A model generated the notes under the pieces. That model searched no databases. It saw only the letters and a list, made by a program, of their open reading frames with translations, and was not told where the DNA came from. A stretch of 64,000 bases of DNA from Candidatus Berkelbacteria bacterium RIFCSPLOWO2_01_FULL_50_28. Lineage in GTDB: Bacteria > Patescibacteriota > UBA1384 > 2-12-FULL-50-11. Location of the stretch: contig MEZX01000002.1 in assembly GCA_001774395.1 (NCBI GenBank), forward strand, positions 96,753 to 160,752, in the 5' to 3' direction. Below are positions 1 to 64,000 of this stretch, piece after piece; positions within the stretch are counted from its first letter, which is position 1, and each line of letters begins with the position of its first letter. Position numbers and translations under genes: made by a program.

Positions 1-65
1 AAGGGGTTCGACAGGCTGCGGGAAAAGCCGCCCAACAAGCAGCTAAGGCGGCTACTCGGGCGGCT

Positions 66-965
66 ATGGCTGCGGCAAGAGCAGTCGGAGCGCTTATCTC
101 GTCCGGCCCGGTTGGATGGATAATTCTCGCCATCCTGATCATTATTATTCTGGTTTTTATTCTCATAGCGATCCCATCGTTTAGCGGCATATTTGGTGGC
201 GGGCCTGGATCTTACCCAACCACCCAGGTCCAGAAAGAGCAGGCAACACTACTGGCGGCGCTAGCCGGTGATCGTATCTCGAAAAACGAAGTTGTTTTAG
301 AAGTGGTTAAGGATGAGAAAGAGCGCTACGGCCGCATCGAGTCCAACGCCACAAAATATGACCCTAGCTTGAGTGCTTCCATCACGGCCAAGAAAGTTGA
401 ATTTAGCAAGCTACTCGATTCGATGATGGCCGAAACTAATCTCGACCGCAAAAAGGCCGCCGTCAAAGACATTCAGGCGAAAATGATCTTGTTTGAAAAC
501 ACCCTGCCGTTTGGGAGATGGATTTTTAGCATCGCCAGCGCCAGTGTCGATCAGCCAAGCGGCAATTTTTGTCGAGTGACAAAGGTTGCCGGCACCCTAG
601 CCTGCGCCTCATTCGTCTCAACTGTTTTGTCTGACGCCGGCGTACCCAACTCGATCGTTGCTACTACTGAAGCCGTTTGGGAGATCGCCGGGTTGCGAAC
701 GGTCGTGAACCGCCCAGACACCAAAAGCGACTCGCTGTTCGATAAAAGCAAAGGGGCTTTACGTCCAGGGGACATTATCTGGTGGGGCGATGGGAACTGT
801 AGCTCGGTCAAACGAGCCACCAAAATATTTGATCACGTCGGTTTTTACATTGGAGACGGCATGTCGATTGATAATAGTTCCGAATTGGAGAAAGTGGCAA
901 AACGCCATGTAACCGGCCGTGATTGTTGGGCATTTAACGGAGCCAAGAGATATGGTAGCGACTAA
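66..965 (+). CDS. Membrane-anchored NlpC/P60-family (CHAP-superfamily) cysteine peptidase, putative cell-wall hydrolase. The frame is open back to nt 3, so the true start may lie upstream of the window.
   Basis: N-terminal Ala/Lys-rich stretch followed by a TM helix (WIILAILIIIILVFILIAI). Catalytic-type motifs LACASFV (Cys) and HVGFYIGDG (His) match the NlpC/P60 'DCSGFV...HVGIYIG' pattern. Confidence 0.6.
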   Translation: MAAARAVGALISSGPVGWIILAILIIIILVFILIAIPSFSGIFGGGPGSYPTTQVQKEQATLLAALAGDRISKNEVVLEVVKDEKERYGRIESNATKYDPSLSASITAKKVEFSKLLDSMMAETNLDRKKAAVKDIQAKMILFENTLPFGRWIFSIASASVDQPSGNFCRVTKVAGTLACASFVSTVLSDAGVPNSIVATTEAVWEIAGLRTVVNRPDTKSDSLFDKSKGALRPGDIIWWGDGNCSSVKRATKIFDHVGFYIGDGMSIDNSSELEKVAKRHVTGRDCWAFNGAKRYGSD

Positions 966-3900
966 CCGTCGAGGGCTCTTGGTATTACTGGCGACCCTGA
1001 TTGCCGTTTCACCGTTAATGCTCTCTGTTGCTTTTACCACGCCCGTTAAGGCGGTCGCCAGTTCTGTATCGTGGACGGACGGCGCTAACGGCTCACCGGA
1101 GGATATGCTTGGAAACCCCAACTACTACCAGGTCGCCAGCTCTTTAACCACCCTTGGAGCAGTGCTCTCCACCCGCGACAAGCTAGTGATATCGCCGCAG
1201 GACATGAATTACATCAAAGACGGAAAAGTGGACGTGCGCACCACTGATTACCTGATCTACCTAGTAACACCTGTTGAACTGGGCGGCGCTGGATTCGACC
1301 ACATCAAAGCCGGGCGGCTACTTAAAAACTACGACAGCGAGGGCGTTGGCAAATACGACCGCGAGACACTGGCCGCGGTGGAAGAGGACCAGAGCTTTGT
1401 CTCAACCCATAACCGCGGCACGGCGGTTGATGTTACTCAAGTTGGCTCAATTACCTGCAAACTAATCGAAAAAAGACACGTCGGTGGCAATACTACAAAG
1501 TGGCAAGCGCCCCGTAACATCGAGGTTGCCTGGCAGTCAACGGCCGGCATCGCTCGTCATCCCACACCGAAAGGTCCCAGTTTGGTGGAGATTGCCGGCG
1601 GTCTTACCGCCCAGGGCTGGTTGCGGCTCCTTAACGATTCCGGACAGCTGGACGAGGTGGCGGACTTTGTTAAGGGGCTGGACTTCAACAGTATCGTTGC
1701 CTATGTAGGGGCAAACATTCTTATCAAGCACTACGGCGCTGGTGACGTGACTTCCGATCCGCTAGCCAACGGCTTAATCGCAACGATCGGCGCCTCGGTT
1801 CTGCAGAAATCTATTCCCGATCTGCCAGCCGGTTTTGGAATTGCCTCGCGCGACGACGACATCCGCGTGGCTATGGTTAAGGCGCGGCTTGAAGAAACAC
1901 TAAACTTGCCGCCCGGGTCGCTTCGTGGCTGGGGTTGGAACGAGCTACTTAAGAGCACCGGCAAGCGTAACCTCGAGGGAGCGTTAAGCCTGCCTGCCCT
2001 ATTTCTCGAATCGCACGATCTAGCCCAACTCAACTCCTCCGCCAAGAACAACGGGGCAGTTAAGATGCTGAAGCGCAACGACGACGCGTTTAATGTGCCG
2101 CGCGGCTCCTTAGAAAAGATTCGCGCCAACGACGAGGATGGCTTGAAGTTGGCCGGGGTAAATATCCTCGCCGATGCCTTGCGCCTAACCGACGTCCAGA
2201 AGAGCGAGTTGTTGAAGATTGCTCAGAATAAACCGGGGCATGTTGACCTAACGGCCGTGCCGCTCGACGACAAAATTACCCCGACAGATCTACAGCTACT
2301 CTTCTCCCCCAAAGACTCCGACCATCAAGAAGTAGCCGGTAAATTCAAACAGCTCGGTCTCCAGATGTTGCAAGAGGCGATCAAGAAAGCGACTCCCAAC
2401 CAGTATCTCGGCGTTACAACTGACCTACTGAATAAGTTGGCTTACGGACAGCAAGATATGTTGCTCGGCAAGGTCACCGACGATATCGGGGCCAAAAAGA
2501 TTGCTGCCGACTCTGGGATAAAGGTTGAAGATTCTAAGAAGATCACTAGCGGCAAAGATAGCCCCTTGGCCAGCCAGATCGCCAAGTACATTAACGACGA
2601 GTTTCGTCTCTCGGGCAACGGCGCGGTAAATGCCGAGGAAACCAACGGCGTTCTAAAAGGTAGCAACTTCAAGGTTTTCGAGCGCCTCGGCGGAGCGCAG
2701 ATCGACAAAGCGTTGGATTTCAACTCTGGTACCAGCTTCGAGATCATTAGCGGCAAGAAGGATCTTGGCGATGGCTTGAAAGAAGCCTTTGCTCGCTCGA
2801 TCGGCTCAATTGTGGGTATTGATCGTGACTACCCATTGGACTTGAACGGTAACTTACAGCGCAACTACGGCACAGCCATCATTGAGTCCCGACTCGGTTT
2901 AACGAAGGGTCGGCTGAGCAGTATGAGTAGTGAAGAGAAAGTAACGTTTTTTGGCGGCAACAAAGATTCCTGGCAGTATAGCGATGTGCGCCTCGGTCTA
3001 CCTGCCGGCAGCTCGCAAGCGTTCTTTGAAGGTAAAATCACCGCCGACCAGCTAGCCGACAAGGCGGCCAACAACAACATCAAAGAAATCGCCGTCGATC
3101 AAATTTGGAATTTTTTCGATACTTCCGGTAAGTACAAAGTTGGCGACAGCGACGCCAAGGAGATTATTGAAACATTTAGTGACTGGTCGGCGAAAGAGCC
3201 GGCAGACCGCGACAAAGCGATTGCTCTAGCGCTGAAGATCGCCGGACGAAGCTTCGACCAAAAAGCCTCCTTTGCGATTGACTTTGTACGTGGCATTTCC
3301 GACGGCGGCCAAGACGAACAGAATACTAAACGAGTGATCAAAGAGGGCGTTCGGTTACTTTTCGAGGCGATGGGGATTAACGAGAAGTTCGGAGGCTCTC
3401 AGTCGCCAGACAAAATGGCCGAACTTTTGCTGAAAACCTACCAAGACACTTCCTTTAATCCAGCCGGTTCGAGCGGTAACCCCGAGATCGGCGGAATTCC
3501 CCAAGGACGACTGGAAGATTTCATCAGTAAAGCCACCGGCATCCCGAAAGAGTTCATGCCTGATATACGGGCTTTTATCGGTGGCGATTACCGCTTAGCT
3601 ATCAACCACTGGTCTGGAGCGATGTGGACCGATTTTGCCAATAGGTTCCTGCCTGAAGACAACGTTCTTAAATACGAAGATATTCGCAACTCAGTTATTA
3701 TGGACAACCAGACGTTGATCGATCAGGAAGCGTTCCGCCTTTATACTGTTGCCCAGGAAGAGCTTGGCGCCACCTATAACCTAGAAAACTTCAACCTTCT
3801 CAGCTACGACCAGCAGCAAGAGTTCCGCGCCCAAGCGCGTAAGCAACTGATGCAGCGCTTTGACGCCGAAGCCCGTTACAAGATTTCTGATGCCTTTTTG

Positions 3901-5334
3901 AATCAGTCGCTATACGACAAAAAGATCGTTGTGCCGAAAGATTTCTCCAAGATTATGTTTACCGGCACCGACAAACAGCGCGGCGAGCTTCTAACCGATT
4001 TCGCCATTGCCAATCTTGATGTAGCCCTAACCGAAGTCATACCTGGGTACAAGGCAGGGACATTGCAGTTGATGTTCGATGGCGACCTAACGGATACCGA
4101 GAAAAAGGCGATATTACTGAACCAAATATACAGCTACGGCGCCCAGCTGGCCGGATCGTCATTCAACAGTATCACTGGGCTCGGTGAGGACTTTTTGGGA
4201 GACTTTGCGACATTTGTGGTCTCTGGTGGAAAGAGCAACTTCTACACTGACCCGAAGTACGAGTCGATGTGGAGCTCTCTGGACGGTTGGCTGACGAGTA
4301 ATATAGGGATCGACGGTCTGCCAGTGGGAATATCGAAGTCAATTTACCTGGCGTTTAACGGTAAGTTTGATGCTGGTCGCAGCCTCAAAGGGGCGAACGG
4401 ACAGATCATCGTACCGTCACTCAATAGCCTCGGGCGAGACTTTCTAACTAACCGCGTTACCCAGTGGGCCGACGACGCTCTGGGAATGCCGGCTGGCACC
4501 GTCTATCAGTTGTACCAAGCAACAGTTGCTGTTATCCGGGCCTCCGAAGCGCTTTCGGCAATTCAGGCCGCGGCACCGGCGCTCAACTTAGTTGGTGTCT
4601 CCGCCGACCAGCTCACCGCCGCCGCTCGGGGTAATCTGCAGGCCGCCCAGAATCAACTCGTTTACCTTGCTATCACCACCGCTTTGAATGCCTGCGCCGC
4701 TTGCCAGGAGTTCTTCGGTTCAGTCGATCAGGCACTCGCCGCTCCCCCGGGTTTCACCAACGCCGCCGTCGCCGGTGCGATCGCCAACTCGCTTGGTATG
4801 GGCCCGATCGGGCTCTACATTGCCGCCGCAATATACTTGTTTGGCGTTTACGACGTTGACTACCGCTGTCCGGTGCCGCCGAACGAGCGCTACGCCTACA
4901 CCCAGTTCGACGAAAAGCCAGACCAAATCGTCTACAAGTGGGGTAGCTACTACAACGACCCCGCAGTTACGGTGAAGTCTAACCCCAAACTAGGGAACAA
5001 ATACTTGGGTAAATTTGACGAAAACCCGTTTGATTGGGACAACAGTGTGCCGTTTAGCGACGGGAACGATTCCAACCTCTGGATGTACTGGTCGCGCTAT
5101 TTCACTGGACGATTGCTTGAAGCAACGCTGGCCTATACCGCCGGTAAGGATAGTCGTGATAAACCAAACCAGATAATTACTTTTCGCCAGGCTAATGTGG
5201 AGTTCTTCGGCACTACCGCCGCGGCCGCTTTTGGTAGCAAAGGAAAAGATAACGAACGCGTGGGGCTTGGATTCTCGCAGAAGTCGACTAAAACCACCGA
5301 TTGGGTTCACATTGGGTTTGGAGGGTACTTCTAG
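952..5334 (+). CDS. Giant secreted protein (about 1460 aa) with an N-terminal signal peptide and a hydrophobic segment near the C-terminus; function unknown. The ORF track offers an alternative upstream start at 919.
   Basis: Long uninterrupted ORF. Signal-like MVATNRRGLLVLLATLIAVSPLMLSVA; C-terminal hydrophobic helices (GPIGLYIAAAIYLFGVY). Overlaps the upstream gene and abuts the downstream gene (operon). Confidence 0.6.
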   Translation: MVATNRRGLLVLLATLIAVSPLMLSVAFTTPVKAVASSVSWTDGANGSPEDMLGNPNYYQVASSLTTLGAVLSTRDKLVISPQDMNYIKDGKVDVRTTDYLIYLVTPVELGGAGFDHIKAGRLLKNYDSEGVGKYDRETLAAVEEDQSFVSTHNRGTAVDVTQVGSITCKLIEKRHVGGNTTKWQAPRNIEVAWQSTAGIARHPTPKGPSLVEIAGGLTAQGWLRLLNDSGQLDEVADFVKGLDFNSIVAYVGANILIKHYGAGDVTSDPLANGLIATIGASVLQKSIPDLPAGFGIASRDDDIRVAMVKARLEETLNLPPGSLRGWGWNELLKSTGKRNLEGALSLPALFLESHDLAQLNSSAKNNGAVKMLKRNDDAFNVPRGSLEKIRANDEDGLKLAGVNILADALRLTDVQKSELLKIAQNKPGHVDLTAVPLDDKITPTDLQLLFSPKDSDHQEVAGKFKQLGLQMLQEAIKKATPNQYLGVTTDLLNKLAYGQQDMLLGKVTDDIGAKKIAADSGIKVEDSKKITSGKDSPLASQIAKYINDEFRLSGNGAVNAEETNGVLKGSNFKVFERLGGAQIDKALDFNSGTSFEIISGKKDLGDGLKEAFARSIGSIVGIDRDYPLDLNGNLQRNYGTAIIESRLGLTKGRLSSMSSEEKVTFFGGNKDSWQYSDVRLGLPAGSSQAFFEGKITADQLADKAANNNIKEIAVDQIWNFFDTSGKYKVGDSDAKEIIETFSDWSAKEPADRDKAIALALKIAGRSFDQKASFAIDFVRGISDGGQDEQNTKRVIKEGVRLLFEAMGINEKFGGSQSPDKMAELLLKTYQDTSFNPAGSSGNPEIGGIPQGRLEDFISKATGIPKEFMPDIRAFIGGDYRLAINHWSGAMWTDFANRFLPEDNVLKYEDIRNSVIMDNQTLIDQEAFRLYTVAQEELGATYNLENFNLLSYDQQQEFRAQARKQLMQRFDAEARYKISDAFLNQSLYDKKIVVPKDFSKIMFTGTDKQRGELLTDFAIANLDVALTEVIPGYKAGTLQLMFDGDLTDTEKKAILLNQIYSYGAQLAGSSFNSITGLGEDFLGDFATFVVSGGKSNFYTDPKYESMWSSLDGWLTSNIGIDGLPVGISKSIYLAFNGKFDAGRSLKGANGQIIVPSLNSLGRDFLTNRVTQWADDALGMPAGTVYQLYQATVAVIRASEALSAIQAAAPALNLVGVSADQLTAAARGNLQAAQNQLVYLAITTALNACAACQEFFGSVDQALAAPPGFTNAAVAGAIANSLGMGPIGLYIAAAIYLFGVYDVDYRCPVPPNERYAYTQFDEKPDQIVYKWGSYYNDPAVTVKSNPKLGNKYLGKFDENPFDWDNSVPFSDGNDSNLWMYWSRYFTGRLLEATLAYTAGKDSRDKPNQIITFRQANVEFFGTTAAAAFGSKGKDNERVGLGFSQKSTKTTDWVHIGFGGYF

Positions 5335-6522
5335 ATGCGGCGCGGAGGGGCCTTGTGGCTAATTGTCATCGTTATATTTATCGTCCTGACGCTGGTGGCA
5401 GTGGTCCTGCCGTTTGCGGCTTTTGTCGGCATTGGCGCCAGCGGCCCCATTGCGCAAGCAACTGGCGCAGGCGGTAGCGGGCTAGGATGTTTTGTTGCCG
5501 ACCAGGAATTCTCTAATATATCTGTCGCTAACAATCCCGACGAAATCGTCGTCAAACTGGGCGCTAAGTATCCCGCCGCGAAACTGAACGCCGCTTATAT
5601 TAAACAAGTCCTCGAGAGAGGTAAGAAGGAAGGACTCAACCCCCTTATACCGCTGGCTATTTGGAACGGCGAACAGAACTTCAAGAACCCCGAGAAGGCT
5701 TTTGGATACGGCTATCGTGACTCCGGAACCGACAAAGGAGTATCAAATTGGGACGCGCAGTTGAACGGCGTTTACCGCTCGACCCGTTTGGCGACGCAGT
5801 CTCAGGACCCTTACGACAGCCCTTCCGGAACAAATTCATTCACTCGACTTTTCTACCACTACACTACGGCCATGAAAGTAATCTACGAGAACAGCGGTAA
5901 CTCTTGGGACGAGGAAGCCACCTATAAGGACGGTAGTAAGCCTCTAAAGAATCGCCTTGCCGTAATTCGCTTGCTCGCTCCCAGCCAAGTTACCTGTCAA
6001 TCCGTACTGGTCTCTGGTGTGAGCTCCGGGCAAGGGAACGACGGCGTGCCGCTTTTCAAGCAAGGTGATTACAAAAACATCGATTACGCCCCTGGCAATA
6101 GTATCGCCGCATCCGGCTGTTGCACAACTGCTGCTGCGATGATTCTGCGATTTTATGGCAAGCTCGACGCCGATCCAATCTCAATCTCGAAATTCTCCTA
6201 CCAAAATGGAGCCTATGTAGCAGGTAAGGGGACAGATCACGCCAAGTTAGTGCCACTGCTGGCTAAAAAATACAGCCTGAACTACGAAGTTCTGGGAAAC
6301 GACTGGAGCAGAGCGCTAACTCACCTCACTAACAACCATCCGCTCTTAGCGGCAGGGAAGGGCGCCCTACCGTACACTTCAGGCGGTCACTGCATCGTGA
6401 TAACTGGGTATAACGCCAAAACCGGCGAGCTCCGTATTAATAACCCGGCCAAAGGTGACGGACCGTATCCGTTAAGCCAAATTAAGTCCGAGACACATGC
6501 GCTATACTTTTTGGGACGATGA
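5335..6522 (+). CDS. Membrane-anchored secreted protein with a C-terminal papain-fold peptidase C39-like domain.
   Basis: Start codon immediately follows the stop of the giant ORF. N-terminal TM helix. Motifs ASGCCTTAAAMILRFYG (C39 Cys block, cf. 'DCGxAALxMxLxxYG') and GGHCIVITGY (His block). Confidence 0.6.
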   Translation: MRRGGALWLIVIVIFIVLTLVAVVLPFAAFVGIGASGPIAQATGAGGSGLGCFVADQEFSNISVANNPDEIVVKLGAKYPAAKLNAAYIKQVLERGKKEGLNPLIPLAIWNGEQNFKNPEKAFGYGYRDSGTDKGVSNWDAQLNGVYRSTRLATQSQDPYDSPSGTNSFTRLFYHYTTAMKVIYENSGNSWDEEATYKDGSKPLKNRLAVIRLLAPSQVTCQSVLVSGVSSGQGNDGVPLFKQGDYKNIDYAPGNSIAASGCCTTAAAMILRFYGKLDADPISISKFSYQNGAYVAGKGTDHAKLVPLLAKKYSLNYEVLGNDWSRALTHLTNNHPLLAAGKGALPYTSGGHCIVITGYNAKTGELRINNPAKGDGPYPLSQIKSETHALYFLGR

Positions 6523-7112
6523 GTAAGAAACTAATATTTGTCATTGGTGGGCTGGTAGCCATTGGGGCACTGCTGTTTGCTTGGTTCTCTCAACGTGGCA
6601 CCCTAGAGGTTGTCCTCGGCCAAGAAAGTAAGATCAAAAATGGTGTTGAGTTCAGCCTGAGTAATGACAAATTCCGTCAAACTCGCACTCTTCCCGCCAC
6701 CTTAAAAATGTCACCAGGAAAATACACCTTGTACGCCTACGGTAAAGACAGTGACGTCTTTCGTCGCGAGTTTTCGATAGTCGCCGGCGATAAAACATCG
6801 ATCGAAGTACTATTGGGGAACAACCCCAACCAAGCCCTAATAGACTCGACGACCGATTTTAATAACGCCGAGAGTATCCCGTACTACACACTCTTCCCTT
6901 ATGATGGTGGGGATTTTGCAATTGAAGCAACTCCAGACTTTGGTGACAAGCGCATTTCGAAAATAACCATTACCGTGTTTCACCGCTTCGCTCCACCAAG
7001 TGATGCAGAGATGTACACCTCCGAGCGTGATATTGGCGTTAAGGCCGCTAAGAAGTGGCTACAAAAAAACCAGGTGCCTTCGAGCATCCCAATCGAGATC
7101 ATCGACAACTAG
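6519..7112 (+). CDS. Hypothetical N-terminally membrane-anchored protein, last gene of the operon.
   Basis: ATGA overlap with the upstream gene; N-terminal TM helix LIFVIGGLVAIGALLFAWF; no recognised motifs. Confidence 0.5.
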   Translation: MSKKLIFVIGGLVAIGALLFAWFSQRGTLEVVLGQESKIKNGVEFSLSNDKFRQTRTLPATLKMSPGKYTLYAYGKDSDVFRREFSIVAGDKTSIEVLLGNNPNQALIDSTTDFNNAESIPYYTLFPYDGGDFAIEATPDFGDKRISKITITVFHRFAPPSDAEMYTSERDIGVKAAKKWLQKNQVPSSIPIEIIDN

Positions 7113-7390
7113 CCTCGACCGCGCTCAACCGAAATCCGCAGCTTTCTTGGTGAAGTTTTACCGCCCACAACCAATCCGACAATTGCGTAAATTTTTGGCT
7201 TTAGAAGGCTCAGTTTGAACGCCCCCTGCTCAGACTCGCAGTTAATCACAATATCCTTGGGCCGAATAACAACTCTTACCTTTAAGCCAAACTTCTCAAG
7301 TATTTTGGTTTGAATTTGCTGCGCTTGATAGATGCGCTTCAGCGGCCCTGAGTCTGGTTGGTGCAAGATACTCTTTAGAGACTCAAGCAT
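7109..7390 (-). CDS. Small protein downstream of recF, DUF721-like (RecF-associated).
   Basis: 8-nt overlap with the recF stop. Conserved genomic position of DUF721 genes. Weak match to the DUF721 pattern (VVIRPKDIVINCESEQGAFKLSLL). Confidence 0.4.
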   Translation of the reverse strand: MLESLKSILHQPDSGPLKRIYQAQQIQTKILEKFGLKVRVVIRPKDIVINCESEQGAFKLSLLKPKIYAIVGLVVGGKTSPRKLRISVERGRG

Positions 7391-8432
7391 TACGGCTCGG
7401 ATTATTTAAGTTAATTAGGTCGTACCCCTTAAGAGCTGTCTGCTCTACTTTGGTTAGAATCACTTGAAAACCGGGGTTAAAGAGCCCCAACGCCGCTTGG
7501 CCGTTCTTTTCGTCTAGCTCGGAGAACAGATCATCCAGCAGTACGAGCGGTTCGCGACCAAGTGAGCTAGCAACAAAGTCCGCCTCCGCCGCCTTCAAAG
7601 CCAACACCAGCAGCCTGGCCTGACCGCGCGAGCTGAATCGGCGCGCCGGCCGATCGTTGAAGTAAAAAATAACCTCGTCACGATGCGGTCCGAACAGATT
7701 CTGGCTAGCTTTTATCTCCTGTTCTTGTAGCGCCGCTATATCTTCGTCACTGAAGTCGTACTTCAACCCAAAAGATCCCGGAATTATCTTGTGCTTCTCA
7801 GTAAGCCACTCCCCGATAAAAGTCGTCAGCTCGCTGCGCTTTTCTCTAACTGTTCCCGTTAATCGCACCAGCAGTTCGTTCCATGGCCCAAGCTCGTCTC
7901 GCCCAGCCCGGCCGATTTTGATGGAAAAAAGTAGTGCCGATCTCTCGCGCAGTACTTTTTGCAGTTCAAGGTAGTCGTAACGAAACTGCTTATCTATTTG
8001 AAAGAGGACGCCGTCAAGATAGCGGCGGCGGCGCTCCGGCGCTCCGAGCACGATATCTAAATCACTAGGGAGAAACAGAACTGTTGGCAGGGTACCAATA
8101 AAGTCCAGCCATTCGGTTCGGTTACCATTTACAGCCAGGTGTCGTTCGTTTACTTGGGCCCCAGGGAACGGAGAGCCAAAGAAAAGTTCGACCTCCGTCT
8201 CTTTACCATCTTGCTGGATAGTCGCTGAAAGCCGAAAACTGTCTCGCTCAAACATAACAGCTTCCGAAAAAGACACCCCATGCAAACTCTTACCAATAGA
8301 TAACAGGCGGATCGCTTCCAGCAGGCTGGTCTTGCCGCTACCGTTATCGCCCGAAACAACAGTTTTCTTACCTAATCCATACTCGGCCTCGGTAAAGTTG
8401 CGAAATCGCTCTAGGCGCAATTTCTGCAGCAT
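7383..8432 (-). CDS. recF: DNA replication and repair protein RecF.
   Basis: Walker A GDNGSGKTSLLEAI; ABC/SMC signature region LLDDLFSELDEKN; sits directly after dnaN. Confidence 0.9.
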   Translation of the reverse strand: MLQKLRLERFRNFTEAEYGLGKKTVVSGDNGSGKTSLLEAIRLLSIGKSLHGVSFSEAVMFERDSFRLSATIQQDGKETEVELFFGSPFPGAQVNERHLAVNGNRTEWLDFIGTLPTVLFLPSDLDIVLGAPERRRRYLDGVLFQIDKQFRYDYLELQKVLRERSALLFSIKIGRAGRDELGPWNELLVRLTGTVREKRSELTTFIGEWLTEKHKIIPGSFGLKYDFSDEDIAALQEQEIKASQNLFGPHRDEVIFYFNDRPARRFSSRGQARLLVLALKAAEADFVASSLGREPLVLLDDLFSELDEKNGQAALGLFNPGFQVILTKVEQTALKGYDLINLNNPSRNA

Positions 8433-9521
8433 CTAGTCGCTGCGTAACGGCATCAACAAGTAAAGCATCTTCTCCCCACCTGTCGGACGAACAACTATCG
8501 GGCTCTTAGCGTCATTTAGGCCGATCTGGACGTCCCCAGAGAGAACCGCCAGGGCATCGATTAGATACTGGGCATTAATCGAAACTATTACCTCGCTCTC
8601 AACTTTCTCCGTTAACGGAATTTCGTTAGTGTTCTCCCCTAATTGAGTTGAAACTGCTGTGATTGTTATCTTGTTATCTTTAAAAAGAATCTTTGTGCTG
8701 TAGGCCGAGTCGCGCGAGAAGAGGCTTGCCATACGAAGCCCTTGAAGTAACGAGCTCGAGGCAACGGTTAGGGTGGTGGGGGTTTTCTTGGGGATAATCG
8801 CCTCATAAGCTGGGTAGCTACCATCAAGAACTCTGCTCGTTAGACGAGTATCGCCAACAACAAACTTTACCTGATTGGTGGAGGCAGACATTGTAATCGT
8901 GTCAGACCCGTCCAGTTTAGAGAGCTCCGCCATCGTTCGGCGAGGAAGGATGAAATCACCCTCAGTCTCTTGATTTAGAGCAATCTCGCAGCTGGCCAGA
9001 CGATAGCCATCCGTACCGACAACGACCAGGTTCTTACCCTTGAATCGCCAGAGTAAACTGTTCAAAATCGGTCGGGAATCGTCCTGAGCGCTGGCGATAA
9101 TGCAGCGGCTAATTGCCTCCACGATTTTACTAGTCGGAAGCTCGACAGAACTCTCCCCTTTTGCCTGGGGAACGCTCGGATACTCCTCGGCTGGTAATCC
9201 TTTTATCTGAGCTTTGTGGTTCAGGGAGGATATCTTTAATGTGGTGTCGTCACCCTCTATAAGGATCTCTTTATCGGCATTACTTTGTAAATAATCCCCA
9301 AAAAGACGAGCTGGGACGGTGAGCTTTCCAACTTCTTCTCCGTCACCAACAACCTCAGTTTCTATGGTTTGTTCTAAGTTTGTGGCTTGAACCACCAATT
9401 TGGTCTTACTGGCAATCAGCAGGATATTTTGAAGTATCGGTAATGTTGACCGATTGGAGGTTAGTCGTCCGGCAATGCCAACTGCCTTAGCTAAGTTTTC
9501 GCGCGTGGTTCTAAATTTCAT
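8433..9521 (-). CDS. dnaN: DNA polymerase III beta sliding clamp.
   Basis: 362 aa. N-terminus MKFRTTRENLAKAVGIAGRLTSNRSTLPILQNILL is typical of DnaN. Position between dnaA and recF. Confidence 0.9.
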   Translation of the reverse strand: MKFRTTRENLAKAVGIAGRLTSNRSTLPILQNILLIASKTKLVVQATNLEQTIETEVVGDGEEVGKLTVPARLFGDYLQSNADKEILIEGDDTTLKISSLNHKAQIKGLPAEEYPSVPQAKGESSVELPTSKIVEAISRCIIASAQDDSRPILNSLLWRFKGKNLVVVGTDGYRLASCEIALNQETEGDFILPRRTMAELSKLDGSDTITMSASTNQVKFVVGDTRLTSRVLDGSYPAYEAIIPKKTPTTLTVASSSLLQGLRMASLFSRDSAYSTKILFKDNKITITAVSTQLGENTNEIPLTEKVESEVIVSINAQYLIDALAVLSGDVQIGLNDAKSPIVVRPTGGEKMLYLLMPLRSD

Positions 9522-9751
9522 TTTGTGTCTTAGTGGGTTGGTGAATATATATTTTATTTAGTTTACCTAAACAGTATTTGTAATTAGCGTTGGGGATTTG
9601 TGGGTTGTATGGTTTCATCTCTGTGTAGAAAAACTTACATCCTGTGGAAAAGTTGTGCAAATCCTGTGGAGTACCAAACGAACCAGTTGTACCGACAGTA
9701 CTTACTTTTTGCGTCCCCTTCTGGTTGGTAGTTTTCCACATGATATCCACT
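9522..9751. promoter_or_regulatory. oriC: Candidate oriC: the dnaA-dnaN intergenic region with an AT-rich stretch and clustered DnaA-box-like 9-mers.
   Basis: AT-rich ATATATATTTTATTTAGTTT near 9546-9570. DnaA-box variants (consensus TTATCCACA) at TGTGGAAAA 9644-9652, TGTGGAGTA 9666-9674, TTTTCCACA 9732-9740 and TATCCAC 9744-9750. One more TTTTCCACA lies upstream of dnaA at 11146-11154. Confidence 0.65.
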
Positions 9752-11152
9752 TTAGTCATGAAGGGAATTAATAATTATCTTAACATCATTCTCAGTATCT
9801 GGGTCGTTCTTCATCTGTGCCTCAATCTTTCGCGAGCCGTGCATTATGGTAGTGTGGTCCCGGCCGCCGAGCTGATCGCCAATTTGGGGGAACGACTGGT
9901 CTAGAACTTCACGCAGTAGATACATGACGATCTGCCGCGGGTAAACCAGCTCTTGATGACGTTTTTTACCCAAGATATCACTTGGCTCTATCTCGAAATG
10001 GTTGGCGACACAACGAATAACTTTTTTGGCGGTGAGGTTACTCTTGTTGGCTCGACTAAGGTCTTTAACTGTAACGCGAGCAAGCTCCAAATTTAGGGGG
10101 ATTTTCTCAAGTTGAGAACGAGCGGTAAGTTTCGTTAGGGCTCCTTCCAGCTCGCGGACGTTATTAGTTATTTGGTTGGCAACGTAATCTATGACCTCAT
10201 CGGGGATGTTAACCCCCATTTGTTCGGCTTTTTCCCGTAGGATTGCCGAGCGGGTTTCGAAATTGGGCGACTGGATATCGGCGATCATTCCCCACCCGAA
10301 GCGCGATATCAGCCGCTCCTCTAAGTTGGACATCTCTTTGGGGAGTCGGTCGGCGGTAAGAATAATCTGACGGTTGGACTGGTGAAGGGTGTTGAAGGTG
10401 TGGAAAAACTCCTCTTGGGTCCCCTCTTTGTTGGCCAGAAATTGGATGTCGTCAACCAGGAAGACGTCAACGGTGCGGTAGCGGTTCTTGAATTGGTTGA
10501 TGGTCTTGCTCTGTAAGGCATTAATGAACTCCCCAGTGAAAGCCTCGCATGAGGTGTAGATAATCTTTTTCTTGGGGTGGATGTGGTAAATCGCGTTGGC
10601 AACCGCTTGCATTAAGTGGGTTTTCCCCAGCCCCACCCCACCGTAGATAAACAGCGGGTTATAGGCGCTGCCGGGTTTTTCGGCGACGGCTTGGGCGGCG
10701 GCAAAAGCCAGGCGATTATTATTCCCCACCACGAATGTGTCGAAGGTGTATTTCTGGTTGAACTGCGGCGGTTCTCGCGGTGGCTGTTTTGCTTTGTCGT
10801 CGCGATCTTCAACAACCTGAAGTAACGGTAGCTCGTCGACGTCAACGGCTTTCGTGGCTGAGACCACAAGACGCAGTTCAGTATCGGCTCCAAAATGGTC
10901 GCTCAGGATTTTGGTAATACTCTTCGCGGCGTTCGCTTCAACCCAACTCTTTGTGTACAGGTTGGGCACGGCCAGAGTAACGGTATTATCAATCCGCTCC
11001 ACAAAACGAACCGGTTTTAACCAGGTATCGAAGTTCGGCCGACTCACGGTCGATTTAAGTTGTTGTAAAATGTCTTGCCAAATTGCTTCGCTCATTAATC
11101 TTATTTTAGGTTCAACCGCATGGAATGTACTAGAGTTTTCCACAGAGGGCAA
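9752..11152 (-). CDS. dnaA: Chromosomal replication initiator DnaA.
   Basis: AAA+ Walker A GGVGLGKTHLMQAVANAI; sensor and C-terminal DNA-binding regions (NVRELEGAL...HTTIMH); 466 aa. Confidence 0.95.
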   Translation of the reverse strand: MPSVENSSTFHAVEPKIRLMSEAIWQDILQQLKSTVSRPNFDTWLKPVRFVERIDNTVTLAVPNLYTKSWVEANAAKSITKILSDHFGADTELRLVVSATKAVDVDELPLLQVVEDRDDKAKQPPREPPQFNQKYTFDTFVVGNNNRLAFAAAQAVAEKPGSAYNPLFIYGGVGLGKTHLMQAVANAIYHIHPKKKIIYTSCEAFTGEFINALQSKTINQFKNRYRTVDVFLVDDIQFLANKEGTQEEFFHTFNTLHQSNRQIILTADRLPKEMSNLEERLISRFGWGMIADIQSPNFETRSAILREKAEQMGVNIPDEVIDYVANQITNNVRELEGALTKLTARSQLEKIPLNLELARVTVKDLSRANKSNLTAKKVIRCVANHFEIEPSDILGKKRHQELVYPRQIVMYLLREVLDQSFPQIGDQLGGRDHTTIMHGSRKIEAQMKNDPDTENDVKIIINSLHD

Positions 11153-11275
11153 CTACTGCCCAAGGAACTGGCAACTAGGAACCTGGAACTGGTCGGCCAC
11201 TTATACACACCCTCTAGCCCCTAGTCCCCAGCTCCTAGTGCCCTTCAGTTAAATCTGTTACAATAGTCAGTAACA

Positions 11276-11413
11276 ATGGTGAAGAGAACTTACCAAGGCA
11301 ATAAACGACATCGCGCTAAAACCCACGGCTTTTTGGTGCGCAGCAGAACTTCTGGCGGGTTACGCGTGCTTAAGGCGCGTCGCCGCCGAGGCCGGGCGAT
11401 ACTGGCACTGTAA
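11276..11413 (+). CDS. rpmH: 50S ribosomal protein L34 (45 aa). It is absent from the ORF track because it is under 60 aa.
   Basis: Translated by hand: [51 protein letters not shown] -10-like element 15 nt upstream. Stop overlaps the rnpA ATG. Confidence 0.85.
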
Positions 11414-11760
11414 TGCTGCCGCGGATCAACCGCCTCAAACGTCAGGAAGATTTTAAAGCAGTTCGCTTATCCGGCCGCAAAGCCAAGGCGGGTCGTTTAC
11501 TGGTGAATTTCCTGCCGCAACAAGTAGGTTCCGTGAGCCGCGGCGCTGTCGTCATTTCTTCCAAAGCCGTCAGTGGCTCGGTCGAGCGCAACCGGATTCG
11601 TCGCCTAATGGCCAAGTTGATGCGTCAACAGTTTGATAATTGGGCTACTCGCTCGGCGGGTGATATGGTGGTAGTGTTACTTGGGAGTGCTGATGTTTCT
11701 TCGTCTGAAGAACTCACAGCCGATTTCAACAAATGCTTAGAAAAACTATCGTTAAATTAA
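11413..11760 (+). CDS. rnpA: RNase P protein component.
   Basis: [31 protein letters not shown] is a typical RnpA N-terminus. The rpmH-rnpA arrangement is canonical. Confidence 0.9.
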   Translation: MLPRINRLKRQEDFKAVRLSGRKAKAGRLLVNFLPQQVGSVSRGAVVISSKAVSGSVERNRIRRLMAKLMRQQFDNWATRSAGDMVVVLLGSADVSSSEELTADFNKCLEKLSLN

Positions 11761-11990
11761 TCGAGCTTTATCAAGTTAGTGTCTCACCCGACCATAGCGC
11801 CCTGGGTCGCCGTTTGATGGGTGGCGCTTGTCGCTACCAACCAACGTGCTCCGAGTACACCAAGGTAGCAGTAGGACGGTTCGGGATAAAACGAGGGTTG
11901 GGCATGGGCCTGAAAAGGATCTCCCGCTGTCACCCCTTCACCACGGGAGGGTACGACCCAGTACCCGCAGTAATAACCGAATCCCGATAA
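11733..11990 (+). CDS. yidD: Membrane protein insertion efficiency factor YidD.
   Basis: YidD motif GGxCRYxPTCSxY (GGACRYQPTCSEYTKVAV...CHPFTTGGYDPVP). Overlaps the rnpA 3' end as usual. Confidence 0.85.
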   Translation: MLRKTIVKLIELYQVSVSPDHSALGRRLMGGACRYQPTCSEYTKVAVGRFGIKRGLGMGLKRISRCHPFTTGGYDPVPAVITESR

Positions 11991-12067
11991 ATGATAAAGT
12001 TTGAAAATTGTAAAACTGTAAATTATTTGGAAATTGGAAACTGTAAATTGAAAATTGCTGAAAAACG

Positions 12068-12808
12068 ATGAAAGAGTTTTTCAGGATTATTCTCTACAAA
12101 CCGCTCTTCAACCTATTGATGTTTTTCGCGTGGATAGTGCCGGGACACAGTATGGGGTGGGCGATTATTATGCTGACGATCCTAGTGAATGTGGTGCTCT
12201 GGGTTCCCAAGAGCAAATCGCTGAGAATGCCGATGTTGCAGGCCCAATACCGTGACGAGATAAAAGCTCTCCAGGATAAGTATAAAGACGACCGCAACAC
12301 TCAAGCTAAGATGCTGATGGCCTTTTACAAAGAAAAAGGCATCAACCCGATGGCTGGCTGTCTGCCACTTTTGATCCAACTACCAATACTCTTTATTCTA
12401 TACAAAGTCTTTATGGTTGGCCTTAATACGGTACGACCCGACTTAATTTATTCGTTCACGCCGCACTTAAACACAATCAACACCCTCTTTTTTGGCATCG
12501 ATCTCGCCAAACCAGAAAAAATCTTCTTACCCATAATTGCGGCCGCCCTTCAGTTCGGGCAGTCGTACTACCAGATGAAATTAACTCCACCGTCGGGCGA
12601 CAAGAAAGACGTCTCGGCGATGATGAGCAAACAGATGATGTATATGTTGCCGGCCATCACTCTCTTCTTTGGTATGACGCTACCGGCGGGGCTGATGCTT
12701 TACTGGGGCACCTCGACCGGTCTGTCGTGGTTGCAGCAAGTGCAGATCGCTAGAACTTTCAAAGCCAAGCCCAAAACCCAAGTAACTGTGCGAACCCGCC
12801 GACGTTAA
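12068..12808 (+). CDS. yidC: Membrane protein insertase YidC/Oxa1 family (short form).
   Basis: 246 aa, multi-TM. Conserved region PMAGCLPLLIQLPILFILY...YMLPAITLFFGMTLPAGLMLYW. Confidence 0.85.
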   Translation: MKEFFRIILYKPLFNLLMFFAWIVPGHSMGWAIIMLTILVNVVLWVPKSKSLRMPMLQAQYRDEIKALQDKYKDDRNTQAKMLMAFYKEKGINPMAGCLPLLIQLPILFILYKVFMVGLNTVRPDLIYSFTPHLNTINTLFFGIDLAKPEKIFLPIIAAALQFGQSYYQMKLTPPSGDKKDVSAMMSKQMMYMLPAITLFFGMTLPAGLMLYWGTSTGLSWLQQVQIARTFKAKPKTQVTVRTRRR

Positions 12809-12947
12809 AACTTTGGCGGGCGGCCCACCCACCTCACCTGGCACTGGCGGGCAGGCGAAAAAGAGGTGACTGCGCGCCCGGCCAACAAAGGCCCGAACAG
12901 ACGGTATCAGATAGGGCGCTTGGTCTAGACTAGACGCCTAATTACCC

Positions 12948-13080
12948 TATAGTCGCTGGTAAGCGACAACCGCGACGTACCCTTGGGACTTTTCTCGTCG
13001 TGTATAGTCGCCGGTACGGCGACAACCGCGACGTTCCCTTGGGACTTCGTCCCGTCGTGTATAATTCGACTAGTCGCCTA
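12948..13080 (+). repeat. Tandem direct repeat of about 55-57 bp, two full units plus a partial third. Each unit starts TATAGT or TATAAT and carries TTGGGA. Candidate tandem promoter or structured-leader array upstream of the UbiA-like gene.
   Basis: Units at 12948-13002 and 13003-13059, with a partial unit from 13060. Hairpin GTCGC-TGGTAA-GCGAC in unit 1 versus GTCGCC-GGTAC-GGCGAC in unit 2 (compensatory change). The last unit supplies -35 TTGGGA (13039-13044) and -10 TATAAT (13060-13065), followed by RBS GGAGG and the ATG at 13099. Confidence 0.6.
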
Positions 13081-13098
13081 ACGGCTCTGGAGGTTGGA

Positions 13099-14136
13099 AT
13101 GAAGTTTTTGCTTCAAACAGCGCGGCCGATCACGCTCGTCGCGTGGATTCCGCCATTCGTTGGTTGTCTGTTGGGTGGCAATTTGTCTTGGGCCACCTTA
13201 ACAGCCTGTCTTGGAACGATGGTTGCCGTGGGGCTCATTAATACCCATAACAATCAAACCGATCGTCGGATTGATCGGCACAACCCATTGAAGGACACAC
13301 TGGCAATGCAGCACCCCGTGCGAAACCACCAAGTCGTGACAGCGAGTGGTTCGATCCTGGCGCTGTTGCTACGCCAAATTGGATATAACTTTCTCCTGCT
13401 CTCGACCCTCTACTACGTGGGGGTGTTCTACAACTACTTTCTCGGGCGCGTGCCCGTCGTGAAACGCCTAGCGGTAGCGATAGTAGTCGCATCGACATCG
13501 TTCATCGCAGCCGACAGGCCTAACCTAGCCCTGTGGGTTTGGGCTAGCGCAGTTGGACTCTTCATCTACTGTCGAGAAGTTGGCAAAGATCGGGCAGATG
13601 CCCAGGAGGATACCATGGCTCGTTTCTTTCGAAAGGGTGCGCCAGCTGATTCCTGGTGCATCATCGCCCCGTTTATGGGCGGGCTAATCTACGCGACGAC
13701 GACACTTGCTCTCGGGGTTTCGCTGACGTCGACCCATTTGGTCGTTAGTCTCGGTATTGCACTGACGATCTTCTCGTTTATGCAGATCCGGGCTCGCCAC
13801 AATTGGTACCGAATGCGGTTTCCCCATCGCTTGATTGCAGGCCAGTCCGGCCTGACGCTGGCGCTCGCAGCCTTGATGCCGCCATTTGCGCAGGGGATCC
13901 TGCCGATTGTTGTCTTCAACCTGACAACAATCTACGTTCGTTCGTGCCTGACGACGCGAGCCAACGTAAGTTGGTGGGCCAACCTGCACGATGCCTACCT
14001 TTGGGCATCGCTGCTCTGGCTGGCGATGCTCGGACCAGGAGTGTTTTCTGTCTCGACATTCACGATCTCAGTCATTGTTCTGATCGCCGTGTTTGCCTGG
14101 GAATTCCAGCGAACGCAGCACTTAAGAACCGCTTAA
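13099..14136 (+). CDS. UbiA-family aromatic/polyprenyl prenyltransferase (multi-TM). The start is chosen at the RBS-preceded ATG 13099; the track ORF from 13000 reads through the upstream repeat.
   Basis: Asp-rich motifs NQTDRRIDRHN and KDRADAQED; 8-9 predicted TM helices; GGAGGTTGGA Shine-Dalgarno before 13099. Confidence 0.65.
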   Translation: MKFLLQTARPITLVAWIPPFVGCLLGGNLSWATLTACLGTMVAVGLINTHNNQTDRRIDRHNPLKDTLAMQHPVRNHQVVTASGSILALLLRQIGYNFLLLSTLYYVGVFYNYFLGRVPVVKRLAVAIVVASTSFIAADRPNLALWVWASAVGLFIYCREVGKDRADAQEDTMARFFRKGAPADSWCIIAPFMGGLIYATTTLALGVSLTSTHLVVSLGIALTIFSFMQIRARHNWYRMRFPHRLIAGQSGLTLALAALMPPFAQGILPIVVFNLTTIYVRSCLTTRANVSWWANLHDAYLWASLLWLAMLGPGVFSVSTFTISVIVLIAVFAWEFQRTQHLRTA

Positions 14137-14140
14137 CCAG

Positions 14141-14180
14141 CGAGGCCGCTCGGATTTCCGAGCGGCCTCGTAACATTTTT
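14141..14180 (+). terminator. Rho-independent terminator after the UbiA-like gene.
   Basis: Perfect 13-bp stem CGAGGCCGCTCGG / CCGAGCGGCCTCG with loop ATTTC, followed by TAACATTTTT. Confidence 0.7.
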
Positions 14181-14306
14181 GTCGAACCTTGGTTTCGAGT
14201 CGGACGGACTAACAAAACCGTCTGGGCCGTCACCACCTCCCACGGCTTAACCTGGATTTTTACTCTAAAGTTAGGTAAACTTTGTACCAGTACGGTCGGG
14301 TGCCAT

Positions 14307-14388
14307 GGTGGGTTGGCAGAATGGTAATGCAGCGGTCTTGAAAACCGCCGGGCGTAAGCCCTTGTAGGTTCGAGCCCTACACCCACCG
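14307..14388 (+). tRNA. tRNA-Ser (anticodon TGA) with a long variable arm.
   Basis: Acceptor GGTGGGT/ACCCACC (7 bp). Anticodon stem GCGGT/ACCGC with loop CTTGAAA. Variable arm CGGGCGTAAGCCCTT. T-arm GTAGG-TTCGAGC-CCTAC. Discriminator G. Confidence 0.7.
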
Positions 14389-14509
14389 CACTTCGAGTCG
14401 CTGGGCTCCCTCAGTGTAAACTGAGGACAGGCGACCCGAACTACCCCGAGCGACCTGTCCTGAGCGGATTCGAAGGAAGTCGGGGGCGGTACATTACAGT
14501 CACATTTGC

Positions 14510-14530
14510 GCCCGTAGCTCAGTGGATACT
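14510..14530 (+). pseudogene. Exact 21-nt duplicate of the 5' end (acceptor plus D-arm) of the downstream tRNA (GCGCCCGTAGCTCAGTGGATA), a tRNA 5' fragment.
   Basis: Identical to 14599-14619, but the sequence that follows cannot form the rest of a cloverleaf. Confidence 0.6.
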
Positions 14531-14598
14531 CCCGAGTCATCCTTTGAGCTACTGGCACCAGCCAGTATTAGATGCCTACAGTTATGTATGTAGGCTTG

Positions 14599-14671
14599 GC
14601 GCCCGTAGCTCAGTGGATAGAGTATTTGCTTGCGGAGCAAAGGGTCGCTGGTTCGAGTCCAGCCGGGCGCG
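14599..14671 (+). tRNA. tRNA with anticodon GCG as read (would decode Arg CGC), 73 nt. Unusual for bacteria, which normally use ACG.
   Basis: Acceptor GCGCCCG/CGGGCGC. D-arm GCTC-AGTGGATA-GAGT. Anticodon stem TTTGC/GCAAA with loop TTGCGGA. T-arm GCTGG-TTCGAGT-CCAGC. Discriminator G. Confidence 0.65.
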
Positions 14672-14832
14672 CAGATACTAAAAGTCCGAACCGCATTTAT
14701 TCACTTTTCTCGAAGAAAATCGCTACTCTAAGCTTTTGGGAATCACGCAGATTAATAATCGCGTCGCACAATTAATTTTTTTGAACCTGTAATGGTTCGA
14801 TTCCGGTTAGGTCGTTGTACGGGAAAACACTA

Positions 14833-14861
14833 TTGACTGCCACTGTGATTTCTTATAGAAT
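14833..14861 (+). promoter_or_regulatory. Sigma70-like promoter for the downstream lipoprotein gene.
   Basis: -35 TTGACT (14833-14838), 17-nt spacer, -10 TAGAAT (14856-14861). Confidence 0.5.
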
Positions 14862-14900
14862 ATGCGCATAACTGCGACAACCTCGCAGGGGAGGCAGAGA

Positions 14901-15347
14901 TTGAAGTATCTCCTTTTCGCCCTTTTCGCCGTCTGTCTGATCGGCTGTGCCGATCCGATCCAAGAAGCAGTGGAACAAGACAACCGTGAGTTCCAGATAC
15001 GAGACACTCAAAGAACTCGGGAATCGACCCAGATGCCGATCGCTCGATCCGCCAGCAACTACGTCTCCAAGACGATCAACGATAAACTGCTCCTTCTCGG
15101 AGAGGACGAGTGGCTGATCGTGGAAGTCCACATGCCAACCGCGGAGAATCGAATCTTCGTCCTCAGCAAAATTGACCCAGAAAGCAAGGTCCGTATAACT
15201 GAGGTTGTCGAATTCAAGGAGAAGGATTACGGCTGGGGAACCGGAATGATTGCTTGGGTCGGCGATATTGTCAGAAAAGCTCCTGTTTTACCCAATGATT
15301 TGATGGGGACAAATAGGAGCATGCCGAAGTGTGGCTACACTTTCTGA
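14901..15347 (+). CDS. Small lipoprotein of unknown function, with a TTG start suggested downstream of the promoter (track ORF starts at 14862).
   Basis: Lipoprotein signal KYLLFALFAVCLIGC (lipobox LIGC); RBS AGGGGAGG 6 nt before TTG 14901. Confidence 0.55.
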   Translation: MKYLLFALFAVCLIGCADPIQEAVEQDNREFQIRDTQRTRESTQMPIARSASNYVSKTINDKLLLLGEDEWLIVEVHMPTAENRIFVLSKIDPESKVRITEVVEFKEKDYGWGTGMIAWVGDIVRKAPVLPNDLMGTNRSMPKCGYTF

Positions 15348-15396
15348 CCTGGTGAATCGATTTGTCATCAGTGATCCACGTGGCGCCAACACGAAA

Positions 15397-15431
15397 CCGT
15401 CGGAGAGATCTCTCCGACGGCTACTTTTTAT
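15397..15431 (+). terminator. Bidirectional rho-independent terminator between the lipoprotein gene and the convergent comFC.
   Basis: Perfect 24-bp palindrome CCGTCGGAGAGATCTCTCCGACGG followed by CTACTTTTTAT. Confidence 0.65.
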
Positions 15432-15576
15432 CTTCATAAGCGTTCCCACCCTCAATTTAAGGAAGGGAGCGAAACTCTCGAAAAAGAATTAGGAAGAATC
15501 GAAGCTCAGAAGAAGAAATAGGATTGTCTTCAGCGTGGTTCGGACTTTCGTGTGCCGGCGCGCAAGAGTTTAGGTT

Positions 15577-16281
15577 TTAGCCGTGGGCAATGGTGATGGC
15601 CCAGACGGTTTTGGCGCCTTTGCGGCGCAGGAGTATTGCCGCTTCCCCCAGGGTGGCGCCGGTGGTGATGACGTCGTCAACGAGAAGAATATTTTCTGGA
15701 ATCTCTTTCGTTCCGACGTAAGCGAAACATCCGTGCACGTTGGTGAGGCGCTTGGTTTTTGTTAGTTTCGCTTGGGCAGGAGTGTCATTTTTGCGCTTCA
15801 ACAGGTTGGAAACTTCCTCACGGCCGGCAAACATTCTTTGTGACAGAACCTCGCTCTGGTTAAACCCACGCTTGGCTAAGCGTTTTTGATGAATTGGGAT
15901 CGGCACGACCGTCCATTCCGAATGCGGCAGGCGTCGCAGATAATGCCGTCGAAAAGTATCAGCGTAAAAACTCAAGGCGTCAAAATGTCCGCCGTACTTG
16001 GCTTGCTGAACCAGGTCTTGAATTACCGGCTCGGCGTAGGAAAAAAGACTAACTACCCCGTCAAGCGGTACTCGCTCTTGGCACTTGGGGCAGATGCCAT
16101 TATCGGCCGCCTTATCACAGATGACACAGCTTTCGGGACGGCTCGCGGTCAGTTCTCTGCGACAATCGTCACAGATCCAGCCGCTCTCTTGGCCACAGCC
16201 GAGGCAGTTAACGGGGGCAACGAGGTTTTTCAAAGCATTTCCTAGCTCGGTCATTGTCAACATTATGGCTTGACTGACCAT
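15577..16281 (-). CDS. comFC: ComF-family competence protein with a phosphoribosyltransferase domain (ComFC).
   Basis: N-terminal double zinc ribbon (CLGCG...CDDC...CVIC...CPKC) plus PRTase motif LLVDDVITTGATL. Confidence 0.8.
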   Translation of the reverse strand: MVSQAIMLTMTELGNALKNLVAPVNCLGCGQESGWICDDCRRELTASRPESCVICDKAADNGICPKCQERVPLDGVVSLFSYAEPVIQDLVQQAKYGGHFDALSFYADTFRRHYLRRLPHSEWTVVPIPIHQKRLAKRGFNQSEVLSQRMFAGREEVSNLLKRKNDTPAQAKLTKTKRLTNVHGCFAYVGTKEIPENILLVDDVITTGATLGEAAILLRRKGAKTVWAITIAHG

Positions 16282-16298
16282 ATCATAACTCGCATAAT
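16270..16298 (+). promoter_or_regulatory. Sigma70-like promoter of hsp20. The predicted TSS is only about 2-3 nt before the ATG, so the mRNA is probably leaderless.
   Basis: -35 TTGACT 16270-16275, 17-nt spacer, -10 CATAAT 16293-16298; ATG at 16308; no SD sequence. Confidence 0.5.
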
Positions 16299-16307
16299 AA
16301 ACGCACT

Positions 16308-16685
16308 ATGGCTAAGAAAGAAGAAATTCAGGAGGAGTGGGTTGACGAAGAAGAAGAGGGTCAGCTCGCCATCGACGCCTATCAAGACGAAGACAATATC
16401 TACATCAAGGCGCCGATTGCCGGAGTGAGCGTGGAAGATCTAGAGATTTCAATTACCGACGAAGTGGTGACGATTAAGGGCACGCGACGCAACGAAGGAG
16501 ATTTGGCGCGCGAGAGTTACTTTGTTCAAGAGTGCTACTGGGGTTCGTTTATGCGCTCCTACATTCTGCCAGTATCGGTTGATGCGGCCAAGGCCGACGC
16601 CAGTTTGCGTAACGGCATTCTAACGATTCGCATTCCGAAACAAGAGAAGACCAAGACGAGAGTTCTTAAAGTTCAAGTAGATTAA
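16308..16685 (+). CDS. Hsp20/alpha-crystallin family small heat-shock protein.
   Basis: 125 aa. Alpha-crystallin domain pattern AIDAYQDEDNIYIKAPIAGV...GILTIRIPKQEK. Confidence 0.85.
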   Translation: MAKKEEIQEEWVDEEEEGQLAIDAYQDEDNIYIKAPIAGVSVEDLEISITDEVVTIKGTRRNEGDLARESYFVQECYWGSFMRSYILPVSVDAAKADASLRNGILTIRIPKQEKTKTRVLKVQVD

Positions 16686-17063
16686 CGGCGAGGCCGTAGG
16701 GGCTTTATTACCCAGGAAACCGGGGGTTTTTTCGTGGGGGTGAACGAATATTATTCATACTACCTCTAAAGACGCAATTTTTTGCGAGGGTGAGGGGCTC
16801 GGAGTTGCGAAGGCCGCCCCTACACCCTCGCGCTCCCTACCCCGCCACGCTTCTCACAGAGGTATGGAGAAAAAGCTTCGGGGGTTCGCGACGAGCGTCG
16901 CTCCACCGTCCCGGCTAAACCACTCGCTTTTTCGGGCTATCAATATTCTGAAACCGGCGGCACGGACCTGCGCCTGCGTACTCTTGCCGGTTTTCGGTTA
17001 TGAATATAAAAATCGCCCGGGAAGCGTGGAAGCTTCTTCGGGCATTGGCGGTGGTCGGAGCGG

Positions 17064-17996
17064 TCAGCCACCAAATCGAGTGGTAGTCACGCGGTAGCAG
17101 TCGATCAGCTCCCGTTTTCGATCCTCGGCGGGGACATTCAGTTCGATGCAGCGCATCCCGACAACAAGTAGGTGTTGGGCAACCACCGGGTTGAGAACCT
17201 TGTGGCCAGCCTGTTTTGTTCCGAGTATTAGATCGAGCTCGTCAAGATGGCCCTTGGTTAGGACCCGGTACGCCTCGCTCCAATCGACGATCTTCGATTC
17301 GGCAAGAAGGCGGTCTAGGGTCTTATAGTAGGCGCCGTCAGCCAGACGGTTGAGAATCTGCGACTCGACGGTATGAGCTCGCACTTCCTCATAAACCCAC
17401 TCGTCCAACTCCTTGCTTGCGACTGACCCCAGCGCGTTACGCTGGTGCTGCAGGGCGTGAGATAGTTCGTGCCCAAGCAGCGAGGTGAACACTGCCGGTG
17501 GCCAATCGACCGCGGCAACGAAAACCACCTTACGGCTAGCGTCGTACCAGACGGCTGCGGGGTGAAGAGGTCCGTCCTCCTTTGGATAAAAGACGATCAG
17601 CACCTTTCCCCCGGGATAACTCAAGTCGTCCGAACTGATACCAACGCCCATCTTGGAGCTGATGACAACGCCGACGTTGAACTTCGAGAACGCCTTCGCG
17701 ATCTCTTTGGTCTCGTCCGTTGTCGGGCCAAGACGGTTGAGCGCCTCAGTGATGTTGCGGCGCAACGGGTCGGTCAGCTTCTTGTTAGCCTGACTCTCCG
17801 GCACCTGACGCTCCAGCCACCAGGCGCTTTCGTTGTGACTCGCCATATACGCCCTGATCTCTGACTGGATCTGTGCGAAGTTGGCGGGTGGTTGGGGCGC
17901 CGCAAATGAAGGCGGTGACTTCACGGCGACGGGCTTGTTACCCGAGCAGCCGTAAAGACCGAGAACAAAAATGAAAAGAGCGATGAGATACCTCAT
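17064..17996 (-). CDS. Lipoprotein with an HExxH zinc-metallopeptidase motif.
   Basis: Lipoprotein signal MRYLIALFIFVLGLYGCSG; motif LLGHELSHALQH; RBS GAGGAGGAA before the ATG; hairpin CTGCGGCTCGACCGCAG in the 5'UTR. Confidence 0.65.
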   Translation of the reverse strand: MRYLIALFIFVLGLYGCSGNKPVAVKSPPSFAAPQPPANFAQIQSEIRAYMASHNESAWWLERQVPESQANKKLTDPLRRNITEALNRLGPTTDETKEIAKAFSKFNVGVVISSKMGVGISSDDLSYPGGKVLIVFYPKEDGPLHPAAVWYDASRKVVFVAAVDWPPAVFTSLLGHELSHALQHQRNALGSVASKELDEWVYEEVRAHTVESQILNRLADGAYYKTLDRLLAESKIVDWSEAYRVLTKGHLDELDLILGTKQAGHKVLNPVVAQHLLVVGMRCIELNVPAEDRKRELIDCYRVTTTRFGG

Positions 17997-18103
17997 GCGT
18001 ATTCCTCCTCTGCGGTCGAGCCGCAGTTATGCGGAAATTCTACCCTAGATAACCGAGAAAGTCAATGGGAACGAGCTATTTTCTCCAAAAGTGCTCTAGG
18101 TTT

Positions 18104-18127
18104 CCGTATGTGTTAAAACACATACGG
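18104..18127. promoter_or_regulatory. 11-bp inverted repeat CCGTATGTGTT-AA-AACACATACGG in the divergent promoter region, a candidate operator for a dimeric regulator.
   Basis: Near-perfect 24-bp palindrome with no trailing T-run. It lies about 110 bp upstream of the metallopeptidase start (-) and about 400 bp upstream of the 18521 operon (+). Confidence 0.45.
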
Positions 18128-18520
18128 TGGCTTAGGGAATTCGGTATTTTAATAACCAAAAAGTGAGCGTTTTAGTCGGCTATCAATACCGAAGGCAGAG
18201 AGTTTGAACAGTGACACTTCCGGTTCAAACCTTGAGGCTTTCACCCCCCCCTAAGTTGGGAGGAGATGTTTTCCGAGGGGCGTCGCGGACGACGAGGCAT
18301 CTAACCACCTCCCTTTCCCATGGTGCGAGAAGTTATCCTTGCGACCGTGCGGAGGGCGAAGCGGGCATGGTTTCCTGAGCTTGTCGAAGGAAGAGCGAGC
18401 CCGAGCCCGAAACCCAAATTCTCGCTGGGAATTTGGAGTTGGGTCGAAAGGGTAACTTGTCGCACCGCTCTCTCCCCAACTTGAATAAAAACTCTATTTG
18501 CGAGACGCTGAAGTCAACAA

Positions 18521-19885
18521 ATGAAGAGGGGGCTGATAATTCTTGCTGGTTTGGGTGTACTCCTGATACTCGTCGTGGTATTTATGAACATTTTTGGCGG
18601 CAAGACGCCTGACAGCAAGTCGGCACTCAAGGTATGGCTGCCCTTCGACGAAGTAGCGACTTATAAAAAAATCTCTAAGGAGTTTCAGGCTAAGCATTCC
18701 AGCATCGATCTGGAGTTTAGATACATTGACGCCAAAGACGCCAAGGACTACGAGGCAACGGTTATCAATGCTATTGCTGATGGTGAGGGCCCAGACATCT
18801 GGTTGGCACGGTTCGATTGGATACCCAAGCACGCCGCCAAGTCTCTACCGGCCTCATCGGGCGGTCTTACTGATGCGGTAACCCAGCTCAAAGTTCTGGT
18901 TCAATCTAATATCGTCGACTTGAACACTTACAACGGCGAGCTCTACGGCGTGCCGCTGTTTGCCGATTCGCTGGCGATAATCTACAACAGCGATTTTTAC
19001 CGTGAAAACAGTCAGAACTTTTCCCAGAAAAATCTAGCTTTCCTCGATCAGTACCCGAAAAGTTGGGCTGAGCTGAAGCGCAATGTTGGTCTAATCAGTT
19101 CCAACAGCGGCGCGACGATAAAGCGTTCAGGCTTAGCGATGGGAACAGTGAAAAATACACTTGCTCCCGCCGACGTTCTGACGGCCTTTTTGCTCCAGTC
19201 CAACTCGACGATTTTAAGCGAAGACGGCAAAGACGTGATATTCAATCTGGCGGCTTTCAAGAAAGGTAAACCAACATTCCCCACCGCTGAGGCGCTGTCG
19301 TTTTATACGAGCTTTGCCTCGCCAAAGGCGACTAACTATTCTTGGAACGCCGCAATGGGCGACCCAGTTGAGGCGTTCGTGGCCGGTAAGACGGGAGCCC
19401 TCATCGGTTACTACTCAACACTACAAGCAATACTTGATCAAGATCCGACTATCTGGCAAAAAATCATTGTAACTCCCATGGTTCAGAAAAATCCCAAGGC
19501 CGAGCGTATCGACTTCGTGATGGGCTGGACGCATTTAGTCAATCGCGACAGCACTGCTCCTGAGGCGGCCTGGCAGTACTTGAGTTATCTGGCGCAAGAC
19601 ACGGCGCAGTACGACTATGCAGAATCAACCGGTAGAATTGAAGTAGCCAAGCGCGATCGGGGCCTGGCGGAGCGCTCCGAGGCTAATATGTCGCGAGATG
19701 AGATATTTGGCGCTCAATTTGATACGGGTCAGTTGTTTATCAAACGGGAGTGGCAGTTGGTAGACGTTGTTCTGCAAGACGCCATTAACCAAGTGATTGT
19801 GAGCCATCGCACAGCCCAGAACGCCATCGATTCAGCCGCCAGCCGTTTCAAGGTTTTTCTGCAGGACGCTAGCGTGGGGCAGTAG
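18521..19885 (+). CDS. Extracellular solute-binding protein family 1 (SBP_bac_1-like), N-terminally TM-anchored, with no ABC permease or ATPase partner in the window. It is the first gene of the pilin-like operon.
   Basis: N-terminal TM helix LIILAGLGVLLILVVVF; SBP_bac_1-like N-domain (KVWLPFDE...GEGPDIWLARFDWIP); a 3-nt gap to the next gene. Confidence 0.65.
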   Translation: MKRGLIILAGLGVLLILVVVFMNIFGGKTPDSKSALKVWLPFDEVATYKKISKEFQAKHSSIDLEFRYIDAKDAKDYEATVINAIADGEGPDIWLARFDWIPKHAAKSLPASSGGLTDAVTQLKVLVQSNIVDLNTYNGELYGVPLFADSLAIIYNSDFYRENSQNFSQKNLAFLDQYPKSWAELKRNVGLISSNSGATIKRSGLAMGTVKNTLAPADVLTAFLLQSNSTILSEDGKDVIFNLAAFKKGKPTFPTAEALSFYTSFASPKATNYSWNAAMGDPVEAFVAGKTGALIGYYSTLQAILDQDPTIWQKIIVTPMVQKNPKAERIDFVMGWTHLVNRDSTAPEAAWQYLSYLAQDTAQYDYAESTGRIEVAKRDRGLAERSEANMSRDEIFGAQFDTGQLFIKREWQLVDVVLQDAINQVIVSHRTAQNAIDSAASRFKVFLQDASVGQ

Positions 19886-19887
19886 AG

Positions 19888-20163
19888 ATGCTGTTACCTA
19901 TCGAGAGAGCGCTAGCTCAAGGAGGTCCCGCAACCACTGGCTCGAGTTTTAGCGATTATCTGTCAGTGCAAATCGGCCGGGCGATCACCCTGGCTGGGCT
20001 CTTGGCGGTGTTGATGATAGTTTACGGCACGTTCCGCTACGCCACTTCGGGCGGTGACGACACTAAAACCAAAGAAGCGAAAGACATAATCTTGGGTGCG
20101 GTTGTTGGATTTTCCTTGTTAGTTTTAATAAAGATCCTCGTGCCGCTGTTGGGGCTGGAATGA
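19888..20163 (+). CDS. VirB2/TrbC-like pilin-family protein (two-helix hairpin, 91 aa).
   Basis: Two hydrophobic helices separated by the short loop YATSGGDDTKTKEAKDIILGAVVG. Paralogous modules recur in the next three genes. Confidence 0.65.
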   Translation: MLLPIERALAQGGPATTGSSFSDYLSVQIGRAITLAGLLAVLMIVYGTFRYATSGGDDTKTKEAKDIILGAVVGFSLLVLIKILVPLLGLE

Positions 20164-21242
20164 CGAAACTTGTTAAGCTCTTTTTCGGGTTGGCTTTCAG
20201 TCTGACACTGGTATTTTATGCTGGCGGGGTTGCCTTAGCGGACAGTAAACTGGTTGGCTTTTCTCCAAATCCGCTTGAATTTGCCACCGACTCAGCCAAC
20301 AAAGAGATAGTGACAGCCACCGTTTCGCCCGCACCGGCCTCGGCGCTGACGGTTAAATTAGTTGCTAATGGTAAGGTGACCCTTGGCAAGACGACGCTCT
20401 CTTTTAGCCCCACTGACACTACTGACACGTTCGGCGTTACCCCGGCTTCGGGGCTCAAGAGCGGCGACATCGTCATAATAACCGCCGAGGGGAAAATTGG
20501 CGCAGTAACTTACAAGGGAACGCTCGAGGCCGCGATCGGCGTGGTGGCACACCCTAACCCCAACGCTGGGAAAATAGATTGGAATAAAGTTCCCGGCACG
20601 ACCATCACCGATCTGAATGTTTTCCTGAACAAAGCGATAACTGGCGCTCTTTGGGTGATCGCTCTGGTGGCTTTTGCCGGATTAATCGCCGCCGGATTCA
20701 TGTATATAACCGCTGGCGGAGACGCGGCCAAGGCGGAGAAAGCCCGCAAGACGATTATCTGGTCGATTGTCGGGGTGATTCTGGCCTCAATTTCCTACAC
20801 GTTACTTCTGACCGCGGCGCAATTTAGGGGCATCGATTACACTGCAATTCCCCAAGAAACAAGCGATAGCGGCTCGACCGCGGATGACGGTTCTGCAACG
20901 ACAGGTTCGGGAGTCGGATTGACGGTTAGCGACACAGCGGGTACAAATTTTGCCGATGTTATTCCTCTCGACCAAACAACCCAGCTTTCATATCCGCTCG
21001 AGATTGTATTGAATAGTGCCCCAGCCGGTACGGTCACTGTCGAACTAATAACACAGGGTAATTTGCCGCTCACCCTTGCCGGTAGCAGTACGATGACGTT
21101 TGACGAAACCAGTTGGTCAACGCCGCAATCTTTTGGTGTTTCCTATGCTGGTGACGGTCAACCAGGTCAAGCGGGGCAGGTTCTGATCAAAGGCTCGGAC
21201 GGCTCTCGCCAGACAATTCGATTCGAGGTGCCAAATGTTTAG
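20160..21242 (+). CDS. Secreted protein with Ig-like beta-rich ectodomains flanking an internal VirB2/TrbC-like two-TM module.
   Basis: Signal peptide MTKLVKLFFGLAFSLTLVFYAGGVALA. Internal module LWVIALVAFAGLIAAGFMYITAGGDAAKAEKARKTIIWSIVGVILASISYTLL. The C-terminal domain shares the PLEIVLNSAPAGTVTVEL...LTLAGSS block with the next gene. Confidence 0.65.
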   Translation: MTKLVKLFFGLAFSLTLVFYAGGVALADSKLVGFSPNPLEFATDSANKEIVTATVSPAPASALTVKLVANGKVTLGKTTLSFSPTDTTDTFGVTPASGLKSGDIVIITAEGKIGAVTYKGTLEAAIGVVAHPNPNAGKIDWNKVPGTTITDLNVFLNKAITGALWVIALVAFAGLIAAGFMYITAGGDAAKAEKARKTIIWSIVGVILASISYTLLLTAAQFRGIDYTAIPQETSDSGSTADDGSATTGSGVGLTVSDTAGTNFADVIPLDQTTQLSYPLEIVLNSAPAGTVTVELITQGNLPLTLAGSSTMTFDETSWSTPQSFGVSYAGDGQPGQAGQVLIKGSDGSRQTIRFEVPNV

Positions 21243-22815
21243 TCGTCTTGCTCTTGGAGCAAAGCGCTACCTATTCGTGGCTATGTTGACTCTCTTGAGT
21301 CTGGCTCCGGCTTTGAGCTTTCCTGCCCCCGCTAGGGCCGCCGACCCGTTTCCGGTAGACTTTAGCCGCGTTGAGGTTAACAGCCAAAAGCAGGCCCAGT
21401 ACCGGGCGGACATTTTCCAAATTTATTCAGATCTAAAGAGCCAGATTGGCAGTCTGGGCAAATCGCGTGTTATCAAGGCGTTTGTGTTCTATCCGTGGGA
21501 TGTTCAAAAGATAAGCCCCAGTACCCAGGATGGATTTACGGCGGGCTACTTCCAACCGAGCACCGGTTATCTTGTGATAAATTCCGTCGAATTCGAAGAG
21601 ACTGAGAGCGTGAGAACCGTAATTGCTCACGAGCTACTCCATTCATTCGTTCCCGCAAACAACGGCTACGGATACAGCGGGGCGGGAGGCAAGGGCTACG
21701 TTTACGAGGAGATGCTGGCGGACTATTTCTCGAAACTCCACATTGGCGCGAGCCTGGGCGAAACCTACGCTGGTGCCGTAGCATCGCTTGGCTACTCTCA
21801 CCTGGCCAACCTCGTACCCCAAATACTAAACATCATCGGTTTAGCTGGGCAGAGTGATCCGGAAACAATACTGGAACGGGCTATATTTAGCAGCTCCAAG
21901 CTTGGGCTGATCGACCAAACTGTCGGCAAATACCTCACGGACAAAAACTTTTTGGCTAATCTCGGCGGCTTTCTCGACACAAGCCCCGCAAAAACCAATC
22001 TCACAGCGGCCAAGAAGTACCTCGACGAGGTAGAGAGAAAAATTCTTGCCACCAGCGCTAAATCGAGCTCTGTCCAGGTGCTGGTGAAGGGCCAGTTTAG
22101 CGCCGATTACGCCGACGTACTGACGATTCCGGAGAACGTGGAGGGTTTGTCGATTCCTCTGGAAGTTGCGTTGAGCGCCGCCCCTAGCAGCCCAGTTACG
22201 CTGACAGTGGCCGGGCGTGGGGCTCTGGTACTAACTTACACCGGTAGCGCTGATTTGGTCTTTGATTCAACTAATTTTGCCGACAGTAAATCTTTCAGAG
22301 TTTTCTACGACAAGGCGGCCAACAAGGAGGGGACGAGAGCAGAGATTAGTTTCTCTGGCCCCGGAGTGGATACAAAGACCGTGACGGTCGTCAAAGCCAG
22401 CGAGTTGAAAAGCGGCCCTGCCGGTGGGACGACCGGCGGAACTGGCGGCACGGCGGGTGGCACCACGGCGGCTGCTTCAGGAGTCGGCCCGTTTCTGGGC
22501 AAGCTCCTCCTGCCAGACTGTCTGCGCACCGGAGAAAAGGCTGTTAACGCCGAATTCGACACTTGCGTGCTCGACAGCGTGCGCCATTACATCGAGCTGT
22601 TACTTTTGCTGACGGCGTTAGGGGCGTTCGGTTATTTGCTTTACGGTGCCTTCTTATACGCTTCGGCCTTTGGCGATGAAGCGAAGGCGACGTTGGCCAA
22701 AAAGGTAATCACCGCGGCGCTAATCGGTGCGGCGCTCTCCACTCTGGCCTACTTGGCGATAATGTTACTGGCTCAAGGTCTCGGCGTCGAGGGCGGTCTA
22801 CTCCGAACGCCTTGA
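21235..22815 (+). CDS. Secreted HExxH zincin-like domain plus Ig-like domain, a Gly/Thr-rich linker and a C-terminal VirB2/TrbC-like two-TM module.
   Basis: Signal peptide MFSRLALGAKRYLFVAMLTLLSLAPALSFPAPARA. VIAHELLHSF...EEMLADYF (HExxH with a downstream Glu). Linker GPAGGTTGGTGGTAGGTTAAASG. C-terminal module LLLLTALGAFGYLLYGAFLYASAFGDEAKATLAKKVITAALIGAALSTLAYL. Confidence 0.65.
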   Translation: MFSRLALGAKRYLFVAMLTLLSLAPALSFPAPARAADPFPVDFSRVEVNSQKQAQYRADIFQIYSDLKSQIGSLGKSRVIKAFVFYPWDVQKISPSTQDGFTAGYFQPSTGYLVINSVEFEETESVRTVIAHELLHSFVPANNGYGYSGAGGKGYVYEEMLADYFSKLHIGASLGETYAGAVASLGYSHLANLVPQILNIIGLAGQSDPETILERAIFSSSKLGLIDQTVGKYLTDKNFLANLGGFLDTSPAKTNLTAAKKYLDEVERKILATSAKSSSVQVLVKGQFSADYADVLTIPENVEGLSIPLEVALSAAPSSPVTLTVAGRGALVLTYTGSADLVFDSTNFADSKSFRVFYDKAANKEGTRAEISFSGPGVDTKTVTVVKASELKSGPAGGTTGGTGGTAGGTTAAASGVGPFLGKLLLPDCLRTGEKAVNAEFDTCVLDSVRHYIELLLLLTALGAFGYLLYGAFLYASAFGDEAKATLAKKVITAALIGAALSTLAYLAIMLLAQGLGVEGGLLRTP

Positions 22816-22873
22816 AGGAAATCTTGACAACGGTCAGACGATAGTTTGTAGTGATAATATAAGGGAGGAAGAG

Positions 22874-23215
22874 ATGAATTTATTAAGTAAGTTTGTAGGA
22901 GTGGCGCACGCGGAGACACAGTTTCGGGTAGATAACTTCAAGCTGTTCGATATGTTCAAGCCGAACAACGCCGAACAAGGTCTAAGCCAAATCATTACCA
23001 AGATTGTTGGATTTGCCATGCTGATTGCGGCACTGATCGCTTTCGGGTATCTGATAGTGGCTGGCTTCCAATATATGACAGCCGGCGGAGACGCTGCCAA
23101 AGCCCAAACAGCTCGTCAGGGAATTGTTAACGCCTTGGTTGGTATTATTATTGTCGTTATTGCTTACACCCTGCTTGCCTACGTCTCCTCTGTTACAAGA
23201 CGCGGTAATTTCTAA
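22874..23215 (+). CDS. VirB2/TrbC-like pilin-family protein (113 aa).
   Basis: Strong RBS AAGGGAGGAAGAG. Module IVGFAMLIAALIAFGYLIVAGFQYMTAGGDAAKAQTARQGIVNALVGIIIVVIAYTLL. Confidence 0.65.
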   Translation: MNLLSKFVGVAHAETQFRVDNFKLFDMFKPNNAEQGLSQIITKIVGFAMLIAALIAFGYLIVAGFQYMTAGGDAAKAQTARQGIVNALVGIIIVVIAYTLLAYVSSVTRRGNF

Positions 23216-23219
23216 ACGA

Positions 23220-24728
23220 CTAAGCAACCGAACGAACTTCTTCCTCGGTAGTTAGGCCTTGGGCAGCTTTTTCTAAGCCATCATCAAGAAGGGTTCTGTT
23301 GCCGAGTTTTTTAAACATCTCCTCGAATTCCGAGAGCGAAGCCTCTCTTTTGATTAGCTCGATTGTCTGGGCATCTGGCACAAAATGCTCGACGATTAGA
23401 AATCGGCCACGAAAGCCGGTCTGATAACAAACATCACAGCCCGTACCGCCGCAAGCGGCGCAAACCCGTCGGACCAATCTTTGGGCCACAACCAAGCTAA
23501 TGGCGTCGGCCAACAGATACTTCGGGACGCCAATCTGTAGCAGTCGGGCAAACGAAGCAGCGGCAGAGTTGGTGTGAAGCGTCGAAAGCACCAAATGCCC
23601 CGTCAGTGCCGCATCAATAGCGATTTGGGCGGTCTCAACGTCCCGAATCTCGCCTACCATAATGACGTTCGGGTCTTGGCGTAAAACGGCCCGCAGGGCT
23701 TGAGGAAAATCAAAGCCGTCAGCAGGGTTCACTTGCACTTGCTCGATACCTTCGATGCGATACTCCACCGGGTCTTCGATAGTAACTATCTTCGAATCGG
23801 GTTTGTTCAGAAGCTGGAGCACGGCGTACAAGCTCGTTGTTTTGCCCGAGCCAGTTGGGCCGGTGAAAAGCACTAAGCCCTCTGGTCGTGAGACGGCGTC
23901 AAGGATTGCTTTCTGGGTGTCGGGCGAGACGTTAAGCTGGTCGAGCGAGAGAAAATTCTTAAATGTCAGCAGGCGCAGTTCGATGGTTTCGCCGTAAGCC
24001 GTCGGAACGGCGTTAACGCGAATATCAATGTGCTGCTCGCCGACTGTAAAGGTGAAACGGCCGTCTTGGGCGACTTTTTTGACGTCTAATTTTATGTGCG
24101 ACAGGGTTTTGATACGGGACGCCAGCAGGTGGTAGGTTTTCTCAGGCAAGTCGATCACCTCGACCAACTTGCCGTCAATGCGAAACCTAATCGCCACAGC
24201 GGTCTCCCCTGGTTCGAAGTGAACATCGGTCGCGTCGAGCGAAAGCCCCCCGGAAAGAATTGTTTCCAGTAGTTCGGTGGTTGAAACTTTATCGATCGCG
24301 TCCTTCAAATCTTTCAGGGTGCTGATTCTGACGGCGAACTGCTCTTTGGTTTGAGCCTTAGCGGGCCCGGTAACGGCCGCAACCAGCTCGTCGTAGCGCG
24401 TTAAACTATACTCGGCAGAACTTTTTGAGCAAATAAACGGCTGGAAAGTTAGGGACAGCTTCGCTCCCAATTCGCCCATTGCCTCGGCTAAGCCTTGGGC
24501 AAACGGGTTGGGGCTGGCAACGCGAACGTTGTGGCCGATTTTCATAAACGAGACAATCCTGAACCGCTCCGCAACATCTCGGGGAATGATGGCGATAACT
24601 TCACCCACAAACGGAAAGTTCACCAAATTAACGTAAGGCAGCTCTCTGGAGGCGGCAAACTCTGACGTGTGAGCTTCCTCGCGAGCCCTGTCGTACGAGT
24701 GAACAACGTTGCGTAAATCTTGGGTCAT
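23220..24728 (-). CDS. GspE/PilB-family type II/IV secretion-system ATPase.
   Basis: Walker A GPTGSGKTTSLYAVL; VMVGEIRD; tetracysteine CAACGGTGCDVCYQTGF typical of GspE/PilB; N-terminal GSPII-E-like region (LDATDVHFEP...RFRIDGKL). Confidence 0.85.
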   Translation of the reverse strand: MTQDLRNVVHSYDRAREEAHTSEFAASRELPYVNLVNFPFVGEVIAIIPRDVAERFRIVSFMKIGHNVRVASPNPFAQGLAEAMGELGAKLSLTFQPFICSKSSAEYSLTRYDELVAAVTGPAKAQTKEQFAVRISTLKDLKDAIDKVSTTELLETILSGGLSLDATDVHFEPGETAVAIRFRIDGKLVEVIDLPEKTYHLLASRIKTLSHIKLDVKKVAQDGRFTFTVGEQHIDIRVNAVPTAYGETIELRLLTFKNFLSLDQLNVSPDTQKAILDAVSRPEGLVLFTGPTGSGKTTSLYAVLQLLNKPDSKIVTIEDPVEYRIEGIEQVQVNPADGFDFPQALRAVLRQDPNVIMVGEIRDVETAQIAIDAALTGHLVLSTLHTNSAAASFARLLQIGVPKYLLADAISLVVAQRLVRRVCAACGGTGCDVCYQTGFRGRFLIVEHFVPDAQTIELIKREASLSEFEEMFKKLGNRTLLDDGLEKAAQGLTTEEEVRSVA

Positions 24729-24831
24729 TTAACTTATTGTAGCCGACTAGCTGATAGCGACCAACAGGAAGCTTTCTGTCGCGTGCGACTGACTTTTGAG
24801 TGATAATGAGGTAAGATTTAGGTCGTTATCA

Positions 24832-24957
24832 GGAGAGGTCGCATAGCTCGGTTGATGTGAGGCCGCAGGCCGAAGACAACCGGGATGGAAACTTGGAGAG
24901 GTCGCATAGCTCGGTTGATTTTGAGCCAGAGGCGAGAAACAACCGGAGTACAAATCG
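24832..24957 (+). repeat. Two tandem 63-bp units, each beginning with an exact copy of the first 25 nt of the downstream tRNA-Ser (GGAGAGGTCGCATAGCTCGGTTGAT) followed by a diverged anticodon-arm-like sequence. These are tRNA 5'-half pseudo-copies.
   Basis: Unit starts at 24832, 24895 and 24958 (the real tRNA), an exact 63-nt periodicity. All three share ...AACCGG... downstream. The minus-strand ORFs with a repeated QPSYATSP are artefacts of this repeat. Confidence 0.7.
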
Positions 24958-25043
24958 GAGAGGTCGCATAGCTCGGTTGATTGCGCCGGTTTCGAAAACC
25001 GGTATACCGCAAGGTATCGTGGGTTCAAATCCCACCCTCTCCG
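24958..25043 (+). tRNA. tRNA-Ser (anticodon CGA).
   Basis: Acceptor GGAGAGG/CCTCTCC. Anticodon stem CCGGT/ACCGG with loop TTCGAAA. Long variable arm ATACCGCAAGGTATCG. T-arm GTGGG-TTCAAAT-CCCAC. Discriminator G. Confidence 0.75.
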
Positions 25044-25045
25044 CA

Positions 25046-25399
25046 ATGGATGTAGATAAATGCTACAGCGATTGGATTAAGTTGATCGCTGAGTCGAACG
25101 ACAGTGACGAGCTGGTCACCCACTTTAGAGAACATGTCGGTGATCACTTTCACCATCATGACAACGAAGGTGAATTCGGTTTTAAAATATGGCTGACAGG
25201 GGTGGTCAACTTCCTTCGTGTATTTGAGCAGAAATTTACGGAAATAGAAAAAGCCGAACTACTTTTCCAGCTCTGTGTTTTCTACAAAGAAAAAGGTAAG
25301 GGCCCTAAACCGTCGTTCGATATTGATGTTTTTATGGAGAATTTTGATAGCAAAATAAAAGATTATTATCTTAAACGTAAATCAGCTAACAGAGACTAA
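25046..25399 (+). CDS. Hypothetical His-rich small protein (117 aa) starting 3 nt after the tRNA. The track ORF from 24857 reads through the tRNA repeats.
   Basis: MDVDKCYSDW...HFREHVGDHFHHHD; no recognised domain. Confidence 0.45.
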   Translation: MDVDKCYSDWIKLIAESNDSDELVTHFREHVGDHFHHHDNEGEFGFKIWLTGVVNFLRVFEQKFTEIEKAELLFQLCVFYKEKGKGPKPSFDIDVFMENFDSKIKDYYLKRKSANRD

Positions 25400-25474
25400 G
25401 AGATAAGCGTTCGCCATCTATCCAATTGCTCTGGACCGGAACGTCCTACACTAGGAAAAGCCCCTCAGGGTTCG

Positions 25475-26335
25475 CTACTTACTCTGGCTCGTTTTTACGG
25501 CCAAATAGAACGCCGTTGACTCGAGGATATGATCAGATTTGGTTAGCTTGAGAATCAGCGAGATGAAACTCTTGGCCAATCTTGATAGCGGGCTCCGCTC
25601 CGCTATGGTGGTCGAGGTGATCTTTTTTACCTGGAACCCGCCGTACTTTAACTGCTCTTTCACCTGGCCCACTGAATACTCCGTAACGTGGTAACTCGAC
25701 ATAAATCCGACGCCCTTTCCACGGGCGATTCTTGCTAAATTGCTGAAACGATAGCGACTGGGGGTGGAGATAATTAGCAGTCCGCCTGGCTTGAGGACTC
25801 TACTTATGGCTTTGAGCATCGCTAGCGGATCTGGTACGTGCTCCCAGATGTTGTTGCAAATGGCAATATCTAGCGACTCGTCTTTGAACGGCAGCTGGTG
25901 CGCGTCAGCTACAAAGAAAGTAACGCCTTTGTATTTTTTATGTGCGTAGTCGATGGCCGAAGTCGAGTAGTCGAGTCCCAGAACCTCCATCTTGGGGAAA
26001 TGTTTTTTAATTTCGGCTGTAATGTGGCCTTCGCCGCAGGCAATGTCCAAAAGCTTCAGACCCTTTCCCTGTACGCCCTTTAGCAAGTCCAGTGTGCAGT
26101 TGAAGCGGCGCCGGTGGAAATTGCTTGTCATATGATCACTTACCGCATAGGGATCCTCTGTGGCGTACTCGTCTGAGCCTACCAACTCGTCGGGATGAAG
26201 GAAAACGAGAAACTTATTAGGGTGCCAACTGCACGAGTATTTTTTATAGCCGCCCTTTTTCCATTCTTCCAGCGAGCAGGAGTCCTGCCCTAAGTTTATT
26301 GCTCTGCTTTTCGCTTCATCAAAGTATTCAATCAT
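25475..26335 (-). CDS. Class I SAM-dependent methyltransferase.
   Basis: Motif I LDIACGEGHITAEI; motif post-I and II spacing is typical. Confidence 0.75.
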   Translation of the reverse strand: MIEYFDEAKSRAINLGQDSCSLEEWKKGGYKKYSCSWHPNKFLVFLHPDELVGSDEYATEDPYAVSDHMTSNFHRRRFNCTLDLLKGVQGKGLKLLDIACGEGHITAEIKKHFPKMEVLGLDYSTSAIDYAHKKYKGVTFFVADAHQLPFKDESLDIAICNNIWEHVPDPLAMLKAISRVLKPGGLLIISTPSRYRFSNLARIARGKGVGFMSSYHVTEYSVGQVKEQLKYGGFQVKKITSTTIAERSPLSRLAKSFISLILKLTKSDHILESTAFYLAVKTSQSK

Positions 26336-26431
26336 GAGTGCTTCCTCGATTATTGTTGGCCAGCAACGCTTAGCTTACTTTTATCACAATAAGCCCTACA
26401 GAGACACCCTGCCAAGCTCCGTTCTCTGTTT

Positions 26432-26536
26432 AACGCAAAAAGCCGACTGCGAAGAAGCGGCTTTTTAACGCAAAAAGCCGATTGTGAAACAACGGTTTTT
26501 TGTGACGCAAAAAGCCGATCACGAGGACCGGCATTT
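26432..26536. repeat. Three tandem 35-bp hairpin-forming repeats (ACGCAAAAAGCCG-loop-CGGCTTTTT).
   Basis: Units at 26432-26466, 26467-26501 and 26502-26536. Unit 1 is the perfect hairpin AAAAAGCCG-ACTGCGAAGAAG-CGGCTTTTT. Confidence 0.6.
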
Positions 26537-26566
26537 ACGTTGTTACCTAAAGACAATGTCGGTAGG

Positions 26567-26612
26567 CAACAACTAAAAAAGACGAACAGAATGTCGTCTT
26601 TTTTAGTTGTTG
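26567..26612. terminator. 18-bp perfect inverted repeat with a 10-nt loop and A/T runs, a probable bidirectional intrinsic terminator downstream of the 26840-27550 gene.
   Basis: CAACAACTAAAAAAGACG-aacagaatgt-CGTCTTTTTTAGTTGTTG. Confidence 0.65.
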
Positions 26613-26839
26613 ATCTAAAGTGCAAATGACCCTTGCGGATCTTACCCAGTATCAATCTCGACGGTAAGAATGTCAAGGCGGCCGGTATTTAGAAACGTAT
26701 GCTATATATAGCATACGGGAGCTTAGGTAGCTAAAAGTAAAAAATGTAGTTCCCCAATGTGTTAGCACCGGGGTAAAGAAATACCCCCGCTCCACTAGGA
26801 AACGGGGGTTGACGGACGAGCCGTCGAAATCGGAAGGGG

Positions 26840-27550
26840 TTAGCGCTTCTTGGACTTCTCCAAGTCGCGCGGGTCGGTGCCGGTCATCGCCTTGGTGAGG
26901 CGACAGAAGGCATCGTCAAGCTCGCGGGAGACGTTGTCTCCGCTATCTTGCGAGAAGCCGACTCGGCCTAGGTCGACCGAGAGGCCCTTTCTGCCGGTGT
27001 CTGCACCGAGGACATCGAAGATGCCGTTGTCGGCGCTCGAGAAGCCATCGGGGTCGGCAATCTCCACCGAAATTTCGGCAAAGTCCTTCTCCGAATAGGC
27101 AGATGCAAAGATCCCCTGAAAGAGGTTTTGCAGCCGACCCTGCATATCTTGGAATCCCCTGTATTGGGTCGCCGAAACATGCACAACTGAGCACCCTGCA
27201 ACGTCGGGTTTCTCGCCTCTTTCAAGCAGGCGTCCGAGTCGGAGGTCACGACCCCAGTACTTCGCCTGGGTCTTGACCTTCTTGATGATCAGATCGTCGC
27301 TGTAGCCGCTGTTGTTGTCGTCGACCATGAAATACAGTCTGGAACCCGTCGGCAGCACGACTCGGCCCGTGTTGGCGTTGAGCTTGTCGTTAGCGCGGTT
27401 TAGGTCGCCATCGAGGCGACTATCGACCGCCTGGGCGACCAACGAGTTGGCCGCCTCGCCTACCAAGTTGGCGGCGAGGTCACGAAGCGACTGCGCCGGC
27501 GCAAGCGCCGACGCGATGACGAAAGTTAATCCGATAATCGTTTTCTTCAT
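26840..27550 (-). CDS. Secreted hypothetical protein.
   Basis: Signal peptide MKKTIIGLTFVIASALAPAQS; 236 aa; no recognised motifs. Confidence 0.55.
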   Translation of the reverse strand: MKKTIIGLTFVIASALAPAQSLRDLAANLVGEAANSLVAQAVDSRLDGDLNRANDKLNANTGRVVLPTGSRLYFMVDDNNSGYSDDLIIKKVKTQAKYWGRDLRLGRLLERGEKPDVAGCSVVHVSATQYRGFQDMQGRLQNLFQGIFASAYSEKDFAEISVEIADPDGFSSADNGIFDVLGADTGRKGLSVDLGRVGFSQDSGDNVSRELDDAFCRLTKAMTGTDPRDLEKSKKR

Positions 27551-27727
27551 TTCCTTAGTTCCTTAACGATTTCGAGTGCGCCCTTCCGGGCGTTTTACCA
27601 CCCGAAAGTTTCTGGGGCCACTTTACCAGATAAACCGAGAAATGTCAAGGGATTCGGGTGTAATTATTGACCACGGATAGTTTAGCTCTCGTATATATTA
27701 TAATATATGAGGGAGCTAGATCATGAG

Positions 27728-27756
27728 TGACCGAGAACACTGTATATGGTATAATT
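27728..27756 (+). promoter_or_regulatory. Strong sigma70-like promoter with an extended -10, driving the tRNA-Ser(GCT) locus.
   Basis: -35 GTGACC (27728-27733), 17-nt spacer, TGG-TATAAT (27751-27756). Confidence 0.55.
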
Positions 27757-27780
27757 CTTTAGATTCACCTGTGTGAAATG

Positions 27781-27860
27781 GAGAGGTCGCATAGTGGGCC
27801 GGAAGCGAGGGAACGCAGCTTTCGGCGGGAAATGAAAGATTTCCCCGGCGGCCACGTATG
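27781..27860 (+). pseudogene. tRNA-Ser 5'-half-like pseudo-copy. Its first 18 nt (GGAGAGGTCGCATAGTGG) are identical to the real tRNA 130 nt downstream, and it then diverges.
   Basis: Exact 18-nt match to 27911-27928. The rest keeps only fragmentary similarity (GCAGCT) and has no T-arm or 3' acceptor strand. Confidence 0.55.
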
Positions 27861-27910
27861 CCCAGTTTTTTGCTCGAGGACGATAGGCCGAGCTAGAATG
27901 TTGAAAACAT

Positions 27911-27997
27911 GGAGAGGTCGCATAGTGGCCGAGTGCAGCTCACTGCTAATGAGTTGAACCCGTAAGGGTTCCCAGGGTTCGAATCCCTGCCTCTCCG
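27911..27997 (+). tRNA. tRNA-Ser (anticodon GCT).
   Basis: Acceptor GGAGAGG/CCTCTCC. Anticodon loop CTGCTAA. Long variable arm. T-arm CAGGG-TTCGAAT-CCCTG. Discriminator G. Confidence 0.75.
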
Positions 27998-28061
27998 CCG
28001 TCGCCTCGCTGAAGCTCGGCTTTGGCGGACAAGTCCGCTAAGCTGGGCGTAAGCGGGACAA

Positions 28062-28301
28062 ATGAAATATGTATATCTACTGAAGTGCTCTGACAAGCGC
28101 ACGTATATCGGCTGTACCGGCGATTTGAAAAGTCGACTCGACAGGCACATGAAGGGGCATGTGCCCGCAACTAAACCAAGACGGCCAGTGACTTTGGTTG
28201 GATATTTTGCCCTTGTAAGCGAGGTAAGGGCGTTCGAGTTTGGGAAGTATCTAAAGACTGGTTCCGGCCGGGCGTTCTTGAGCAAACGAGTTCTGGGTTG
28301 A
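28062..28301 (+). CDS. GIY-YIG nuclease-domain protein (small stand-alone, YhbQ/UPF0213-like).
   Basis: YVYLLKCSDKRTYIGCTGDLKSRLDRH matches the GIY-(x10)-YIG...R...H/N core. Confidence 0.75.
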   Translation: MKYVYLLKCSDKRTYIGCTGDLKSRLDRHMKGHVPATKPRRPVTLVGYFALVSEVRAFEFGKYLKTGSGRAFLSKRVLG

Positions 28302-28340
28302 GTCCCAGCCTCTTGCTCGTTTTTTTGCTAGACTGAAGCT

Positions 28341-28841
28341 ATGGTCAAACACCACGAAGAGAAAAAAGCAGCGTCCTCTACCAAGAGAACAGATCTGGTG
28401 TTTGAAGGGCCGGAGTTTGTTCACTACGCCAAGGACCATCTCTGGTACATCGGCATCGTCTTGCTGGCGGCTGGTTTCTTCTTTTTGGCCCTGAAGTATC
28501 AGGATTACCTTACTGCCCTGGTTGTCTTGGCGGCTACCGTTGCCATCTTCCGGTTGGCCAACCTGAAACCGAAATCACGAACGGTGCGAGTTGGCGAGCG
28601 AGGCGTGACCTGGGGCGACCAGGTACTTCCCTATCATCAGCTCAAGGCCTTCTGGTTGTCGGAGAACGATGGCCACGCTGTTGTATACCTGGAACGCCTG
28701 AATTTTGCCCCAACAATTCAATTCACGCTACCCGAGGGGAAGGGCAGGACCGTTCTTGAGGTGCTCTCGGCCGAGCTACCGTATCACGAGCATCGCGGCG
28801 AACCGCTGAGTGACCGCTTAGGTCGGCTACTTCGCCTGTAA
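28341..28841 (+). CDS. Hypothetical membrane protein with two TM helices and a C-terminal soluble domain, possibly bacterial-PH-like.
   Basis: TM helices LWYIGIVLLAAGFFFLAL and LTALVVLAATVAIF. Confidence 0.5.
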   Translation: MVKHHEEKKAASSTKRTDLVFEGPEFVHYAKDHLWYIGIVLLAAGFFFLALKYQDYLTALVVLAATVAIFRLANLKPKSRTVRVGERGVTWGDQVLPYHQLKAFWLSENDGHAVVYLERLNFAPTIQFTLPEGKGRTVLEVLSAELPYHEHRGEPLSDRLGRLLRL

Positions 28842-28901
28842 GTTCCAGGTTCTCCATTGCTTGGAGAGGCCCTTTACGCTAGTTTGGAAAATAGGGTTAC
28901 T

Positions 28902-30086
28902 ATGCGAAAATTATTGATCAGTATCGTTATAATCAGTCTACTAACCATCTCGCTTAACATTCCCGAGCGGGCGCTAGCTTTTGATACCAGCTCGGACAAC
29001 TACCTTCGGGGCAAATACTACAATAACCTGGTTGGTGACGCTGATTTTATTGACGTTAACAGTATGACCGTCAGCCAGATCCAGGCCTTTCTAGTGAGCA
29101 AAGGCAGCTATCTCGCCCGTGCTCCTTCGAGCAAGCTTGGCTCGGGTGCCGGCGGCCGCAAGGCTTCTAGGATAATTTGGGACGCCTCACACGGTTATCG
29201 CGAAGCTTCGGGTACGTCCCGGGGCATAACGGTAACAAACACCGTCAGCCCGATGGTCCTGCTAGTGACGCTCCAAAAAGAGCAGAGCCTAATTACTCGA
29301 ACTACCTACGATTCGTGGGCGATGACCGCCTCCATGGGTTACGGCTGCCCCGATTCCGGCGGCTGCGACCCGACCTACAGAGGTTTCACAAATCAGGTTG
29401 AATGGGCGGCCTGGCAGATGCGCTGGAACTACGAGGCTTCCGGCAAGAATGAAGCTTGGTGGGACAGTAATTACCCGAACGGCTACCAGTACTTTGTGGG
29501 AAATACGGGCTCGTTTGGTTGGGGTAGCACCTACTACAACGTTATTTTCCGCAACAAATCGACTGGCTCGCTGTATCGCTACACGCCGCACGTCGGGTAC
29601 GGCAACTTCAACTTCTGGCGTTTAATGATTGATTGGTTCGACATCTCCCCGGTAACGCTAGGCGGCACAGTTCACTCAAGCGACGACCACGTGACCATCA
29701 GCGACACTACCTACCGCAACTTGGTAAAAATCAGCGGCTCCAAAGCTTCTAACTCGTTCGCTTACTACGGCAGTACTCTCCTTGCCGGCTCGGGCAAGAC
29801 GTCGTGGACTATCAGGTTTTCCCCGCAGGTTAGAAAACAGACTTACTACATCACCTACAAGAGTAGCGGCGGTACGACATTGGGAAGGAAAAAGATCATC
29901 ATCGATCGGCGCAAAGTGGGCGATGTAAACGGCGACGGTACCGTTGATTTGCTTGACGTCTCGCTGATGAGTGACGCTTGGGGCAAAGTCGTTCGAGACG
30001 ATGCCTCGTTGAATCTGAATCCAGAGGGCGATAGCGTGGTTGACTTGCTCGACATTTCATTGATGGCCAACAGCTATGAAGGCTAA
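28902..30086 (+). CDS. Secreted protein with a C-terminal dockerin-type repeat pair. The start is chosen at the signal-peptide Met; the track ORF starts at 28857.
   Basis: Signal peptide MRKLLISIVIISLLTISLNIPERALA. Two Ca-binding-like dockerin repeats DVNGDGTVDLLDVSLM and NPEGDSVVDLLDISLM. Confidence 0.6.
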   Translation: MRKLLISIVIISLLTISLNIPERALAFDTSSDNYLRGKYYNNLVGDADFIDVNSMTVSQIQAFLVSKGSYLARAPSSKLGSGAGGRKASRIIWDASHGYREASGTSRGITVTNTVSPMVLLVTLQKEQSLITRTTYDSWAMTASMGYGCPDSGGCDPTYRGFTNQVEWAAWQMRWNYEASGKNEAWWDSNYPNGYQYFVGNTGSFGWGSTYYNVIFRNKSTGSLYRYTPHVGYGNFNFWRLMIDWFDISPVTLGGTVHSSDDHVTISDTTYRNLVKISGSKASNSFAYYGSTLLAGSGKTSWTIRFSPQVRKQTYYITYKSSGGTTLGRKKIIIDRRKVGDVNGDGTVDLLDVSLMSDAWGKVVRDDASLNLNPEGDSVVDLLDISLMANSYEG

Positions 30087-30111
30087 TAGCGAAAGGTTAC
30101 AATTTGGGGTA

Positions 30112-31431
30112 ATGCGACGCTTTTTGCTCTTGGTAGCGATCTCTATTCTCAGTTTGACCCTGAACTTTTCTTGGCTGACTCACGCCTTGGCTGCCGGCTC
30201 GATCGGTGCCTACGGCGGCGGCAACTTTGTGACCGGTGAAACTTTCACAATTTCTGTGGTTGCGGGCGGTGCGACCTTTGATTCACTGCAAGGGGCTATC
30301 TCGGTTTCCGGTGTGGCTGATATCGTCGGATTCTCTGCCGGCGGTGCCACCTGGCTCCCAGGCAAATCTCCCAGTAACGGCGGCCAGTTTGTCGGCCTAA
30401 CCAGTGCCACTAGTAGCTTAACCGTGGCGACGATAACACTAAGCTCGAGCGCTGTCGGCTCGGGAGCCGTCTCGGTTTCCGGTGTCCGTTTAGCTTATTC
30501 GGGTGACGAAGTTGGTACTGGCGGTGGGACTGCCTATTACAACATCTCACGCGCCCCCACTCCTCCCGGCACGGTGGTCGTCTCTTCCTCAACACATCCA
30601 AACCAGAATAAGTTTTACGGCCGAACAACTGTTCAGCTCGCTTGGAAAGCTCCAGCAAACGGCGCTGATGGCTACGCGGTGGTGTTCGACAAGAAAAAAA
30701 CAACGGTGCCTGTCACGAAGATCACCACAACCAAGAGAACGGTAACGTATACAAAAGTAGAGCTGGGCACACACTACTTCCACATTCGCTCAACAAACGC
30801 TGACGGTTGGGGGCCGACGACCACTTTCCGAGTTAACGTCAAAGAGCAGCTCAATGATAATCTGGCTGTGCCGATAATCACGGGCCTTGAGAAACTGCCG
30901 GCGTTTGCAACCAATGTCGAGAACGGCACGGTCAGCGGGTTCAAAATGTTTGGCAATCAACCAGTGCTTACTGGCTACGAGCTTGAGCTGGCTTTCGACC
31001 CAGAAGGTAGGATTCCAGAGAAGCAGAAAACCTCCGTTTTGGTTGCCGCCGATGGTAGCTGGGAAATAGTATTCAACTCGCAGATACCAAGTGGGTTCTA
31101 TGAAGTCACGGCTGTCGCCAAGAAGATCACGACGATCACCCCGCAGTCCGAGCCGCTTAATATCGAGCTCTCGGTTGCCAACGGTGGCGAGGCCAAAGTA
31201 ATTAGCGCGGACGATTTGCCAAAGCCTGACCTGACAGTAACAGTGGCGGGAGTGACGTTTGCAACCAAACAACAGCTGTGGAAAGTTGTTGTCGCGGGGG
31301 CGGTGGCGTTACTGATGATTGCGGTCCTGGGCTACGCGGCCTCAATTTATTTTCGGCGTTGGCAGCGCAGAAAAATCTCGAAAAACGACGACGATTCGCC
31401 CAAGCCGAGCAATCGCGCCACCTTACGTTAA
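30112..31431 (+). CDS. Cell-surface protein with an N-terminal signal peptide, a beta-rich Gly/Ser-rich domain (possibly cohesin-like), a fibronectin-III-like domain and a C-terminal TM anchor with a basic tail. Alternative start at 30076.
   Basis: Signal peptide MRRFLLLVAISILSLTLNFSWLTHALA; C-terminal TM LWKVVVAGAVALLMIAVLGYAASIYFRRWQRRK. Confidence 0.55.
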   Translation: MRRFLLLVAISILSLTLNFSWLTHALAAGSIGAYGGGNFVTGETFTISVVAGGATFDSLQGAISVSGVADIVGFSAGGATWLPGKSPSNGGQFVGLTSATSSLTVATITLSSSAVGSGAVSVSGVRLAYSGDEVGTGGGTAYYNISRAPTPPGTVVVSSSTHPNQNKFYGRTTVQLAWKAPANGADGYAVVFDKKKTTVPVTKITTTKRTVTYTKVELGTHYFHIRSTNADGWGPTTTFRVNVKEQLNDNLAVPIITGLEKLPAFATNVENGTVSGFKMFGNQPVLTGYELELAFDPEGRIPEKQKTSVLVAADGSWEIVFNSQIPSGFYEVTAVAKKITTITPQSEPLNIELSVANGGEAKVISADDLPKPDLTVTVAGVTFATKQQLWKVVVAGAVALLMIAVLGYAASIYFRRWQRRKISKNDDDSPKPSNRATLR

Positions 31432-31480
31432 GCCACCAACAGATTGAATTAAAGAGTGTAAGGCAGCATACTTAGGGAAG

Positions 31481-32953
31481 ATGTCTCCTTGGGGTAAAGT
31501 TGCCAGCTCTGTTGCGATTCAATATTTCGGTCGGACGCTTGGCCTATTAGTCTCGTTGGCCTCGACAGCGATCCTTACCCGAACGCTTGGCGTCGCTCTT
31601 TACGGTGAATACACAACAGCTCTTGCCATCGCGGCGCTGGTTGTAACTTTTGCCGATCTCGGATTTTTCTGGTCCACAATCAAGAGCCTGAACGTTGAAG
31701 GTGATGCCAAGACCATCGCCAGCGAGATCTCGGGCATCCGTTTTGTCGTTGCCTCAATACTGACGGCCCTAATGCTGTTAATCGTTTGGCAAACGAGCTA
31801 TCCGCTCGAGGTAAAGCAGGCGGTCAGCGTCTTGGGAATTTTTACGGTTTCTGGAGCGATGAACAACGTGCTGATCGCCGTTTTCCAGCAGAGCTACGCC
31901 ATGGTGACGCCGACTGTGGCCGAGGCGGCCAGCCGTATTGTTAACCTCGGGCTGATAATGCTTGGCTATCTGCTAGGCAAGGACCTCATCTGGTTTATTA
32001 GCGCTGTTAGTATCGCCTCGGTAACGGGGTTACTTATCAACTGGGCGGTATTGAGCTGGCGTAACGGCGTCATCTGGCCGAAAATAATCGGTTTCTCCTG
32101 GAAAAAGTACTACCGTTCGGTGGCGGTTATCGGCGCGGTGATGCTCTTTAACGCGCTCTATCTGAAAGTGGACGTGATCGTCCTCTCTGCTCTTAAGAGC
32201 TCGGTTGACGTTGGTATTTACGGAGCAGCGCAAAGGGTGATAGAGGTTGCGATGGTGTTTCAATCACTGTTTCTCGCGGCAGCTTTCCCCTTATTTCTGG
32301 CCCGCTTTCGCGAAGGATCGGCTCAATTTTCTCGTACGGTCACGGAAAGCCTGATGGTGGTCTTGGCTTTCGGGCTGCCGGTTGCCCTGGTCCTAGCGTT
32401 GTTTAGTGGCGGTTTGATTAACTTCATTGCTGGTCGGGAGTTTCTAGAGACGACTACGCTCGTAATAAATGGTACAGCGATCACGGCGGCAACAGTCTTA
32501 GCGGTTTTGAGCGCTTACGTCTTGCTGGCGCATGTCGGCGGGGTTATTGCTCTTGCTTTGCTGACGTCGGACCACTTGCGGTGGCTGTTTTGGGTGAACG
32601 TTGGAGCGTTCTTGGTTAATATCGGTATGAATTTGGTGCTGATCCCCCACTACTCTTACTTGGCCGCCGCCGCTATGACGGTCGTCACAGAGCTGATTAT
32701 CGTGGCGGCTAATTTTTACTATCTCTGGAGTCGGCATAGGCCTGCTATCAGCGGGAGCACTGTTGGACGGCTACTGGGTTCTGCCACGCTGGCCGGGCTA
32801 GTTGCCTTATTCTTACCGAGTCAAGCTCATGTATTAGTTAAGGTTGTAGTTACCGTTGCCCTGTACGGTACGGCAGTCTTCCTGACGGTCCCCGCTTTGA
32901 GAGCTCTTGTGGTCAGAGTCTTCCAGCCGCCAACGGAGGAGTCGCAGGGATGA
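31481..32953 (+). CDS. Polysaccharide biosynthesis protein / oligosaccharide flippase (MOP superfamily, Wzx-like).
   Basis: 490 aa, about 14 TM helices; N-terminal region is typical of Wzx/PST-family flippases. Confidence 0.7.
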   Translation: MSPWGKVASSVAIQYFGRTLGLLVSLASTAILTRTLGVALYGEYTTALAIAALVVTFADLGFFWSTIKSLNVEGDAKTIASEISGIRFVVASILTALMLLIVWQTSYPLEVKQAVSVLGIFTVSGAMNNVLIAVFQQSYAMVTPTVAEAASRIVNLGLIMLGYLLGKDLIWFISAVSIASVTGLLINWAVLSWRNGVIWPKIIGFSWKKYYRSVAVIGAVMLFNALYLKVDVIVLSALKSSVDVGIYGAAQRVIEVAMVFQSLFLAAAFPLFLARFREGSAQFSRTVTESLMVVLAFGLPVALVLALFSGGLINFIAGREFLETTTLVINGTAITAATVLAVLSAYVLLAHVGGVIALALLTSDHLRWLFWVNVGAFLVNIGMNLVLIPHYSYLAAAAMTVVTELIIVAANFYYLWSRHRPAISGSTVGRLLGSATLAGLVALFLPSQAHVLVKVVVTVALYGTAVFLTVPALRALVVRVFQPPTEESQG

Positions 32954-34455
32954 ATTTTTATCAAAGAGTAGTATCTCATCGTTATTTCTTTCTGGCGGCC
33001 AGCGTTTCGATCCTTCTAACTCAGCTCATATTGAGCTACTACGGCAATTTTAGGTACAACTACGATGTTGCCCCGGGGGACGACGTCTATAACCATCTGC
33101 GTTATATCGAGACTGCGCGGAGAAACCCGGAGTTCTTACCGACCCCTAGCTACCCGCCGGGGTTCCATTATCTAGTGTTGGGCGCTTCCCTGTTACTGAA
33201 CACAACGCCGTCCAATATCCTACTGTGGGGCTGGCCGATTCTGTTGGTGCTCTCTTCTCTAGCGGTGATGCTGCTGGCGAAAAAAGTTTTTGGTGCGCGA
33301 GTAGCTCTTGTGACCTTGGCACTTTACGCTTTGGTTTCGCTGCAGCCGCTCCAGACGGCCTACGATGGGACGCTGGCCAACCTGTTCGCCGGTAATGTTA
33401 TCATGCCTTTAGCTCTTATCGCGCTCATAAACCTCTGGAAAGATGAGGGCAGGTTGATCTGGCGAAACGCTCTGCTTTTCGCTTTGGCGGCGTTTCTGGT
33501 TGCCTACAGCCACCACCTCAGCGCGATAGTCCTGTTCGGTACCTTCCTCCTGGCTGGAGTGGCGAGATTTGGTTATCTCGCCGTCAAAAGCCGATTCTCC
33601 GATAAGAAGGCTGTTTATTGGCTCGGCACGATTGTCGGAGTCGGGGTTCTGTCGGTTGTCGGATATCTCTACTTGGACGTTCTCTCGCCGTTGCGTTCGG
33701 TCGTGGCTACCGCGATGCACTCGGTATCACCTGATCGCGTTTGGAAGCTGGGCTACTACGTGACGAGAATCGGTCCGTTGGTGGCTTTCTTTGGCTTTGT
33801 TGGCATGGCCTTGGTGGTACTCGGCAGTATTCGCGGGCGGTTTAAGTTCAGCAATCCGACCGGCCTGGCGGTTGTCTCTGCCTGGTTTGCGCTCTACTTT
33901 TTCGGCTCCCTGATAAGTGCTATCGGCGAACCCGAACGGTTGGGTCGGGACTGGGCGATGCCGGGAGCGATCATGGCCGGTGCGGCTGTCGTGATGATCT
34001 TTCGATACTTGAAGAAGCGGCCTGAGCTGCTACGTCTGGCGGCGGCGGCTTTTGCCATTTTCTTTGCCGTTGGATTTCTGGTGAAGCTCGATCGGCTAAC
34101 TAGCTACAACACTATGGTTAGATTCAGCCAGGCCGATAGAACCACCATGGAGCTCGTTCGGTCCGGTGCTCTCCCGACGCCAATCTATATCTGGCCGAAG
34201 CACCCGTACTGGAAGATCGTGGTCCCCGACCTAATCGCCTCGCGAACGGTTAGGATAGTGGAATCTTTCGCAGAGGCCAAAAAGGTTCTGCGCCAAAAAC
34301 GGGGCTGTCTGATCACCGGCTATAACAAACCAGGTACTTATCCGGAGCGTCTGCAGAATAACAGCCCCCTCATACGGCTGATGAAGGTTAAGGGCGTTAC
34401 CGCGCATTATCTGCTGGAGGATAAGGTAAAAATTTGGTACATTCTCTGTGACTAG
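32950..34455 (+). CDS. Polytopic membrane protein with a C-terminal soluble domain; candidate GT-C-fold, polyprenyl-phosphate-sugar-dependent (GtrC/PMT-like) glycosyltransferase.
   Basis: About 11 TM helices; acidic motif GDDVYNHLRY in the first extracytoplasmic loop; lies upstream of the GtrB-like GT2. Confidence 0.5.
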   Translation: MNFYQRVVSHRYFFLAASVSILLTQLILSYYGNFRYNYDVAPGDDVYNHLRYIETARRNPEFLPTPSYPPGFHYLVLGASLLLNTTPSNILLWGWPILLVLSSLAVMLLAKKVFGARVALVTLALYALVSLQPLQTAYDGTLANLFAGNVIMPLALIALINLWKDEGRLIWRNALLFALAAFLVAYSHHLSAIVLFGTFLLAGVARFGYLAVKSRFSDKKAVYWLGTIVGVGVLSVVGYLYLDVLSPLRSVVATAMHSVSPDRVWKLGYYVTRIGPLVAFFGFVGMALVVLGSIRGRFKFSNPTGLAVVSAWFALYFFGSLISAIGEPERLGRDWAMPGAIMAGAAVVMIFRYLKKRPELLRLAAAAFAIFFAVGFLVKLDRLTSYNTMVRFSQADRTTMELVRSGALPTPIYIWPKHPYWKIVVPDLIASRTVRIVESFAEAKKVLRQKRGCLITGYNKPGTYPERLQNNSPLIRLMKVKGVTAHYLLEDKVKIWYILCD

Positions 34456-34458
34456 ACG

Positions 34459-35145
34459 ATGAAATTAACCGTTGTTATCCCAGCATTTAACGAGGAGGAA
34501 ACCATTGCCGAGGTCATCAGCGCTATCCCGAAAAAAATCAGCGGGGTTTCTCAGATCGAGATAATTGTTGTTGACGACCAATCCAGGGACAAGACCGGGG
34601 AGATCGGCCGCTCTTTAGGGGCAACTGTCTTGCGCCATCGGCTGAATCTAGGAGCCGGCGGAGCGACGTTAACCGGAATTGATGCGGCCAGAAAACGCGG
34701 AGCGGATATGGTGATAACGATTGACGGCGACGGCCAGCACGACCCCAAAGAAATCGTCAAGTTAGTTCAAGCTCACCTCGAGAGCGGGGCGGATCTGGTT
34801 ATAGGTAGCCGATTTCTCTCCGATTCCCTAGAAAAAATGCCGGCCTTAAAGAACTTTGGTAATCGGGTAATGAACGGTATTACTTACGTGTTCAGCGGTA
34901 AGCATGTGACGGATTCGCAGTCGGGTTTTCGCCTGTTTGGGCGACGGCTAATAGCTGGTTTTGACCGTTTCACCACCAGCGGTTACGAATTCTGTTCGGA
35001 GACAATAATCAACACCAAGAAGATGGGTTTGAAAATCGCCGAAGTGCCGATTTCAACGATTTATTTCGAAGGCCGTCGCGGCCAGAACCCATTGAACGGC
35101 GTGAATATTCTCTTGAAACTAATCTATAAGACGGTCACGGGCTGA
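34459..35145 (+). CDS. GT2 polyprenyl-phosphate glycosyltransferase (GtrB / dolichyl-phosphate mannose synthase-like).
   Basis: VIPAFNEEETIAEVI...VVDDQSRDKT...ITIDGDGQHDP (DxD) ...DSQSGFR. Confidence 0.85.
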   Translation: MKLTVVIPAFNEEETIAEVISAIPKKISGVSQIEIIVVDDQSRDKTGEIGRSLGATVLRHRLNLGAGGATLTGIDAARKRGADMVITIDGDGQHDPKEIVKLVQAHLESGADLVIGSRFLSDSLEKMPALKNFGNRVMNGITYVFSGKHVTDSQSGFRLFGRRLIAGFDRFTTSGYEFCSETIINTKKMGLKIAEVPISTIYFEGRRGQNPLNGVNILLKLIYKTVTG

Positions 35146-35492
35146 TGTTAATTACACTCGCTAAAGTACTGGCGACGATTTTTGCCGCTTTGATAATCTC
35201 CAAGAGCATTTTGAGCTACAAGCAGCATAAGGAGAATCTGTTTCTGACCGCATTTTGGGTGATTACCTGGGGCGTCATTGTTCTGTTTGCGTTTTACCCG
35301 GACCTGATCGGCAGCCTCTTTGGCGAACGGAAAGTTGGTGTGGGCACCGTCTTAGGGATCGGACTGATGTTTGTCTACTTTGTCCTCTACCGAATTTATG
35401 TAAAAGCTGACAGAGTCGAACGAGAGCTTCAGAAATTGGTCCGAGAGCTTGCCGTAAAAGAAGGTGGCAGCAGTGACCCAAAAAACCCGTAA
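35145..35492 (+). CDS. Small membrane protein partnered with the GT2 enzyme (DUF2304/GtrA-like).
   Basis: 115 aa, 3 TM helices; ATGA overlap with the GT2 gene. Confidence 0.5.
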   Translation: MLITLAKVLATIFAALIISKSILSYKQHKENLFLTAFWVITWGVIVLFAFYPDLIGSLFGERKVGVGTVLGIGLMFVYFVLYRIYVKADRVERELQKLVRELAVKEGGSSDPKNP

Positions 35493-36438
35493 GGTTGTCT
35501 TTATTACCGGCTATCGACCTGGTGGGCCGTACTATTGGGCGGAGAAATTGGTAAAAAAAATTGGCGAGTTAGATTTGGGCTGGCGCGGCTCTCACCCCAA
35601 AACCCTTTGGCAAACTATCTATTCGGCGTTGATTGCGCCAAATGCCGATGTTGTCCACTCGACACTACCGGTGGCGTTTCATCTGTGGAGACGCCCGTTG
35701 GTGATGACGATCAAAGGTGATTTTGAGCGGGAGAAAGGACCGGGCTATCGCGGCTATCGACGAGCAATTGCCGCCGCCGATGCTGTTACCGTACCAAGCG
35801 AATTTATTAAGCGACAGTTAGGCCTCCACCAAGCGATAGTAATTCCCAACGGTTTCGACTTGCCTAACGCCGTCTCGCGACCTGAGACCGAGCCGGATGA
35901 CCCAATTAAGCTGTTAACGGTGACAAAGTTTCACTTTAAAGACAAAGCGAGCGGGGTGTTGAACTTGTATCGCATTCTGGAGTCCGTGGCCGGCCGATCA
36001 AACCGTCAGATAGTCTGGGACATTTTGGGAGACGGGGCTTTTCGCCGTGAGATCGAGTCGCAAGTAAAGAGTGAGAAAATCAAGATAAACTTCCGAGGTT
36101 TTGTTGACCCAAAGCCTTTCTATCAAAGCGCTGATGTCTTTCTTTATTACTCCGACCACGACAATATGCCTAACGCCATAATCGAAGCGATGGGCTACGG
36201 CTTACCTGTTATAAGCAACGATATCGGCGCCGTTGGCGAGATGATCGATGACGGCGTGAGCGGTTACCTCTGTCGTGACCAACAGGATTACACCGCGAAA
36301 CTTACCCAAATGCTAAAAACCCCCAGTGATTTGGCTGTACTCGGCCGTCAGGCGCGAGAGGTTGTGGCGACGCGGTTTGACAACGACGTCATTACGCGCA
36401 AATACCTAGAAATTTACGAACGGATAGTTACCAAATGA
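35464..36438 (+). CDS. GT4-family glycosyltransferase (GT-B fold).
   Basis: C-terminal EAMGYGLPVISNDIGAVGEMIDDGVSGYL (E-x7-E motif region). Confidence 0.75.
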   Translation: MAAVTQKTRKVVFITGYRPGGPYYWAEKLVKKIGELDLGWRGSHPKTLWQTIYSALIAPNADVVHSTLPVAFHLWRRPLVMTIKGDFEREKGPGYRGYRRAIAAADAVTVPSEFIKRQLGLHQAIVIPNGFDLPNAVSRPETEPDDPIKLLTVTKFHFKDKASGVLNLYRILESVAGRSNRQIVWDILGDGAFRREIESQVKSEKIKINFRGFVDPKPFYQSADVFLYYSDHDNMPNAIIEAMGYGLPVISNDIGAVGEMIDDGVSGYLCRDQQDYTAKLTQMLKTPSDLAVLGRQAREVVATRFDNDVITRKYLEIYERIVTK

Positions 36439-38516
36439 GGAGCGACTTACTTCTTGTGAACTTGCTTGTCTCGGCCGGCCTTCTAGTCGGCGCCGTGGTT
36501 GAACGAATAACTGGCTTTGCCGTCGTACAGAATGTTTTTGGTCTGGCAGCTTTTATTTTGCTTGGTTTCAACTTGGCGACGCTAGCAAGGTTCAAGAGTA
36601 TCGTCTCATCCGATACAAACGAAAATATAATCTTTGTACCGCTTTTTTCGGTTCTTGCCGTCACCGTTCTTGGAGCGCTGGCCCGCCTGGCCCACCTAGA
36701 CAAGCCTTATGTTTTAATTGCCGCGGTGGTCACAGTTAACCTTGCAGTGGCTTTTTTCCTCCTGCGTCTGGACAAACAAAAAGCAAGAACGAAAAAAATC
36801 GATTGGCCAAACATGGCCCGCCATACAGTGGAATTTATCGCCGTGCACCGAACGGTTCTGTGGCTGCTAGTAGGTTTTGGCGTTCTGATGTCACTGCATT
36901 TTCTGACGTACCGTTTTATCCCAGAGGCCGATAGCTACCGTCAGCTGATGGCGGTTAGTCAATACCAGGCCAGCTCCTCGCTGCCCGATCCAAGCCGTTC
37001 GTTTTTGCTGATTCTAACCTCGGCCATTAATTACCTGACCGCAATTAGTCCTTACGCGCTCTTCAAGTTTGTGTTTCCGCTCCTCGGGTTCTCGTACATT
37101 GCAACCGCGTTTCTTCTTAGTCCGCTGCTGAAACATAAGTTTAGCCTGGGTTGGTGCGCGCTCTTGGCGATTAGCGCGCCAGTAGTTATCGAGGAGCTGC
37201 TTGTTACAAGGCCGCAGACACTAGTCATGGTCTTCTTCCCCATTACTCTCTATCTGCTCTACACTGCCCTCAAACGTCGTAGCTCCAACTATCTGTTCAT
37301 CGCTCTAGCTCTGAGCTTGACGCTACTGCTCTCCCACGAAACGGCCTGGTTACTCGTGATTACAGGGGCGGTAACCCTTCTCGTTTTCTATCGAGAATGG
37401 ATTAAGTCCCGCTGGCTTCCATTTACCTTCTGGGCCATTCTAGCGCTACTCGCTGTCACCCTCTTTGCTCCGCCACGCATTCTGGCCAAACTGCTGTCTC
37501 AGTTTATTGAAGCGAAAAACGCCTTGGCGGCGCACGGTGTTGACTGGTGGTTTATTGGCTCTTACACCAACGTTGACCAAAACAGGGTCGGCTGGCCGGG
37601 CATTAGTGCCCTGTATTACTACGCTTACAACCTGGGACTTGCCCTACCGGTACTATCTGTCGTCTTGCTTGCCAAAAGGCGTGTCCTTGAAAGATTGGAC
37701 ATCGCCTACGCCCCCTACGTCATTAGCGGTGGGCTCGCCTTTGCGATTGCTGAGATTCTGCCAAGGTTTAGGGTCTATTTCCTTCCGGACCGAGTCTGGC
37801 CGTTTATGGTCGCCTCACTTGCACCGATACTCGTTTATTACTGTATAAGGCTTGAATGGAAAGGCTGGTTGCGCCGCCTGGTTATCATTAGCGTCACGGT
37901 CTCGTTGGCTGCTAGCCTTGGGCTTAGTGCGCTCAAACAGGGGCGAGTTTCAAAGTCCGAGTACCAGGCCGCTTCGTGGCTGGCTAACAATAGCGGGCAG
38001 TCGAGCCTGGTTGTCAGCCAATCTGGGAACGGAGTTTTCATCAGATATTTTGCCGAAAGAAAGCTCGTCAGTTCGGATCGGCGATTCTTTTACGATCAAG
38101 ACAGCCAAGAGATCCGAGCTCTGATTGGCAAGATTAGGCCTGTCTCATACAACAGGGCTGAGCTTGAACATCAGCGTTTAGCGATCCACAAAAAGATGAG
38201 ATCGGCCCTTAACGAGTACGAACTGGCGGAGGACCCCGTTGTGGCAGAGCGGTTCTACCTGAGGCTAGCGGACCTGAAGAGAGGGATTGATAGGTTGGGT
38301 ATGCTCATCGAACAAACAAAGCGGCCGCTCTCGAGCGTGCCCGATGTATATATTCTCTACTCGCTAGATAAGTTTAACACTATCTATCGTTATCGAGCGT
38401 GGTGGATGGATCAGAACTTCTACCGGGCGGAAACCGAGTGGTTTGATACACACCCTGAGTTATTCTCCCAAGTTTACGACAACGGCCAGGTGCGGATCTG
38501 GAAATACAAAAAGTAG
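36435..38516 (+). CDS. Large polytopic membrane protein (693 aa), candidate GT-C-like glycosyltransferase. Paralog A of a tandem pair.
   Basis: About 12-14 TM helices plus a C-terminal soluble domain. The C-terminus ...FSQVYDNGQVRIWKYKK is homologous to the next gene's ...FKKIFDNGAVKVWRVKI. Confidence 0.5.
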   Translation: MRSDLLLVNLLVSAGLLVGAVVERITGFAVVQNVFGLAAFILLGFNLATLARFKSIVSSDTNENIIFVPLFSVLAVTVLGALARLAHLDKPYVLIAAVVTVNLAVAFFLLRLDKQKARTKKIDWPNMARHTVEFIAVHRTVLWLLVGFGVLMSLHFLTYRFIPEADSYRQLMAVSQYQASSSLPDPSRSFLLILTSAINYLTAISPYALFKFVFPLLGFSYIATAFLLSPLLKHKFSLGWCALLAISAPVVIEELLVTRPQTLVMVFFPITLYLLYTALKRRSSNYLFIALALSLTLLLSHETAWLLVITGAVTLLVFYREWIKSRWLPFTFWAILALLAVTLFAPPRILAKLLSQFIEAKNALAAHGVDWWFIGSYTNVDQNRVGWPGISALYYYAYNLGLALPVLSVVLLAKRRVLERLDIAYAPYVISGGLAFAIAEILPRFRVYFLPDRVWPFMVASLAPILVYYCIRLEWKGWLRRLVIISVTVSLAASLGLSALKQGRVSKSEYQAASWLANNSGQSSLVVSQSGNGVFIRYFAERKLVSSDRRFFYDQDSQEIRALIGKIRPVSYNRAELEHQRLAIHKKMRSALNEYELAEDPVVAERFYLRLADLKRGIDRLGMLIEQTKRPLSSVPDVYILYSLDKFNTIYRYRAWWMDQNFYRAETEWFDTHPELFSQVYDNGQVRIWKYKK

Positions 38517-38598
38517 GTGCAGCCGTTACTTAACTTTCGCCTCTGTTCTGGTATGATTCCTAGGAATGCAGTTTATTTTAACCTCTAAAAACTGATCG

Positions 38599-40545
38599 AT
38601 GTGGCTTATCGCCGTCGTCGTTGTTAACGCCCTACTTTTCTCGTTCCTTCTCTCGAGGTGGCATAAGGATAGGCTCTATTCTTTGAGCTTTGCGTTCTAC
38701 TACTTAATGATAGCCTGGCCGTTTTTATCCTGGGTGACGGCCGCGTTTCTGCCTGTACTTAACACCGCGCTGATCCTGTCGACACTGCTGACAACGGGGC
38801 TGCTATTAGGTAGTGTGCTGCTCTCTAGCAGACTTAACCTGGGCTCTGCGATGCACGATGTCAGAGTTTGGTTGGGCCAGTCGTTCTCCAGACACAGTCC
38901 CTTGTCGGTGGCTCTTTGGTTGGGCTTGCTCCTAGCACTGCTTGTCCCTGTTATTACTTACCGTTTCATCCCAGGACTAGACACTTACAAGTACCTAAAC
39001 GTTGTGAACTATATGGTTGACGTCGGTCAGTATCCCACGAGTATGGCCGTAGAGTTCAGTAGTGCGAACTGGTCTTATCCGCCGCTGATGCAGTACCTCT
39101 CTCACGGGTTGTCTTATCTGGGAGTAGCCCCGTATGTATTCTTCAAATATTTCGGTGTGCTTATCTTTTCTTTAGCGCTGTTCCCGTTTCTCCAACTGGT
39201 TAAGAGGTTTGTTGAAAAAAGGACAGTGGTTGTCTTGGCGATTATCGCCTTCTTTGCAACGCCGGCGATATTTTCCGAGCTACAAGTTGTTCGGCCGCAA
39301 CTGGTTATGTTCTTCCTCGCCCCGCTGTCGCTCGTGCTGATGATCGATTACCTAGAGACTAAGAGCAAAATACCGCTATTTGTCGTGGCGGCCTCAGCGC
39401 TAATTGGTACTGTCTACCACACTTTCCTGACGGTAGTTCTATTTATTCCGCTTGGTGTTGGGGTACTAGTAAAGAACTACGGCTGGATAAAGAGTAATAA
39501 ACCCAAGTTCTTGCTGGGCCTAGCCGTTACGGCGCTGGCTTTAGTCCCGTACTATTTTTTGCTTGACCTGCCAGCGAAGTTCGGTTGGCTATTCAAGATT
39601 ATCTTTACTCGCTCTGGTGAGCTAACGTTGCATAGTCCGTACTCGTTGAAAACCTACCTTGCTACCATCGGCATATTTACCGTCGGGCTCTGTTGGCTCG
39701 CTTTGGTTGGCTTGAAGGATAGGGCCCATTTGAAGAAAGCGATCATCCCAGCCTCCTTCTTCGCTCTCTTCTTTTTTGTGCTTGAGATATGGACGCGGCT
39801 TGGCTTCTCATTTCTGCCCGATCGATCGTTCCCCTTCATTGTCATCGCCCTAATTCCGCTCATTGCGCACGGTGTGGACTTGCTATGGAAAGACCGGCGT
39901 ATACAGGCTGTGGTAACGGTCGCGTTGCTCCTGCTACTGGCAAGTACGGCTTACATCGAGTCCCTCGACACTCGACAGTATGTGACGAGTAAAGAGGCTG
40001 AAGCGGCTCAGTTTATTAAAGAAAACTTTCCTCAGAATACGCTCATCGTTACTCAGGGGTCGAACTACCCACTGACTAACTACTTCGCTGCCCGTCGAGG
40101 TTCCTTTAAGGTTAGCTTTAGCCCACGGGATGTTTTCTATGCCGAGAATTCTGCGTCTGCCTTTAAAGTAATCGAGAGCTACATTGTAAGCACGAAGACA
40201 TATCGTCAGCAGTTAGTGGAGCGCATCGCTCCGCATCAAGCGCAGATATTAGAGCTGCTGAAGAGCAAAAGCTTTCGCGATAGCACCGTTTTTTCAAAAA
40301 TATCAGGTATCAACAATAAAACCGAAAATATCTATTTGGCCCTAGCGAAGCGTTCTTTTCGCGAGCCCGAGCCCGAAGAAGTCCTGATTCTTTTTTCTAC
40401 TGATAAGCTGGCTCGTTCGATCAACACCGACAGATACAAGTACAAGAATTTTCATGACGCGGACCTGTCGCTATTCGATGACGCGAGATTTTTCAAGAAG
40501 ATTTTTGACAACGGTGCGGTGAAGGTCTGGCGCGTCAAGATCTAA
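38599..40545 (+). CDS. Large polytopic membrane protein (648 aa), candidate GT-C-like glycosyltransferase. Paralog B.
   Basis: Same architecture and shared C-terminal motif as 36435-38516. Confidence 0.5.
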   Translation: MWLIAVVVVNALLFSFLLSRWHKDRLYSLSFAFYYLMIAWPFLSWVTAAFLPVLNTALILSTLLTTGLLLGSVLLSSRLNLGSAMHDVRVWLGQSFSRHSPLSVALWLGLLLALLVPVITYRFIPGLDTYKYLNVVNYMVDVGQYPTSMAVEFSSANWSYPPLMQYLSHGLSYLGVAPYVFFKYFGVLIFSLALFPFLQLVKRFVEKRTVVVLAIIAFFATPAIFSELQVVRPQLVMFFLAPLSLVLMIDYLETKSKIPLFVVAASALIGTVYHTFLTVVLFIPLGVGVLVKNYGWIKSNKPKFLLGLAVTALALVPYYFLLDLPAKFGWLFKIIFTRSGELTLHSPYSLKTYLATIGIFTVGLCWLALVGLKDRAHLKKAIIPASFFALFFFVLEIWTRLGFSFLPDRSFPFIVIALIPLIAHGVDLLWKDRRIQAVVTVALLLLLASTAYIESLDTRQYVTSKEAEAAQFIKENFPQNTLIVTQGSNYPLTNYFAARRGSFKVSFSPRDVFYAENSASAFKVIESYIVSTKTYRQQLVERIAPHQAQILELLKSKSFRDSTVFSKISGINNKTENIYLALAKRSFREPEPEEVLILFSTDKLARSINTDRYKYKNFHDADLSLFDDARFFKKIFDNGAVKVWRVKI

Positions 40546-41321
40546 CTACTCGCCAAACCTAGATGTTTGGGTTTACGAGCCCGCCCGCCCCGCTCCATGA
40601 CCAACCGAAAGTGGCTGTGCAAGAAGTAAGAGGCGACAAAATTGCTACAAAATATCTGTCCGAACTGACGAAGTTGGCTCGGTGGTAACCAAGTAATTGT
40701 CGGTTTGCGAAACCCGGCGCCTGACAGCAGCTTAACCCAAACGTCCGGACTCTGGTGCTTGTGCCACTCGATACTGCGTACAAACGGATTTTTCAGCCCA
40801 ACAGTTGGGAAAAAGTTGTGGCGCGAAGCATCAGTTACCACCAACTTTGACCCAGGTTTAGCAATCTTGGCCAGCTCCTTAAAGATCTCTTTGTACGAGC
40901 GTTGGGACTCCCTATTTTCTCGCAAGGTAATGCAGGCATCTTCGTCTAGGTGGTTTATAGAGTGGTGAAGCAAAAGGACATCGAACTTCTCCCCTGTTGC
41001 TCGGTACTCCTGAAATGTTTTGGCGATCATCTTAATCTGCGGCAGCTTTAGAACGCCCGCAACCTTGCGGAATTTTTTTATGAACCCGCTCCGCGAGCCA
41101 GCCGCCTCTGGCTCCAAACAGACTACCTTGGATGCGCCAGCAAGGGCAGCGTGAAAGCCGTATGTGCCTGCTCCTGCCCCGATGTCGATCACGAGCTTAT
41201 CTTTTAGAACAACGTCGCGAAAGAGACTGCGAAGATAGTACTCCAAATTATTCGAAGATTTGCACAGCTTCTCTCGTTGACAGACGGACAGAAATTTCTT
41301 CATCGGAGACCGCTTGGTCAT
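40542..41321 (-). CDS. Class I SAM-dependent methyltransferase.
   Basis: Motif I VIDIGAGAGTYGFHAALAGASKVVCLEPE. Confidence 0.7.
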   Translation of the reverse strand: MTKRSPMKKFLSVCQREKLCKSSNNLEYYLRSLFRDVVLKDKLVIDIGAGAGTYGFHAALAGASKVVCLEPEAAGSRSGFIKKFRKVAGVLKLPQIKMIAKTFQEYRATGEKFDVLLLHHSINHLDEDACITLRENRESQRSYKEIFKELAKIAKPGSKLVVTDASRHNFFPTVGLKNPFVRSIEWHKHQSPDVWVKLLSGAGFRKPTITWLPPSQLRQFGQIFCSNFVASYFLHSHFRLVMERGGRARKPKHLGLASS

Positions 41322-41343
41322 TTCTCTTCTTTTACCCTAAATT

Positions 41344-42468
41344 TCACTCGTTGCGAAGTAGCTCGGCAACGGCCGACTTGTATCGGGCGGTGTTTCTGAC
41401 GATATCGTGATTTTCCAGAGCATAACGGTAGCCGTTCTCGGAGAGTGATTTCCAGAGAGCGGGATTGCCCAGTATTTCTGAAAGTTGAGTTGCCATTTTC
41501 TTGTAATCACCCCCTGCACAAAACCCACACTTCTCTTTGTCGAGAAAGTTGTCCGGGTTTACACCAAGCGAAAGAATTGGGGTGGCGCTGGCCGCCGCTT
41601 GAACGAAGGTGTTGGGGAACCCCTCGAAGGTGGAAGTACTCACAAGCACCTTGGCCTGGCCGTAATACTCTGTAATCTGCTCAAATGGTACTTTTCCCAA
41701 AAGTGTCAGATTTGAGATGGCTTCTGCCTCTTCTGTTATCTTCTCGGCGAGAGCCTGGTTATGGGCATGCGGTGGCATAATCATGACAAACTTCTCGCTC
41801 GGGAAATCCCGGGCTAGTTGCAGAAACATCTCCGGTTGCTTTAGCGGCTGAGAGGAGGCCACCCAGAGCACACTCTCGCGTTTTTGGTTGACGTCACGCG
41901 CGGGGATGGTTAGGACATTTTTTAAAACAATGCTCTCGCGATGGAACTTCTCCTTCAGTATTTGCTGATGTTGACTGTTCTGGGTAAAAATTAGATCGGC
42001 GTTTGTTAGGCCAAACTTGAACATTCTCTCTTCAACGAAGGTTCGGTTGCGCAATCCCCCTTTCAGATCGGCCTCGGAAGCAGTCATATAGATAAACTTT
42101 TTGCGGGCTTTTCGGCAGTAAAGGGCAATTATCCCAGCTGAAGCGCCGCTAGCACGCTGTTGGTAAACATCGGCCCGGACGGTCTTTAGCAGCCGCCAGA
42201 GACGTATGGCGAAAGATATCTGACGCCATAGCGCCGGACCTTGCTTCGATTCTGCAGCGAGCTTGTAGACGGTAATACCGTTGAACGTTTCAACTGGTGG
42301 CTGTCCGTAGTCGCCAACTATAAAACTAACGACAAATCCAGGGTCTTTGCTAAGCTCGCTTGAGAGCAGGAACGATTGCAGCTCGGCGCCGCCGAACGCC
42401 CCGCTAACGGTCGGGTTGAAAAGTGGGTAGGCGCCGGGAGAGAAGAAGCAGATTTCAGTCGGTTTCAT
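41344..42468 (-). CDS. GT4-family glycosyltransferase.
   Basis: EGFPNTFVQAAASATPILSLGV C-terminal GT-B motif. Confidence 0.7.
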   Translation of the reverse strand: MKPTEICFFSPGAYPLFNPTVSGAFGGAELQSFLLSSELSKDPGFVVSFIVGDYGQPPVETFNGITVYKLAAESKQGPALWRQISFAIRLWRLLKTVRADVYQQRASGASAGIIALYCRKARKKFIYMTASEADLKGGLRNRTFVEERMFKFGLTNADLIFTQNSQHQQILKEKFHRESIVLKNVLTIPARDVNQKRESVLWVASSQPLKQPEMFLQLARDFPSEKFVMIMPPHAHNQALAEKITEEAEAISNLTLLGKVPFEQITEYYGQAKVLVSTSTFEGFPNTFVQAAASATPILSLGVNPDNFLDKEKCGFCAGGDYKKMATQLSEILGNPALWKSLSENGYRYALENHDIVRNTARYKSAVAELLRNE

Positions 42469-43820
42469 CGCTCCCTCTCTCTGCTAAGCAGGGACTTCAC
42501 GTAAACATACTTGCCGTTTTTAGTTTTTGGTATTGTTTCAACCTGTTTCCAGACTATTCGGCAAGATTCACCCATCACTAAACGGATTTTTGTTTCGATG
42601 TCTCGGCGGTTCTGAGCCGGAAGTTCTCCAAGTGGTACGAAAAGTATCTCAATTTCGTCACGTGTTTTTTGAACCACCTGGAACTGCCTTATCTGGCCTT
42701 GGTTCAAGGTGACCCCGACAAAATGGATGAAGAATTCGGATGGGACGGGGCTACCGTCGATGGCGGCCAAGCAATCTGTCACGCGGCCGGTGAGCTCCTT
42801 GAGAGTCGGAGTTGGAATCTTGCAGTCACAAGTTTGCGGCCCAAGCTCGGCCAGATCACCGATTTCGTAACGAATGAACGGGAACGAATAGTTGTGAAGG
42901 TTGGTAACGATTACTCTCCCCTTAGTGGCTGGCTGACCTCGGTCGTCTAGGATCTCGATAAAGTTATTGAACGGGAGCTGGTGCATCAGCCCATTCTGGC
43001 ACTCGCCGGCGATATCGCCCACTTCTCTGGTGCCGTAGAAGTCGTAAACCGGAGCCTGGAACGTCTTGCTGATGGATCTTCGCATATACTCGTATAAGTT
43101 CTCCGCGGCGCTAATAACAAGATGAGGAGAGTGTACTGTGAGACTATTTCTGCTGATGTAATCGGCCAGCTCAAACAGCGCTCCGGAATAGCCGCGGATC
43201 ACGTACGGTTTGTAGCTGTTAATTTTCTCCACGTACGAGCTCATGCTCGCCTCGTCCATCTTGAAGGCGTTAAGGACTACGGTGTTGCGCAAATAACTCA
43301 TAATCTTTTTCTTGAATCCCGTTTTGGCGCGCAATAGATCTGCTTCCGAGCCCCAGAGGATGATTTTCTTCACAGCGTCTTCATCCACTCCTAGTACGTT
43401 GGAGTAGTAATACTTGTTAGCGGCATTCTTCCACTTGGTGTATCTATCGTCGTGGATGAATTTAACAGGCTCACCAGTACTGCCACCGGTTCTTTTGTAG
43501 TACCAACGTCGAGTGTTCAGGTCGTGCGAAGTTAGGCTTTCAAAGTTTGAGCGAATGATATCCTTGGTAAGCAGTGGGATTTGGTCAAACTTAGTTAAGT
43601 CCACTTGGTCGCGGATAACAACACCAGCCTCGCGCAGAATCTTTTTGTAGTAAGGCACGTTCTGGTAGGCGTGAACGAGCAGCTCTTTTATCCTTTCCTC
43701 TCGCAACTCCTCCAGCTGGTTTTTACCAATCGCTCGGTTAATCTGCTCATATTCTTTTGAGTAGTCGTGGCGCCCGATTTTTAGGACCAATTTCCAGAGT
43801 AGTTGTTTCATTCTATGCAA
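42465..43820 (-). CDS. Adenylate-forming enzyme of the phenylacetate-CoA ligase / coenzyme F390 synthetase (CapK-like) family.
   Basis: AMP-binding motif YYKRTGGSTGEPVKF (cf. SSGTTGKP); size is typical of CapK-like proteins in capsule loci. Confidence 0.65.
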   Translation of the reverse strand: MHRMKQLLWKLVLKIGRHDYSKEYEQINRAIGKNQLEELREERIKELLVHAYQNVPYYKKILREAGVVIRDQVDLTKFDQIPLLTKDIIRSNFESLTSHDLNTRRWYYKRTGGSTGEPVKFIHDDRYTKWKNAANKYYYSNVLGVDEDAVKKIILWGSEADLLRAKTGFKKKIMSYLRNTVVLNAFKMDEASMSSYVEKINSYKPYVIRGYSGALFELADYISRNSLTVHSPHLVISAAENLYEYMRRSISKTFQAPVYDFYGTREVGDIAGECQNGLMHQLPFNNFIEILDDRGQPATKGRVIVTNLHNYSFPFIRYEIGDLAELGPQTCDCKIPTPTLKELTGRVTDCLAAIDGSPVPSEFFIHFVGVTLNQGQIRQFQVVQKTRDEIEILFVPLGELPAQNRRDIETKIRLVMGESCRIVWKQVETIPKTKNGKYVYVKSLLSRERER

Positions 43821-45099
43821 AGCGGTTTTTCATAATAGTCGATATCATCACACCAACAGCGTAGGCCAGAATGAAGGCAAGCACCGCTCCCATGATATGG
43901 AGGCGCGGGATTAGCAGGAAGCCAAATAGCAGATTTATCCCGGCGATAAAAACGGTAATGAGGTTTGAAGTACGAATTCCGCGGAGTCCTTCTGAGGCAA
44001 ACGTCCAAATATAGAGCGTGTAATGAATGATCAAGGCACCGGCAACGGAGAACGCCAAGATTAGCGGTAGCTCGATCGGGTATGAGGCACCGTAAATTTT
44101 TAGAATTATCAGCTGGACTATGAAAAGACCCGGGATGACCGTGCCGTACAAAAACGGCGAGAGCCGTTTGATCTTGCTAAATATCGGCTGACGGGTAGAA
44201 AACTTGGCGGCCGTCGGGAAGAAAACCGATATGAAAACGGCGTTTAGAATGAAGGCGATATTTATGGATGAGGCGTAGTAGGCGCTATAAATCCCCACTT
44301 CTCCGACAGTTAGGTAGCCATTTATCAGCAGTTTCCCGGTCTGCACCAAGAAAGTCGAGGCAATTCCACCTAAGATTCCAGCGGCACCGTACATTAGGAG
44401 GTTTTTAGCAAAGGGAGGGCTGAAGCTGGTTGGCGAGAAGTAGCGTCGCAGATTTATGAAGCTACCAATAATTACAATACCGAAAGCGGCAAACACGGTG
44501 TAAATGGCACTGGTGAAAGATATTAGGTTGAACTGAATTAGTATGAGCAGGCCGACCAAACCGGCGATGCCGTAGAGCGCGTAAAGGTAGGACAGCTGCT
44601 TGAACATATTCAGGCTTCGCAGGCCACCTTTCGTTAACGAATCGAGCGTGTACAGAAATGCGTAGGCAATTGCCAGGTAGAATACTAGGCTTGGCACGTT
44701 GAAGATCCTTAGGAATCCTTCCCGAAAGGCGATGTAGAGCAGTATTGATACGAGACTTGCTGCAAAGAATATCAGAATGGCTGAGGAGATGTATTTTTTC
44801 CGCTCCCCATCGCTTGTCTGCTCAGCATTATATTTAGTAAGCGCGGTTGATAAACCAAGCGACATCGGTATGTAAAGAAACAGCGCTACCGAATTGACCA
44901 GGGAGAACCTACCGTATTGGTCTGGCCCAAGAACCCGCCCGAGCAGTACCTGAAACACAAAGCCTAGTACGAGTGATACGCCATAACCAATAGAAACAAT
45001 CCCCAGGTTTTTCGTGAAGTCCTTAGCCTCGCCAGACATTTTTTCGCCAAAAACCAGCGCGTAGATCCTGCCTACCAAACGGGCGGCTACTCCCTTCAT
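43813..45099 (-). CDS. Oligosaccharide flippase (MOP/Wzx-like), the second one in the cluster.
   Basis: 428 aa, about 12-14 TM helices, typical Wzx topology. Confidence 0.65.
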   Translation of the reverse strand: MKGVAARLVGRIYALVFGEKMSGEAKDFTKNLGIVSIGYGVSLVLGFVFQVLLGRVLGPDQYGRFSLVNSVALFLYIPMSLGLSTALTKYNAEQTSDGERKKYISSAILIFFAASLVSILLYIAFREGFLRIFNVPSLVFYLAIAYAFLYTLDSLTKGGLRSLNMFKQLSYLYALYGIAGLVGLLILIQFNLISFTSAIYTVFAAFGIVIIGSFINLRRYFSPTSFSPPFAKNLLMYGAAGILGGIASTFLVQTGKLLINGYLTVGEVGIYSAYYASSINIAFILNAVFISVFFPTAAKFSTRQPIFSKIKRLSPFLYGTVIPGLFIVQLIILKIYGASYPIELPLILAFSVAGALIIHYTLYIWTFASEGLRGIRTSNLITVFIAGINLLFGFLLIPRLHIMGAVLAFILAYAVGVMISTIMKNRFA

Positions 45100-45866
45100 G
45101 CCTTGCCTGATCCGACCGTCTTCCTCGCGATCAGGTAGATTTTGGGAGAGAGCTGGCTACCCTCTTTTGTTACGGGGAAAACGAATAATAGCTTATCAAG
45201 TAGGTAAAAAATTGGGCCAACAAGGCGTCTTAGGACGGAGTTTTCAAACAACAGTCGTTTCATAAGTCCCAGTCCCACCACTCCCAGGTAATCGCAGTAT
45301 AAAATTTTAAGATGGTGATTATTCGCTGCCTCGGCGAGCTCCTCTTTGGAAACTCTTCGGTGAATCGATTCCTTGCCCGACGCTTTCATTACGCGATTGT
45401 AGTACTTGGAGTCGAAGCCGTTTGGGACACCGATCACGAGTAACCCGCCGTCCTTTAGAAGCTCTAGGTGCTTACTAAAAATTGGCTCGAGCTCGGTGAA
45501 ATGCTCAACAAGTCCAGCCGACATCACCAAATCGTAGTTGTTGTGAGGTAAGGTGTGCTGGAAGATGTCCTGACAGTAAACATCACCCTTAATTTTTAGT
45601 AGGCGATAGTTTTCTTCTGTTGTCTTGCAGCCGTTCTCCTCGTAGTCAACGATATCGCACTGACAGCCAAAGCGTGAGAAAAAGAAATCAGACCAACGTC
45701 CCGGACAGCCACCGATCTCGATGATTTTTTTTGGCGGCTTACCCACCAGGTACTGGGCAATACGATCGCTTATTACTCGATTAGAGTAGTCGGTGTTGAA
45801 CCGAGCTGGCAGCGGCATGTGGCGCCAGTTATTTTCCCAGTGCTCTTTTTTGGTTAGTTTTTCCAT
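45096..45866 (-). CDS. Class I SAM-dependent methyltransferase.
   Basis: IIEIGGCPGRWSDFF...DIVDYEE motif I/II. Confidence 0.7.
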   Translation of the reverse strand: MEKLTKKEHWENNWRHMPLPARFNTDYSNRVISDRIAQYLVGKPPKKIIEIGGCPGRWSDFFFSRFGCQCDIVDYEENGCKTTEENYRLLKIKGDVYCQDIFQHTLPHNNYDLVMSAGLVEHFTELEPIFSKHLELLKDGGLLVIGVPNGFDSKYYNRVMKASGKESIHRRVSKEELAEAANNHHLKILYCDYLGVVGLGLMKRLLFENSVLRRLVGPIFYLLDKLLFVFPVTKEGSQLSPKIYLIARKTVGSGKA

Positions 45867-45881
45867 TCTTCTCCTAGGTAA

Positions 45882-47000
45882 TTAACGGGTGGCCGACGTG
45901 CTCTTAAGGGCTTCGGCTAATTTTTCAACGTTGACGCTAAGGTCAAACTCTTCTGCTATTTTAGCACGCGCCAGGCGTCCTAGCTCTTTGATTTTTACCG
46001 GATCGTTAATTAAGCCGAGAAGCTTAGTCTCTAGATCACCAAGATTTCCTGGCTCAAAGAACAGCCCTTCGTTCTTGTCGAGTAGAATTTTGTTGCCACC
46101 AACGTTACTGACCAAGCAAGCGCAACCGGCGGCCATGGCTTCCATGATGGCGTTGGAGAGACCTTCGGAGAGCGACGGCATCACGAAAATATCAAACATC
46201 TTGTCTAGGCCGGCAACGTCTTTGCGTGAGCCTAAGAAGTGGATCTGCGGGTGCTGAAAAGCTTTAAGCGCCTCTTCGGCTTTCTCCTTCGGACCGGCAA
46301 AAAAGAAATGCAGATTCGGTCGTTTGCCAACCATCTTCATCGCCACGGTGGCCAAATCGTACCAGCCCTTCACCGATTCCAGTCGGCCAACGTAGCCGAC
46401 CCAAATATCGCCCGGTTTTTTCTTCAGGTCGCTTGGCGCCGCGACAGCGTCGAACTTATCGAGCTCTAGGCCGTTGTGAATGACAGTGTAATTGAGGCCG
46501 AGACGTTTGGCGTCTTCCACCAGCCCTTCATGTAATAGCACGACCTTATCGGCTGCTTTCATAATTCGGTTACCTACCAGCCGTGCATAGATAATCATCA
46601 CCAAGCCAACCAGCTTGCTTCTAGGAAACCAATTCACACCTGGGAAGGTATCGGTTTGCACAACCACTTTCTTGCCCATACGCTTCAAGGGCCAGATCGA
46701 GAGCGACGACCAGAACATATGTTTATTAATCAAAAAGGCGTCTGGTGACTCGGTGCGCACTAAACGTCGTACCGCTCCGTAAAGTCCGGGAATGATACTG
46801 AAGTTAACAGGGTCGGGTATAAACCAGTCCTTGATACGATGGATAGTCAAATTTGGTACCGGTCGCTCAACCGCGGCTTTTACTCCAGTAGTTAGTACAA
46901 CCACCTGATGATGCCGAGCCAACTCGAAGGCAGTCTTCTGACCAGAGATCATCCAACGATGCGGTTCGTCAAAATAAGGCACCACAACGAGGATTTTCAT
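45882..47000 (-). CDS. GT4-family glycosyltransferase.
   Basis: EGLSNAIMEAMAAGCACLVSNVGGN. Confidence 0.75.
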   Translation of the reverse strand: MKILVVVPYFDEPHRWMISGQKTAFELARHHQVVVLTTGVKAAVERPVPNLTIHRIKDWFIPDPVNFSIIPGLYGAVRRLVRTESPDAFLINKHMFWSSLSIWPLKRMGKKVVVQTDTFPGVNWFPRSKLVGLVMIIYARLVGNRIMKAADKVVLLHEGLVEDAKRLGLNYTVIHNGLELDKFDAVAAPSDLKKKPGDIWVGYVGRLESVKGWYDLATVAMKMVGKRPNLHFFFAGPKEKAEEALKAFQHPQIHFLGSRKDVAGLDKMFDIFVMPSLSEGLSNAIMEAMAAGCACLVSNVGGNKILLDKNEGLFFEPGNLGDLETKLLGLINDPVKIKELGRLARAKIAEEFDLSVNVEKLAEALKSTSATR

Positions 47001-47004
47001 CTAC

Positions 47005-48300
47005 CTACAGCGACCAGTAGACGCCGTTTTTGCCAACAATGTCGGCCGGAAAGAAGCTTTTCACGTCGATAACAACTGGCTTATCGTCGCCGAAGAGTTT
47101 TTTCATCTCGGTTTGGTCGAACTTCTTGAACTCATCGTGACCGACGGAAAGGATCACAGCGTCAAACTTCGCCCCTTCCGGCAGCTCGGCGTAGAACGGA
47201 AATTCGGAGTAGTCGTGCAGATCGTCTTTATTAACCACGGGGTCGTAACCGTAGATTTTAACCTTCAGGCGTTGCAGCTCGCGGATGGTGTCAGCGATCT
47301 TGGAATTGCGGGCATCGGTGCAGTTTTCTTTGAAGGTGAGCCCCATTACTAAGACTTTCGCGCCCTTAATTTGTTTTTCGGCGTCAATCAAGCTTTCAAC
47401 TGTCGCTTGGGCAACGTGCGCCGCCATCGAGTCGTTAATACGTCGTCCAGCCGTAAGCACTTGAGTGTGAATACCCAACTGCGCCGCTTTATGGACCAGG
47501 TAATACGGGTCAACGCCGATGCAATGGCCGCCGACTAGGCCCGGGGTGTAGCGGACAATATTCCACTTGGTGGTGGCAGCGTCGATCACGTCGAGCGTCT
47601 TGATGCCCATTTTCTCGCAGATCAAAGACAGCTCGTTCATCAGGGCGATATTAATGTCGCGCTGGCAGTTCTCGATAACTTTGGAAGTTTCGGCGGTTTT
47701 GATATTCGGCGCTCTGTGAATTCCGGCGGTAACGATTGAGCCGTAGAGCTCGCTTAAGGTGTCCAGTGTCTCAGGCGTGGAGCCGGACACAACCTTGACG
47801 ATTTTTGGAATGGTGTGCTCTTTGTCACCCGGGTTAACGCGCTCTGGCGAGTAGCCAACCGTAAAATCGCGGTTGTATTTCAGACCGGATTCCTTTTCCA
47901 GAATCGGCACGCACTCATCTTCGGTCGCGCCGGGGTAGACGGTCGATTCGAAAGTAACGATGGCGCCTTTTTTCATATTCTTTCCTACATCGGCACTGGC
48001 AAAGTGCAGAATTGATAGATCTGGGATGTTGGCCGAATCAACTGGTGTGGGGACGGCAACGATTACAATATCCGCTTCGTTGATGCGCTTGGCGTTGCTC
48101 GTCAAGTCAAGCTTGGCCGCTTCAACCTCCTCGATATCAACCTCGCCCATGCTCTCGATTCCCTTGCCGAGCTCCGCAATTTTGCGCTCGCTCTTGTCGT
48201 AACCAATCACGTGGTAACCAACTTTGCCAAACTCAACGGCTAGCGGCAAGCCGACGTAACCAAGACCTACAACTGCCAGGACGGGTTTTGTTTGTGACAT
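47005..48300 (-). CDS. Nucleotide-sugar dehydrogenase (UDP-glucose / UDP-N-acetylhexosamine 6-dehydrogenase family).
   Basis: Rossmann motif VVGLGYVGLPLAVEF; catalytic Cys region GGHCIGVDP. Confidence 0.85.
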   Translation of the reverse strand: MSQTKPVLAVVGLGYVGLPLAVEFGKVGYHVIGYDKSERKIAELGKGIESMGEVDIEEVEAAKLDLTSNAKRINEADIVIVAVPTPVDSANIPDLSILHFASADVGKNMKKGAIVTFESTVYPGATEDECVPILEKESGLKYNRDFTVGYSPERVNPGDKEHTIPKIVKVVSGSTPETLDTLSELYGSIVTAGIHRAPNIKTAETSKVIENCQRDINIALMNELSLICEKMGIKTLDVIDAATTKWNIVRYTPGLVGGHCIGVDPYYLVHKAAQLGIHTQVLTAGRRINDSMAAHVAQATVESLIDAEKQIKGAKVLVMGLTFKENCTDARNSKIADTIRELQRLKVKIYGYDPVVNKDDLHDYSEFPFYAELPEGAKFDAVILSVGHDEFKKFDQTEMKKLFGDDKPVVIDVKSFFPADIVGKNGVYWSL

Positions 48301-48305
48301 CTTAT

Positions 48306-49256
48306 TTACTCCTTTACAAAATGATGCAGGTTATTTTTATACCAATCAATGTAACGTTTAACCCCTTCCTCAAGATCAACCCGTGGCGCCCAATCCAGGA
48401 ATTTCTGCGTTTCCGAGGTATCGGGGAAGTTGCGTCTTGGTTCGGGCGCGACAAGCGCCTCGTAAACTATCTCCACCTTGCCCGGCACCAGGCGCTTGAT
48501 CGCTTCAACTATATCGAGGATCGAGTACTCGTTCGGGTTGGCGACATGAAGGATCCGATTTTTTGGTACTTTCGCGCTGACGGCCTTAATAGTCGCCTCG
48601 ACAGCGTCATCAACATAGGTGTAGTTTCGGAGCTGTTTCCCGTCGCCGTAGACGGTCAACGGCTTGCCCTGGAAAGCGAGCATCACAAGTTTGGCGATGA
48701 CTGCGGGGTAGTCGAGATTACCCTTTTGGCGCGGACCGTAAATGCTAAAGTATCTTAAAATTGTAATATTTTGGTCGTAAAGATCGTTGTAAATTTTGGC
48801 GTACATCTCGCCCACGGCTTTACCGACACCGTACGGGTGAAGCGGGTTGTAAGGAGTATCGGCAGTTAGGGTTCCTTCGCTACCGCCAAGAACTGACGAG
48901 CTCGAGACAAAAACAATTCCTCTTGTAACTTTGGCCTGCCGAGCGGCCTCAAAAACATTCAGCGTGCCGGTAGCGTTCGCCGCATGTGCCCCGAGCGGGT
49001 CGGCAATTGAACGCCCAGCGCGATTCATAGCCGCTAGGTGAAAAACAGTATCTTGTCCCTTAAATATGTCTTTGATTGCGTCGTAACTTGCGATGTCAAC
49101 CTGGTGAAAATCAACGCCAAGCGTTTTGATATGGGCTAGATTGTCATCGCCTGCACTTAAATTATCGATTACAGTTACCTTGTGGCCGTCCTTGATTAAT
49201 CTGTCGGCAAGGTGAGAACCAATAAAACCAGCTCCGCCGGTGATTAGCGCTTTCAT
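48306..49256 (-). CDS. NAD-dependent nucleotide-sugar epimerase/dehydratase (extended SDR).
   Basis: ITGGAGFIGSHL; catalytic YGVGK (YxxxK). Confidence 0.85.
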   Translation of the reverse strand: MKALITGGAGFIGSHLADRLIKDGHKVTVIDNLSAGDDNLAHIKTLGVDFHQVDIASYDAIKDIFKGQDTVFHLAAMNRAGRSIADPLGAHAANATGTLNVFEAARQAKVTRGIVFVSSSSVLGGSEGTLTADTPYNPLHPYGVGKAVGEMYAKIYNDLYDQNITILRYFSIYGPRQKGNLDYPAVIAKLVMLAFQGKPLTVYGDGKQLRNYTYVDDAVEATIKAVSAKVPKNRILHVANPNEYSILDIVEAIKRLVPGKVEIVYEALVAPEPRRNFPDTSETQKFLDWAPRVDLEEGVKRYIDWYKNNLHHFVKE

Positions 49257-49334
49257 GCCCAGTTAGAATAACAGAGCCAGTAATCTTTGTCGAGCCTGTT
49301 AAGTTACAGCCCGTTAGGCTAGAATACAGCTACT

Positions 49335-50453
49335 ATGGCAAGAATAGCTCTTGACGCGCGCTTCTATCGAGCCGGTACCGGTGGGATCGGTCGTTACAGC
49401 CGCAATCTACTCGGGGAGCTATTGAAGATTGACCGAGAGAATCATTACACAGCGATCATTACCCCCGAAGACGAAGCAGAGTTTGATCTCAGGGCCCCGA
49501 ATTTAGATAAGCTAGTAGCGCCGATAAGGCAGTACACGATGGCCGAGCAGACTAAATTTCTCTCAATTCTGAATGCCCAGAAGTTCGATCTAGTTCACTT
49601 TACAAACTTTAACCACCCAATTCTTTACCGACGGCCGTTTGTGGTGACGGTTCACGATCTGATTATGGGCCTCTACCCGACCGGGGCGCAGAAGAAGTCT
49701 CGAGTGCGCCGCGCCGCGTACAGGTGGGTGATGAACGACTGCAAACGGGCGCGTAGGATTATCGTTCCCAGCCAAGCCACTCGCAACGACTTGGTAACTA
49801 TGTACAAGTTTCCTTATGACAACATGGCCGTGACACCGGAAGCCAGCGAGCCACTTTTTCGCGAACACACCGAGAGAGAAAAGTTAGCCATCAAAGAGCG
49901 ACTCGGGCTGCCGAAAAAATATCTCCTGTTCGTTTCCCGCTGGGAGGCCTACAAAGGCCTACCGGTTCTGCTTGAAGCTTACCGGCAACTGACCAGGCAG
50001 TGGCCCGATCTTGGGCTCGTGATCTGCGGCAAGCCGAGCGCCCAAAACCCAGAGGTCGCCCTACTTGTAGAAGCGGCGCAGAGCAATAACTCCAAGATTG
50101 TGACGCCAGGTTTTGTAAGCGATGAGGACTTGGCGGCCGTCTACGCCGCCGCCGAAATTTACGTCCACCCGAGTAGCTATGAGGGTTTCGGTATAATGAT
50201 TTTGGAGGCCTTCGCCTCCGGAGTGCCGGTGGTAACAAGCAATACTTCGAGTTTGCCGGAAGTTGTCGGCAACGCCGGGTTATTGGTTGACCCAAAAAAT
50301 CCAGACGAGTTGACCAATGCGGTTGAAAAAATCTTGACCGACAAAAAAATGGCTGACGATTTGCGCGCGAAAGGTTTTGAACGCGTCAAACAATACTCTT
50401 GGGCCAAAATGGCCGCCCAAACGCTGGAAATTTACAAAGAAGTTTTGGGGTAA
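49335..50453 (+). CDS. GT4-family glycosyltransferase.
   Basis: EGFGIMILEAFASGVPVVTSNTSSLPEVVG. Confidence 0.75.
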   Translation: MARIALDARFYRAGTGGIGRYSRNLLGELLKIDRENHYTAIITPEDEAEFDLRAPNLDKLVAPIRQYTMAEQTKFLSILNAQKFDLVHFTNFNHPILYRRPFVVTVHDLIMGLYPTGAQKKSRVRRAAYRWVMNDCKRARRIIVPSQATRNDLVTMYKFPYDNMAVTPEASEPLFREHTEREKLAIKERLGLPKKYLLFVSRWEAYKGLPVLLEAYRQLTRQWPDLGLVICGKPSAQNPEVALLVEAAQSNNSKIVTPGFVSDEDLAAVYAAAEIYVHPSSYEGFGIMILEAFASGVPVVTSNTSSLPEVVGNAGLLVDPKNPDELTNAVEKILTDKKMADDLRAKGFERVKQYSWAKMAAQTLEIYKEVLG

Positions 50454-50505
50454 AGAAAAGGCCGCGATCTCTGACCGCGGCGCTTTGTTGGATTCGAAGC
50501 AGGAG

Positions 50506-51060
50506 CTACTCGTTGGTCCGACGGTTTGCCAGCCACACTAGTGGCAGGCCAAGCCAGATCCAAAACGGGTCGACGATGGTGACAGCAATGAGTACCGTCT
50601 CCATCCACTTGGAGTAGCGGATCCTCTCGCTGCTTTCGACGTCTTCCAGTTTCGGCCAGCGACCGTCAAGAAGAATGAAAGCCCAGCGAAGGGTGTACTT
50701 GACCCTCCAGCGGTGAGCCGGGTAGCTCACGATGGCTAAGGTCGGAGGCCCTTTAAGCTCGGAGCTGTTCGCCACAATGCGTCGAGCGTAATGCCACATA
50801 TCTCTTGCGGTGCAGCAAGCTCTCGCCTCAATTAGCCCAACTCGACTGCTGTACGGATCTCCGTCGAACCAACGTGAGTAGACCACTGCTTCACTCTCAC
50901 TGTAGGCGTCGCGCTGACCGCCAACTAAGTCAAACGGATCGGTCGAGAACTGGACGGCGGCTCGCAGTCTTTCGAAGCCAGGCTCGCTAGGCTCAAGCCT
51001 CTCCTGATTCCACATGCGTTTTTGTGTCCCAGCCGTTGGGACGACGATTCGTCTCTCCAC
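50506..51060 (-). CDS. DUF218 (YdcF/ElyC/SanA-like) envelope-biogenesis-associated protein with a C-terminal TM helix.
   Basis: LAIVSYPAHRWRVKY resembles the DUF218 LVTSxYHMxRA motif; C-terminal TM LIAVTIVDPFWIWLGLPLVWL. Confidence 0.45.
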   Translation of the reverse strand: MERRIVVPTAGTQKRMWNQERLEPSEPGFERLRAAVQFSTDPFDLVGGQRDAYSESEAVVYSRWFDGDPYSSRVGLIEARACCTARDMWHYARRIVANSSELKGPPTLAIVSYPAHRWRVKYTLRWAFILLDGRWPKLEDVESSERIRYSKWMETVLIAVTIVDPFWIWLGLPLVWLANRRTNE

Positions 51061-51244
51061 ATCAGTGCTCCTTTTTCAGGTCCGCCCTCTCGGGCGTACC
51101 CGAGGGTGTTAAGCGAAGTCTACCAGGTTCGAGGCCAAACGTCAAGGGATCAGGAGGGCATTTCGTGCCCCTTGTCGCACGCCTTGTAGTGAGTTAAAAT
51201 CAAACCGAGTTGAGGAGTTAAGATTTTATGGAGATCAATTAATT

Positions 51245-53257
51245 ATGACGATTGAGCAGTGGGTTTTATACGGTGCAACAGGAGCAGGGGTTCTGACGAT
51301 TCTTTATTCGTTATATCTGACGAGGTGGATTATGAAGCAATCTGCTGGCGACAAAAAGATGCAGGAGATCGCTCTGGCCATTCAGCAAGGCGCTAAGGCT
51401 TACCTAAATCGTCAGTACAAAACCGTCGGTATCGTCGCTCTAATCGCTTTTCTCTTACTCGGGTTTTTACTGAACTGGAAAATTGCCGCTGGCTTTTTGC
51501 TCGGCGCCGTTCTATCTGGGTTATGCGGCTACATTGGCATGAACGTTTCGGTTCGGGCTAACGTCCGCACGGCCGAAGCGGCCAAGAGTGGTATGAAGCA
51601 AGCCCTGAAGCTGGCCTTCCGCGGCGGCTCTGTCACCGGTTTGATGGTTGTGGGTCTCGGTCTGCTTGGCACGACCGCTTTTTATTGGATTACTAAAGAC
51701 GTCTCGGCGATGGTTGGCTTGGCGTTTGGTGGCTCATTAATTTCGATATTCGCTCGGCTTGGCGGCGGGATTTACACCAAAGCGGCTGACGTCGGAGCCG
51801 ATTTAGTGGGTAAGCTTGAAGCCGGTATTCCGGAAGACGATCCGCGTAACCCAGCGGTGATTGCTGACAACGTCGGCGATAACGTCGGCGACTGCGCCGG
51901 TATGGCCGCTGACCTGTTCGAAACGTACGTTGTGACTGCCGTGGCGGCGATGCTGCTCGGCTCAATTATTGTTCCTGGAAACCAGAACGTGGTTCTGTTC
52001 CCGCTGGCTCTCGGTGGTATATCCATTCTTACCTCGGTAATCGGCTCGTGGTTTGTACGAGTCTCCAGCGCCCCCAAACCTAGCATTATGCGAGCGATGT
52101 ATGTCGGTCTCGCGGTAGCCGCGATTTTAGCCGCAGCGGCGTTTTACCCAACGACAAAATGGCTGATGTCGGGTGTGGCCGAATTTGACTTTAATAAGCT
52201 GTTTGGCGCCGGTCTGATCGGCCTGGTGGTGACGGCATTGATGATGGTTATCACTGAATACTACACCTCGACTAAATATCGTCCGGTGCGAGCGGTGGCC
52301 AATGCCTCCGTTACCGGGCACGGCACCAATATCATCGCTGGCTTGGCCCTTTCGATGCGCTCTACAATGCTGCCAGTGATCGTTATTGCTGCGGGAACCT
52401 TGGGAGCGTTTGAACTGGCCGGACTCTACGGAGTAGCGGTTGCCGCCTTTGCGATGCTCTCCCTAACCGGAATTATCGTGGCGATTGATGCCTACGGCCC
52501 AATAACCGATAACGCTGGCGGCATTGCCGAGATGGCCGGTCTGCCGGACACTGTTCGTGTTGTAACCGACGAGCTTGATGCCGTTGGCAACACCACCAAA
52601 GCCGTTACCAAAGGCTACGCTATCGCTTCGGCCGGTCTGGCAGCGCTAGTGCTATTTGCCTCCTACACCCAAGAGATTGCCGCTCGTGGCCAAGACGTCG
52701 CCTACTCACTCTCCGACCCGTACGTGATTATTGGACTATTTATCGGTGGATTACTGCCGTATATTTTCGCGGCGATGTCGATGGAAGCGGTCGGTCGCGC
52801 CGCCGGCGCTGTCGTGGCCGAAGTTCGACGTCAGTTTAAAGAGCGCCGCGGTATTCTGGAGGGCAAGGTTAAGCCCGATTACGCCCGAGCCGTCGATATC
52901 GTTACCGGCGCGGCGCTGAAGGAGATGATCGTCCCCGCTCTATTGCCAGTTGTAATCCCTGTCTTGGTCGGTTGGCTCTTGGGCCCGGCGGCACTCGGCG
53001 GACTGCTGATTGGAGCTATCGTGACGGGCCTGTTTGTTGGACTGTCGATGACAGCTGGCGGCGCCGCTTGGGACAATGCTAAAAAGTATATCGAAGAAGG
53101 TAATCTTGGTGGCAAGGGCAGTGAAGCACATAAGGCCGCCATTACTGGTGACACCGTTGGCGATCCGTACAAAGACACCGCCGGCCCGGCTATTAACCCG
53201 CTCATCAAGATTGTCAACATCGTGGCGCTGCTGATCGTTGCCCTGGTGGTTCGTTAA
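51245..53257 (+). CDS. hppA: Membrane-bound proton/sodium-translocating pyrophosphatase.
   Basis: Signature [44 protein letters not shown]; 670 aa, about 16 TM helices. Confidence 0.95.
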
Positions 53258-53295
53258 AGCTTGCCGTCTGTGGCGCAACGGGGTAGTCTCAGGTC

Positions 53296-55071
53296 ATGAG
53301 GTGGGTAAAATTCAGACGGGTTTTAAAGCGGCATCCAGGGTTGTTTCTGATCGCTGGGGCGGTTGTCGTTTGTTACATCGGAGCGGTTGTCTGGTTTTCT
53401 GGCAGGGTTTTACCGCGTGTATACGTTGGAGAAGTAAAGCTCGGCGGTCTAACCTACGAGCAGACCGTGCAAACCCTGGCAAAGTTCAAAAAGGATTCCG
53501 TTCCAGCCTCGGTTAATCTTCTTGCCAAAGGTAAGACCAGTCGGGTCAAACCAACTGACATAGGCTGGAAAATGGACGTCGAGAAAACTGCTAAAAAAGT
53601 TTACGAACTTGGCCGGCGCGGCAGTTCGAGTCTTTTTTACCAATTCAGAGCGCCATTTGCGAAGACAACCGTCGTGCCGATCGTTGACTACGATGCGGAA
53701 CGCCTGGAAGCGGTGATAAAATCGTTCACGGTCTCGGTGGACGAGCCGGCAATCGACGCCTCGGCAACGCTCGTAGATGGAAAGGTTGTTCCTGTCAGTG
53801 ACCAACAAGGCGAAGTGATCGACTTGGAGGGTGCAAAGGCCAAGATTCTGGACCATTTCAGTAATTTTCATGGTGGCGATATAGCGCTAGAATCAGTTGT
53901 TGATTATCCCAAGATCGTACTTGGTAGCGCGGCGCTGCTGCAGAAATCGGTTCAAGAGCTAGCCAAAACAGAGCTAACTCTAACGTGGGAAGGTGGTAAA
54001 AAGAAATTGAGTAAAAATGGAATCCTGAGTCTCGTTGGGTTTGTCGGCAAGGTTCAGGGTGGGGCGAGTGACCTTGGTTTGCCCAAGGTTCTAACGGCCG
54101 CTTTTACCGATGCTCGAGTTCAAAGCTACTTGTCTAGCATCTCGGGGCTGACCGACGATCCGGTCGTTGAGCCAAAGTTAGCGATCGTTGATAAGAAGCT
54201 GACCGTTCTTAAAGCCGCCAAAGCAGGTCGTATGGTTGATTTGAAGAAATCATCTGCCAAGATACTTCTGGCTTTGCGGAAGGCCGAGCAGAAACGAACG
54301 GTGGCCTTGATACTGAGAGACAGGCCTCCGACAATAGACGTCGCAAACCTTGGTAAGCTCGGCATCATAGAACGCATCGGCTACGGCGAGACCAGCTTTT
54401 ACGGGTCACCTCCAAATCGAGTTCACAACATCACTCGTGGCGTGGAAATCTTGCAGAGTGCTTTAATCCGACCCAGGCGCGAGTTTTCGACAACTGGGAC
54501 GCTGGGTGCGGTTGATAATACTACCGGCTATTTACCAGAGCTTGTTATTAAAGAAAAGCGCACCGTACCGGAGTACGGCGGCGGGCTCTGCCAAGTTTCA
54601 ACAACCCTTTTTCGGGCAATCTTAGATGCTGGACTCAAGGTTACAGAGCGAACGGCCCACGCTTATCGAGTACCTTATTATGAGCCGCCAGTAGGCCTTG
54701 ACGCGACGATTTATATGCCCAAACCCGACTTGCGTTTCTTAAACGACACCCCTGGTAACATCCTGATCCAAGGTCAGGTGGTCGGTAACAAAGTCATTTT
54801 TGAGCTGTGGGGTACGAGCGACGGCCGCAAGTCAACAATTGGCACACCGAGAATCCTGAGCACTACCAAGCCCGGCGAGGCGATCTACGCCAAAACAGAT
54901 ACTCTGCCCGAGGGTGAAATCAAACAAGTTGAGCTAGCGCACGACGGGGCGGCGGTGTTGGTGGATTACGTTGTGACACGCAACGGCAAAACCATAATCC
55001 AGACGACGTTTAAATCGGTTTACCAAGCTTGGCCAGCACGCTACTTGGTTGGCACAAAAAAGAAGAAGTAA
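53296..55071 (+). CDS. VanW-family protein, N-terminally membrane-anchored.
   Basis: VanW core YGGGLCQVSTTLFRAILDAGL; N-terminal TM helix. Confidence 0.8.
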   Translation: MRWVKFRRVLKRHPGLFLIAGAVVVCYIGAVVWFSGRVLPRVYVGEVKLGGLTYEQTVQTLAKFKKDSVPASVNLLAKGKTSRVKPTDIGWKMDVEKTAKKVYELGRRGSSSLFYQFRAPFAKTTVVPIVDYDAERLEAVIKSFTVSVDEPAIDASATLVDGKVVPVSDQQGEVIDLEGAKAKILDHFSNFHGGDIALESVVDYPKIVLGSAALLQKSVQELAKTELTLTWEGGKKKLSKNGILSLVGFVGKVQGGASDLGLPKVLTAAFTDARVQSYLSSISGLTDDPVVEPKLAIVDKKLTVLKAAKAGRMVDLKKSSAKILLALRKAEQKRTVALILRDRPPTIDVANLGKLGIIERIGYGETSFYGSPPNRVHNITRGVEILQSALIRPRREFSTTGTLGAVDNTTGYLPELVIKEKRTVPEYGGGLCQVSTTLFRAILDAGLKVTERTAHAYRVPYYEPPVGLDATIYMPKPDLRFLNDTPGNILIQGQVVGNKVIFELWGTSDGRKSTIGTPRILSTTKPGEAIYAKTDTLPEGEIKQVELAHDGAAVLVDYVVTRNGKTIIQTTFKSVYQAWPARYLVGTKKKK

Positions 55072-55149
55072 CCAAAAAGAGCCCAGGGTCTTGACTGTCG
55101 GCCGAAAATGAGGTAAACTCAGCGCAGTTTAACAACCGGAGGTGCGTCG

Positions 55150-55479
55150 TTGCCACACGAATTATGTCGGAAGTTCGCCGCGCACGGTAATTTTATGCGC
55201 GGAAGTAAGCTGCTGAGCTACGAAGAGTGGTCGATGCTGGCTCGTTGTCTACTTGACGCAAGCAAGCAACCCAGGGAGGATCTTTTCGACGAGGCCCAGG
55301 TGCTTGGGCGGGCGAGAGAGATGGAACGTACGTATCGTACTCGGCTGCCCGAGACGAAAGCCATCGCCAAGCTCCGGGATGCGTATTATTCGGGGCTGAA
55401 GAAACTCGAGGCCTACGAGTCGCCAGCGAGGCCAGTGCCCAAGCCAGAGAAGCGCTACTATTGGCAAGATAGAGACTAA
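55150..55479 (+). CDS. Hypothetical protein (TTG start).
   Basis: RBS GGAGGTG 6 nt upstream of TTG; preceded by TTGACT-17-TAAACT promoter-like elements (about 55101-55129). Confidence 0.45.
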   Translation: MPHELCRKFAAHGNFMRGSKLLSYEEWSMLARCLLDASKQPREDLFDEAQVLGRAREMERTYRTRLPETKAIAKLRDAYYSGLKKLEAYESPARPVPKPEKRYYWQDRD

Positions 55480-55590
55480 CAGCTTTCTCCCAAAGCCGCC
55501 GCGTCCTGAGGACTAGCAGGCCGGCGGCCCGATTTCTTTCCCTCGCTTACCCTCACGTGGGGTCGTCGGCAGACAGCTGCTCGGCGGCCC

Positions 55591-57201
55591 CTACTTTTTT
55601 GCTCCAGAGGCTCTAACTAACCCCGCAAATAGCGGATGAGGTTTATTGGGCCGACTTTTGAACTCTGGGTGAAACTGGCAGGCAATGAAAAACGGGTGGC
55701 CGTTAAGCTCGACTATCTCTACCAAACCAAGCTGCGGATTGACTCCCGAGAATCTTAGGTTTTGATCGGCCTCGAATTGAGGCAGAAACTTATTATTGAA
55801 CTCGTAGCGATGGCGATGACGTTCCTGAATTACTGGTTTTTTGTAAAGATTGCGGGCAAGTGTACCTGGCTTTAAATGGCAGTCGTAGTTACCGAGTCGC
55901 ATGGTCGCTCCGAAGCTACCGCTGATCATCTTTGCCACCTGATCTTCCATTAAGTCTATGACCGGCTCCTTCGACTTGCCGAATTCGGTTGAGCTGGCGT
56001 CTTTCAGTTTGAGCTCGTGGCGAGCGTACTCGACCACGGCCAACTGCAAGCCCAAACACAGCCCCAAGAAGGGAACTTTATTTTTGCGAGCCCACTCGAT
56101 CGCGAGAATAATTCCCTCGATTCCCCGTTTGCCGAATCCGCCGGGCACACAGATGCCATCGAGACTAGATGTTGTGAGTACTCGCGTCCCAGTTTTCTCG
56201 ATTTCTTCCGAATCGATGAACACGATCTCCAGCGCGAAAGGGCTTGTCCAGGCGGCCGCTTTGAGCGCTTCAATTACCGAGAAATAGGTATCTTTCATCG
56301 ACATATACTTGCCAACCAACCCAATCCGTAATTTCTGTTCTTTTTGGGAGTCGATTAGCTTTATTAGGCGAGCCCAGGATTTATCGGAGCTAGGCGACCT
56401 AGCGAGACGGAGGTGCTTCATAACCAACTCGTCAACACCTTGTCGCTGCATTATTCGGGGAACCTTGTAGATTGAGTCGACAGTTTCGAGCGCCACAACC
56501 TGCTCGTTTTTTAGCCCAGCAAACATAGCGATTTTTTCCAATTGCCTTTTTTTCACGGGAAAATCAGTCCGACAAAATACCAGGTTCGGGTGGATCCCCC
56601 GCTCGCGCAGATCGATTATTGAATTCTGAATCGGCTTAGTTTTCAGCTCTTCGGAAACTGGCAAATACGGCAAGTAGCCGACGTGGACGAAAAAGGCATC
56701 ACTGTTCTTTTCGTGTCCCACTTGGCGGATGGCTTCGATAAAGTGGGCCGATTCGATATCGCCGATAGTTCCGCCGATTTCGGTTATCACCACCTTGGCT
56801 CGAGATTGTTGGGCGGCAAGAAAGAGCCGTCGTTTTATCTCGTCGGTGATATGCGGGATAACTTGAACAGTTTTGCCCAAGTAAACGCCGTTCCGCTCGT
56901 TTTCGATAACTTTTTGGTAGATAGAGCCGCTCATTATCGACGAGTCACGGTTCAGCTCGACGTCCAGAAAGCGTTCGTAGTGACCCAAATCCAGATCGGT
57001 TTCTGCTCCGTCGGCAGTTACAAAACACTCGCCGTGTTCGCCCGGGTTCAGAGTACCGGCGTCGACGTTCAAGTACGGATCAAATTTCTGAATATAAACC
57101 GAGTGACCGTGACTTTTCAGGAGGTTGCCAAGTGAGGCGGCTACAACGCCTTTGCCTAAACCGGAGAGAACTCCGCCGGTAACGAAAATGTATTTCGTCA
57201 T
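55591..57201 (-). CDS. pyrG: CTP synthase.
   Basis: MTKYIFVTGGVLSGLGKGVVAASLG N-terminus; C-terminal glutamine amidotransferase domain (GLCLGLQ). Confidence 0.95.
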   Translation of the reverse strand: MTKYIFVTGGVLSGLGKGVVAASLGNLLKSHGHSVYIQKFDPYLNVDAGTLNPGEHGECFVTADGAETDLDLGHYERFLDVELNRDSSIMSGSIYQKVIENERNGVYLGKTVQVIPHITDEIKRRLFLAAQQSRAKVVITEIGGTIGDIESAHFIEAIRQVGHEKNSDAFFVHVGYLPYLPVSEELKTKPIQNSIIDLRERGIHPNLVFCRTDFPVKKRQLEKIAMFAGLKNEQVVALETVDSIYKVPRIMQRQGVDELVMKHLRLARSPSSDKSWARLIKLIDSQKEQKLRIGLVGKYMSMKDTYFSVIEALKAAAWTSPFALEIVFIDSEEIEKTGTRVLTTSSLDGICVPGGFGKRGIEGIILAIEWARKNKVPFLGLCLGLQLAVVEYARHELKLKDASSTEFGKSKEPVIDLMEDQVAKMISGSFGATMRLGNYDCHLKPGTLARNLYKKPVIQERHRHRYEFNNKFLPQFEADQNLRFSGVNPQLGLVEIVELNGHPFFIACQFHPEFKSRPNKPHPLFAGLVRASGAKK

Positions 57202-57228
57202 CGAAAGTTAAACTATCGTTCGGTTGGC

Positions 57229-58626
57229 GTGCTGTCAAACTACCCTGTTTTTCAGTACGCTTTTAGTATGGATTTAGGCAATATATTTCGGGCGTACGAT
57301 GTGCGCGGAATTTACCCGTCGGAGATTAATGAGGCTGTGGCGCAACGCATTGCCCAAGCCGGGGCGCAGTTTTTGAACGCGAAAACTATGGCAGTTGGCC
57401 GCGATGTTCGCCTGTCGAGCCCGAGGCTGGAGAAAGCTGTTATTGACGGTTTGATAAGCGCAGGCGTGGACGTTATGGAAATCGGCGCTGTGCCAACCGA
57501 GCTTCTCTACTTTGCCGTGGGTTACTATAATCTCGGTGGCGGTATCCAAGTGACGGCCTCACACAACCCAGCCCAGTTCAACGGCCTCAAGTTTATCGGT
57601 GAAGGCGTTAAGGCTTTGAGCGAGGAAGACGGTTTGCAAGAGATTCGACACTTTGCCGACTCTGATCGTAGGTTTGACGCCGAAAGAGATGGTGAGGTGC
57701 ACTCTCGCAATGTTGAGGAAGCCTACTTCGACTTTCTGACCCAGTTTTGCAGTTTTGATAACGGTCGAAAATTAAAAATTGTCGCCAACAATAACTTCGG
57801 CCTGAGCGGACCGGTAGTAGAGCGTTTGCTGAAACGACTAGCTAGCGACCATATTCAACTCATCAAGCTCAATTTTGAACCAAACGGGACATTTCCCGAC
57901 GGTCCGCCTAACCCGTTGCTGGAGAAAGTTCAGAGACAAACCCGTGTGCAGCTCCTTGAGCACCAAGCTGATTTCGCCGTGATGTGGGACGCTGATGGCG
58001 ACCGGTGTATGCTAATGGATGAGCGAGGGGAAGTTATTGAGAACTGTCACCTGACAGCCTTGCTGGCTGTATACCTGCTCAAGGAAAACCCTGGATCGAA
58101 GATTATTCACGACCCACGAAATGTTTGGGCAGTTGACGAAGCCGTTAAGTCATCTGGCGGCGTGCCGCTCGTGAATCGAGCTGGACACGCTTTCATTAAG
58201 CACCGGATGAGAGAAGAGGGGGCGCTGTTTGCCGGAGAGACAAGCGGGCATTTCTACTTTCGCGATTTTTTCTTTGCCGACTCCGGAATTATCCCATTTT
58301 TGCTGTTTCTAAATATCGTGGCCAATTCAGACCAAAAAGTCTCGGAGCTTTTTGCCCATCTGCGCGCTAAATACCCAGTATCGGGCGAGATAAACTTCGA
58401 GTTTGAAGATAACTACAAAGTGGTCGAAGAGGCTAGAAAAAGATACATCAAAGGTGAGATTGATAATACCGACGGTCTATCAGTCAGCTATAAGAACTGG
58501 CGTTTCAATTTACACGTTGCCAACACGGAGAATCGCTTACGACTGAATGTGGAAGCGCATGACAAGTGGACTCTCCAGGCAAAAACCGACGAACTGGTGA
58601 CGTTGATAAAGTCTTTGAGCGCCTAA
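57229..58626 (+). CDS. Phosphomannomutase/phosphoglucomutase (alpha-D-phosphohexomutase family).
   Basis: Active-site loop TASHNPAQFNGLKF; metal-binding DADGDR. Confidence 0.85.
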   Translation: MLSNYPVFQYAFSMDLGNIFRAYDVRGIYPSEINEAVAQRIAQAGAQFLNAKTMAVGRDVRLSSPRLEKAVIDGLISAGVDVMEIGAVPTELLYFAVGYYNLGGGIQVTASHNPAQFNGLKFIGEGVKALSEEDGLQEIRHFADSDRRFDAERDGEVHSRNVEEAYFDFLTQFCSFDNGRKLKIVANNNFGLSGPVVERLLKRLASDHIQLIKLNFEPNGTFPDGPPNPLLEKVQRQTRVQLLEHQADFAVMWDADGDRCMLMDERGEVIENCHLTALLAVYLLKENPGSKIIHDPRNVWAVDEAVKSSGGVPLVNRAGHAFIKHRMREEGALFAGETSGHFYFRDFFFADSGIIPFLLFLNIVANSDQKVSELFAHLRAKYPVSGEINFEFEDNYKVVEEARKRYIKGEIDNTDGLSVSYKNWRFNLHVANTENRLRLNVEAHDKWTLQAKTDELVTLIKSLSA

Positions 58627-58667
58627 GCTAGGGGGTTGAATTCTAACTCGGGCGCTCGGGCGGAGCC

Positions 58668-58970
58668 TTACTCGTCTTTGTCTGGCAACGGTACCAGGCC
58701 AATCCCTTCGCGGGCGGCATGGATGTAGCAGACTCCGAAGAGCAGTTGCTTGCGCTTTCCATTCCTCTTCACCTCTCTGAGGGTCACGCGATCGTCGTAC
58801 CAAGCGCGGTCGCCCACGCGTACAGGCAGACAATTCTCAGTGTCGCAGAACCAACAGATGCCGCGGTAGTTAGCCGGCGGCGAATCCTTGGTTCGAACAG
58901 TCGGGTGAACGTTATGTCGAGCAATGGCCTCGGCAAGTTCACAAGTGACAAAGGGCGCCTTGTAGCTCAA
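58668..58970 (-). CDS. Hypothetical Cys-rich small protein (putative zinc ribbon). The call is uncertain because an equally long antisense ORF lies at 58719-59045.
   Basis: CxxC-like spacing CWFCDTENC...C; no SD recognised. Confidence 0.3.
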   Translation of the reverse strand: MSYKAPFVTCELAEAIARHNVHPTVRTKDSPPANYRGICWFCDTENCLPVRVGDRAWYDDRVTLREVKRNGKRKQLLFGVCYIHAAREGIGLVPLPDKDE

Positions 58971-59076
58971 GGCGATTCACCTCCTAAAGACCCGGAGGCA
59001 GTTCCACGGGGTACCACCCCCGCCCTGATGCACGTAGCAAAATAATCGTATACGAAACAGCGTGCCCAACAAGGGA

Positions 59077-60051
59077 TTATCCTACAATCAGACCCAGCGC
59101 TTTTTTGGCTTTGGCTAGTGTTTCGGCGGCGATCGGTTGGGCCTTTTTGCGGCCTTCCTCAAGAATCTGAACTAGTGCGTCTTCATCCTTGAGCAGGGCG
59201 TGATAAGTTTTCTGGATCGGGCCCAAAAAGGCGATAACGTCGTCAATGAGCTGTTCCTTAAGCTCGGAGTAGCGCAGAGTGCCGTCTTTGTACTGGTTTT
59301 CGAGTCTAAGGTACGTCTCACGATTGCCAATTCCTTCAAGAATCGTAAACAAGTTTTTGACCGCTGGGCTCATCTCTTTAGCACCCGGATCGGAATCAGT
59401 TACCGCTCGTTTGATCGTTTGGGTCACGGCCGTTTCGTCGTCGAGAAGTGTTATGGCTGAGCCAGGGATAGATTTAGACATTTTGTGCTTCGGATCGTTC
59501 AAAGCCATGATGCGAGCCCCAGTGTTGAGTAGCGGCTTTGGCTCAATAAATGTTTTTTCAGCATGAGCATTGAAGCTCCTGACTAATTCCCGAGCGAGCT
59601 CGAGGTGTTGAACTTGATCGTCGCCAACCGGTACGACTTCGGCGTCGTAGAGCAAGACATCGGCGGCCATCAAAACCGGGTAAGTAAAAAGACCGGCGTT
59701 CTGGCCGTGGCGATCGGATTTTTCTTTGTACTGGGTCATCCGGTTCAGTGCTCCCATACTGACAAAGTTGCTGAGAATCCAGGCCAGCTCGGTGTGTTCC
59801 GAGATATCAGACTGGAGGAAGTAGGTCGTATTCTTCGGATCAACCCCGCAGGCGATCAGCATCGCCGCAACGTGGCGAGTTAGGTAACTCAAGTCTTTGG
59901 CAGTCGGTCGAATCGTCAGGGCGTGGTAATCGGCGATAAAGAAAAAACAGTCGTAATCGTTTTGGAGGTCAACAAACTGCTTGATCGCACCTAAATAGTT
60001 ACCAAGGTGAAGTTCCCCGGTTGGTTTAATGCCGCTAACGAGTCTTTTCAT
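59077..60051 (-). CDS. trpS: Tryptophan--tRNA ligase.
   Basis: HIGH-type motif TGELHLGN; KMSKS motif KMSKSIPGS. Confidence 0.95.
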   Translation of the reverse strand: MKRLVSGIKPTGELHLGNYLGAIKQFVDLQNDYDCFFFIADYHALTIRPTAKDLSYLTRHVAAMLIACGVDPKNTTYFLQSDISEHTELAWILSNFVSMGALNRMTQYKEKSDRHGQNAGLFTYPVLMAADVLLYDAEVVPVGDDQVQHLELARELVRSFNAHAEKTFIEPKPLLNTGARIMALNDPKHKMSKSIPGSAITLLDDETAVTQTIKRAVTDSDPGAKEMSPAVKNLFTILEGIGNRETYLRLENQYKDGTLRYSELKEQLIDDVIAFLGPIQKTYHALLKDEDALVQILEEGRKKAQPIAAETLAKAKKALGLIVG

Positions 60052-60091
60052 TGGCTTGATTGTACCCGAAACGTTACCAACCTTCTAAGTC

Positions 60092-61288
60092 TTACTCGTA
60101 ACGAAGCGCCTCAAGCGGACTAATTTTCGTGGCTCGACGGGCAGGAATCAAACCGACTAACGCTCCCAGGAGTATTATTAGCCCGATTATCAGTAGTAGA
60201 AAGAGTGGCGGGGCGTAGTAGAAACTTGTTGTAGCGTTCCCGGTCGCCTTGGCAATCAGATTCACTATGCCGTTTAATCCGTAACCTACCCCAAGACCTA
60301 GCGCGATACCTCCGATACCACCCAAAATGCTAATAAGCATTCCTTCAACCAGGAACAATTTCCAGACATCACGCCGTTTGGTACCGAGCGTCTTCATAAC
60401 CCCAATCTCACGGGTACGTTCCATTAGCGAAACTGAGAGAGTGTTGAACATTCCGAGCGCCGCAACGAAGGTGGCAATTAGACCGAACCCGGCCAAGACG
60501 GTTCGAACGACGCTGAATATGCCGTTTAGCTGGCTGATAATGTCCCCGACGTATTCGGTTTGTAAACCGCCGAGATCGGCTATCTGTTGTCTGGTCTGGG
60601 CGATCTCCGAGACGTTCTCTACCTCAATCTTTGCGGCAGAGAAAGCAAATGCGCCGTAGGCGTCAACAACAGGCTGAATTGGAGCGGATAGATACGGTGT
60701 CTCACGGTCGTCAATAATTCCTACAACCGTGAAAGTAATCTCGTCTGTCTTTGGTTTGCCAGCTAATAGTCCCCCGCGCATTAAAGGTTGGAACGTAATT
60801 TTACTGTTCAGAACCTTCTCGGCCGGCAGGGAAAGCAAAGTAAGTACTGCGTCGGAAATCAGCAGCTCTCCCTTGTCGTCCGCAAACAAACGGCCTTTTT
60901 TTAGGGTTAAGTCAGTCTGTTGCAGATAGGTCGTGCTGTTGAATAGCGCAATAACATCTGCCTTTGTTGACGAGCTTGGAAGCGTTAGTTTGGCGGGCGT
61001 TTCCAGCTGGAGATGGATGCCCTTAACGTTGTTGAAGCTAGTAATTTTATTAACGATCTTACTATCGAGTTCGCCGATATCGCCAGTTCCCACCTTGACG
61101 TCAAAAAAGCTTAGAGATTTTGATTGAAGCGTTTCACGAATTGCCAAGCGTTGGATGCCGTAGCCGATTGAAACCAGGAATATTACGGCCGTGACGCCGA
61201 CAGCCACGCCACCGATTGTCAGCAAGGTACGACTGCGTCGGGAGGTTAAGTTTCTGAAGCCCAGGGAGATAATGTCTTTCCAGGTCAT
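60092..61288 (-). CDS. ABC transporter permease, FtsX/MacB-like, with a periplasmic domain between TM1 and TM2.
   Basis: FtsX-family C-terminal 3-TM region; 4-nt overlap with the upstream ATPase gene. Confidence 0.8.
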   Translation of the reverse strand: MTWKDIISLGFRNLTSRRSRTLLTIGGVAVGVTAVIFLVSIGYGIQRLAIRETLQSKSLSFFDVKVGTGDIGELDSKIVNKITSFNNVKGIHLQLETPAKLTLPSSSTKADVIALFNSTTYLQQTDLTLKKGRLFADDKGELLISDAVLTLLSLPAEKVLNSKITFQPLMRGGLLAGKPKTDEITFTVVGIIDDRETPYLSAPIQPVVDAYGAFAFSAAKIEVENVSEIAQTRQQIADLGGLQTEYVGDIISQLNGIFSVVRTVLAGFGLIATFVAALGMFNTLSVSLMERTREIGVMKTLGTKRRDVWKLFLVEGMLISILGGIGGIALGLGVGYGLNGIVNLIAKATGNATTSFYYAPPLFLLLIIGLIILLGALVGLIPARRATKISPLEALRYE

Positions 61289-62184
61289 GGTTTCGTTACC
61301 TTGGTTTGGGGCTTGGAAATTTCTTGAGCTAAGGATGGCTTAGATTTGACTTGGGTTTGAACCTTGCCAGTCGCAGAGCTGTCAGACGCAGGCTTCGTGG
61401 TGGCGGTAGCATTTCGGTCTGCCCATGAGCCAAGGATATCAGATATGCCTTTGTTGTTGTCTGGGCTAGCTGGGGGTCTTTTCACTTCCACATTCACGAT
61501 CTTGCCGTCGATCATTGAAACGATCTTTGATCCGTAGGGCATGTGGCTCATATTGTGAGTGACCATAATGATTGTTTTTCCGAGCTGTTCGTTGATTGTC
61601 TTTAGAAGCTCCATGACGACTATCGACGAGTCGGTGTCTAGGTTTCCAGTAGGCTCGTCGGCAAAGATTACTTCCGGCTCGGTAATCAGCGAGCGCATAA
61701 GCGAACAGCGCTGTTGCTCACCAACCGACAGTTCGTGCGGGTGCTGGTTGGCCAGTTTTTCCAGGTTGAGCACATGAAGCATCCTGTCCGCCTTGGCAAC
61801 GGCATCGCTCTTGGGAATGCGGTGCAGTAACAGCGGAAAAGCGACGTTCTCTCGAACCGAAAGCGCTTTGATCCAGATTGGCTGCTGATGAACCATGGCA
61901 ATGTGGTGACTACGCAACTCAGTTCGTTGGTCTTCGTGCATGGCAAAGATGTCTTGGTTATTGAAGTAAATCTTACCTTCCGAGGGCGGCTCCAGGCCGA
62001 ACATTAGATACATAAACGTGGATTTTCCACAGCCCGACGGGCCAATTAAAATCACGAATTCACCCGGAGTAATCTCAAGTTCGAGGTTGTGTAATACCTC
62101 AATCTCGCGCTTTCCTATCGGATAGCGCTTAGAGATCTTATCGACCTTGAAGATTGCTTCTACTGCCATAGTCGTGATAGCCAA
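61285..62184 (-). CDS. ABC transporter ATP-binding protein (MacB/LolD-like) with a low-complexity C-terminal tail.
   Basis: Walker A GPSGCGKST; signature LSVGEQQRCSLMRSL; Walker B IFADEPT. Confidence 0.9.
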   Translation of the reverse strand: MAITTMAVEAIFKVDKISKRYPIGKREIEVLHNLELEITPGEFVILIGPSGCGKSTFMYLMFGLEPPSEGKIYFNNQDIFAMHEDQRTELRSHHIAMVHQQPIWIKALSVRENVAFPLLLHRIPKSDAVAKADRMLHVLNLEKLANQHPHELSVGEQQRCSLMRSLITEPEVIFADEPTGNLDTDSSIVVMELLKTINEQLGKTIIMVTHNMSHMPYGSKIVSMIDGKIVNVEVKRPPASPDNNKGISDILGSWADRNATATTKPASDSSATGKVQTQVKSKPSLAQEISKPQTKVTKP

Positions 62185-64000
62185 CCGAAATTCTTTACTA
62201 GGGTTCGGCTGATTAGCTGAAGGGCGTTAAGGCGGCGAATACCGCCGGAAACGTTCTCGGGGTCGCTGTAGGTGATGTTGCCGGAGGAGTCGGCGAGTTT
62301 AACGCGGACCGAGTAAATTCCGCCGGCAGGTACGGAAATGCTGAGATTGTGCGATTGGTTCAGAGTATCCGCTTGACCGCTGATGTTGTAGGACGTTGCC
62401 GACGAGCCTTGAGCAACTTCAAGCTGAGCAACGGTTGGTTCGTTTGATTCTACCTTGGCGACCAGAATAGTTTTTCCGTCGGTTTGAGGTTGTGACATGA
62501 TGGCAAAGCTAAGAATCTCCGGAGGCTTGGTGTCGTCTTTTGTCGTGGCGTAGACGATCTCCGGAACGGCGTCGTTACCGAATGAGTCACTCCCGCCGGC
62601 GATAATCTTGTACGAACGTTTGGGTAACAGACCGCTAAGAACGATACTGTGCTTGGTGGAAAGTGGCTCACTGGCGGTTCGCTCTAGCTGAGTGGCACCG
62701 CTAGTTGAGTAAAGGACAGTTGTTGAAGTATCGATGTTAGAGGTATAGGTAACTTTTAAGGTTGGCGTATCAACTTTCAGTACTGGCTCAACCTCAACGT
62801 TACTGACAACCGGCATCGGCAGGGTTTCGAACTTGTTAATAACCTCTTGCGCAAAGACGTCACCGTCGCTCGTTACCATCCGGAAACCGTAAAAGTAATC
62901 GGTCGTGTCTTTCAGTCCCGTTAGGGCGATGCTGAAGTCCTGCCCGAAGCTGTCAAATTCCTTCACGCTACCGAACTCTGAAGTCTCGCCGTACTTCAGT
63001 TCGCCCTTAGCTTGGACGTTTGTCTTGAAACTGACCCGCGCGCTACTTAGGCTAATGTCGGTTACCTCAACGTCTTTCACTACAGGTGGCGGCGCGGTGG
63101 TTAGGTCCATCGCCCCATAGGTGGCGGTGTTGCCGTCAACATCGGTGGAGTAGAGGAAACATTTATAGGGGGTTGACGGGGTTAGCCCCTCGACTGAGAC
63201 GTTGTGAGCCAAGACTTGAGCGAAATCACCGGCAGTAATGTCTAAATCGTTAACTGTGAGACCGCATTTAACGAACGAAGTGCCCGAGCCGTCACCTTTG
63301 GCGCGAGTCGTGATCCAGCTGAAGGTGATGCGGCGAGCAAATATATTGGTGCTGATTGTCTCGCTGGCAATCGTTGGCGCGGAGGTGAACTTGCCAGTGG
63401 GGACGACGCTTAGACTGCTTGTGGAGACCGACTCGGTGTTGGTTTTAGTGTAGGCGGTGGTTTTGTAGTAGTAACGTGTGCCGCCGGTCAGGCCCTGGTC
63501 GACGTAAGCGGTGCCGGTGGTGCTGGAAATTACGGTGTACGTAACATCATCTGTGGAGCGGTAAACTTTGTACCCAGAGAAATTGCCTTCGTCGTAGGTG
63601 TCTGGTTCCTCCCAGGATAGAGCGGCGCCGTACTTCTGGGCGTCGCGATCCGAAAGGTCATTTAGATTGAAATCATTCGGTGCGCTCGGTGCGGCCGTAT
63701 TAGCGGAAAAGCTAACCTGCGCGTAGAGGTCGTAATCGACGTTGCCGGCGCCGTCTTTAGCGACCACGTAAAACGTGTTCTCTCCTTGCTGAGTCGCCAA
63801 CGCTGCTGGCCCAACCGACTCGGCCGATGTTTCGGTGCTATTGTTGGCGGTCGGTAGAGCGTTGACGCTCCAGCGGTAGCGCAGCAGCTCCAACTCTCCG
63901 ACGTACGTTAACGGCGGATCCCAAGTGATGGTAAAGGAGTTAGTCTCGGAGACTTCGTTATCCACTTCAATATTTTGCGGCGGGGTTGGTGCCGAACCAG
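62160..64000 (-). CDS. Large secreted protein with repeated fibronectin-III/Ig-like domains. It is 5'-partial because the frame stays open to the window edge (GTG at 63965 is only an internal candidate start).
   Basis: Repeated FN3-like signatures (ITWDPP...YRWSV; LSWEEPDT...YKVYRS). The frame is readable upstream of 63965 with no stop. Confidence 0.6.
   Translation of the reverse strand, partial: GSAPTPPQNIEVDNEVSETNSFTITWDPPLTYVGELELLRYRWSVNALPTANNSTETSAESVGPAALATQQGENTFYVVAKDGAGNVDYDLYAQVSFSANTAAPSAPNDFNLNDLSDRDAQKYGAALSWEEPDTYDEGNFSGYKVYRSTDDVTYTVISSTTGTAYVDQGLTGGTRYYYKTTAYTKTNTESVSTSSLSVVPTGKFTSAPTIASETISTNIFARRITFSWITTRAKGDGSGTSFVKCGLTVNDLDITAGDFAQVLAHNVSVEGLTPSTPYKCFLYSTDVDGNTATYGAMDLTTAPPPVVKDVEVTDISLSSARVSFKTNVQAKGELKYGETSEFGSVKEFDSFGQDFSIALTGLKDTTDYFYGFRMVTSDGDVFAQEVINKFETLPMPVVSNVEVEPVLKVDTPTLKVTYTSNIDTSTTVLYSTSGATQLERTASEPLSTKHSIVLSGLLPKRSYKIIAGGSDSFGNDAVPEIVYATTKDDTKPPEILSFAIMSQPQTDGKTILVAKVESNEPTVAQLEVAQGSSATSYNISGQADTLNQSHNLSISVPAGGIYSVRVKLADSSGNITYSDPENVSGGIRRLNALQLISRTLVKNFGWLSRLWQ

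Follow-up and report, generated by a model that had tools for sequence, protein, structure and literature searches.

The origin-adjacent gene cluster

The first 7112 nucleotides of the window, that is, of the 64,000-nucleotide stretch analysed here, which identical public contigs assign to Candidatus Berkelbacteria RIFCSPLOWO2_01_FULL_50_28, contain four genes: ORF1, the gene of a giant protein, ORF3, and ORF4 (Table 1). By the ORF calls, all four are co-directional and abut or overlap one another. As read from the sequence, the end of ORF1 runs 14 nt into the giant gene; the ATG of ORF3 immediately follows the TAG of the giant gene, with GGAGGG located 9 nt upstream; and ORF3 and ORF4 are joined by an ATGA overlap. 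The window starts at about codon 72 of ORF1, the full 392-codon gene being present in loci L001/L024. That the four genes are real is shown by 19–23 public contigs with the identical locus and by 14 other genomes that encode full-length homologues in the same order.

Table 1. Coordinates of genes, domains and segments at the locus
Feature	Residues (aa)	Window position	Strand	Remarks
ORF1		1..965 (listed ORF 66..965, open upstream)	+	3' 320 codons of 392-codon gene
ORF1, predicted TM helix	111-129 of full protein	about 117-173	+	from hydrophobicity
ORF1, predicted NlpC/P60-type cysteine peptidase domain		495-962	+	C-terminal
Giant gene		952..5334	+	ATG start, 1460 aa; identical call in public contigs
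Giant, signal peptide	1-34/36	952-1059	+	hydrophobic core 9-27
Giant, conserved N-domain	60-215	1129-1596	+	
Giant, all-alpha body	~205-1065	~1564-4146	+	AF2 model
Giant, hydrophobic helices	~1236-1300	4657-4851	+	CxxC at 1248-1251
Giant, conserved C-terminal domain	1301-1460	4852-5331	+	
ORF3		5335..6522	+	395 aa
ORF3, TM anchor	7-25	5353-5409	+	N-terminal
ORF3, conserved N-domain	49-224	5479-6006	+	invariant Glu in GE(Q/S)xF
ORF3, Peptidase_C39_2	237-372	6043-6450	+	papain-like cysteine peptidase
ORF4		6519..7112	+	197 aa; closes operon
ORF4, TM anchor	5-23	6531-6587	+	N-terminal
recF, dnaN, dnaA		7383-11152	opposite to operon	directly downstream

Genes upstream of the window were read from public contigs identical to it, and 24 kb around the operon were annotated. 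ORF1 is directly preceded, on the same strand, by genes for TrbL_3 (PF19590; 1276 aa, with multiple TM segments; VirB6-like), a 254-aa protein, PrgI (PF12666; 140 aa; VirB3), and VirB4 (868 aa; TraC-like and P-loop_TraG/DUF87), so listed in the order of an eight-gene operon that ends with ORF1, the giant gene, ORF3, and ORF4. [quoted passage not shown] The original prediction, made from the window alone, had described an operon of four co-directional genes beside recF-dnaN-dnaA, the first of them possibly starting outside the window. All of this agrees with the gene calls except for the size of the unit, which comprises eight genes rather than four. The linkage was also confirmed by synteny, as the order PrgI-VirB4-ORF1-giant-ORF3-ORF4-recF-dnaN-dnaA is kept in 14 GTDB genomes, with identities of 36–45% for the giant protein.

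The survey of the 24 kb around the operon revealed no gene for a relaxase, a coupling protein (T4CP), or an integrase. No match to T4SS_pilin/TrbC, which would indicate a VirB2-like pilin array, and no recognizable VirB8-like gene were found in the same region. VirB2-like pilin arrays are typical of Saccharimonadia and Microgenomatia and are not universal. Two further genes of the window were inspected. The 93-aa gene at 7109-7390 was rejected as a DciA candidate: it has no Pfam match and is unlike the weak-DciA gene that occupies the same position in locus L023. The gene at 14862-15347, near comF/hsp20, was rejected as a pilin candidate, its sequence being lipoprotein-like.

Peptidase-type proteins and ORF4

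The 392-aa product of ORF1 has a predicted cytoplasmic N-terminus, which is acidic and rich in Lys and Ala, and a helical juxtamembrane region following the TM helix. The score of NLPC_P60 (PF00877) on ORF1 itself is 18.5 bits, below the Pfam cut-off of 23; this domain is matched by six of 11 orthologues at E<=0.01 (best, 1.8e-6). Searched against PDB sequences, the ORF1 family profile (A6) retrieved 7cfl (7.4e-7) and 3h41 (1.9e-4), with further matches to MepS, LytE, and Tn916-type hydrolases. Six orthologues share, without exception, the Cys in ACASF and the His in FDHVG(F/I)Y, in the expected order and spacing. The His region aligns with NlpC/P60 chains from the PDB, and the motif ID(N/S)SS lies after the His motif, at the position of the third catalytic residue. 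Sequence comparison therefore identifies ORF1 as a TM-anchored protein of the NlpC/P60 peptidase fold. A match to conju_CD1108 (17 bits; cut-off, 100) was disregarded because its score is driven by the Lys/Ala-rich and TM region; matches to RIFIN and tape-measure proteins were disregarded likewise.

In ORF3, the Pfam domain Peptidase_C39_2 was detected with 63.7 bits (cut-off, 24; E 3.5e-17), with no variation at the catalytic Cys (SGCC) or His (GGHC). The closest PDB sequences to the ORF3 profile (A13) were the C39-like protein 3erv (9.4e-8), interpain A (4.7e-5), and the C39 domain of PCAT (1.7e-4). By these similarities, ORF3 is assigned the fold of a TM-anchored C39-like peptidase. The N-domain of ORF3 alone has no Pfam or PDB match, and the final search for its homologues yielded only eight close relatives. 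The same domain is shared with the N-terminal half of a Peptidase_M15_4 protein in L023 (blastp, 3.6e-22). Its hhalign comparison with SLT-type domains located at the same position in relatives gave an E-value of 0.13, which is not significant, and an assignment to SLT or lysozyme was not adopted on these grounds.

In related loci, other peptidoglycan hydrolase domains take the place of the catalytic domain at each of the two positions. Namely, the ORF1 position is occupied by M15-like or C39_2 domains in relatives. Proteins at the ORF3 position contain SLT domains in L009, L018, and L020, and Glucosaminidase or Phage_lysozyme2 in other loci; M23, Amidase_2, or M15_4 domains occur at this position as well. 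Both positions are cassettes for swapped peptidoglycan-cleaving domains.

Orthologues of ORF4 were found in nine loci. Only weak domain matches were obtained for this protein (fn3_3, CarboxypepD_reg, and Big_5); after its anchor, a beta-sandwich domain is probable, and a small domain makes up the C-terminus. Its residues 2-92 are similar to a 512-aa protein from the T4SS locus of L021 (4.5e-4), and that protein is similar to a PEGA/beta-propeller protein of L023. In its place within the locus, ORF4 corresponds to the PEGA protein SEML1_0005. For all three small genes, the original reading is upheld: an NlpC/P60-like protein with a TM segment, a C39-like papain-fold peptidase with an unassigned accompanying domain, and a small TM protein.

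The giant protein family

The giant protein had been predicted to be secreted, about 1460 aa long, and hydrophobic near its C-terminus, and its features are in good agreement with this. AxA signal-peptidase sites are present family-wide, motifs of the type LxLPxG[ST] recur along the helical body, and four Cys are invariant. The C-terminal hydrophobic segment is kept even in distant relatives, and the C-terminal 230 residues, which end with ...DWVHIGFGGYF, are the most conserved part of the protein. Two topologies are compatible with this part: a single TM segment that leaves the tail in the cytoplasm, or a hairpin of two helices that places it outside. The helical body of ~850 residues was confidently predicted by AF2 (pTM 0.72).

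The protein was also compared with known families and structures. The giant protein of the window has no match in Pfam, NCBIfam, or PHROGs. Pfam gave no match for any of 28 family members, adhesin domains included (0/28), or for nine shorter relatives. The sole match of the family profile among PDB sequences (E=3) was at chance level. Foldseek searches with both AF2 models against the PDB gave best E-values of 0.22 and 0.61, and coiled-coil matches to SipB, FAT, HlyD, and YaxA remained below significance. Against BFVD, the best match of the body model was to tape-measure proteins (E 0.12; not significant). With the N-domain as its marker, the family numbers at least 208 clusters (50% identity) of proteins 1400–3300 aa long. 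It is widespread and has neither a Pfam model nor a structural match.

The N-domain contains the motif S151-x-H-x-x-G-x-A-x-D160 (1402-1431 of the window), in which S151, H153, G156, A158, and D160 are conserved fully or to at least 90%. The pattern S.H..G.[AGS].D was recognized in 136/175 representatives of the family. This near-invariant SxHxxGxAxD is shared with LAS/M15 D-Ala-D-Ala peptidases (VanY, Peptidase_M15_3, Peptidase_M15_4), and it is also seen in the M15-like catalytic domains that sister genomes have at the ORF1 position. Unlike in LAS/M15 enzymes, however, the third His is missing: a third zinc ligand (HxH, ExWH, or DxxH) was identified downstream in only 3/175 representatives and was absent in 172/175. 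Instead, 119/175 have W-Q-[ST] at this place, with an invariant Gln after the conserved Trp. Profile-level similarity to LAS/M15 is also lacking. Pfam searches with the N-domain returned nothing even at E<=10, and hhalign against M15-like domains aligned the motif region only (probability, 1–5%). Since the likeness is confined to the motif and the third ligand is missing, the domain was not classified as an M15 peptidase. AF2 gave no confident fold for it (pLDDT, below 50).

The giant family is tightly linked to VirB4. The VirB4 gene was present in all 12 related loci whose sequence reaches that far. In a metagenome scan with the giant N-domain, it was located within 10 kb in 13/13 loci with at least 6 kb of upstream sequence, and in 21/32 loci overall. 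Two distant relatives of the giant protein (2500–2650 aa) are also encoded in T4SS loci, which adjoin dnaN. The giant family accompanies VirB4 despite altered gene order and orientation in L021 and L042. This linkage is as tight as that of recognized core genes.

Probable affiliation with type IV secretion and proposed role

Taken with the proposed roles of its proteins, the segment 1-7112 is likely to represent the distal half of an origin-adjacent, chromosomal T4SS operon of Gram-positive type (MPF-FATA-like) in Berkelbacteria. Features by which such loci are recognized were found here: VirB4, VirB3-like/VirB6-like genes nearby, and a place adjacent to dnaA/dnaN in a cluster that lacks a relaxase. 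Patescibacteria T4SSs as a whole, including their location beside dnaA (PMC12102498, PMC10633639) and the absence of a relaxase (PMC12102498), have already been described.

The closest likeness is to the cluster SEML1_0004-0019 of Southlakia epibionticum (Wang et al. 2023, PMC10633639; phylum-wide survey, Quinonero-Coronel et al. 2025, PMC12102498). Both have a VirB3, VirB4, VirB6 set of Gram-positive type, are located next to dnaA-dnaN-recF, and contain no relaxase or coupling protein. In both, VirB4 is accompanied by a very large unannotated protein, a protein combining a domain in glycosidase position with a cysteine peptidase, and a small anchored PEGA-type protein. The differences are as follows. 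The Berkelbacteria locus has no VirB2-like pilin array and no recognizable VirB8-like gene within the 24 kb, its VirB4 is a single fused protein while that of Southlakia is split, and the TM-anchored NlpC/P60 gene, ORF1, is additional. Compared by description only, the giant protein of Berkelbacteria (1460 aa) carries its M15-like motif N-terminally, whereas SEML1_0007 (1113 aa) has a C-terminal DD-peptidase fold.

ORF1 and ORF3 also resemble wall hydrolases of the bifunctional VirB1 type known from Gram-positive conjugation, namely CwlT (ICEBs1), PrgK (pCF10), and TraG (pIP501), which have an N-terminal membrane anchor and are encoded after virB4 in T4SS operons (PMC12102498). As in these proteins, a domain in glycosidase position is combined with a Cys/His peptidase domain, of NlpC/P60 or CHAP type in the known examples. 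In Berkelbacteria, however, the functions are split over ORF1 and ORF3, the peptidase of ORF3 is C39-like and not CHAP or NlpC/P60, and the N-domain of ORF3 is not recognizably SLT or lysozyme.

By analogy with these proteins, ORF1 and ORF3 may act as VirB1-type wall-opening enzymes. Held in the membrane beside the channel, they would cleave the producing cell's peptidoglycan and possibly that of the host, whose wall the original prediction had named as a conceivable target of attack. The giant protein would be exported via Sec, lose its signal peptide, and remain tethered to the membrane through the hydrophobic helix or hairpin near its C-terminus, with the helical body projecting outward. 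The distal N-domain, whose M15-like motif has no third zinc ligand, might bind or cut stem peptides of peptidoglycan. The giant protein could thereby provide an extracellular arm or adhesin for a machine with no pilin genes in its operon, and ORF4 a small anchored beta-sandwich accessory subunit. The probable role of the machine, as in Saccharibacteria, lies in the epibiotic interaction and not in conjugation.

Several other explanations were considered. Components of the T4SS are of the type known from Gram-positive conjugation (PMC12102498), ORF1 shows the weak matches to Tn916-type conjugative-transposon hydrolases and to conju_CD1108, and the locus could accordingly be viewed as an ICE or a plasmid remnant, whose hydrolases open the donor wall and whose giant protein is a PrgB-like mating adhesin. 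We consider this very unlikely given the lack of relaxase, coupling protein, and integrase genes in the 24 kb around the operon, its fixed place beside recF-dnaN-dnaA in 14 divergent genomes, and a GC content matching that of the remaining window. The giant protein also lacks an LPXTG motif and is not similar to PrgB, and relaxases are present in few Patescibacteria (PMC12102498). Of the original suggestion of a Gram-positive conjugation or T4SS module, the secretion part is upheld by the genes upstream of the window, and conjugation is not evident from the 24 kb around the operon. A housekeeping module for wall remodelling or division, sharing the origin-proximal neighbourhood with the T4SS, would account for four envelope proteins, two of wall-hydrolase type, in small genomes whose origin-proximal gene order is conserved. 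It is made very improbable by the translational coupling of the genes downstream of virB4, with no promoter-like sites found on the + strand inside 1-7112, and by the association of the giant family with VirB4 in loci of different order. Moreover, the genes at corresponding positions in S. epibionticum are counted with its essential T4SS cluster (PMC10633639).

The least credence is given to the giant protein being an effector or polymorphic toxin directed at the host, with accessory or immunity genes on its flanks. The protein is large, exported, lineage-specific, and a structural orphan encoded in a secretion locus, as would suit this explanation. Yet its most conserved part is the C-terminus, where a toxin would have a variable tip; the anchor is retained in distant relatives; the architecture (signal peptide, N-domain, repeats, anchor) is uniform; and each locus has a single copy. 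No small immunity-like gene follows, ORF3 and ORF4 being conserved exported proteins, so that the toxin system once proposed for this locus was abandoned. One alternative concerns ORF3 alone. C39-family peptidases classically process secreted peptides, and ORF3 could therefore be a processing protease for some secreted part of the T4SS (the giant protein, for instance, or pilin-like subunits) instead of a peptidoglycan peptidase. In favour of this, the PCAT transporter protease for double-glycine leaders and the secreted proteases interpain and SpeB are among its nearest solved relatives. The replacement of C39_2 by M23, Amidase_2, and M15_4, all peptidoglycan hydrolases, argues for a shared wall substrate and leaves the maturation role unlikely, if less so than the readings above.

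Under the preferred T4SS assignment, Berkelbacteria would possess a pilin-less version of the system, as judged from the 24 kb, in a single eight-gene operon. To our knowledge, no T4SS had been shown to be essential for the organism that carries it before that of Patescibacteria. This essentiality was demonstrated in S. epibionticum, the only organism for which a requirement for epibiotic growth is known (PMC10633639). All its VirB4-adjacent genes are essential, namely those for the 1113-aa protein with a domain of DD-peptidase fold, a lysozyme plus cysteine-proteinase protein, and the PEGA protein (PMC10633639 supplement). We tentatively suggest that the giant family may be an unrecognized core component of Patescibacteria T4SSs, namely, a Sec-exported, membrane-tethered helical arm of new fold, whose distal and catalytically degenerate LAS-like head would engage stem peptides of peptidoglycan. 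The arm would bridge the channel to or through the host wall in lineages where a T4SS pilus is absent. Being large, widespread, and unannotated, this family could well be addressed by structure prediction, by cryo-ET, and by genetic work on relatives that can be cultivated.

Gene layout and operon context

The genes of window 1–7112 form the distal half of a T4SS operon of eight genes and ~15 kb that abuts replication-origin genes, as follows from the gene order in L001 and L024, two loci of the same organism that contain the whole operon. At their upstream end, an HTH_3 regulator gene is divergent from the T4SS genes, which run co-directionally in the order TrbL_3, a 254-aa gene, PrgI, VirB4, ORF1, giant gene, ORF3, and ORF4.

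Features of the operon and of the adjoining minus-strand region (window coordinates)
Feature	Position	Strand	Description
TrbL_3			VirB6-like, 1276 aa, polytopic; first of the co-directional genes (L001/L024)
PrgI			VirB3-like; between the 254-aa gene and VirB4 (L001/L024)
VirB4			868 aa, TraC-like + P-loop_TraG; directly before ORF1 (L001/L024)
ORF1	66 (open upstream)..965	+	ORF call
Giant gene	952..5334	+	ORF call
ORF3	5335..6522	+	ORF call
ORF4	6519..7112	+	ORF call
93-codon gene	7109–7390	-	conserved, between ORF4 and recF
82-codon ORF	9511–9759	-	in the dnaA–dnaN gap, overlapping both genes

The four co-directional, overlapping genes of the original prediction are all present as plus-strand ORFs with tight junctions. 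The end of ORF1 runs 14 nt into the giant gene; the TAG of the giant gene directly abuts the ATG of ORF3, with GGAGGG located 9 nt upstream; ORF3 and ORF4 meet in a common ATGA; and the ORF4 stop overlaps that of the convergent 93-codon gene. No plus-strand promoter-like sites were found within window 1–7112, and terminator-like sites were no more frequent there than at chance level. The reading frame of ORF1 has no stop back to base 1, and the gene does start outside the window, as had been suspected: its 392 codons are seen in public contigs, and the window enters the gene at about codon 72. The recF, dnaN, and dnaA genes lie downstream of ORF4 on the minus strand, in the neighbourhood proposed earlier. 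Among public contigs, 23 that come from Rifle groundwater metagenomes encode an identical ORF3 protein. The NCBI entry for the giant protein reads hypothetical protein (Candidatus Berkelbacteria bacterium RIFCSPLOWO2_01_FULL_50_28).

L025 represents one other assembly of this organism; there both TrbL_3 and VirB4 are fragmented, probably through assembly errors. The 93-codon gene gave no Pfam match and shows no similarity to the gene that occupies its position in the distant locus L023 and has a weak match to DciA. Every public contig has the 82-codon ORF annotated as a gene; a family search with it gave no match.

Probable wall hydrolases and domain exchange

ORF1 has a cytoplasmic N-terminus and one transmembrane (TM) helix (residues 111–129), followed by a C-terminal domain. 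The predicted membrane anchor of this protein is thus present, while the proposed NlpC/P60 assignment falls below the Pfam cut-off for the single sequence (18.5 versus 23 bits) and is carried by orthologues and profiles. NlpC/P60 was matched in 6 of 11 orthologues (best E 1.8e-6), and a six-sequence profile retrieved the NlpC/P60 enzymes 7cfl (7.4e-7) and 3h41 (1.9e-4) from the PDB, along with MepS, LytE, and Tn916-type hydrolases. The Cys and His residues are invariant in orthologues. ORF3 consists of an N-terminal TM helix, a conserved domain of 175 residues, for which searches found no relatives of known function, and the anticipated C39-like domain (Peptidase_C39_2, Pfam 63.7 bits; PDB profile matches 3erv, 9.4e-8, and the PCAT C39 domain, 1.7e-4), with catalytic Cys and His invariant. 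ORF4 starts with a TM anchor, and the region behind it looks like a beta-sandwich, judging from weak matches to fn3_3, CarboxypepD_reg, and Big_5.

Both hydrolase positions are subject to domain swapping among relatives. Proteins at the ORF1 position share a conserved N-terminal half and differ in the catalytic domain: NlpC/P60 in six loci, C39_2 in one, and an M15-like domain in four (SxHxxGxAIDI ... HxxHIHL, with weak Peptidase_M15_3/M15_4 matches). The ORF3 position comprises two domain slots, the first filled by the N-domain type of the window or by SLT, Glucosaminidase, or Phage_lysozyme2, and the second by C39_2, M23, Amidase_2, or nothing. In the related loci L007–L020, the exchange affects the equivalents of window 495–962 and 6022–6519, while anchors and N-terminal parts stay. 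In L023, an ORF3 N-domain of the window type is fused to Peptidase_M15_4 (blastp 3.6e-22). Since every swapped-in alternative is a peptidoglycan hydrolase, the C39-like and N-terminal domains of ORF3 may also be taken to act on the cell wall; domain swapping is the best argument for this.

The giant protein family

The most interesting element of the locus is the family of the giant protein, which is uncharacterised and has no structural match in the libraries searched. Pfam matched none of 28 family members, searches of the giant protein against PHROGs and PDB sequences gave no match, and neither did Foldseek comparison of its models with the PDB and BFVD. The protein carries an N-terminal signal peptide, with AxA cleavage sites recurrent across the family, and is best conserved at residues 60–360 and 1230–1460; its four cysteines (169, 1248, 1251, and 1306) are all invariant. 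AF2 modelled the body confidently as all-helical (~205–1065; pLDDT mostly 85–95, pTM 0.72) and the N-domain (residues 60–215) with low confidence. LxLPxG[ST] motifs are repeated along the body. The C-terminal model contains long helices, a hydrophobic helix pair (~1268–1297), and a compact alpha/beta end domain. A slight K/R excess behind the main hydrophobic helix speaks for a tail in the cytoplasm; the weaker second hydrophobic helix with CxxC and the aromatic-rich tail would suit a hairpin that leaves the tail outside.

Of 175 representatives, 136 have the M15/LAS signature SxHxxGxAxD in the N-domain. In 172 of the 175, the third zinc ligand is absent; W-Q-[ST] stands in its place in 119, and profile similarity to M15 domains is limited to the motif. 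The description of the domain as LAS-like and probably non-catalytic or non-canonical is therefore a lead, not a family assignment.

With the N-domain as HMM, an exhaustive search yielded 208 representatives of clusters at E<=1e-3, of which 152 had E<=1e-10. Almost all are 1400–3300 aa long and have the domain close to the N-terminus; the few named members are Patescibacteria hypothetical proteins. The distant relatives P0030 and P0031 are encoded in T4SS loci adjoining dnaN, beside an SLT protein or M15_4 and PEGA/beta-propeller proteins. The N-domain retrieved 32 metagenome loci, 21 of which have VirB4 within 10 kb, the others being short contigs; VirB4 is that close in all 13 that have >=6 kb upstream, usually together with PrgI and a TraC-like gene. 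The family is tied to VirB4 as faithfully as recognised core genes are. Unlinking of the genes in relatives, named at the outset as counting against the operon, is decisively contradicted by these loci. Fourteen GTDB genomes have preserved the order PrgI-VirB4-ORF1-giant-ORF3-ORF4-(93 aa)-recF-dnaN-dnaA.

Comparison with other Patescibacteria

TrbL_3, PrgI, and VirB4 upstream on the same strand bear out the suggestion of a T4SS-type module; the polymorphic-toxin system offered with it is not supported. Neither is a mobile-element reading of the locus. The Berkelbacteria locus belongs to an already published kind of system, the Patescibacteria T4SS, which is related to monoderm MPF-FATA conjugation machinery, is frequently found beside dnaA/dnaN, and in most cases contains no relaxase (PMC12102498). 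Southlakia epibionticum requires the cluster SEML1_0006-0019 to grow as an epibiont (PMC10633639). ORF4, ORF3, and the giant gene are positional counterparts of three essential genes that lie between recF and VirB4 in that organism: SEML1_0005 (PEGA-type, exported, 211 aa), SEML1_0006 (two lysozyme-like domains and a cysteine proteinase), and SEML1_0007 (1113 aa, Hedgehog/DD-peptidase-fold domain at the C-terminus), respectively (PMC10633639). However, the Berkelbacteria operon has an extra NlpC/P60 gene and a fused VirB4, a pilin array and VirB8-like gene were not seen in the 24 kb around it, and the giant protein is larger than SEML1_0007, with the peptidase-like motif at the opposite end. 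The VirB4 fusion, found within the stretch 1040–8846 of L024, joins a TraC-like N-terminal part to a P-loop part; two genes are present instead in S. epibionticum and distant loci (L021 and L023 compared).

In the machine that we propose, ORF1 and ORF3 would be VirB1-type enzymes tethered beside the channel. The giant protein would be Sec-exported, kept by its C-terminal hydrophobic region, and would extend a helical arm that makes contact with peptidoglycan through its N-terminal head; ORF4 may be an anchored accessory subunit. The purpose would be host interaction, not conjugation.

Window 14862–16685 holds a lipoprotein-like 161-aa ORF together with ComF-type phosphoribosyltransferase and Hsp20 genes; in S. 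epibionticum, too, Hsp20 and comFC come after the T4SS cluster (SEML1_0020-0021). The large ORFs of window 11000–64000 include those for a T2SSE-type secretion/pilus ATPase, an H+-pyrophosphatase, a VanW-like protein, and several glycosyltransferases; the list of 25 families obtained for ORFs >=250 aa contains neither a VirD4-like nor a pilin family. The AT skew on the plus strand is strongly negative at 32000–34000 (-0.275) and 36000–40000 (~-0.15 to -0.18). The plus-strand ORFs of these regions (490–693 aa), inside a glycosyltransferase/polysaccharide-synthesis block, are probably T-rich membrane-protein genes. Three of the four tRNA genes in window 11000–64000 are tRNA-Ser.

What the first reader, a model, noticed from the sequence alone, without database searches (positions are those of the whole stretch)
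18521..24728. Array of four VirB2/TrbC-like pilin modules, two fused to large ectodomains including an HExxH zincin
Four consecutive, tightly packed or overlapping genes each contain a VirB2/TrbC-like two-helix hairpin, of the form G(F/Y)xYxTAGGD(A/D)xKxxxA...Y(T/L)LL. Two are short stand-alone pilin-like proteins, at 19888-20163 and 22874-23215.

The other two embed the same module in large secreted proteins:
- In 20160-21242 the hairpin is internal, between two Ig-like ectodomains.
- In 21235-22815 it is C-terminal, after a zincin-like HExxH domain, an Ig-like domain shared with the neighbouring gene, and a Gly/Thr-rich linker.

The operon opens with a membrane-anchored orphan family-1 solute-binding protein, with no permease or ATPase nearby. 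A convergent PilB/GspE-type ATPase lies at its 3' end, and comFC is 3 kb upstream.

Fusions of a conjugative-type pilin module to enzymatic or adhesive ectodomains are not a described architecture. They may form a surface filament that displays a protease and adhesin domains, plausibly for host attachment or DNA uptake in an episymbiont.
Basis: partly seen in the sequence, partly recalled or inferred. Interest (0 to 1): 0.85.

Follow-up and report, generated by a model that had tools for sequence, protein, structure and literature searches.

The report
T4SS pilin array with domain-carrying pilins
This is the pilin gene array of a type IV secretion system in an ultrasmall Berkelbacteria (CPR) genome; such arrays are already known, but here two of the four pilins carry large outward-facing domains, including a zinc protease-like domain, and the operon starts with an orphan sugar-type binding protein.

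Summary
All five + strand genes lie at the stated coordinates. Each of the four pilin-like genes contains the same two-helix module. Three reach the Pfam T4SS_pilin (PF18895) threshold. The fourth does not, but its orthologues do.

The source is Candidatus Berkelbacteria RIFCSPLOWO2_01_FULL_50_28. The type IV secretion (T4SS) core (VirB6-like, PrgI/VirB3, VirB4) ends 203 bp before the window starts, about 19 kb upstream, across dnaA. The array has the same neighbours (hsp20, comFC) as the essential pilin array of Southlakia epibionticum. VirB2-like pilin arrays in Patescibacteria were published in 2023 and 2025, so the array itself is not new.

What I did not find described:
- **Gene 2** is beta-sandwich / hairpin / beta-sandwich.
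- **Solute-binding protein:** a family-1 protein opens such arrays in at least twelve loci.
- **Tandem hairpins:** many related proteins carry 2-7 hairpins in one chain.

Display of these domains on a T4SS pilus is plausible but untested. A link to PilB or competence is not supported.

The parts
1..965 (+). 3' part of a 392-aa membrane protein with a weak NlpC/P60-like C-terminus. It is the gene directly after virB4 in the T4SS core cluster, and its start lies outside the window.
   Evidence: L014 is identical to the window over 16,522 bp and extends it 4,666 bp to the left. NlpC/P60 scores 17.8 bits, below threshold. A DHVGFYIG motif is read from the translation.
919..5334 (+). Giant protein of the T4SS core cluster (1471-aa ORF, called as 1460 aa). 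Function unknown.
   Evidence: No Pfam hit. It follows the VirB4 gene and the 392-aa gene on the same strand.
5335..6522 (+). Peptidase_C39_2-like protein (395 aa), co-directional with the T4SS core genes.
   Evidence: PF13529 at 3.5e-17. Context.
6519..7112 (+). 197-aa protein of unknown function, the last co-directional gene of the T4SS core block.
   Evidence: No Pfam hit. It overlaps the preceding gene by 4 nt.
18521..19885 (+). Membrane-anchored orphan family-1 (sugar-type) solute-binding protein, the first gene of the pilin operon.
   Evidence: SBP_bac_8 and SBP_bac_1 at about 5e-15. One N-terminal TM helix. The closest solved structures are maltose, maltodextrin and trehalose binders. 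An SBP opens pilin arrays in L001-L006, L009, L016, L017 and L019-L028.
19888..20163 (+). pil1: stand-alone VirB2-like pilin of 91 aa (short leader plus two-helix hairpin).
   Evidence: PF18895 38.3 bits. Two TM helices. Orthologues of 84-151 aa occupy position 1 in all related arrays.
20160..21242 (+). P2 (360 aa; NCBI locus tag A3A71_00555): signal peptide, beta-sandwich, pilin hairpin, Ser/Thr/Gly linker, beta-sandwich.
   Evidence: PF18895 29 bits at aa 152-209. 100% match to P0001. Orthologues of 111-493 aa with variable ectodomains.
20241..20609 (+). P2 N-terminal beta domain (aa 28-150).
   Evidence: Homologous to the C-terminal domain family by hhalign: 98.4%, E 8.6e-15.
20613..20825 (+). 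P2 pilin hairpin (aa 152-222) with the loop YITAGGDAAKAEKARK.
20907..21239 (+). P2 C-terminal beta domain (aa 250-360).
   Evidence: BLASTP 9e-12 to P3 aa 278-378. That P3 domain models as a beta-sandwich that matches Ig-like/Calx-beta folds.
21235..22815 (+). P3 (526 aa): signal peptide, gluzincin-like domain, beta-sandwich, Gly/Thr linker, Cys-x14-Cys segment, pilin hairpin.
   Evidence: AlphaFold2 model with mean pLDDT 71.5. Full-length homologue P0124 (517 aa, 38% identity) sits at the same operon position in L009.
21340..22062 (+). P3 gluzincin-fold domain (aa 36-276).
21628..21711 (+). Predicted zinc site: H132-E133-x-x-H136 and E159 (HELLH-x22-E).
   Evidence: These residues are invariant in all 8 aligned homologues, together with Y187 and Y233.
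22066..22404 (+). P3 beta-sandwich domain (aa 278-390).
   Evidence: Strands E280-E387 in the model. Foldseek matches Calx-beta CBD1/CBD2, pilus-chaperone Ig domains and Ig-like domains of glycosidases.
22405..22509 (+). Disordered Gly/Thr-rich linker (aa 391-425).
   Evidence: pLDDT below 50 over aa 391-422. Sequence.
22555..22779 (+). P3 pilin hairpin (aa 441-515) with the loop YASAFGDEAKATLAKK.
   Evidence: Helices H441-476 and H482-515. PF18895 16 bits only. The AFGD/AFGN variant is conserved in position-3 orthologues.
22874..23215 (+). pil4 (113 aa; A3A71_00565): stand-alone VirB2-like pilin.
   Evidence: PF18895 37.6 bits, TrbC 13.3 bits. Equals P0004. Orthologues of 100-128 aa at the last position of all related arrays.
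23220..24728 (-). Convergent PilB/GspE-type ATPase. It is a conserved neighbour but is not shown to belong to the system.
   Evidence: T2SSE 386 bits plus an MshEN domain. Below the PilB and GspE equivalog cut-offs. Present after the array in the 10 loci whose contig reaches past the array (L001, L002, L004-L006, L009, L019, L021, L023, L027; L022 has a fragment).

Best explanation
The locus is the VirB2-like (PF18895) pilin operon of the origin-proximal, monoderm-type type IV secretion system of a Berkelbacteria (Patescibacteria) genome. It is the positional counterpart of the essential pilin array of Southlakia epibionticum.

**Gene order.** The operon reads SBP, pil1, P2, P3, pil4. Positions 1 and 4 are minimal pilins in every relative. 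Positions 2 and 3 are plastic: they range from 111 to 526 aa and have gained extracytoplasmic modules in this sub-lineage.

**Topology (shown).** A Sec signal or short leader comes first. Helix 1 runs out to in, followed by a short Lys/Arg-rich GGD-x-x-K loop on the cytoplasmic side, and helix 2 runs in to out. All added domains therefore lie outside the cell. These are two beta-sandwiches on P2, and a gluzincin domain plus a beta-sandwich on a roughly 35-residue flexible tether on P3.

**Mechanism (inferred).** pil1 and pil4 form the bulk of a T4SS-dependent surface tube or stub. P2 and P3 co-assemble through their hairpins as sparse or terminal decorated subunits. They would present adhesive Ig-like domains and a zinc peptidase at the contact site with the host cell. 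A monoderm cell has no outer-membrane channel that a bulky subunit would have to pass. The translationally coupled, membrane-anchored sugar-type SBP is a conserved accessory. It most likely acts as a glycan-binding receptor or an assembly partner rather than as a transporter component.
For: **The modules are VirB2-like pilins.**
- PF18895 above threshold in 3 of 4 genes, and in orthologues of the fourth.
- Homologues reach TrbC/VirB2 PF04956 at 26-29 bits.

**A T4SS is present in the same genome.**
- VirB6-like, PrgI and VirB4 (P-loop_TraG 95.9 bits, CagE_TrbE_VirB 26.6 bits) end 203 bp left of the window, on DNA identical to it.
- The array has the same hsp20 and comFC neighbours as the essential Southlakia array (PMC10633639).
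- Arrays near virB4 and dnaA are typical of the phylum (PMC12102498).

**The operon is conserved.**
- Operon order and positional orthology hold wherever four or more array genes are readable: 8 loci plus the two duplicates L022 and L023.

**The fusions are real and selected.**
- L009 carries both a P2 of 493 aa and a P3 of 517 aa with the zincin domain.
- Nine of nine proteins matching the zincin domain end in a pilin module.
- HExxH-x22-E is invariant and the fold is gluzincin.

**Hairpins work side by side.**
- P0127 fuses a P2-type and a P3-type hairpin in one chain.
- 58 hits carry 2-7 tandem hairpins, some located inside pilin arrays.

**Context.** CryoET of another Patescibacterium shows a tube 8.6 nm wide reaching into the host, of unknown composition (PMC11880426).
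Against: - No T4SS pilus has been demonstrated in any Patescibacterium, so 'pilin' is a homology-based label.
- A profile of the family finds no solved VirB2 or TraA pilin by sequence.
- The window proteins themselves do not reach the TrbC threshold.
- The array lies about 19 kb from virB4, with replication and housekeeping genes in between.
- Subunits carrying 25-45 kDa of ectodomain, or domains on both ends of the hairpin, cannot plausibly form a homopolymeric VirB2-type tube. This is my inference from the dimensions of known conjugative pili.
- Chains of up to 7 hairpins look as much like polytopic membrane proteins as like pilins.
- Protease activity, SBP ligand and expression are all unknown.
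Confidence: 0.55

Rival explanations
1. Membrane anchor only. The PF18895 hairpin in P2 and P3, and perhaps in the whole array, is a two-helix membrane anchor or the subunit of an in-membrane oligomer. The protease and Ig-like domains are ordinary cell-surface proteins held at the cytoplasmic membrane, and no filament is built.
For: - No pilus has been shown for this family in Patescibacteria (PMC12857230).
- Bulky domains lie on one or both sides of the hairpin.
- Polypeptides with 2-7 tandem hairpins resemble polytopic membrane proteins or ring-forming proteolipids.
- There is no sequence link to solved pilus subunits.
- Some zincin-pilin fusions stand alone, away from any array (L010, L012).
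Against: - The hairpin of the fused proteins keeps the family-wide loop and helix motifs of stand-alone pilins, which a generic anchor need not do.
- The fused genes occupy orthologous positions inside pilin arrays.
- The array is essential and part of the T4SS cluster in Southlakia.
- A single TM helix or a lipobox would be a simpler anchor. The neighbouring 310-aa HExxH protein has a lipoprotein-like N-terminus (LYGC).
Confidence: 0.3
2. Uptake conduit. The SBP and the pilin tube together form a nutrient- or glycan-capturing device. The zincin and SBP process and bind host-derived molecules, which are then imported through or along the T4SS structure. This can coexist with the best explanation.
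For: - A sugar-type SBP is the translationally coupled first gene of such arrays in at least 12 distinct loci, in at least three genomic contexts, at 28-50% identity.
- No cognate ABC permease or ATPase is in the window.
- The recent T4SS review raises uptake through a Patescibacterial pilus as a speculation (PMC12857230).
Against: - No known T4SS uses an SBP.
- The ligand is unknown.
- The Southlakia array has no SBP.
- An ABC partner could be encoded elsewhere in the roughly 630-kb genome.
Confidence: 0.15
3. Type IV pilus or competence accessory. The four proteins are assembled or used by the neighbouring PilB/GspE-type ATPase, or act with ComFC in DNA uptake.
For: - PilB is convergent and only 4 nt away, and it is present after the array in every locus whose contig reaches that far.
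- comFC lies 2.2 kb upstream.
Against: - The pilins have no class III (prepilin) signal peptide. They are two-helix hairpins of the VirB2 type.
- PilB is on the other strand, with no PilC, PilM or PilD beside it.
- The whole region is syntenic in this lineage, so adjacency is uninformative.
- hsp20 and comFC also flank the array in Southlakia, where ComEC-dependent competence is not what makes the T4SS essential.
Confidence: 0.05
4. Artefact. The long genes are assembly or frameshift fusions of a pilin gene with unrelated neighbours.
For: The word-indexed homologue search returned almost only the proteins themselves.
Against: - The same architectures occur in independent metagenomes at 28-42% identity.
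- Identical DNA is recovered from an independent sample.
- The reading frames are uninterrupted and the domains fold confidently.
Confidence: 0.02

Closest known systems
Essential VirB2-like pilin array of the Southlakia epibionticum ML1 T4SS cluster (SEML1_0014-0019; Wang et al. 2023, PMC10633639)
   Same: - Several sequence-divergent PF18895 pilins in tandem.
- Same phylum, with a T4SS core of VirB4, PrgI and VirB6-like genes.
- The array is flanked by hsp20, comFC and a tRNA-Ser gene.
   Different: - Of the Southlakia genes whose lengths or PF18895 positions I saw (SEML1_0014-0019), all are short, at most about 190 aa; SEML1_0017-0019 are 381-417 bp. None carries an enzyme domain.
- Their array abuts the VirB6-like gene directly and has no SBP.
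- Here two pilins carry 15-45 kDa of ectodomain, an SBP opens the operon, and dnaA, dnaN and recF separate the array from the T4SS core.
VirB2 arrays of Patescibacteria (Quinonero-Coronel et al. 2025, PMC12102498)
   Same: - 441 arrays of 2-11 pilin genes, detected with PF18895 and PF04956.
- About 25% identity within an array.
- T4SS often located next to dnaA and dnaN.
- This locus fits all of these and lies within about 20 CDS of virB4.
   Different: In the passages I searched, that paper mentions no pilin fused to other domains, no tandem multi-hairpin proteins and no SBP. It states that no adhesins were detected in the phylum.
TrbC/VirB2/TraA conjugative pilins of diderm T4SS (PF04956; T-pilus, F-pilus)
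   Same: - A leader followed by two hydrophobic helices joined by a short basic loop.
- Both termini outside, so N- or C-terminal additions would lie on the pilus exterior. The exterior position of the termini in solved pili is from my own knowledge.
- Homologues of the window pilins reach PF04956 at E about 1e-6.
   Different: - Classical pilins are 70-120 aa with no added folded domains.
- They must pass an outer-membrane core complex.
- The window proteins score only 13 bits on PF04956, and a family profile finds no solved pilin.
Variable VirB2/VirB5 copies of the Bartonella Trw T4SS
   Same: Tandem, sequence-variable pilin paralogues thought to diversify host-surface binding (cited in PMC12102498 and PMC12857230).
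   Different: In Trw the variation is by sequence only. Here the variation is by gain of whole domains at two fixed positions of the array.
Modular type IV pilins, such as the bimodular pilins of Streptococcus sanguinis (from my own knowledge, not checked here)
   Same: The concept is the same: a pilin polymerisation module grafted to a folded adhesive or enzymatic module, so that the filament displays it.
   Different: The pilin fold (single N-terminal helix with a class III signal peptide) and the assembly machine (PilB, PilC, PilD) are unrelated.
Mycoplasma ICE pilin-like proteins (NCBIfam NF045849 Mbov_0395 family; NF045848 MMCAP2_0566 family, a 322-position model)
   Same: Weak matches of pil1, P2 and pil4 to NF045849 (22-33 bits). 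pil1 also matches positions 61-116 of the longer NF045848 model, which hints that larger proteins with a pilin-like hairpin exist in other wall-less or monoderm T4SSs.
   Different: All scores are below the curated cut-offs, so membership is not shown.
Gluzincin metallopeptidases (MEROPS clan MA(E): M1, M4, M9, M30, M61)
   Same: - HExxH plus a downstream Glu as the third ligand.
   Different: - No Pfam or NCBIfam peptidase family is reached.
- The spacing is x22 rather than x18-19.
- The domain was found only fused to a pilin hairpin.

Membership tests
Pfam PF18895 T4SS_pilin | HMM score above the gathering threshold (26.6 bits) | tested here: met
   pil1 38.3, P2 29.0 and pil4 37.6 bits. P3 scores only 16.0 bits, but P3 orthologues have PF18895 hits on record and P3 aligns with the other modules.
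TrbC/VirB2 pilins (Pfam PF04956) | HMM score above the gathering threshold (27.9 bits) | tested here: inconclusive
   The best window protein, pil4, scores 13.3 bits at E 0.1. Close homologues P0084, P0087, P0101, P0109 and P0110 score 26.4-29.4 bits at E about 1e-6. The link is transitive only.
VirB2-type pilin | Leader followed by two hydrophobic helices joined by a short basic loop, with both termini outside | tested here: met
   Hydropathy scan. Helices H441-476 and H482-515 in the model. The loop GGD-x-x-K-x-x-x-A-[KR] is conserved.
VirB2-type pilin | Encoded in a genome, and near a locus, with VirB4, VirB3 and VirB6 | tested here: met
   VirB6-like (TrbL_3), PrgI (38.1 bits) and VirB4 (P-loop_TraG 95.9, AAA_10 39.7, CagE_TrbE_VirB 26.6 bits) end 203 bp left of the window, about 19 kb upstream of the array.
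VirB2-type pilin | Polymerises into an extracellular, VirB4-dependent pilus | not testable with these tools
   This needs cryo-ET, shearing with proteomics, or multimer modelling. No such pilus has yet been shown in the phylum (PMC12857230).
VirB2-type pilin | Sequence similarity to a pilin of solved pilus structure | tested here: not met
   A profile of 37 family members searched against all PDB sequences gave only a chance match to EmrE at E 2.3.
Gluzincin metallopeptidase (clan MA(E)) | HExxH motif plus a downstream Glu as the third zinc ligand | tested here: met
   H132, E133, H136 and E159 are invariant in 8 of 8 homologues.
Gluzincin metallopeptidase (clan MA(E)) | Thermolysin-like catalytic-domain fold | tested here: met
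Gluzincin metallopeptidase (clan MA(E)) | Membership of a curated peptidase family by HMM | tested here: not met
   Only sub-threshold matches to M76, M60, BSP, SprT-like, DUF6055 and DUF6782. PDB sequence profile E at least 0.11.
Gluzincin metallopeptidase (clan MA(E)) | Zinc binding and peptidase activity | not testable with these tools
   Biochemistry is needed.
ABC-transporter family-1 solute-binding protein | SBP_bac_1 or SBP_bac_8 HMM above threshold | tested here: met
   56.4 bits on each, against thresholds of 26 and 27. The nearest solved relatives are maltose and maltodextrin binders.
ABC-transporter family-1 solute-binding protein | Adjacent cognate permease and ATPase genes | tested here: not met
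   None among the ORFs of at least 120 aa in the 64-kb window that I scanned (a few short or overlapping ones were left out), apart from an unrelated MacB/FtsX-type pair at 60-62 kb. None next to the SBP in the related loci.
Type IV pilus / competence pseudopilus system | Pilins with a class III signal peptide and a single N-terminal helix; PilC, PilM and PilD next to the ATPase | tested here: not met
   The proteins are two-helix hairpins with Sec-type or short AxA leaders. PilB stands alone on the opposite strand.
Ig-like / Calx-beta-type beta-sandwich | Beta-sandwich fold matching solved Ig-like domains | tested here: met
   The P3 aa 280-390 model matches Calx CBD1 and CBD2 (TM 0.57-0.58 on the target), pilus-chaperone domains and Ig-like domains of glycosidases. 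The P2 domains are homologous to it by sequence; they were not modelled themselves.

The most novel reading that the evidence does not exclude
In Patescibacteria the VirB2-type pilin hairpin is used as a modular polymerisation handle. The T4SS tube would be a heteropolymer whose variable positions (here genes 2 and 3) graft enzymes such as a dedicated gluzincin, together with Ig-like adhesins, onto the filament. Some lineages would even encode 2-7 covalently linked subunits. A pilus-associated orphan sugar-binding protein would act as the host-glycan receptor. This would be the first conjugative-type pilus known to display catalytic domains, and a concrete molecular model for how these episymbionts attach to and open the host envelope.
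Probability: 0.3. Interest if true: 0.8.

Novelty: new variant of a known kind. Interest (0 to 1): 0.55.

Why it matters
The T4SS and its pilin array are essential for the host-dependent growth of the one genetically tractable Patescibacterium, yet what the structure does is unknown. The 2025 survey reported no adhesins in the phylum.

Pilins that carry Ig-like domains and a conserved zinc-peptidase domain would supply the missing host-contact functions. So would an SBP conserved at the head of the operon. Together they give specific, testable candidates: which domains bind the host, what the peptidase cuts, and what the SBP binds.

The fused and tandem forms also constrain how the hairpins can pack. 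They therefore bear directly on whether a monoderm T4SS really builds a VirB2-type tube.

Tried and rejected
**Searches that led nowhere**
- Word-indexed homologue searches with P2 and P3 found essentially only the proteins themselves. The exhaustive phmmer search was needed.
- A profile of 37 pilins against PDB sequences gave no pilin hit.
- The zincin profile gave only sub-threshold matches against PDB sequences and Pfam. The fold search was needed.
- Foldseek with the full-length P3 model matched only through the beta-sandwich, so the N-domain was modelled separately.
- I tried to fetch plasmid R388 for a bona fide VirB2 profile comparison, but the accession is not in the collection.
- The afdb50 fold library was unavailable.
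- The metagenome scan for more zincin-pilin loci failed. The alignment was too divergent, and the closer alignment gave no confirmed locus.
- The look-up of the first window ORF failed because the gene starts outside the window. The look-up of the C39-like gene succeeded.
- The promoter and terminator scan was no better than shuffled sequence.

**Ideas considered and rejected or left open**
- The upstream 310-aa HExxH lipoprotein is not shown to be a paralogue of the P3 zincin (BLASTP E 0.019, hhalign 37%).
- The SBP N-terminus MKRG plus a hydrophobic stretch might be a prepilin-like signal, as in archaeal bindosome proteins. It is invariant in 6 orthologues, but there is no further evidence. 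I treat it as a signal anchor.
- A functional link to PilB or comFC rests only on conserved local synteny, so I rejected it.

Full report
**What is in the sequence**

The five + strand ORFs and the convergent ATPase gene lie exactly at the coordinates given:
- SBP 18521-19885
- pil1 19888-20163 (91 aa)
- P2 20160-21242 (360 aa)
- P3 21235-22815 (526 aa)
- pil4 22874-23215 (113 aa)
- PilB-like 23220-24728 (-)

The spacing is that of one operon. There is a 2-nt gap, then overlaps of 4 and 8 nt, then a 58-nt gap with a strong ribosome-binding site before pil4.

Pfam T4SS_pilin (PF18895, threshold 26.6 bits) scores 38.3 bits on pil1, 29.0 on P2 (aa 152-209), 37.6 on pil4, and only 16.0 on P3 (aa 457-504). 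The four modules align with an invariant F..Y....GD..K...A...I.....G pattern. P3 has AFGD where the others have AGGD or SGGD. A hydropathy scan gives exactly two hydrophobic helices per module, Sec-type signal peptides on P2 and P3, and one N-terminal helix on the SBP.

**Source and wider context**

P2 is identical to hypothetical protein A3A71_00555 of Candidatus Berkelbacteria bacterium RIFCSPLOWO2_01_FULL_50_28, and pil4 to A3A71_00565.

Pfam scans of nearly all ORFs of at least 120 aa in the window found no VirB4, VirB6, coupling protein or relaxase. However, a public contig (L014) is identical to the window over 16,522 bp with no mismatch, and it extends 4,666 bp further left. That extension carries:
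- the end of a 1276-aa TrbL_3/VirB6-like gene;
- a 254-aa gene;
- PrgI/VirB3 (38.1 bits);
- an 868-aa VirB4 (P-loop_TraG 95.9, AAA_10 39.7, CagE_TrbE_VirB 26.6 bits) that ends 203 bp before window position 1.

Window positions 1-7112 are the co-directional tail of that cluster. They hold a 392-aa protein with a weak NlpC/P60-like end, a giant protein of about 1460 aa, a C39-like peptidase and a 197-aa protein. Next come recF, dnaN and dnaA (-), then yidC, ubiA, tRNA genes, comFC (-), hsp20, and then the operon. The pilin array is therefore about 19 kb, or roughly 18 genes, from virB4, on the other side of the replication origin.

**What was already known**

Wang et al. 2023 (PMC10633639) described a series of essential predicted pilins in the T4SS cluster of Southlakia epibionticum. 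Quinonero-Coronel et al. 2025 (PMC12102498) reported VirB2-like pilins, detected with PF18895 and PF04956, in 1,948 assemblies. They found 441 arrays of 2-11 genes with about 25% identity within an array, and frequent placement of the T4SS next to dnaA and dnaN. A 2025 review singles this out as the only monoderm T4SS with VirB2-like pilins (PMC12857230).

In the Southlakia supplementary tables, the six PF18895 genes SEML1_0014-0019 are followed by Hsp20 (SEML1_0020), a K02242/ComFC gene (SEML1_0021) and a tRNA-Ser gene. These are the same neighbours as here. The window array is therefore the positional counterpart of an experimentally essential array. As an array it is a known kind of feature.

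**Link to true VirB2**

The link is remote but real. The window proteins reach at most 13 bits on TrbC/VirB2 PF04956. Five close homologues score 26.4-29.4 bits at E about 1e-6 over the whole model. A 37-member family profile finds no solved pilin among PDB sequences.

**The fusions are real and recur**

A word-indexed search with the module profile returned 191 proteins, and the best 120 were all stand-alone pilins of 89-146 aa.

An exhaustive phmmer search of 1.84 billion cluster representatives with P3 returned 196 hits. I mapped the modules locally on the 148 newly retrieved proteins among the best 150:
- 52 are short single pilins.
- 22 have at least 100 residues before a C-terminal hairpin.
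- 10 have at least 100 residues after an N-terminal hairpin.
- 2 have domains on both sides, like P2.
- 58 carry 2-7 hairpins in tandem. Examples are P0150 and P0190, with six near-identical units and YITSAGDE..RARTAK loops.

This ranking favours long and multi-copy proteins, so it shows that the architectures exist rather than how frequent they are.

P0124 (517 aa, 38% identity) aligns with P3 from end to end. It sits at the same operon position in L009, after an SBP, a 95-aa pilin and a 493-aa P2 orthologue with two N-terminal domains and one C-terminal domain.

**The zincin domain**

Eight proteins align over the N-terminal domain, with invariant H132, E133, H136, E159, Y187 and Y233, and all end in a pilin hairpin. 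A ninth, P0204, shows the same architecture on reading its sequence (HEIIH near the N-terminus, hairpin at the C-terminus), but I did not align its N-domain to P3. No hit to this domain lacks the hairpin.

AlphaFold2 with this shallow alignment gave a full-length model of mean pLDDT 71.5:
- alpha/beta domain at aa 40-275
- beta-sandwich at aa 280-390
- disordered Gly/Thr linker at aa 391-422
- helices at aa 441-476 and 482-515

**The beta domains**

The P3 sandwich matches Calx-beta CBD1 and CBD2, pilus-chaperone Ig domains and Ig-like domains of glycosidases. The P2 C-terminal domain is homologous to it (BLASTP 9e-12). The N- and C-terminal domain families are homologous to each other (hhalign 98.4%, E 8.6e-15). 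The P2 domains were not modelled themselves.

**Conservation and plasticity of the operon**

Scans with the SBP alignment and look-ups of individual proteins gave at least twelve distinct related loci with an SBP at the head of a pilin array (L001-L006, L009, L019-L028, some of them duplicates). Where the contig reaches far enough, the order comFC (-), hsp20, SBP, four or five pilins and then PilB (-) is kept. Best-hit relations keep the four positions apart.

| Position | Lengths seen |
|---|---|
| 1 | 84-151 aa, always minimal |
| 2 | 111-116, 236, 298, 323, 360, 493 aa |
| 3 | 114-122, 150, 183, 190, 517, 526 aa |
| 4 | 100-128 aa, always minimal |

Domain gain is therefore recent and confined to two positions.

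In the window genome an extra 310-aa HExxH protein with a lipoprotein-like N-terminus lies between hsp20 and the SBP. Its relation to the P3 zincin is not established.

**The SBP**

It is of the sugar-binding type; the nearest solved relatives are maltose, maltodextrin and trehalose binders. It has no ABC partner nearby. It also opens pilin arrays in two more distant loci with different surroundings:
- L016: 28% identity, E 9e-37, in an array that contains a six-hairpin protein.
- L017: partial, 31% identity, E 6e-22, in an array that begins with a 683-aa zincin-pilin fusion.

I found no mention of this association in the 2025 survey, and Southlakia has no SBP at that place. Conserved local synteny weakens the argument within the Berkelbacteria-like lineage. 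The two distant loci and the 2-nt or overlapping junctions argue for real coupling.

**Mechanism**

*Shown:*
- Family membership of the hairpins.
- A topology that puts every added domain outside the cell.
- A T4SS core in the same genome.
- Positional equivalence with an essential array.
- Conservation of the catalytic motif.
- Exclusive coupling of this zincin subfamily to the hairpin.
- Covalent fusion of neighbouring hairpin types in other organisms. P0127 joins a P2-type and a P3-type hairpin in one chain, which implies that the hairpins work side by side in the same orientation.

*Inferred:*
- pil1 and pil4 form the bulk of a T4SS-dependent surface tube.
- P2 and P3 are incorporated through their hairpins as sparse or terminal subunits that expose adhesive domains and a tethered peptidase to the host surface.
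- A monoderm envelope, with no outer-membrane channel, is what makes such bulky subunits tolerable.

From my own knowledge of conjugative pili (about 8.5 nm wide, five subunits per 1.2-1.5 nm layer, termini on the outside), a folded 27-kDa domain cannot sit on every subunit. A homopolymer of P3 is therefore unlikely, and the 35-residue linker makes sense as a spacer. An 8.6 nm by 61 nm tube between another Patescibacterium and its host has been seen by cryoET, but its composition is unknown (PMC11880426).

The main rival is that the hairpin is simply a membrane anchor or an in-membrane oligomer, with no filament. I cannot exclude this and give it about 0.3. A role with PilB, comFC or DNA uptake is not supported. 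An assembly artefact is excluded.

**Novelty and score**

The array and its T4SS association are already known. I found no description of pilin-ectodomain fusions, of the pilin-dedicated gluzincin, of tandem multi-hairpin proteins, or of the SBP-first operon. The search covers open-access text only, and Pfam's own domain-architecture listing probably already shows such combinations.

I rate this a new variant of a known kind, with interest 0.55. A T4SS specialist would find enzyme-bearing VirB2-type pilins surprising. They also make the function of the essential Patescibacterial T4SS more testable. The central claim of display on a pilus, however, rests on inference.

Noticed in passing
Left of window position 1 (L014 1-4666) and window 1-7112: The T4SS core cluster lies immediately left of the window: VirB6-like TrbL_3 (1276 aa), a 254-aa gene, PrgI/VirB3 and VirB4 (868 aa, ending 203 bp before the window). 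It continues into the window with a 392-aa NlpC/P60-like protein, a giant protein of about 1460 aa with no Pfam hit, a C39-like peptidase and a 197-aa protein. No coupling protein or relaxase is seen in the accessible part.
   Followed up: partly
Proteins P0150, P0158, P0190, P0260 and others; loci L016 9751-11256 and L018 1777-3435: 58 of 148 exhaustive-search hits carry 2-7 PF18895 hairpins in tandem in one polypeptide. Two that I looked up sit inside ordinary pilin arrays. I found no description of such 'poly-pilins'.
   Followed up: partly
Protein P0127 (253 aa): One chain joins a P2-type hairpin (TSAGD loop) to a P3-type hairpin (LPPCLR...C segment, TAFGN loop). This is a Rosetta-stone-like fusion of two neighbouring array genes.
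   Followed up: no
window 18521-19885; L016 7112-8260; L017 2-658: A family-1 SBP heads pilin arrays even in distant loci (28-31% identity) with different flanking genes. Its N-terminus, MKRG[VL] followed by a hydrophobic stretch, is invariant in six orthologues. It loosely resembles a prepilin-type signal but lacks the rest of that motif.
   Followed up: partly
window 17064-17996 (-): A 310-aa protein with a lipoprotein-like N-terminus and HELSH...VYEE lies between hsp20 and the SBP. It is absent at that place in L001 and L002. Similarity to the P3 zincin is only marginal (BLASTP E 0.019, hhalign 37%).
   Followed up: partly
window 22519-22572 (P3 aa 429-446): A Cys-x14-Cys segment (LPDCLRTGEKAVNAEFDTCV) lies directly before the P3 hairpin. 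It is conserved in the position-3 relatives that carry the segment (P0124, P0125, P0127, P0148, L001 and L002); P0161 has the LPNCLQ half. It is probably a disulphide-bonded head specific to this pilin type.
   Followed up: no
window 23220-24728 (-): A PilB/GspE-type ATPase with an MshEN N-domain stands alone, with no PilC, PilM or PilD beside it. Its stop codon is 4 nt from that of pil4. This arrangement is kept in all related loci that reach that far.
   Followed up: partly
window 28341-30086: A conserved pair lies downstream of PilB in relatives as well: a 166-aa membrane protein and a 409-aa secreted protein with a weak dockerin-like C-terminus. It is followed by a 451-aa protein with a weak fn3 match.
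   Followed up: no
window 31481-50453: A large surface-polysaccharide gene cluster on both strands: two Wzx-like flippases, GT2 and several GT4 glycosyltransferases, methyltransferases, a UDP-glucose/GDP-mannose dehydrogenase and an NAD-dependent epimerase.
   Followed up: no
window 24857-25399 and 24747-25046: The ORFs listed here overlap tRNA-Ser (24957-25044) and are probably spurious.
   Followed up: no

Follow-up and report, generated by a model that had tools for sequence, protein, structure and literature searches.

Partial copies of tRNA genes are usually read as marks left by integrases at the 3′ end of the gene. Elements that carry a tyrosine recombinase and integrate into tRNA genes reportedly leave partial duplications of this kind (attL/attR; Williams 2002). 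A different arrangement is said to have been described by Egan and Landy in 1978 at E. coli tyrT (rtT RNA), where a 178-bp unit is repeated 3.14 times, each unit ending with the last 19 nt of tRNA-Tyr; such units arise by unequal recombination and are co-transcribed with the tRNA. Free-standing nuclease genes occur at exchange boundaries, and SegB, a free-standing GIY-YIG homing endonuclease of phage T4, reportedly lies in a tRNA gene cluster (work attributed to Brok-Volchanskaya et al. in 2008). Classical attenuators, for their part, operate through competing 1:2 and 2:3 pairings. In designed riboswitch leaders, cleavage by RNase P is regulated through sequestration of the tRNA 5′ or acceptor region (PMC8925977).

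The window analysed here, a 64-kb stretch of DNA (64,000 nucleotides), comes from a groundwater Candidatus Berkelbacteria, a member of the candidate phyla radiation (CPR). Upstream of three of its four tRNA genes lie exact copies, 18–26 nt long, of the tRNA's own 5′ end, which we call S1; no 5′ copy was found for the fourth gene, tRNA-Ser(TGA) (14307–14389). One of these loci, at tRNA-Ser(CGA), is a tandem array of the tyrT type, with head-to-tail, mutually homologous units that each consist of a terminal tRNA segment plus a spacer; tRNA-Arg(GCG) and tRNA-Ser(GCT) have one unit apiece. Of the two features expected of an integrase att duplication, a 3′ repeat is absent at these loci, and no recombinase or element body was found in the gaps or the flanking ORFs scanned. 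In the literature searched we found neither a description of tRNA 5′-end self-copies in tRNA leaders nor a natural tRNA leader with a copy of its tRNA's own 5′ end.

tRNA 5′-end copies in the window

All three loci are laid out as promoter, S1, spacer and intact tRNA. Every S1 in the window starts at tRNA position +1 and ends within the D-loop, with gaps of 36–113 nt. The most elaborate is the tRNA-Ser(CGA) array:

24789–24817 (+): weak promoter-like site CTGACT-17-TAAGAT, inferred from sequence, 14 nt 5′ of S1a
24832–24856 (+): S1a, exact 25-nt match to tRNA-Ser(CGA) nt 1–25
24857–24894 (+): spacer a, decayed tRNA body (fold z −2.0)
24895–24920 (+): S1b, exact 26-nt match to tRNA-Ser(CGA) nt 1–26
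24921–24956 (+): spacer b, between S1b and tRNA-Ser(CGA) (fold z −2.8)
24957–25044 (+): intact tRNA-Ser(CGA) (ARAGORN and Rfam, 54.5 bits)

The promoter-like site scores 8/12, which is under the scan threshold and explains why it is missing from the promoter scan list. Tandem Repeats Finder (TRF) reports a period of 63 with 2.4 copies and 83% matches. The two upstream units are 81% identical over 52 nt, and CAACCGG, kept in both, matches the 3′ strand of the tRNA anticodon stem. In spacer a, CAACCGGG pairs with CTCGGTTG of S1a in a hairpin that contains an inner hairpin, GGCC-gca-GGCC, while AAACAACCG in spacer b (24937–24945) is complementary both to S1b (24912–24920) and to the true tRNA-Ser(CGA) (24974–24982). 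A fourth, older unit at 24762–24831 is not claimed, its alignment being weak; candidate promoters within the 38-nt spacers (TTGAT(G/T)-17-(G/A)ACAAC) were poor matches, and the promoter scan was empty there.

The tRNA-Ser(GCT) locus has the longest leader:

27727–27755 (+): promoter GTGACC-17-TATAAT with TG extended −10, predicted by promoter scan to drive the Ser(GCT) leader
27780–27797 (+): S1, exact match to tRNA-Ser(GCT) nt 1–18 (20 nt from 27778 counting two leader bases)
27798–27910 (+): structured leader and proximal leader, from folding and comparison with relatives
27798–27826 (+): hairpin H1
27827–27845 (+): hairpin H2
27852–27861 (+): antisense-like segment CCACGTATGC
27866–27871 (+): T-run
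27911–27999 (+): intact tRNA-Ser(GCT) (ARAGORN, Rfam)

S1 begins 25 nt past the promoter. The T-run lies 4 nt beyond a possible helix between S1 and the antisense-like segment, and falls in a hairpin loop of the consensus fold.

The third locus is that of tRNA-Arg(GCG):

14508–14528 (+): S1, exact 21-nt match to tRNA-Arg(GCG) nt 1–21
14539–14560 (+): segment A, antisense copy of the tRNA-Arg 5′ end, from complementarity
14561–14598 (+): conserved part of the leader, from comparison with relatives
14599–14672 (+): intact tRNA-Arg(GCG) (ARAGORN, Rfam)

The start-to-start offset is 91 nt. A leader hairpin, CTGGC..GCCAG, starts at 14552 within segment A and is completed in 14561–14598, where a second one, GCCTAC..GTAGGC, also lies.

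The first-pass annotation of the window had reported such copies at three tRNA loci, and all three are present. Both exact copies it placed at 24832 and 24895 were found, as was the AACCGG it saw in the diverged segments; its tRNA-Ser(CGA) start of 24958 moves to 24957 with ARAGORN and Rfam, and its strict 63-nt periodicity gives way to start-to-start periods of 63 and then 62 nt. The 18-nt copy just after a strong promoter at tRNA-Ser(GCT) holds, starting at 27780 with an offset of 131 rather than at 27781 and 130, and so does the 21-nt copy upstream of the GCG-anticodon tRNA, at 14508 with a 70-nt gap rather than at 14510 with 68. Its remark that the copies are unlike integrase duplications of tRNA 3′ ends agrees with repeats that run from +1 into the D-loop.

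Close direct repeats of at least 16 nt occur at six loci in the 64-kb window, three of them these tRNA 5′-end copies. Eight independent assemblies from four pipelines (JGI, ENA, NCBI GCA_001776175.1 and Logan) show no difference over those parts of the array that they cover, so the repeats are not the assembly artefact that the annotation had allowed for. ARAGORN called only four intact tRNA genes in the window and no pseudo-unit, and Rfam at E ≤ 10 gave no tRNA match on the pseudo-units, which by these tools are not tRNA pseudogenes in the sense of full decayed copies. Split or intron-containing tRNA genes are ruled out by the complete canonical tRNA 3′ of each copy (Rfam 54–69 bits). At the gathering threshold, Rfam found the four tRNAs only, with no T-box, riboswitch or other leader family in the window, and at E ≤ 10 no relevant RNA family at the three loci; a terminator scan of the same loci returned no G+C-rich hairpin followed by a T-run, as an attenuator with an intrinsic terminator would have.

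A CRISPR-like mini-array was rejected, since the repeat is a tRNA 5′ end, the third ‘repeat’ is the tRNA itself and the two Ser(CGA) spacers share homology with one another as well as with the tRNA body. Mobile multi-copy spacers were likewise discarded, each spacer being single-copy in the window and in the loci compared, and so was a phage origin, there being no match in a phage collection and a cellular gene content. The flanking ORFs scanned encode a secretion ATPase (T2SSE), a methyltransferase or proteins without Pfam domains; none contains a recombinase domain.

Distribution and conservation among relatives

The annotation had named absence from relatives as grounds for dismissing the copies, but they recur in other Berkelbacteria species, with 64–71% identity in the neighbouring T2SSE/PilB-type secretion ATPase, and in other CPR lineages. 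In a survey of loci biased toward Ser and Arg tRNAs, exact 5′-terminal copies were found upstream of seven of 27 tRNAs in Berkelbacteria relatives (plus two decayed) and of nine of 189 tRNAs in other loci, and never downstream of any of these tRNAs. All loci with such copies belong to CPR-named or probably CPR MAGs. A metagenome scan for close relatives yielded only generic PilB/GspE-type T2SSE ATPase homologues (35–45% identity), and paired 15-mer matches in other genomes proved to be complete tRNA-Ser genes in tandem rather than partial copies.

Six of eight species have the Arg S1; they fall in both clades of the T2SSE tree and on either side of the deepest split sampled, and the S1 edge is stable at position 20/21 in all six leaders. 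The Arg copy is missing in L210 and L213. The Ser(CGA) copy is missing in five species and the Ser(GCT) copy in L209, L210 and L215, while S1 shows partial decay in L209 (Ser CGA) and L214 (Ser GCT). The leaders are dispensable, with a patchy presence and repeated losses. By eye, −10 boxes can be read 9–22 nt before S1 in the relatives.

In every species S1 agrees with the tRNA of that same species, also where tRNAs differ between species. The first 13–26 nt are identical to the tRNA and the bases beyond S1 are at chance identity, with only 3–9 of the next 20 positions matching. At Ser(GCT), S1 mirrors six tRNA differences between the window and L212, and in L216 GCGCCTG occurs both in the Arg tRNA and in its S1.

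The spacers are homologous among species with 61–76% T2SSE identity. The Ser(GCT) leaders of the window, L212 and L214 align with 81% mean column identity, the window's leader being 79–85% identical to that of L214. The stretch from S1 through the spacer and tRNA-Arg (14504–14672) is 84.6% identical to L216 over 175 nt, and most of S1 with the Ser(GCT) leader and tRNA is 79% identical to L214 over 211 nt, whereas the T2SSE gene reaches only 66–68% at the DNA level. The leaders have changed less than the coding DNA around them, although such similarity between distant species could reflect horizontal spread instead of constraint. Leader stems are conserved and loops variable, with compensatory changes at five pairs across three leader hairpins.

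Some loci differ from those in the window. L112 and L022 carry near full-length decayed tRNA copies, unlike the window units; the Arg duplication of L211 takes in some 45 nt of promoter, about 80% identical; and L098 has two identical 52-nt units, which suggest a young array and ongoing amplification.

Antisense segments and competing folds

Leaders frequently contain an antisense segment, A, that can pair either with S1 or with the true tRNA 5′ end (S2). It is present at two of the three window loci. At tRNA-Arg it is 83% complementary to S1 (14510–14527) and 82% complementary to the true 5′ end (14597–14618); the duplex has a z-score of −3.7, and none of 500 shuffles was equally good. Duplexes between S1 and the spacer beat shuffled spacers in many leaders, with z down to −4.1. 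Not all leaders are built alike: by the same shuffled-spacer test the pairing fell short of significance at Ser(CGA) and Ser(GCT) in the window and in the Arg leaders of L211 and L212. In L209 and L214, S1 and its pairing partner change together (A5-T versus G5-C).

Folding predicts that an alternative structure, in which S1 forms part of the acceptor stem while A pairs with S2, competes with the native fold. It is predicted to be more stable than the native fold by 6.8 kcal/mol for Arg and 7.3 kcal/mol for Ser(GCT), and about equal to it for Ser(CGA). These competing folds are a thermodynamic prediction only and an automatic consequence of the identity of S1 and S2. The compensatory changes and the S1/S2 identity could themselves come from quasi-palindrome template switching or break repair, without selection.

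A GIY-YIG nuclease gene family at tRNA genes

The window genome has a small nuclease gene beside one of the three tRNA genes:

28062–28301 (+): 79-aa GIY-YIG nuclease ORF (PF01541), 62 nt downstream of tRNA-Ser(GCT)

This ORF belongs to a family that in other CPR genomes sits between S1 and the tRNA. In five of them (L126, L127, L115, L110 and L022) the order is S1, hairpins, a 79-aa GIY-YIG ORF and the intact tRNA, and S1 ends at position 13/14 or 25, the same positions as in the ORF-less leaders. Among 17 GIY-YIG ORFs, 14 lie within about 120 nt of a same-strand tRNA or tmRNA. In the window, no nuclease gene lies between fragment and tRNA; its GIY-YIG ORF is of the type placed after a tRNA and its trailer. 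There is no ORF inside the three window leaders or inside the leaders of the eight Berkelbacteria relatives, and no GIY-YIG ORF in the loci of those relatives. A GIY-YIG gene inside a Berkelbacteria leader was sought through seven homologous proteins; the one context retrieved (L217/L218) consists of tRNA-Ser, trailer and GIY-YIG gene, with no S1. We infer the link between the window ORF and the three window leaders.

Origin and possible role of the copies

The spacers hold decayed pieces of tRNA body, so each structure started out when the promoter-proximal part of a tRNA gene was duplicated; of the upstream copy nothing recognisable has been kept except S1. Since the GIY-YIG loci share the layout and the S1 end positions, S1 can be read as the displaced original 5′ end. 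A cassette or tandem copy would have inserted within the 5′ portion of the gene, bringing a new 5′ segment with it and leaving S1 displaced. The window copies would be derivatives without the ORF, their loci having lost it or never had one, and the double unit at Ser(CGA) may reflect either a repeat of this event or unequal repair. Lying between promoter and tRNA, the copies should be transcribed as a leader, to judge by promoter position.

With somewhat less than even confidence, we favour the view that such a 5′ end, which stayed behind when the 5′ part of the gene was duplicated or received an insertion, now belongs to an ORF-less transcribed leader that probably affects the folding or processing of the pre-tRNA. 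The least certain steps concern how it would work. With S1 paired to A, the tRNA would fold normally; were A to capture S2, S1 could occupy the acceptor-stem position and the precursor would be trapped, so that the leader would act in cis on folding and on RNase P processing. If S1 and S2 had to pair with one and the same partner, their lasting identity would be accounted for. A bolder form, which we consider unlikely, makes the leader a natural self-mimic switch between two competing precursor folds, by which CPR bacteria tune the maturation of individual tRNAs, either as they fold or at the RNase P step, and in which pairing with a shared partner forces S1 and tRNA to co-evolve.

The first-pass annotation had offered three explanations and chosen none, and was partly borne out. 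Its decayed tandem duplications find support in the anticodon-arm remnants of the spacers as regards a tRNA-derived origin, but simple decay does not fit the first 13–26 nt being identical to their own tRNA; its co-transcribed leader is what the position behind a promoter leads one to expect. Its third option was that the copies are relics of recombination aimed at tRNA 5′ ends. The annotation noted neither the antisense segment, complementary to copy and true 5′ end alike, nor the connection with GIY-YIG cassettes elsewhere in the CPR.

A strong rival, and a real possibility, keeps the same origin and removes the function: the copies would be selfish or neutral scars of GIY-YIG cassettes or tandem duplications, with S1 homogenised by mutation and recombination. 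Homogenisation could possibly proceed through repeated repair of nuclease-induced breaks or re-homing, regenerating S1 from the resident tRNA; through unequal sister-strand repair; or through template switching at quasi-palindromes, where A would be copied from the constrained tRNA and S1 from A. The spacer similarity between species would then reflect horizontal spread. Such scars are what one might expect from GIY-YIG ORFs lying between S1 and tRNA in five CPR genomes, with S1 ends as in the ORF-less leaders, and from the tight clustering of the family with tRNA genes; the patchy distribution with repeated losses, the young array in L098 and the existence of S1/A/S2 inverted repeats able to support template switching point the same way, and the predicted trap fold seems harmful rather than useful. 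However, direct repeats of 18–26 bp at 60–130 bp are deletion-prone and their deletion restores a normal gene, yet the Arg leader is still there in six of eight species. Identity islands of 13–14 nt are short for recombination-based conversion, the fixed S1 edge at 20/21 in all six Arg leaders and the conservation of stems over loops are not readily expected of scars, and the nuclease gene was not found near the leaders of the eight relatives.

Independent tandem duplications by replication slippage at highly transcribed tRNA genes, young, decaying and involving neither mobile element nor function, seem improbable. A duplication with one end inside the tRNA and the other beyond it automatically yields a 5′ fragment upstream or a 3′ fragment downstream, which is the asymmetry observed, and the promoter included in the L211 duplication and the identical L098 units fit. 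The step from 100% identity in S1 to chance identity at its edge does not fit, and spacers shared at 61–76% T2SSE identity mean that the duplication events are old. Nor can slippage derive the antisense segments, because no 20-nt stretch of a tRNA is complementary to that tRNA's 5′ end.

Scars of the attL/attR type, from tRNA-targeting integrase elements since deleted, are very unlikely: partial direct repeats of a tRNA are the classic mark of integration, but here the 5′ rather than the 3′ end is repeated, the gaps are short, no flanking ORF scanned has a recombinase domain, the two Ser(CGA) spacers are homologues of one another and of the tRNA, and no recombinase-bearing element lies between S1 and tRNA in nine Berkelbacteria loci or 120 other loci. 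Chance similarity or a collapsed or expanded tandem repeat is practically negligible against exact 18–26 nt matches, half of the close direct repeats in 64 kb falling at tRNA 5′ ends, eight agreeing assemblies and homologous structures in other species.

Comparison with known systems

The copies form a mirror-image, 5′-end class of partial tRNA duplication that is widespread in CPR, lies in what should be a transcribed leader and matches its own tRNA over long divergence. In CPR genomes they will mislead tRNA annotation, the prediction of att sites and repeat finders, and as a simple sequence signature they can be searched for in all genomes. If the nuclease link is true, a selfish gene would here have found a novel means of occupying an essential RNA gene while leaving it intact, sitting between the tRNA promoter and the restored tRNA. 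If our favoured reading of a leader acting in cis is true, this would be the first natural leader to control tRNA maturation by mimicry of its own tRNA's 5′ end.

As at tyrT, head-to-tail units made of a terminal tRNA segment and a spacer stand beside an intact gene; unlike tyrT, where the 3′ end is repeated downstream, it is the 5′ end that is repeated, upstream in the leader, and S1 follows the sequence of its tRNA from species to species and is accompanied by an antisense segment. With attL/attR the copies would share insertion into a tRNA gene, a carried copy that restores the displaced segment and a direct repeat that stays behind, but they are its mirror image, a 5′ segment with gaps of only 36–113 nt and no recombinase or element body, and the cargo in other CPR genomes is a 79-aa GIY-YIG gene. 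Like SegB, that small gene lies in or next to tRNA gene regions and its spread appears tied to tRNA gene sequence; whereas SegB lies between phage tRNA genes with no partial duplication, the CPR ORF in L110, L115, L126 and L127 separates a displaced 5′ fragment from a restored cellular tRNA. Finally, as in designed RNase P riboswitches and attenuators, a segment complementary to the tRNA 5′ end could block the acceptor stem and an upstream competitor could relieve the block, although those riboswitches are synthetic and attenuators control mRNAs, unlike the present leaders.

Copies of tRNA 5′ ends in the window

ARAGORN and Rfam place four intact tRNA genes in the window. Searches with each of these genes by short-word BLAST, together with a repeat finder, identified exact copies of the tRNA 5′ end (termed S1) in the leaders of three of them, and no 5′ copy for tRNA-Ser(TGA).

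tRNA genes (ARAGORN and Rfam) and 5′ copies (BLAST and repeat finder) in the window
14307–14389, tRNA-Ser(TGA)
14508–14528, 21-nt copy of the Arg(GCG) 5′ end, start-to-start offset 91
14599–14672, tRNA-Arg(GCG)
24832–24856 and 24895–24920, copies (25 and 26 nt) of the Ser(CGA) 5′ end
24957–25044, tRNA-Ser(CGA)
27780–27797, 18-nt copy (20 nt including two leader bases) of the Ser(GCT) 5′ end, start-to-start offset 131
27911–27999, tRNA-Ser(GCT)

The first-pass annotation had proposed 5′-half copies at these three tRNAs; the copies are real, with its coordinates wrong by 1–2 nt. The strict 63-nt periodicity that it had described at Ser(CGA) does not hold, as the starts of the two copies are 63 nt apart and those of the later copy and the tRNA 62 nt. 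Between the two Ser(CGA) units, identity is 81% across 52 nt, and each has retained the 3′ strand of the anticodon stem, CAACCGG. tRNA models, the check it had suggested, recover the four intact genes, while the truncated units receive no tRNA score in Rfam even at E ≤ 10. Across the 64 kb, close direct repeats of at least 16 nt are confined to six loci, three of which are the tRNA copies.

Flanking genes encode a secretion/pilus ATPase (T2SSE, PilB/GspE type), pilin-like proteins, a solute-binding protein and a methyltransferase. The T2SSE protein occurs in 20 contigs, of which eight (from JGI, ENA, NCBI (GCA_001776175.1) and Logan) were retrieved; these are 99.9–100% identical to the window and agree with its three-copy structure over whatever part of it they span, which refutes the assembly artefact considered at first pass. 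The genome is that of a groundwater member of Candidatus Berkelbacteria, in the candidate phyla radiation (CPR), and the nearest other species have T2SSE identities of 64–71% (aligned matrix) or 59–68% (BLASTP).

Several other features were observed in the window. An open frame (24857–25399) runs from the first pseudo-unit through tRNA-Ser(CGA) into an ORF for which gene callers of different assemblies give 117, 126 or 180 aa; the real start of the 117-aa version is likely to be 25046, 2 nt past the tRNA. Three tandem 35–37-nt units (..AACGCAAAAAGCCGACTGCG..) at 26426–26532, intergenic after the methyltransferase gene, look like repeated hairpins, and a 56-nt unit (×2.1, 88% matches) at 12948–13063 overlaps the start of a UbiA-like ORF. 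The tRNA-Ser(TGA) trailer (14390–14451, ACTTCGAGTCGCT..CCCTCAGTGTAAACTGAGG..) forms a nested hairpin. A blastn match that includes the tRNA 3′ end (14364–14451) is 80% identical to L209, a Berkelbacteria relative whose counterpart sits behind Ser(CGA) instead. Identity reaches 94% over the leading 36 nt of the trailer, which looks like a shared module.

Conservation among Berkelbacteria

The syntenic locus was compared in eight other Berkelbacteria (L209–L216), where the same tRNAs are found. The first-pass annotation had pointed to related genomes as a check on conservation, and the copies do recur there in other species; they are old. The Arg copy is present in the window, L211, L212 and L214–L216 as an exact match of 20–21 nt, 77–103 nt upstream, to the carrier's own tRNA 5′ end (in L212 that of Arg(CCG)). 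L210 and L213 have no Arg copy, and their Ser(TGA)–Arg gaps are just 3 and 16 nt. The Arg spacers are homologous across carriers, with CAAG..CGTCCTTGTCCCCT common to L212, L215 and L216, and ACTGGCAC.AGCCAGTATTA.A.TGCCTAC..GTAGGCTT common to the window and L216. A neighbour-joining tree of T2SSE has two clades, and the six carriers are spread over both, so the Arg structure is older than the sampled group and has undergone at least two losses.

The Ser(GCT) leader can be aligned among the window, L212 and L214 (mean column identity 81%) and is absent in L209, L210 and L215. At Ser(CGA), an exact copy of 13 nt is seen in L214 and a decayed one in L209 (GGAAGGGTCGCAT), and five species have none at the syntenic loci. 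The copies lie downstream of promoters, with a −10 box 9–10 nt before the Ser(CGA) copies of L209 and L214.

The copies also lie within conserved, structured leaders. Sensitive blastn of window positions 12–31 kb against the eight relatives aligned S1, spacer and tRNA-Arg with L216 at 84.6% identity across 175 nt, most of S1, the Ser(GCT) leader and its tRNA with L214 (79% over 211 nt; 85% over 80 nt for the spacer alone) and the T2SSE gene at 66–68%; the remaining intergenic DNA gave no alignment. RNAalifold predicts three hairpins for the three Ser(GCT) leaders, with five pairs preserved by changes on both sides, and L216 has exactly the two Arg-leader hairpin stems of the window, with different loops.

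Each copy keeps its identity to its own tRNA. Between the window and L212, the tRNA-Ser(GCT) genes have different bases at six of their first 18 positions (GGAGAGGTCGCATAGTGG versus GGAAGGGTGCCAGAGCGG), and each S1 matches its own tRNA despite homologous leaders. Similarly, GCGCCTG of the L216 tRNA-Arg recurs in its S1, and the L211 S1 mirrors three tRNA-Arg differences. The L211 duplication takes in approximately 45 nt of promoter at approximately 80% identity, and may therefore be an independent event. Where S1 ends, identity falls abruptly from 100% to chance level (3–9 of the next 20 nt, ungapped) rather than declining gradually. Exceptions are L209 Ser(CGA) and L214 Ser(GCT), where S1 has partly decayed, in L214 within its acceptor part.

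Antisense segments and predicted competing folds

The Arg leader contains an antisense segment (A, 14539–14560) with 83% complementarity to S1 (14510–14527) and 82% to the true 5′ end (14597–14618). It is not a decayed piece of tRNA, because no 20-nt stretch of a tRNA is complementary to its 5′ end in this way. At Ser(CGA), AAACAACCG (24937–24945) is complementary to the second copy and to the tRNA. When S1:spacer duplex energies of 16 leaders were compared with 500 shuffled spacers each, seven reached z ≤ −2 (including window Arg, −3.7; L212 Ser(GCT), −3.4; and L098, from Daviesbacteria, −4.1), and pairing was non-significant for the Ser(CGA) and Ser(GCT) leaders of the window, L211 and L212 Arg. 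In other CPR leaders, S1 and its complement fold as a 10–12-bp hairpin (z −3.1 to −5.1), and L209 and L214 keep the S1:partner helix by compensatory change (A5-T versus G5-C).

Whole-precursor folding predicts two competing states, with native and alternative energies of −68.6 and −75.4 kcal/mol for Arg, −87.3 and −94.6 for Ser(GCT), and −82.0 and −81.7 to −82.5 for Ser(CGA), values that exclude tertiary contacts and are in part a consequence of S1–tRNA identity. In the predicted alternative fold, the tRNA 3′ strand would form the acceptor stem with S1; A would pair with the true 5′ end of Arg, and CCACGUAUGC with part of the D-arm of the true tRNA-Ser(GCT).

Distribution beyond Berkelbacteria

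All tRNAs of the fetched loci (numbered with the prefix L) were surveyed.

Exact terminal fragments of at least 12 nt within 300 nt of a tRNA, other tRNAs masked
Window: 4 tRNAs; 3 5′-terminal upstream, 0 3′-terminal downstream
Berkelbacteria relatives: 27 tRNAs; 7 upstream, 6 downstream
Loci found with the 15-mer GGAGAGGTCGCATAG: 189 tRNAs; 9 upstream, 10 downstream
Distant T2SSE loci: 13 tRNAs; 0 upstream, 0 downstream

No 5′-terminal copy was found downstream of a tRNA in the survey. Duplication across a gene boundary with the tRNA kept intact necessarily gives this 5′-upstream/3′-downstream asymmetry, which supports a duplication origin and alone points to nothing more unusual. The nine 5′ cases among the 15-mer loci come from Levyibacteriota, Daviesbacteria, Gracilibacteria, Moranbacteria and other MAGs, some probably mislabelled. 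In L098, two identical 52-nt units (1589–1692), each containing an S1 of 13 nt and 9 nt of antisense sequence, precede tRNA-Arg; this is a young array, so new arrays continue to form.

The 3′-terminal copies, seen in trailers of L209, L211 (3742–3885, 10020–10170), L212, L215 and L216, are the mirror image of the 5′ phenomenon. Two distinct tRNA-Ser genes in L211 share a near-identical trailer of approximately 122 nt, behind which each gene has 20 nt of its own 3′ end repeated (CCCTTCC versus CCTCTCC); in L212, the 3′-end copy and an antisense copy form a perfect 13-bp hairpin.

Four MAGs titled ‘uncultured Gammaproteobacteria’ (L010, L018, L048 and L049) show CPR-like features, among them a 1.0-Mb contig for L048, and their labels may be wrong; L010, L018 and L048 have tRNA-Ser leaders with S1, and the L049 GIY-YIG ORF is 64% identical to the Berkelbacteria one. 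ARAGORN also reported tRNA-Ser with anticodon ACT in L012 (1640–1724), L072 (Levyibacteriota, 3350–3437) and L018 (106–194), in tandem with tRNA-Ser(TGA) in the first two; this unusual anticodon may mark decaying or altered tRNA-Ser copies.

Association with GIY-YIG nucleases

In L115 (Moranbacteria), nt 1–25 of tRNA-Ser are followed by a hairpin, a GIY-YIG ORF and an intact tRNA-Ser. L126 and L127 (S1 of 13 nt), L110 (tRNA-Asn, 13 nt) and L022 (a longer decayed copy) are arranged in the same way. An HMM built from the cassette ORFs found 17 GIY-YIG ORFs in the fetched loci, 14 of them on the same strand as a tRNA or tmRNA and within approximately 120 nt of it. S1 ends at position 13/14 or 25 in these cassettes; among ORF-less leaders, seven end at 13/14 (L010, L018, L048, L078, L128, L209 and L214) and window Ser(CGA) at 25/26. 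The window's own GIY-YIG ORF (28062–28301, 79 aa) lies downstream of tRNA-Ser(GCT), past a 62-nt trailer, an order shared with L049, L073, L074 and L218. The HMM found no GIY-YIG ORF at the loci of the eight relatives, and no Berkelbacteria leader, in the window or those loci, contains an ORF. A nuclease link for the window leaders would thus stand on their common architecture with the other CPR cassettes.

The tRNA-Ser(GCT) trailer (28000 onwards) is 95% identical over 39 nt to a tRNA-Ser trailer of a different CPR lineage (L060), where an fpg-like gene follows and the GIY-YIG ORF is absent. The motif CTTCGGCGGAC..GTCCGC recurs behind tRNA-Ser in L073 and L218, and the L049 tRNA-Ser has a related trailer.

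Proposed origin and possible function

We infer, with nearly an even chance of being right in full, that a tandem copy or nuclease cassette would enter the 5′ part of a tRNA gene, displacing the original 5′ end as S1, and that S1, A and the true 5′ end would then compete at the RNA level. The main rival, somewhat less likely, has the same origin and no function: S1 would stay identical through break repair, re-homing or quasi-palindrome template switching, with horizontal spread accounting for the similarity among leaders. Repeated loss of leaders and their non-uniform architecture count against function, yet the Arg leader is kept in six of eight species although close direct repeats are deletion-prone. 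Deletion between the repeats would yield a normal gene, so this retention counts for function, as do the S1 edge fixed at position 20/21 and the conserved stems. An integrase scar, a CRISPR-like array and a split tRNA were each rejected on their defining features.

Neither 5′-end self-copies in tRNA leaders nor a GIY-YIG gene flanked by a displaced 5′ fragment and a restored tRNA turned up in the literature searched. Among terminal tRNA repeats, tyrT repeats and att sites are established cases that involve the 3′ end, whereas those described here copy the 5′ end and, if the RNA switch is real, could be categorically new.
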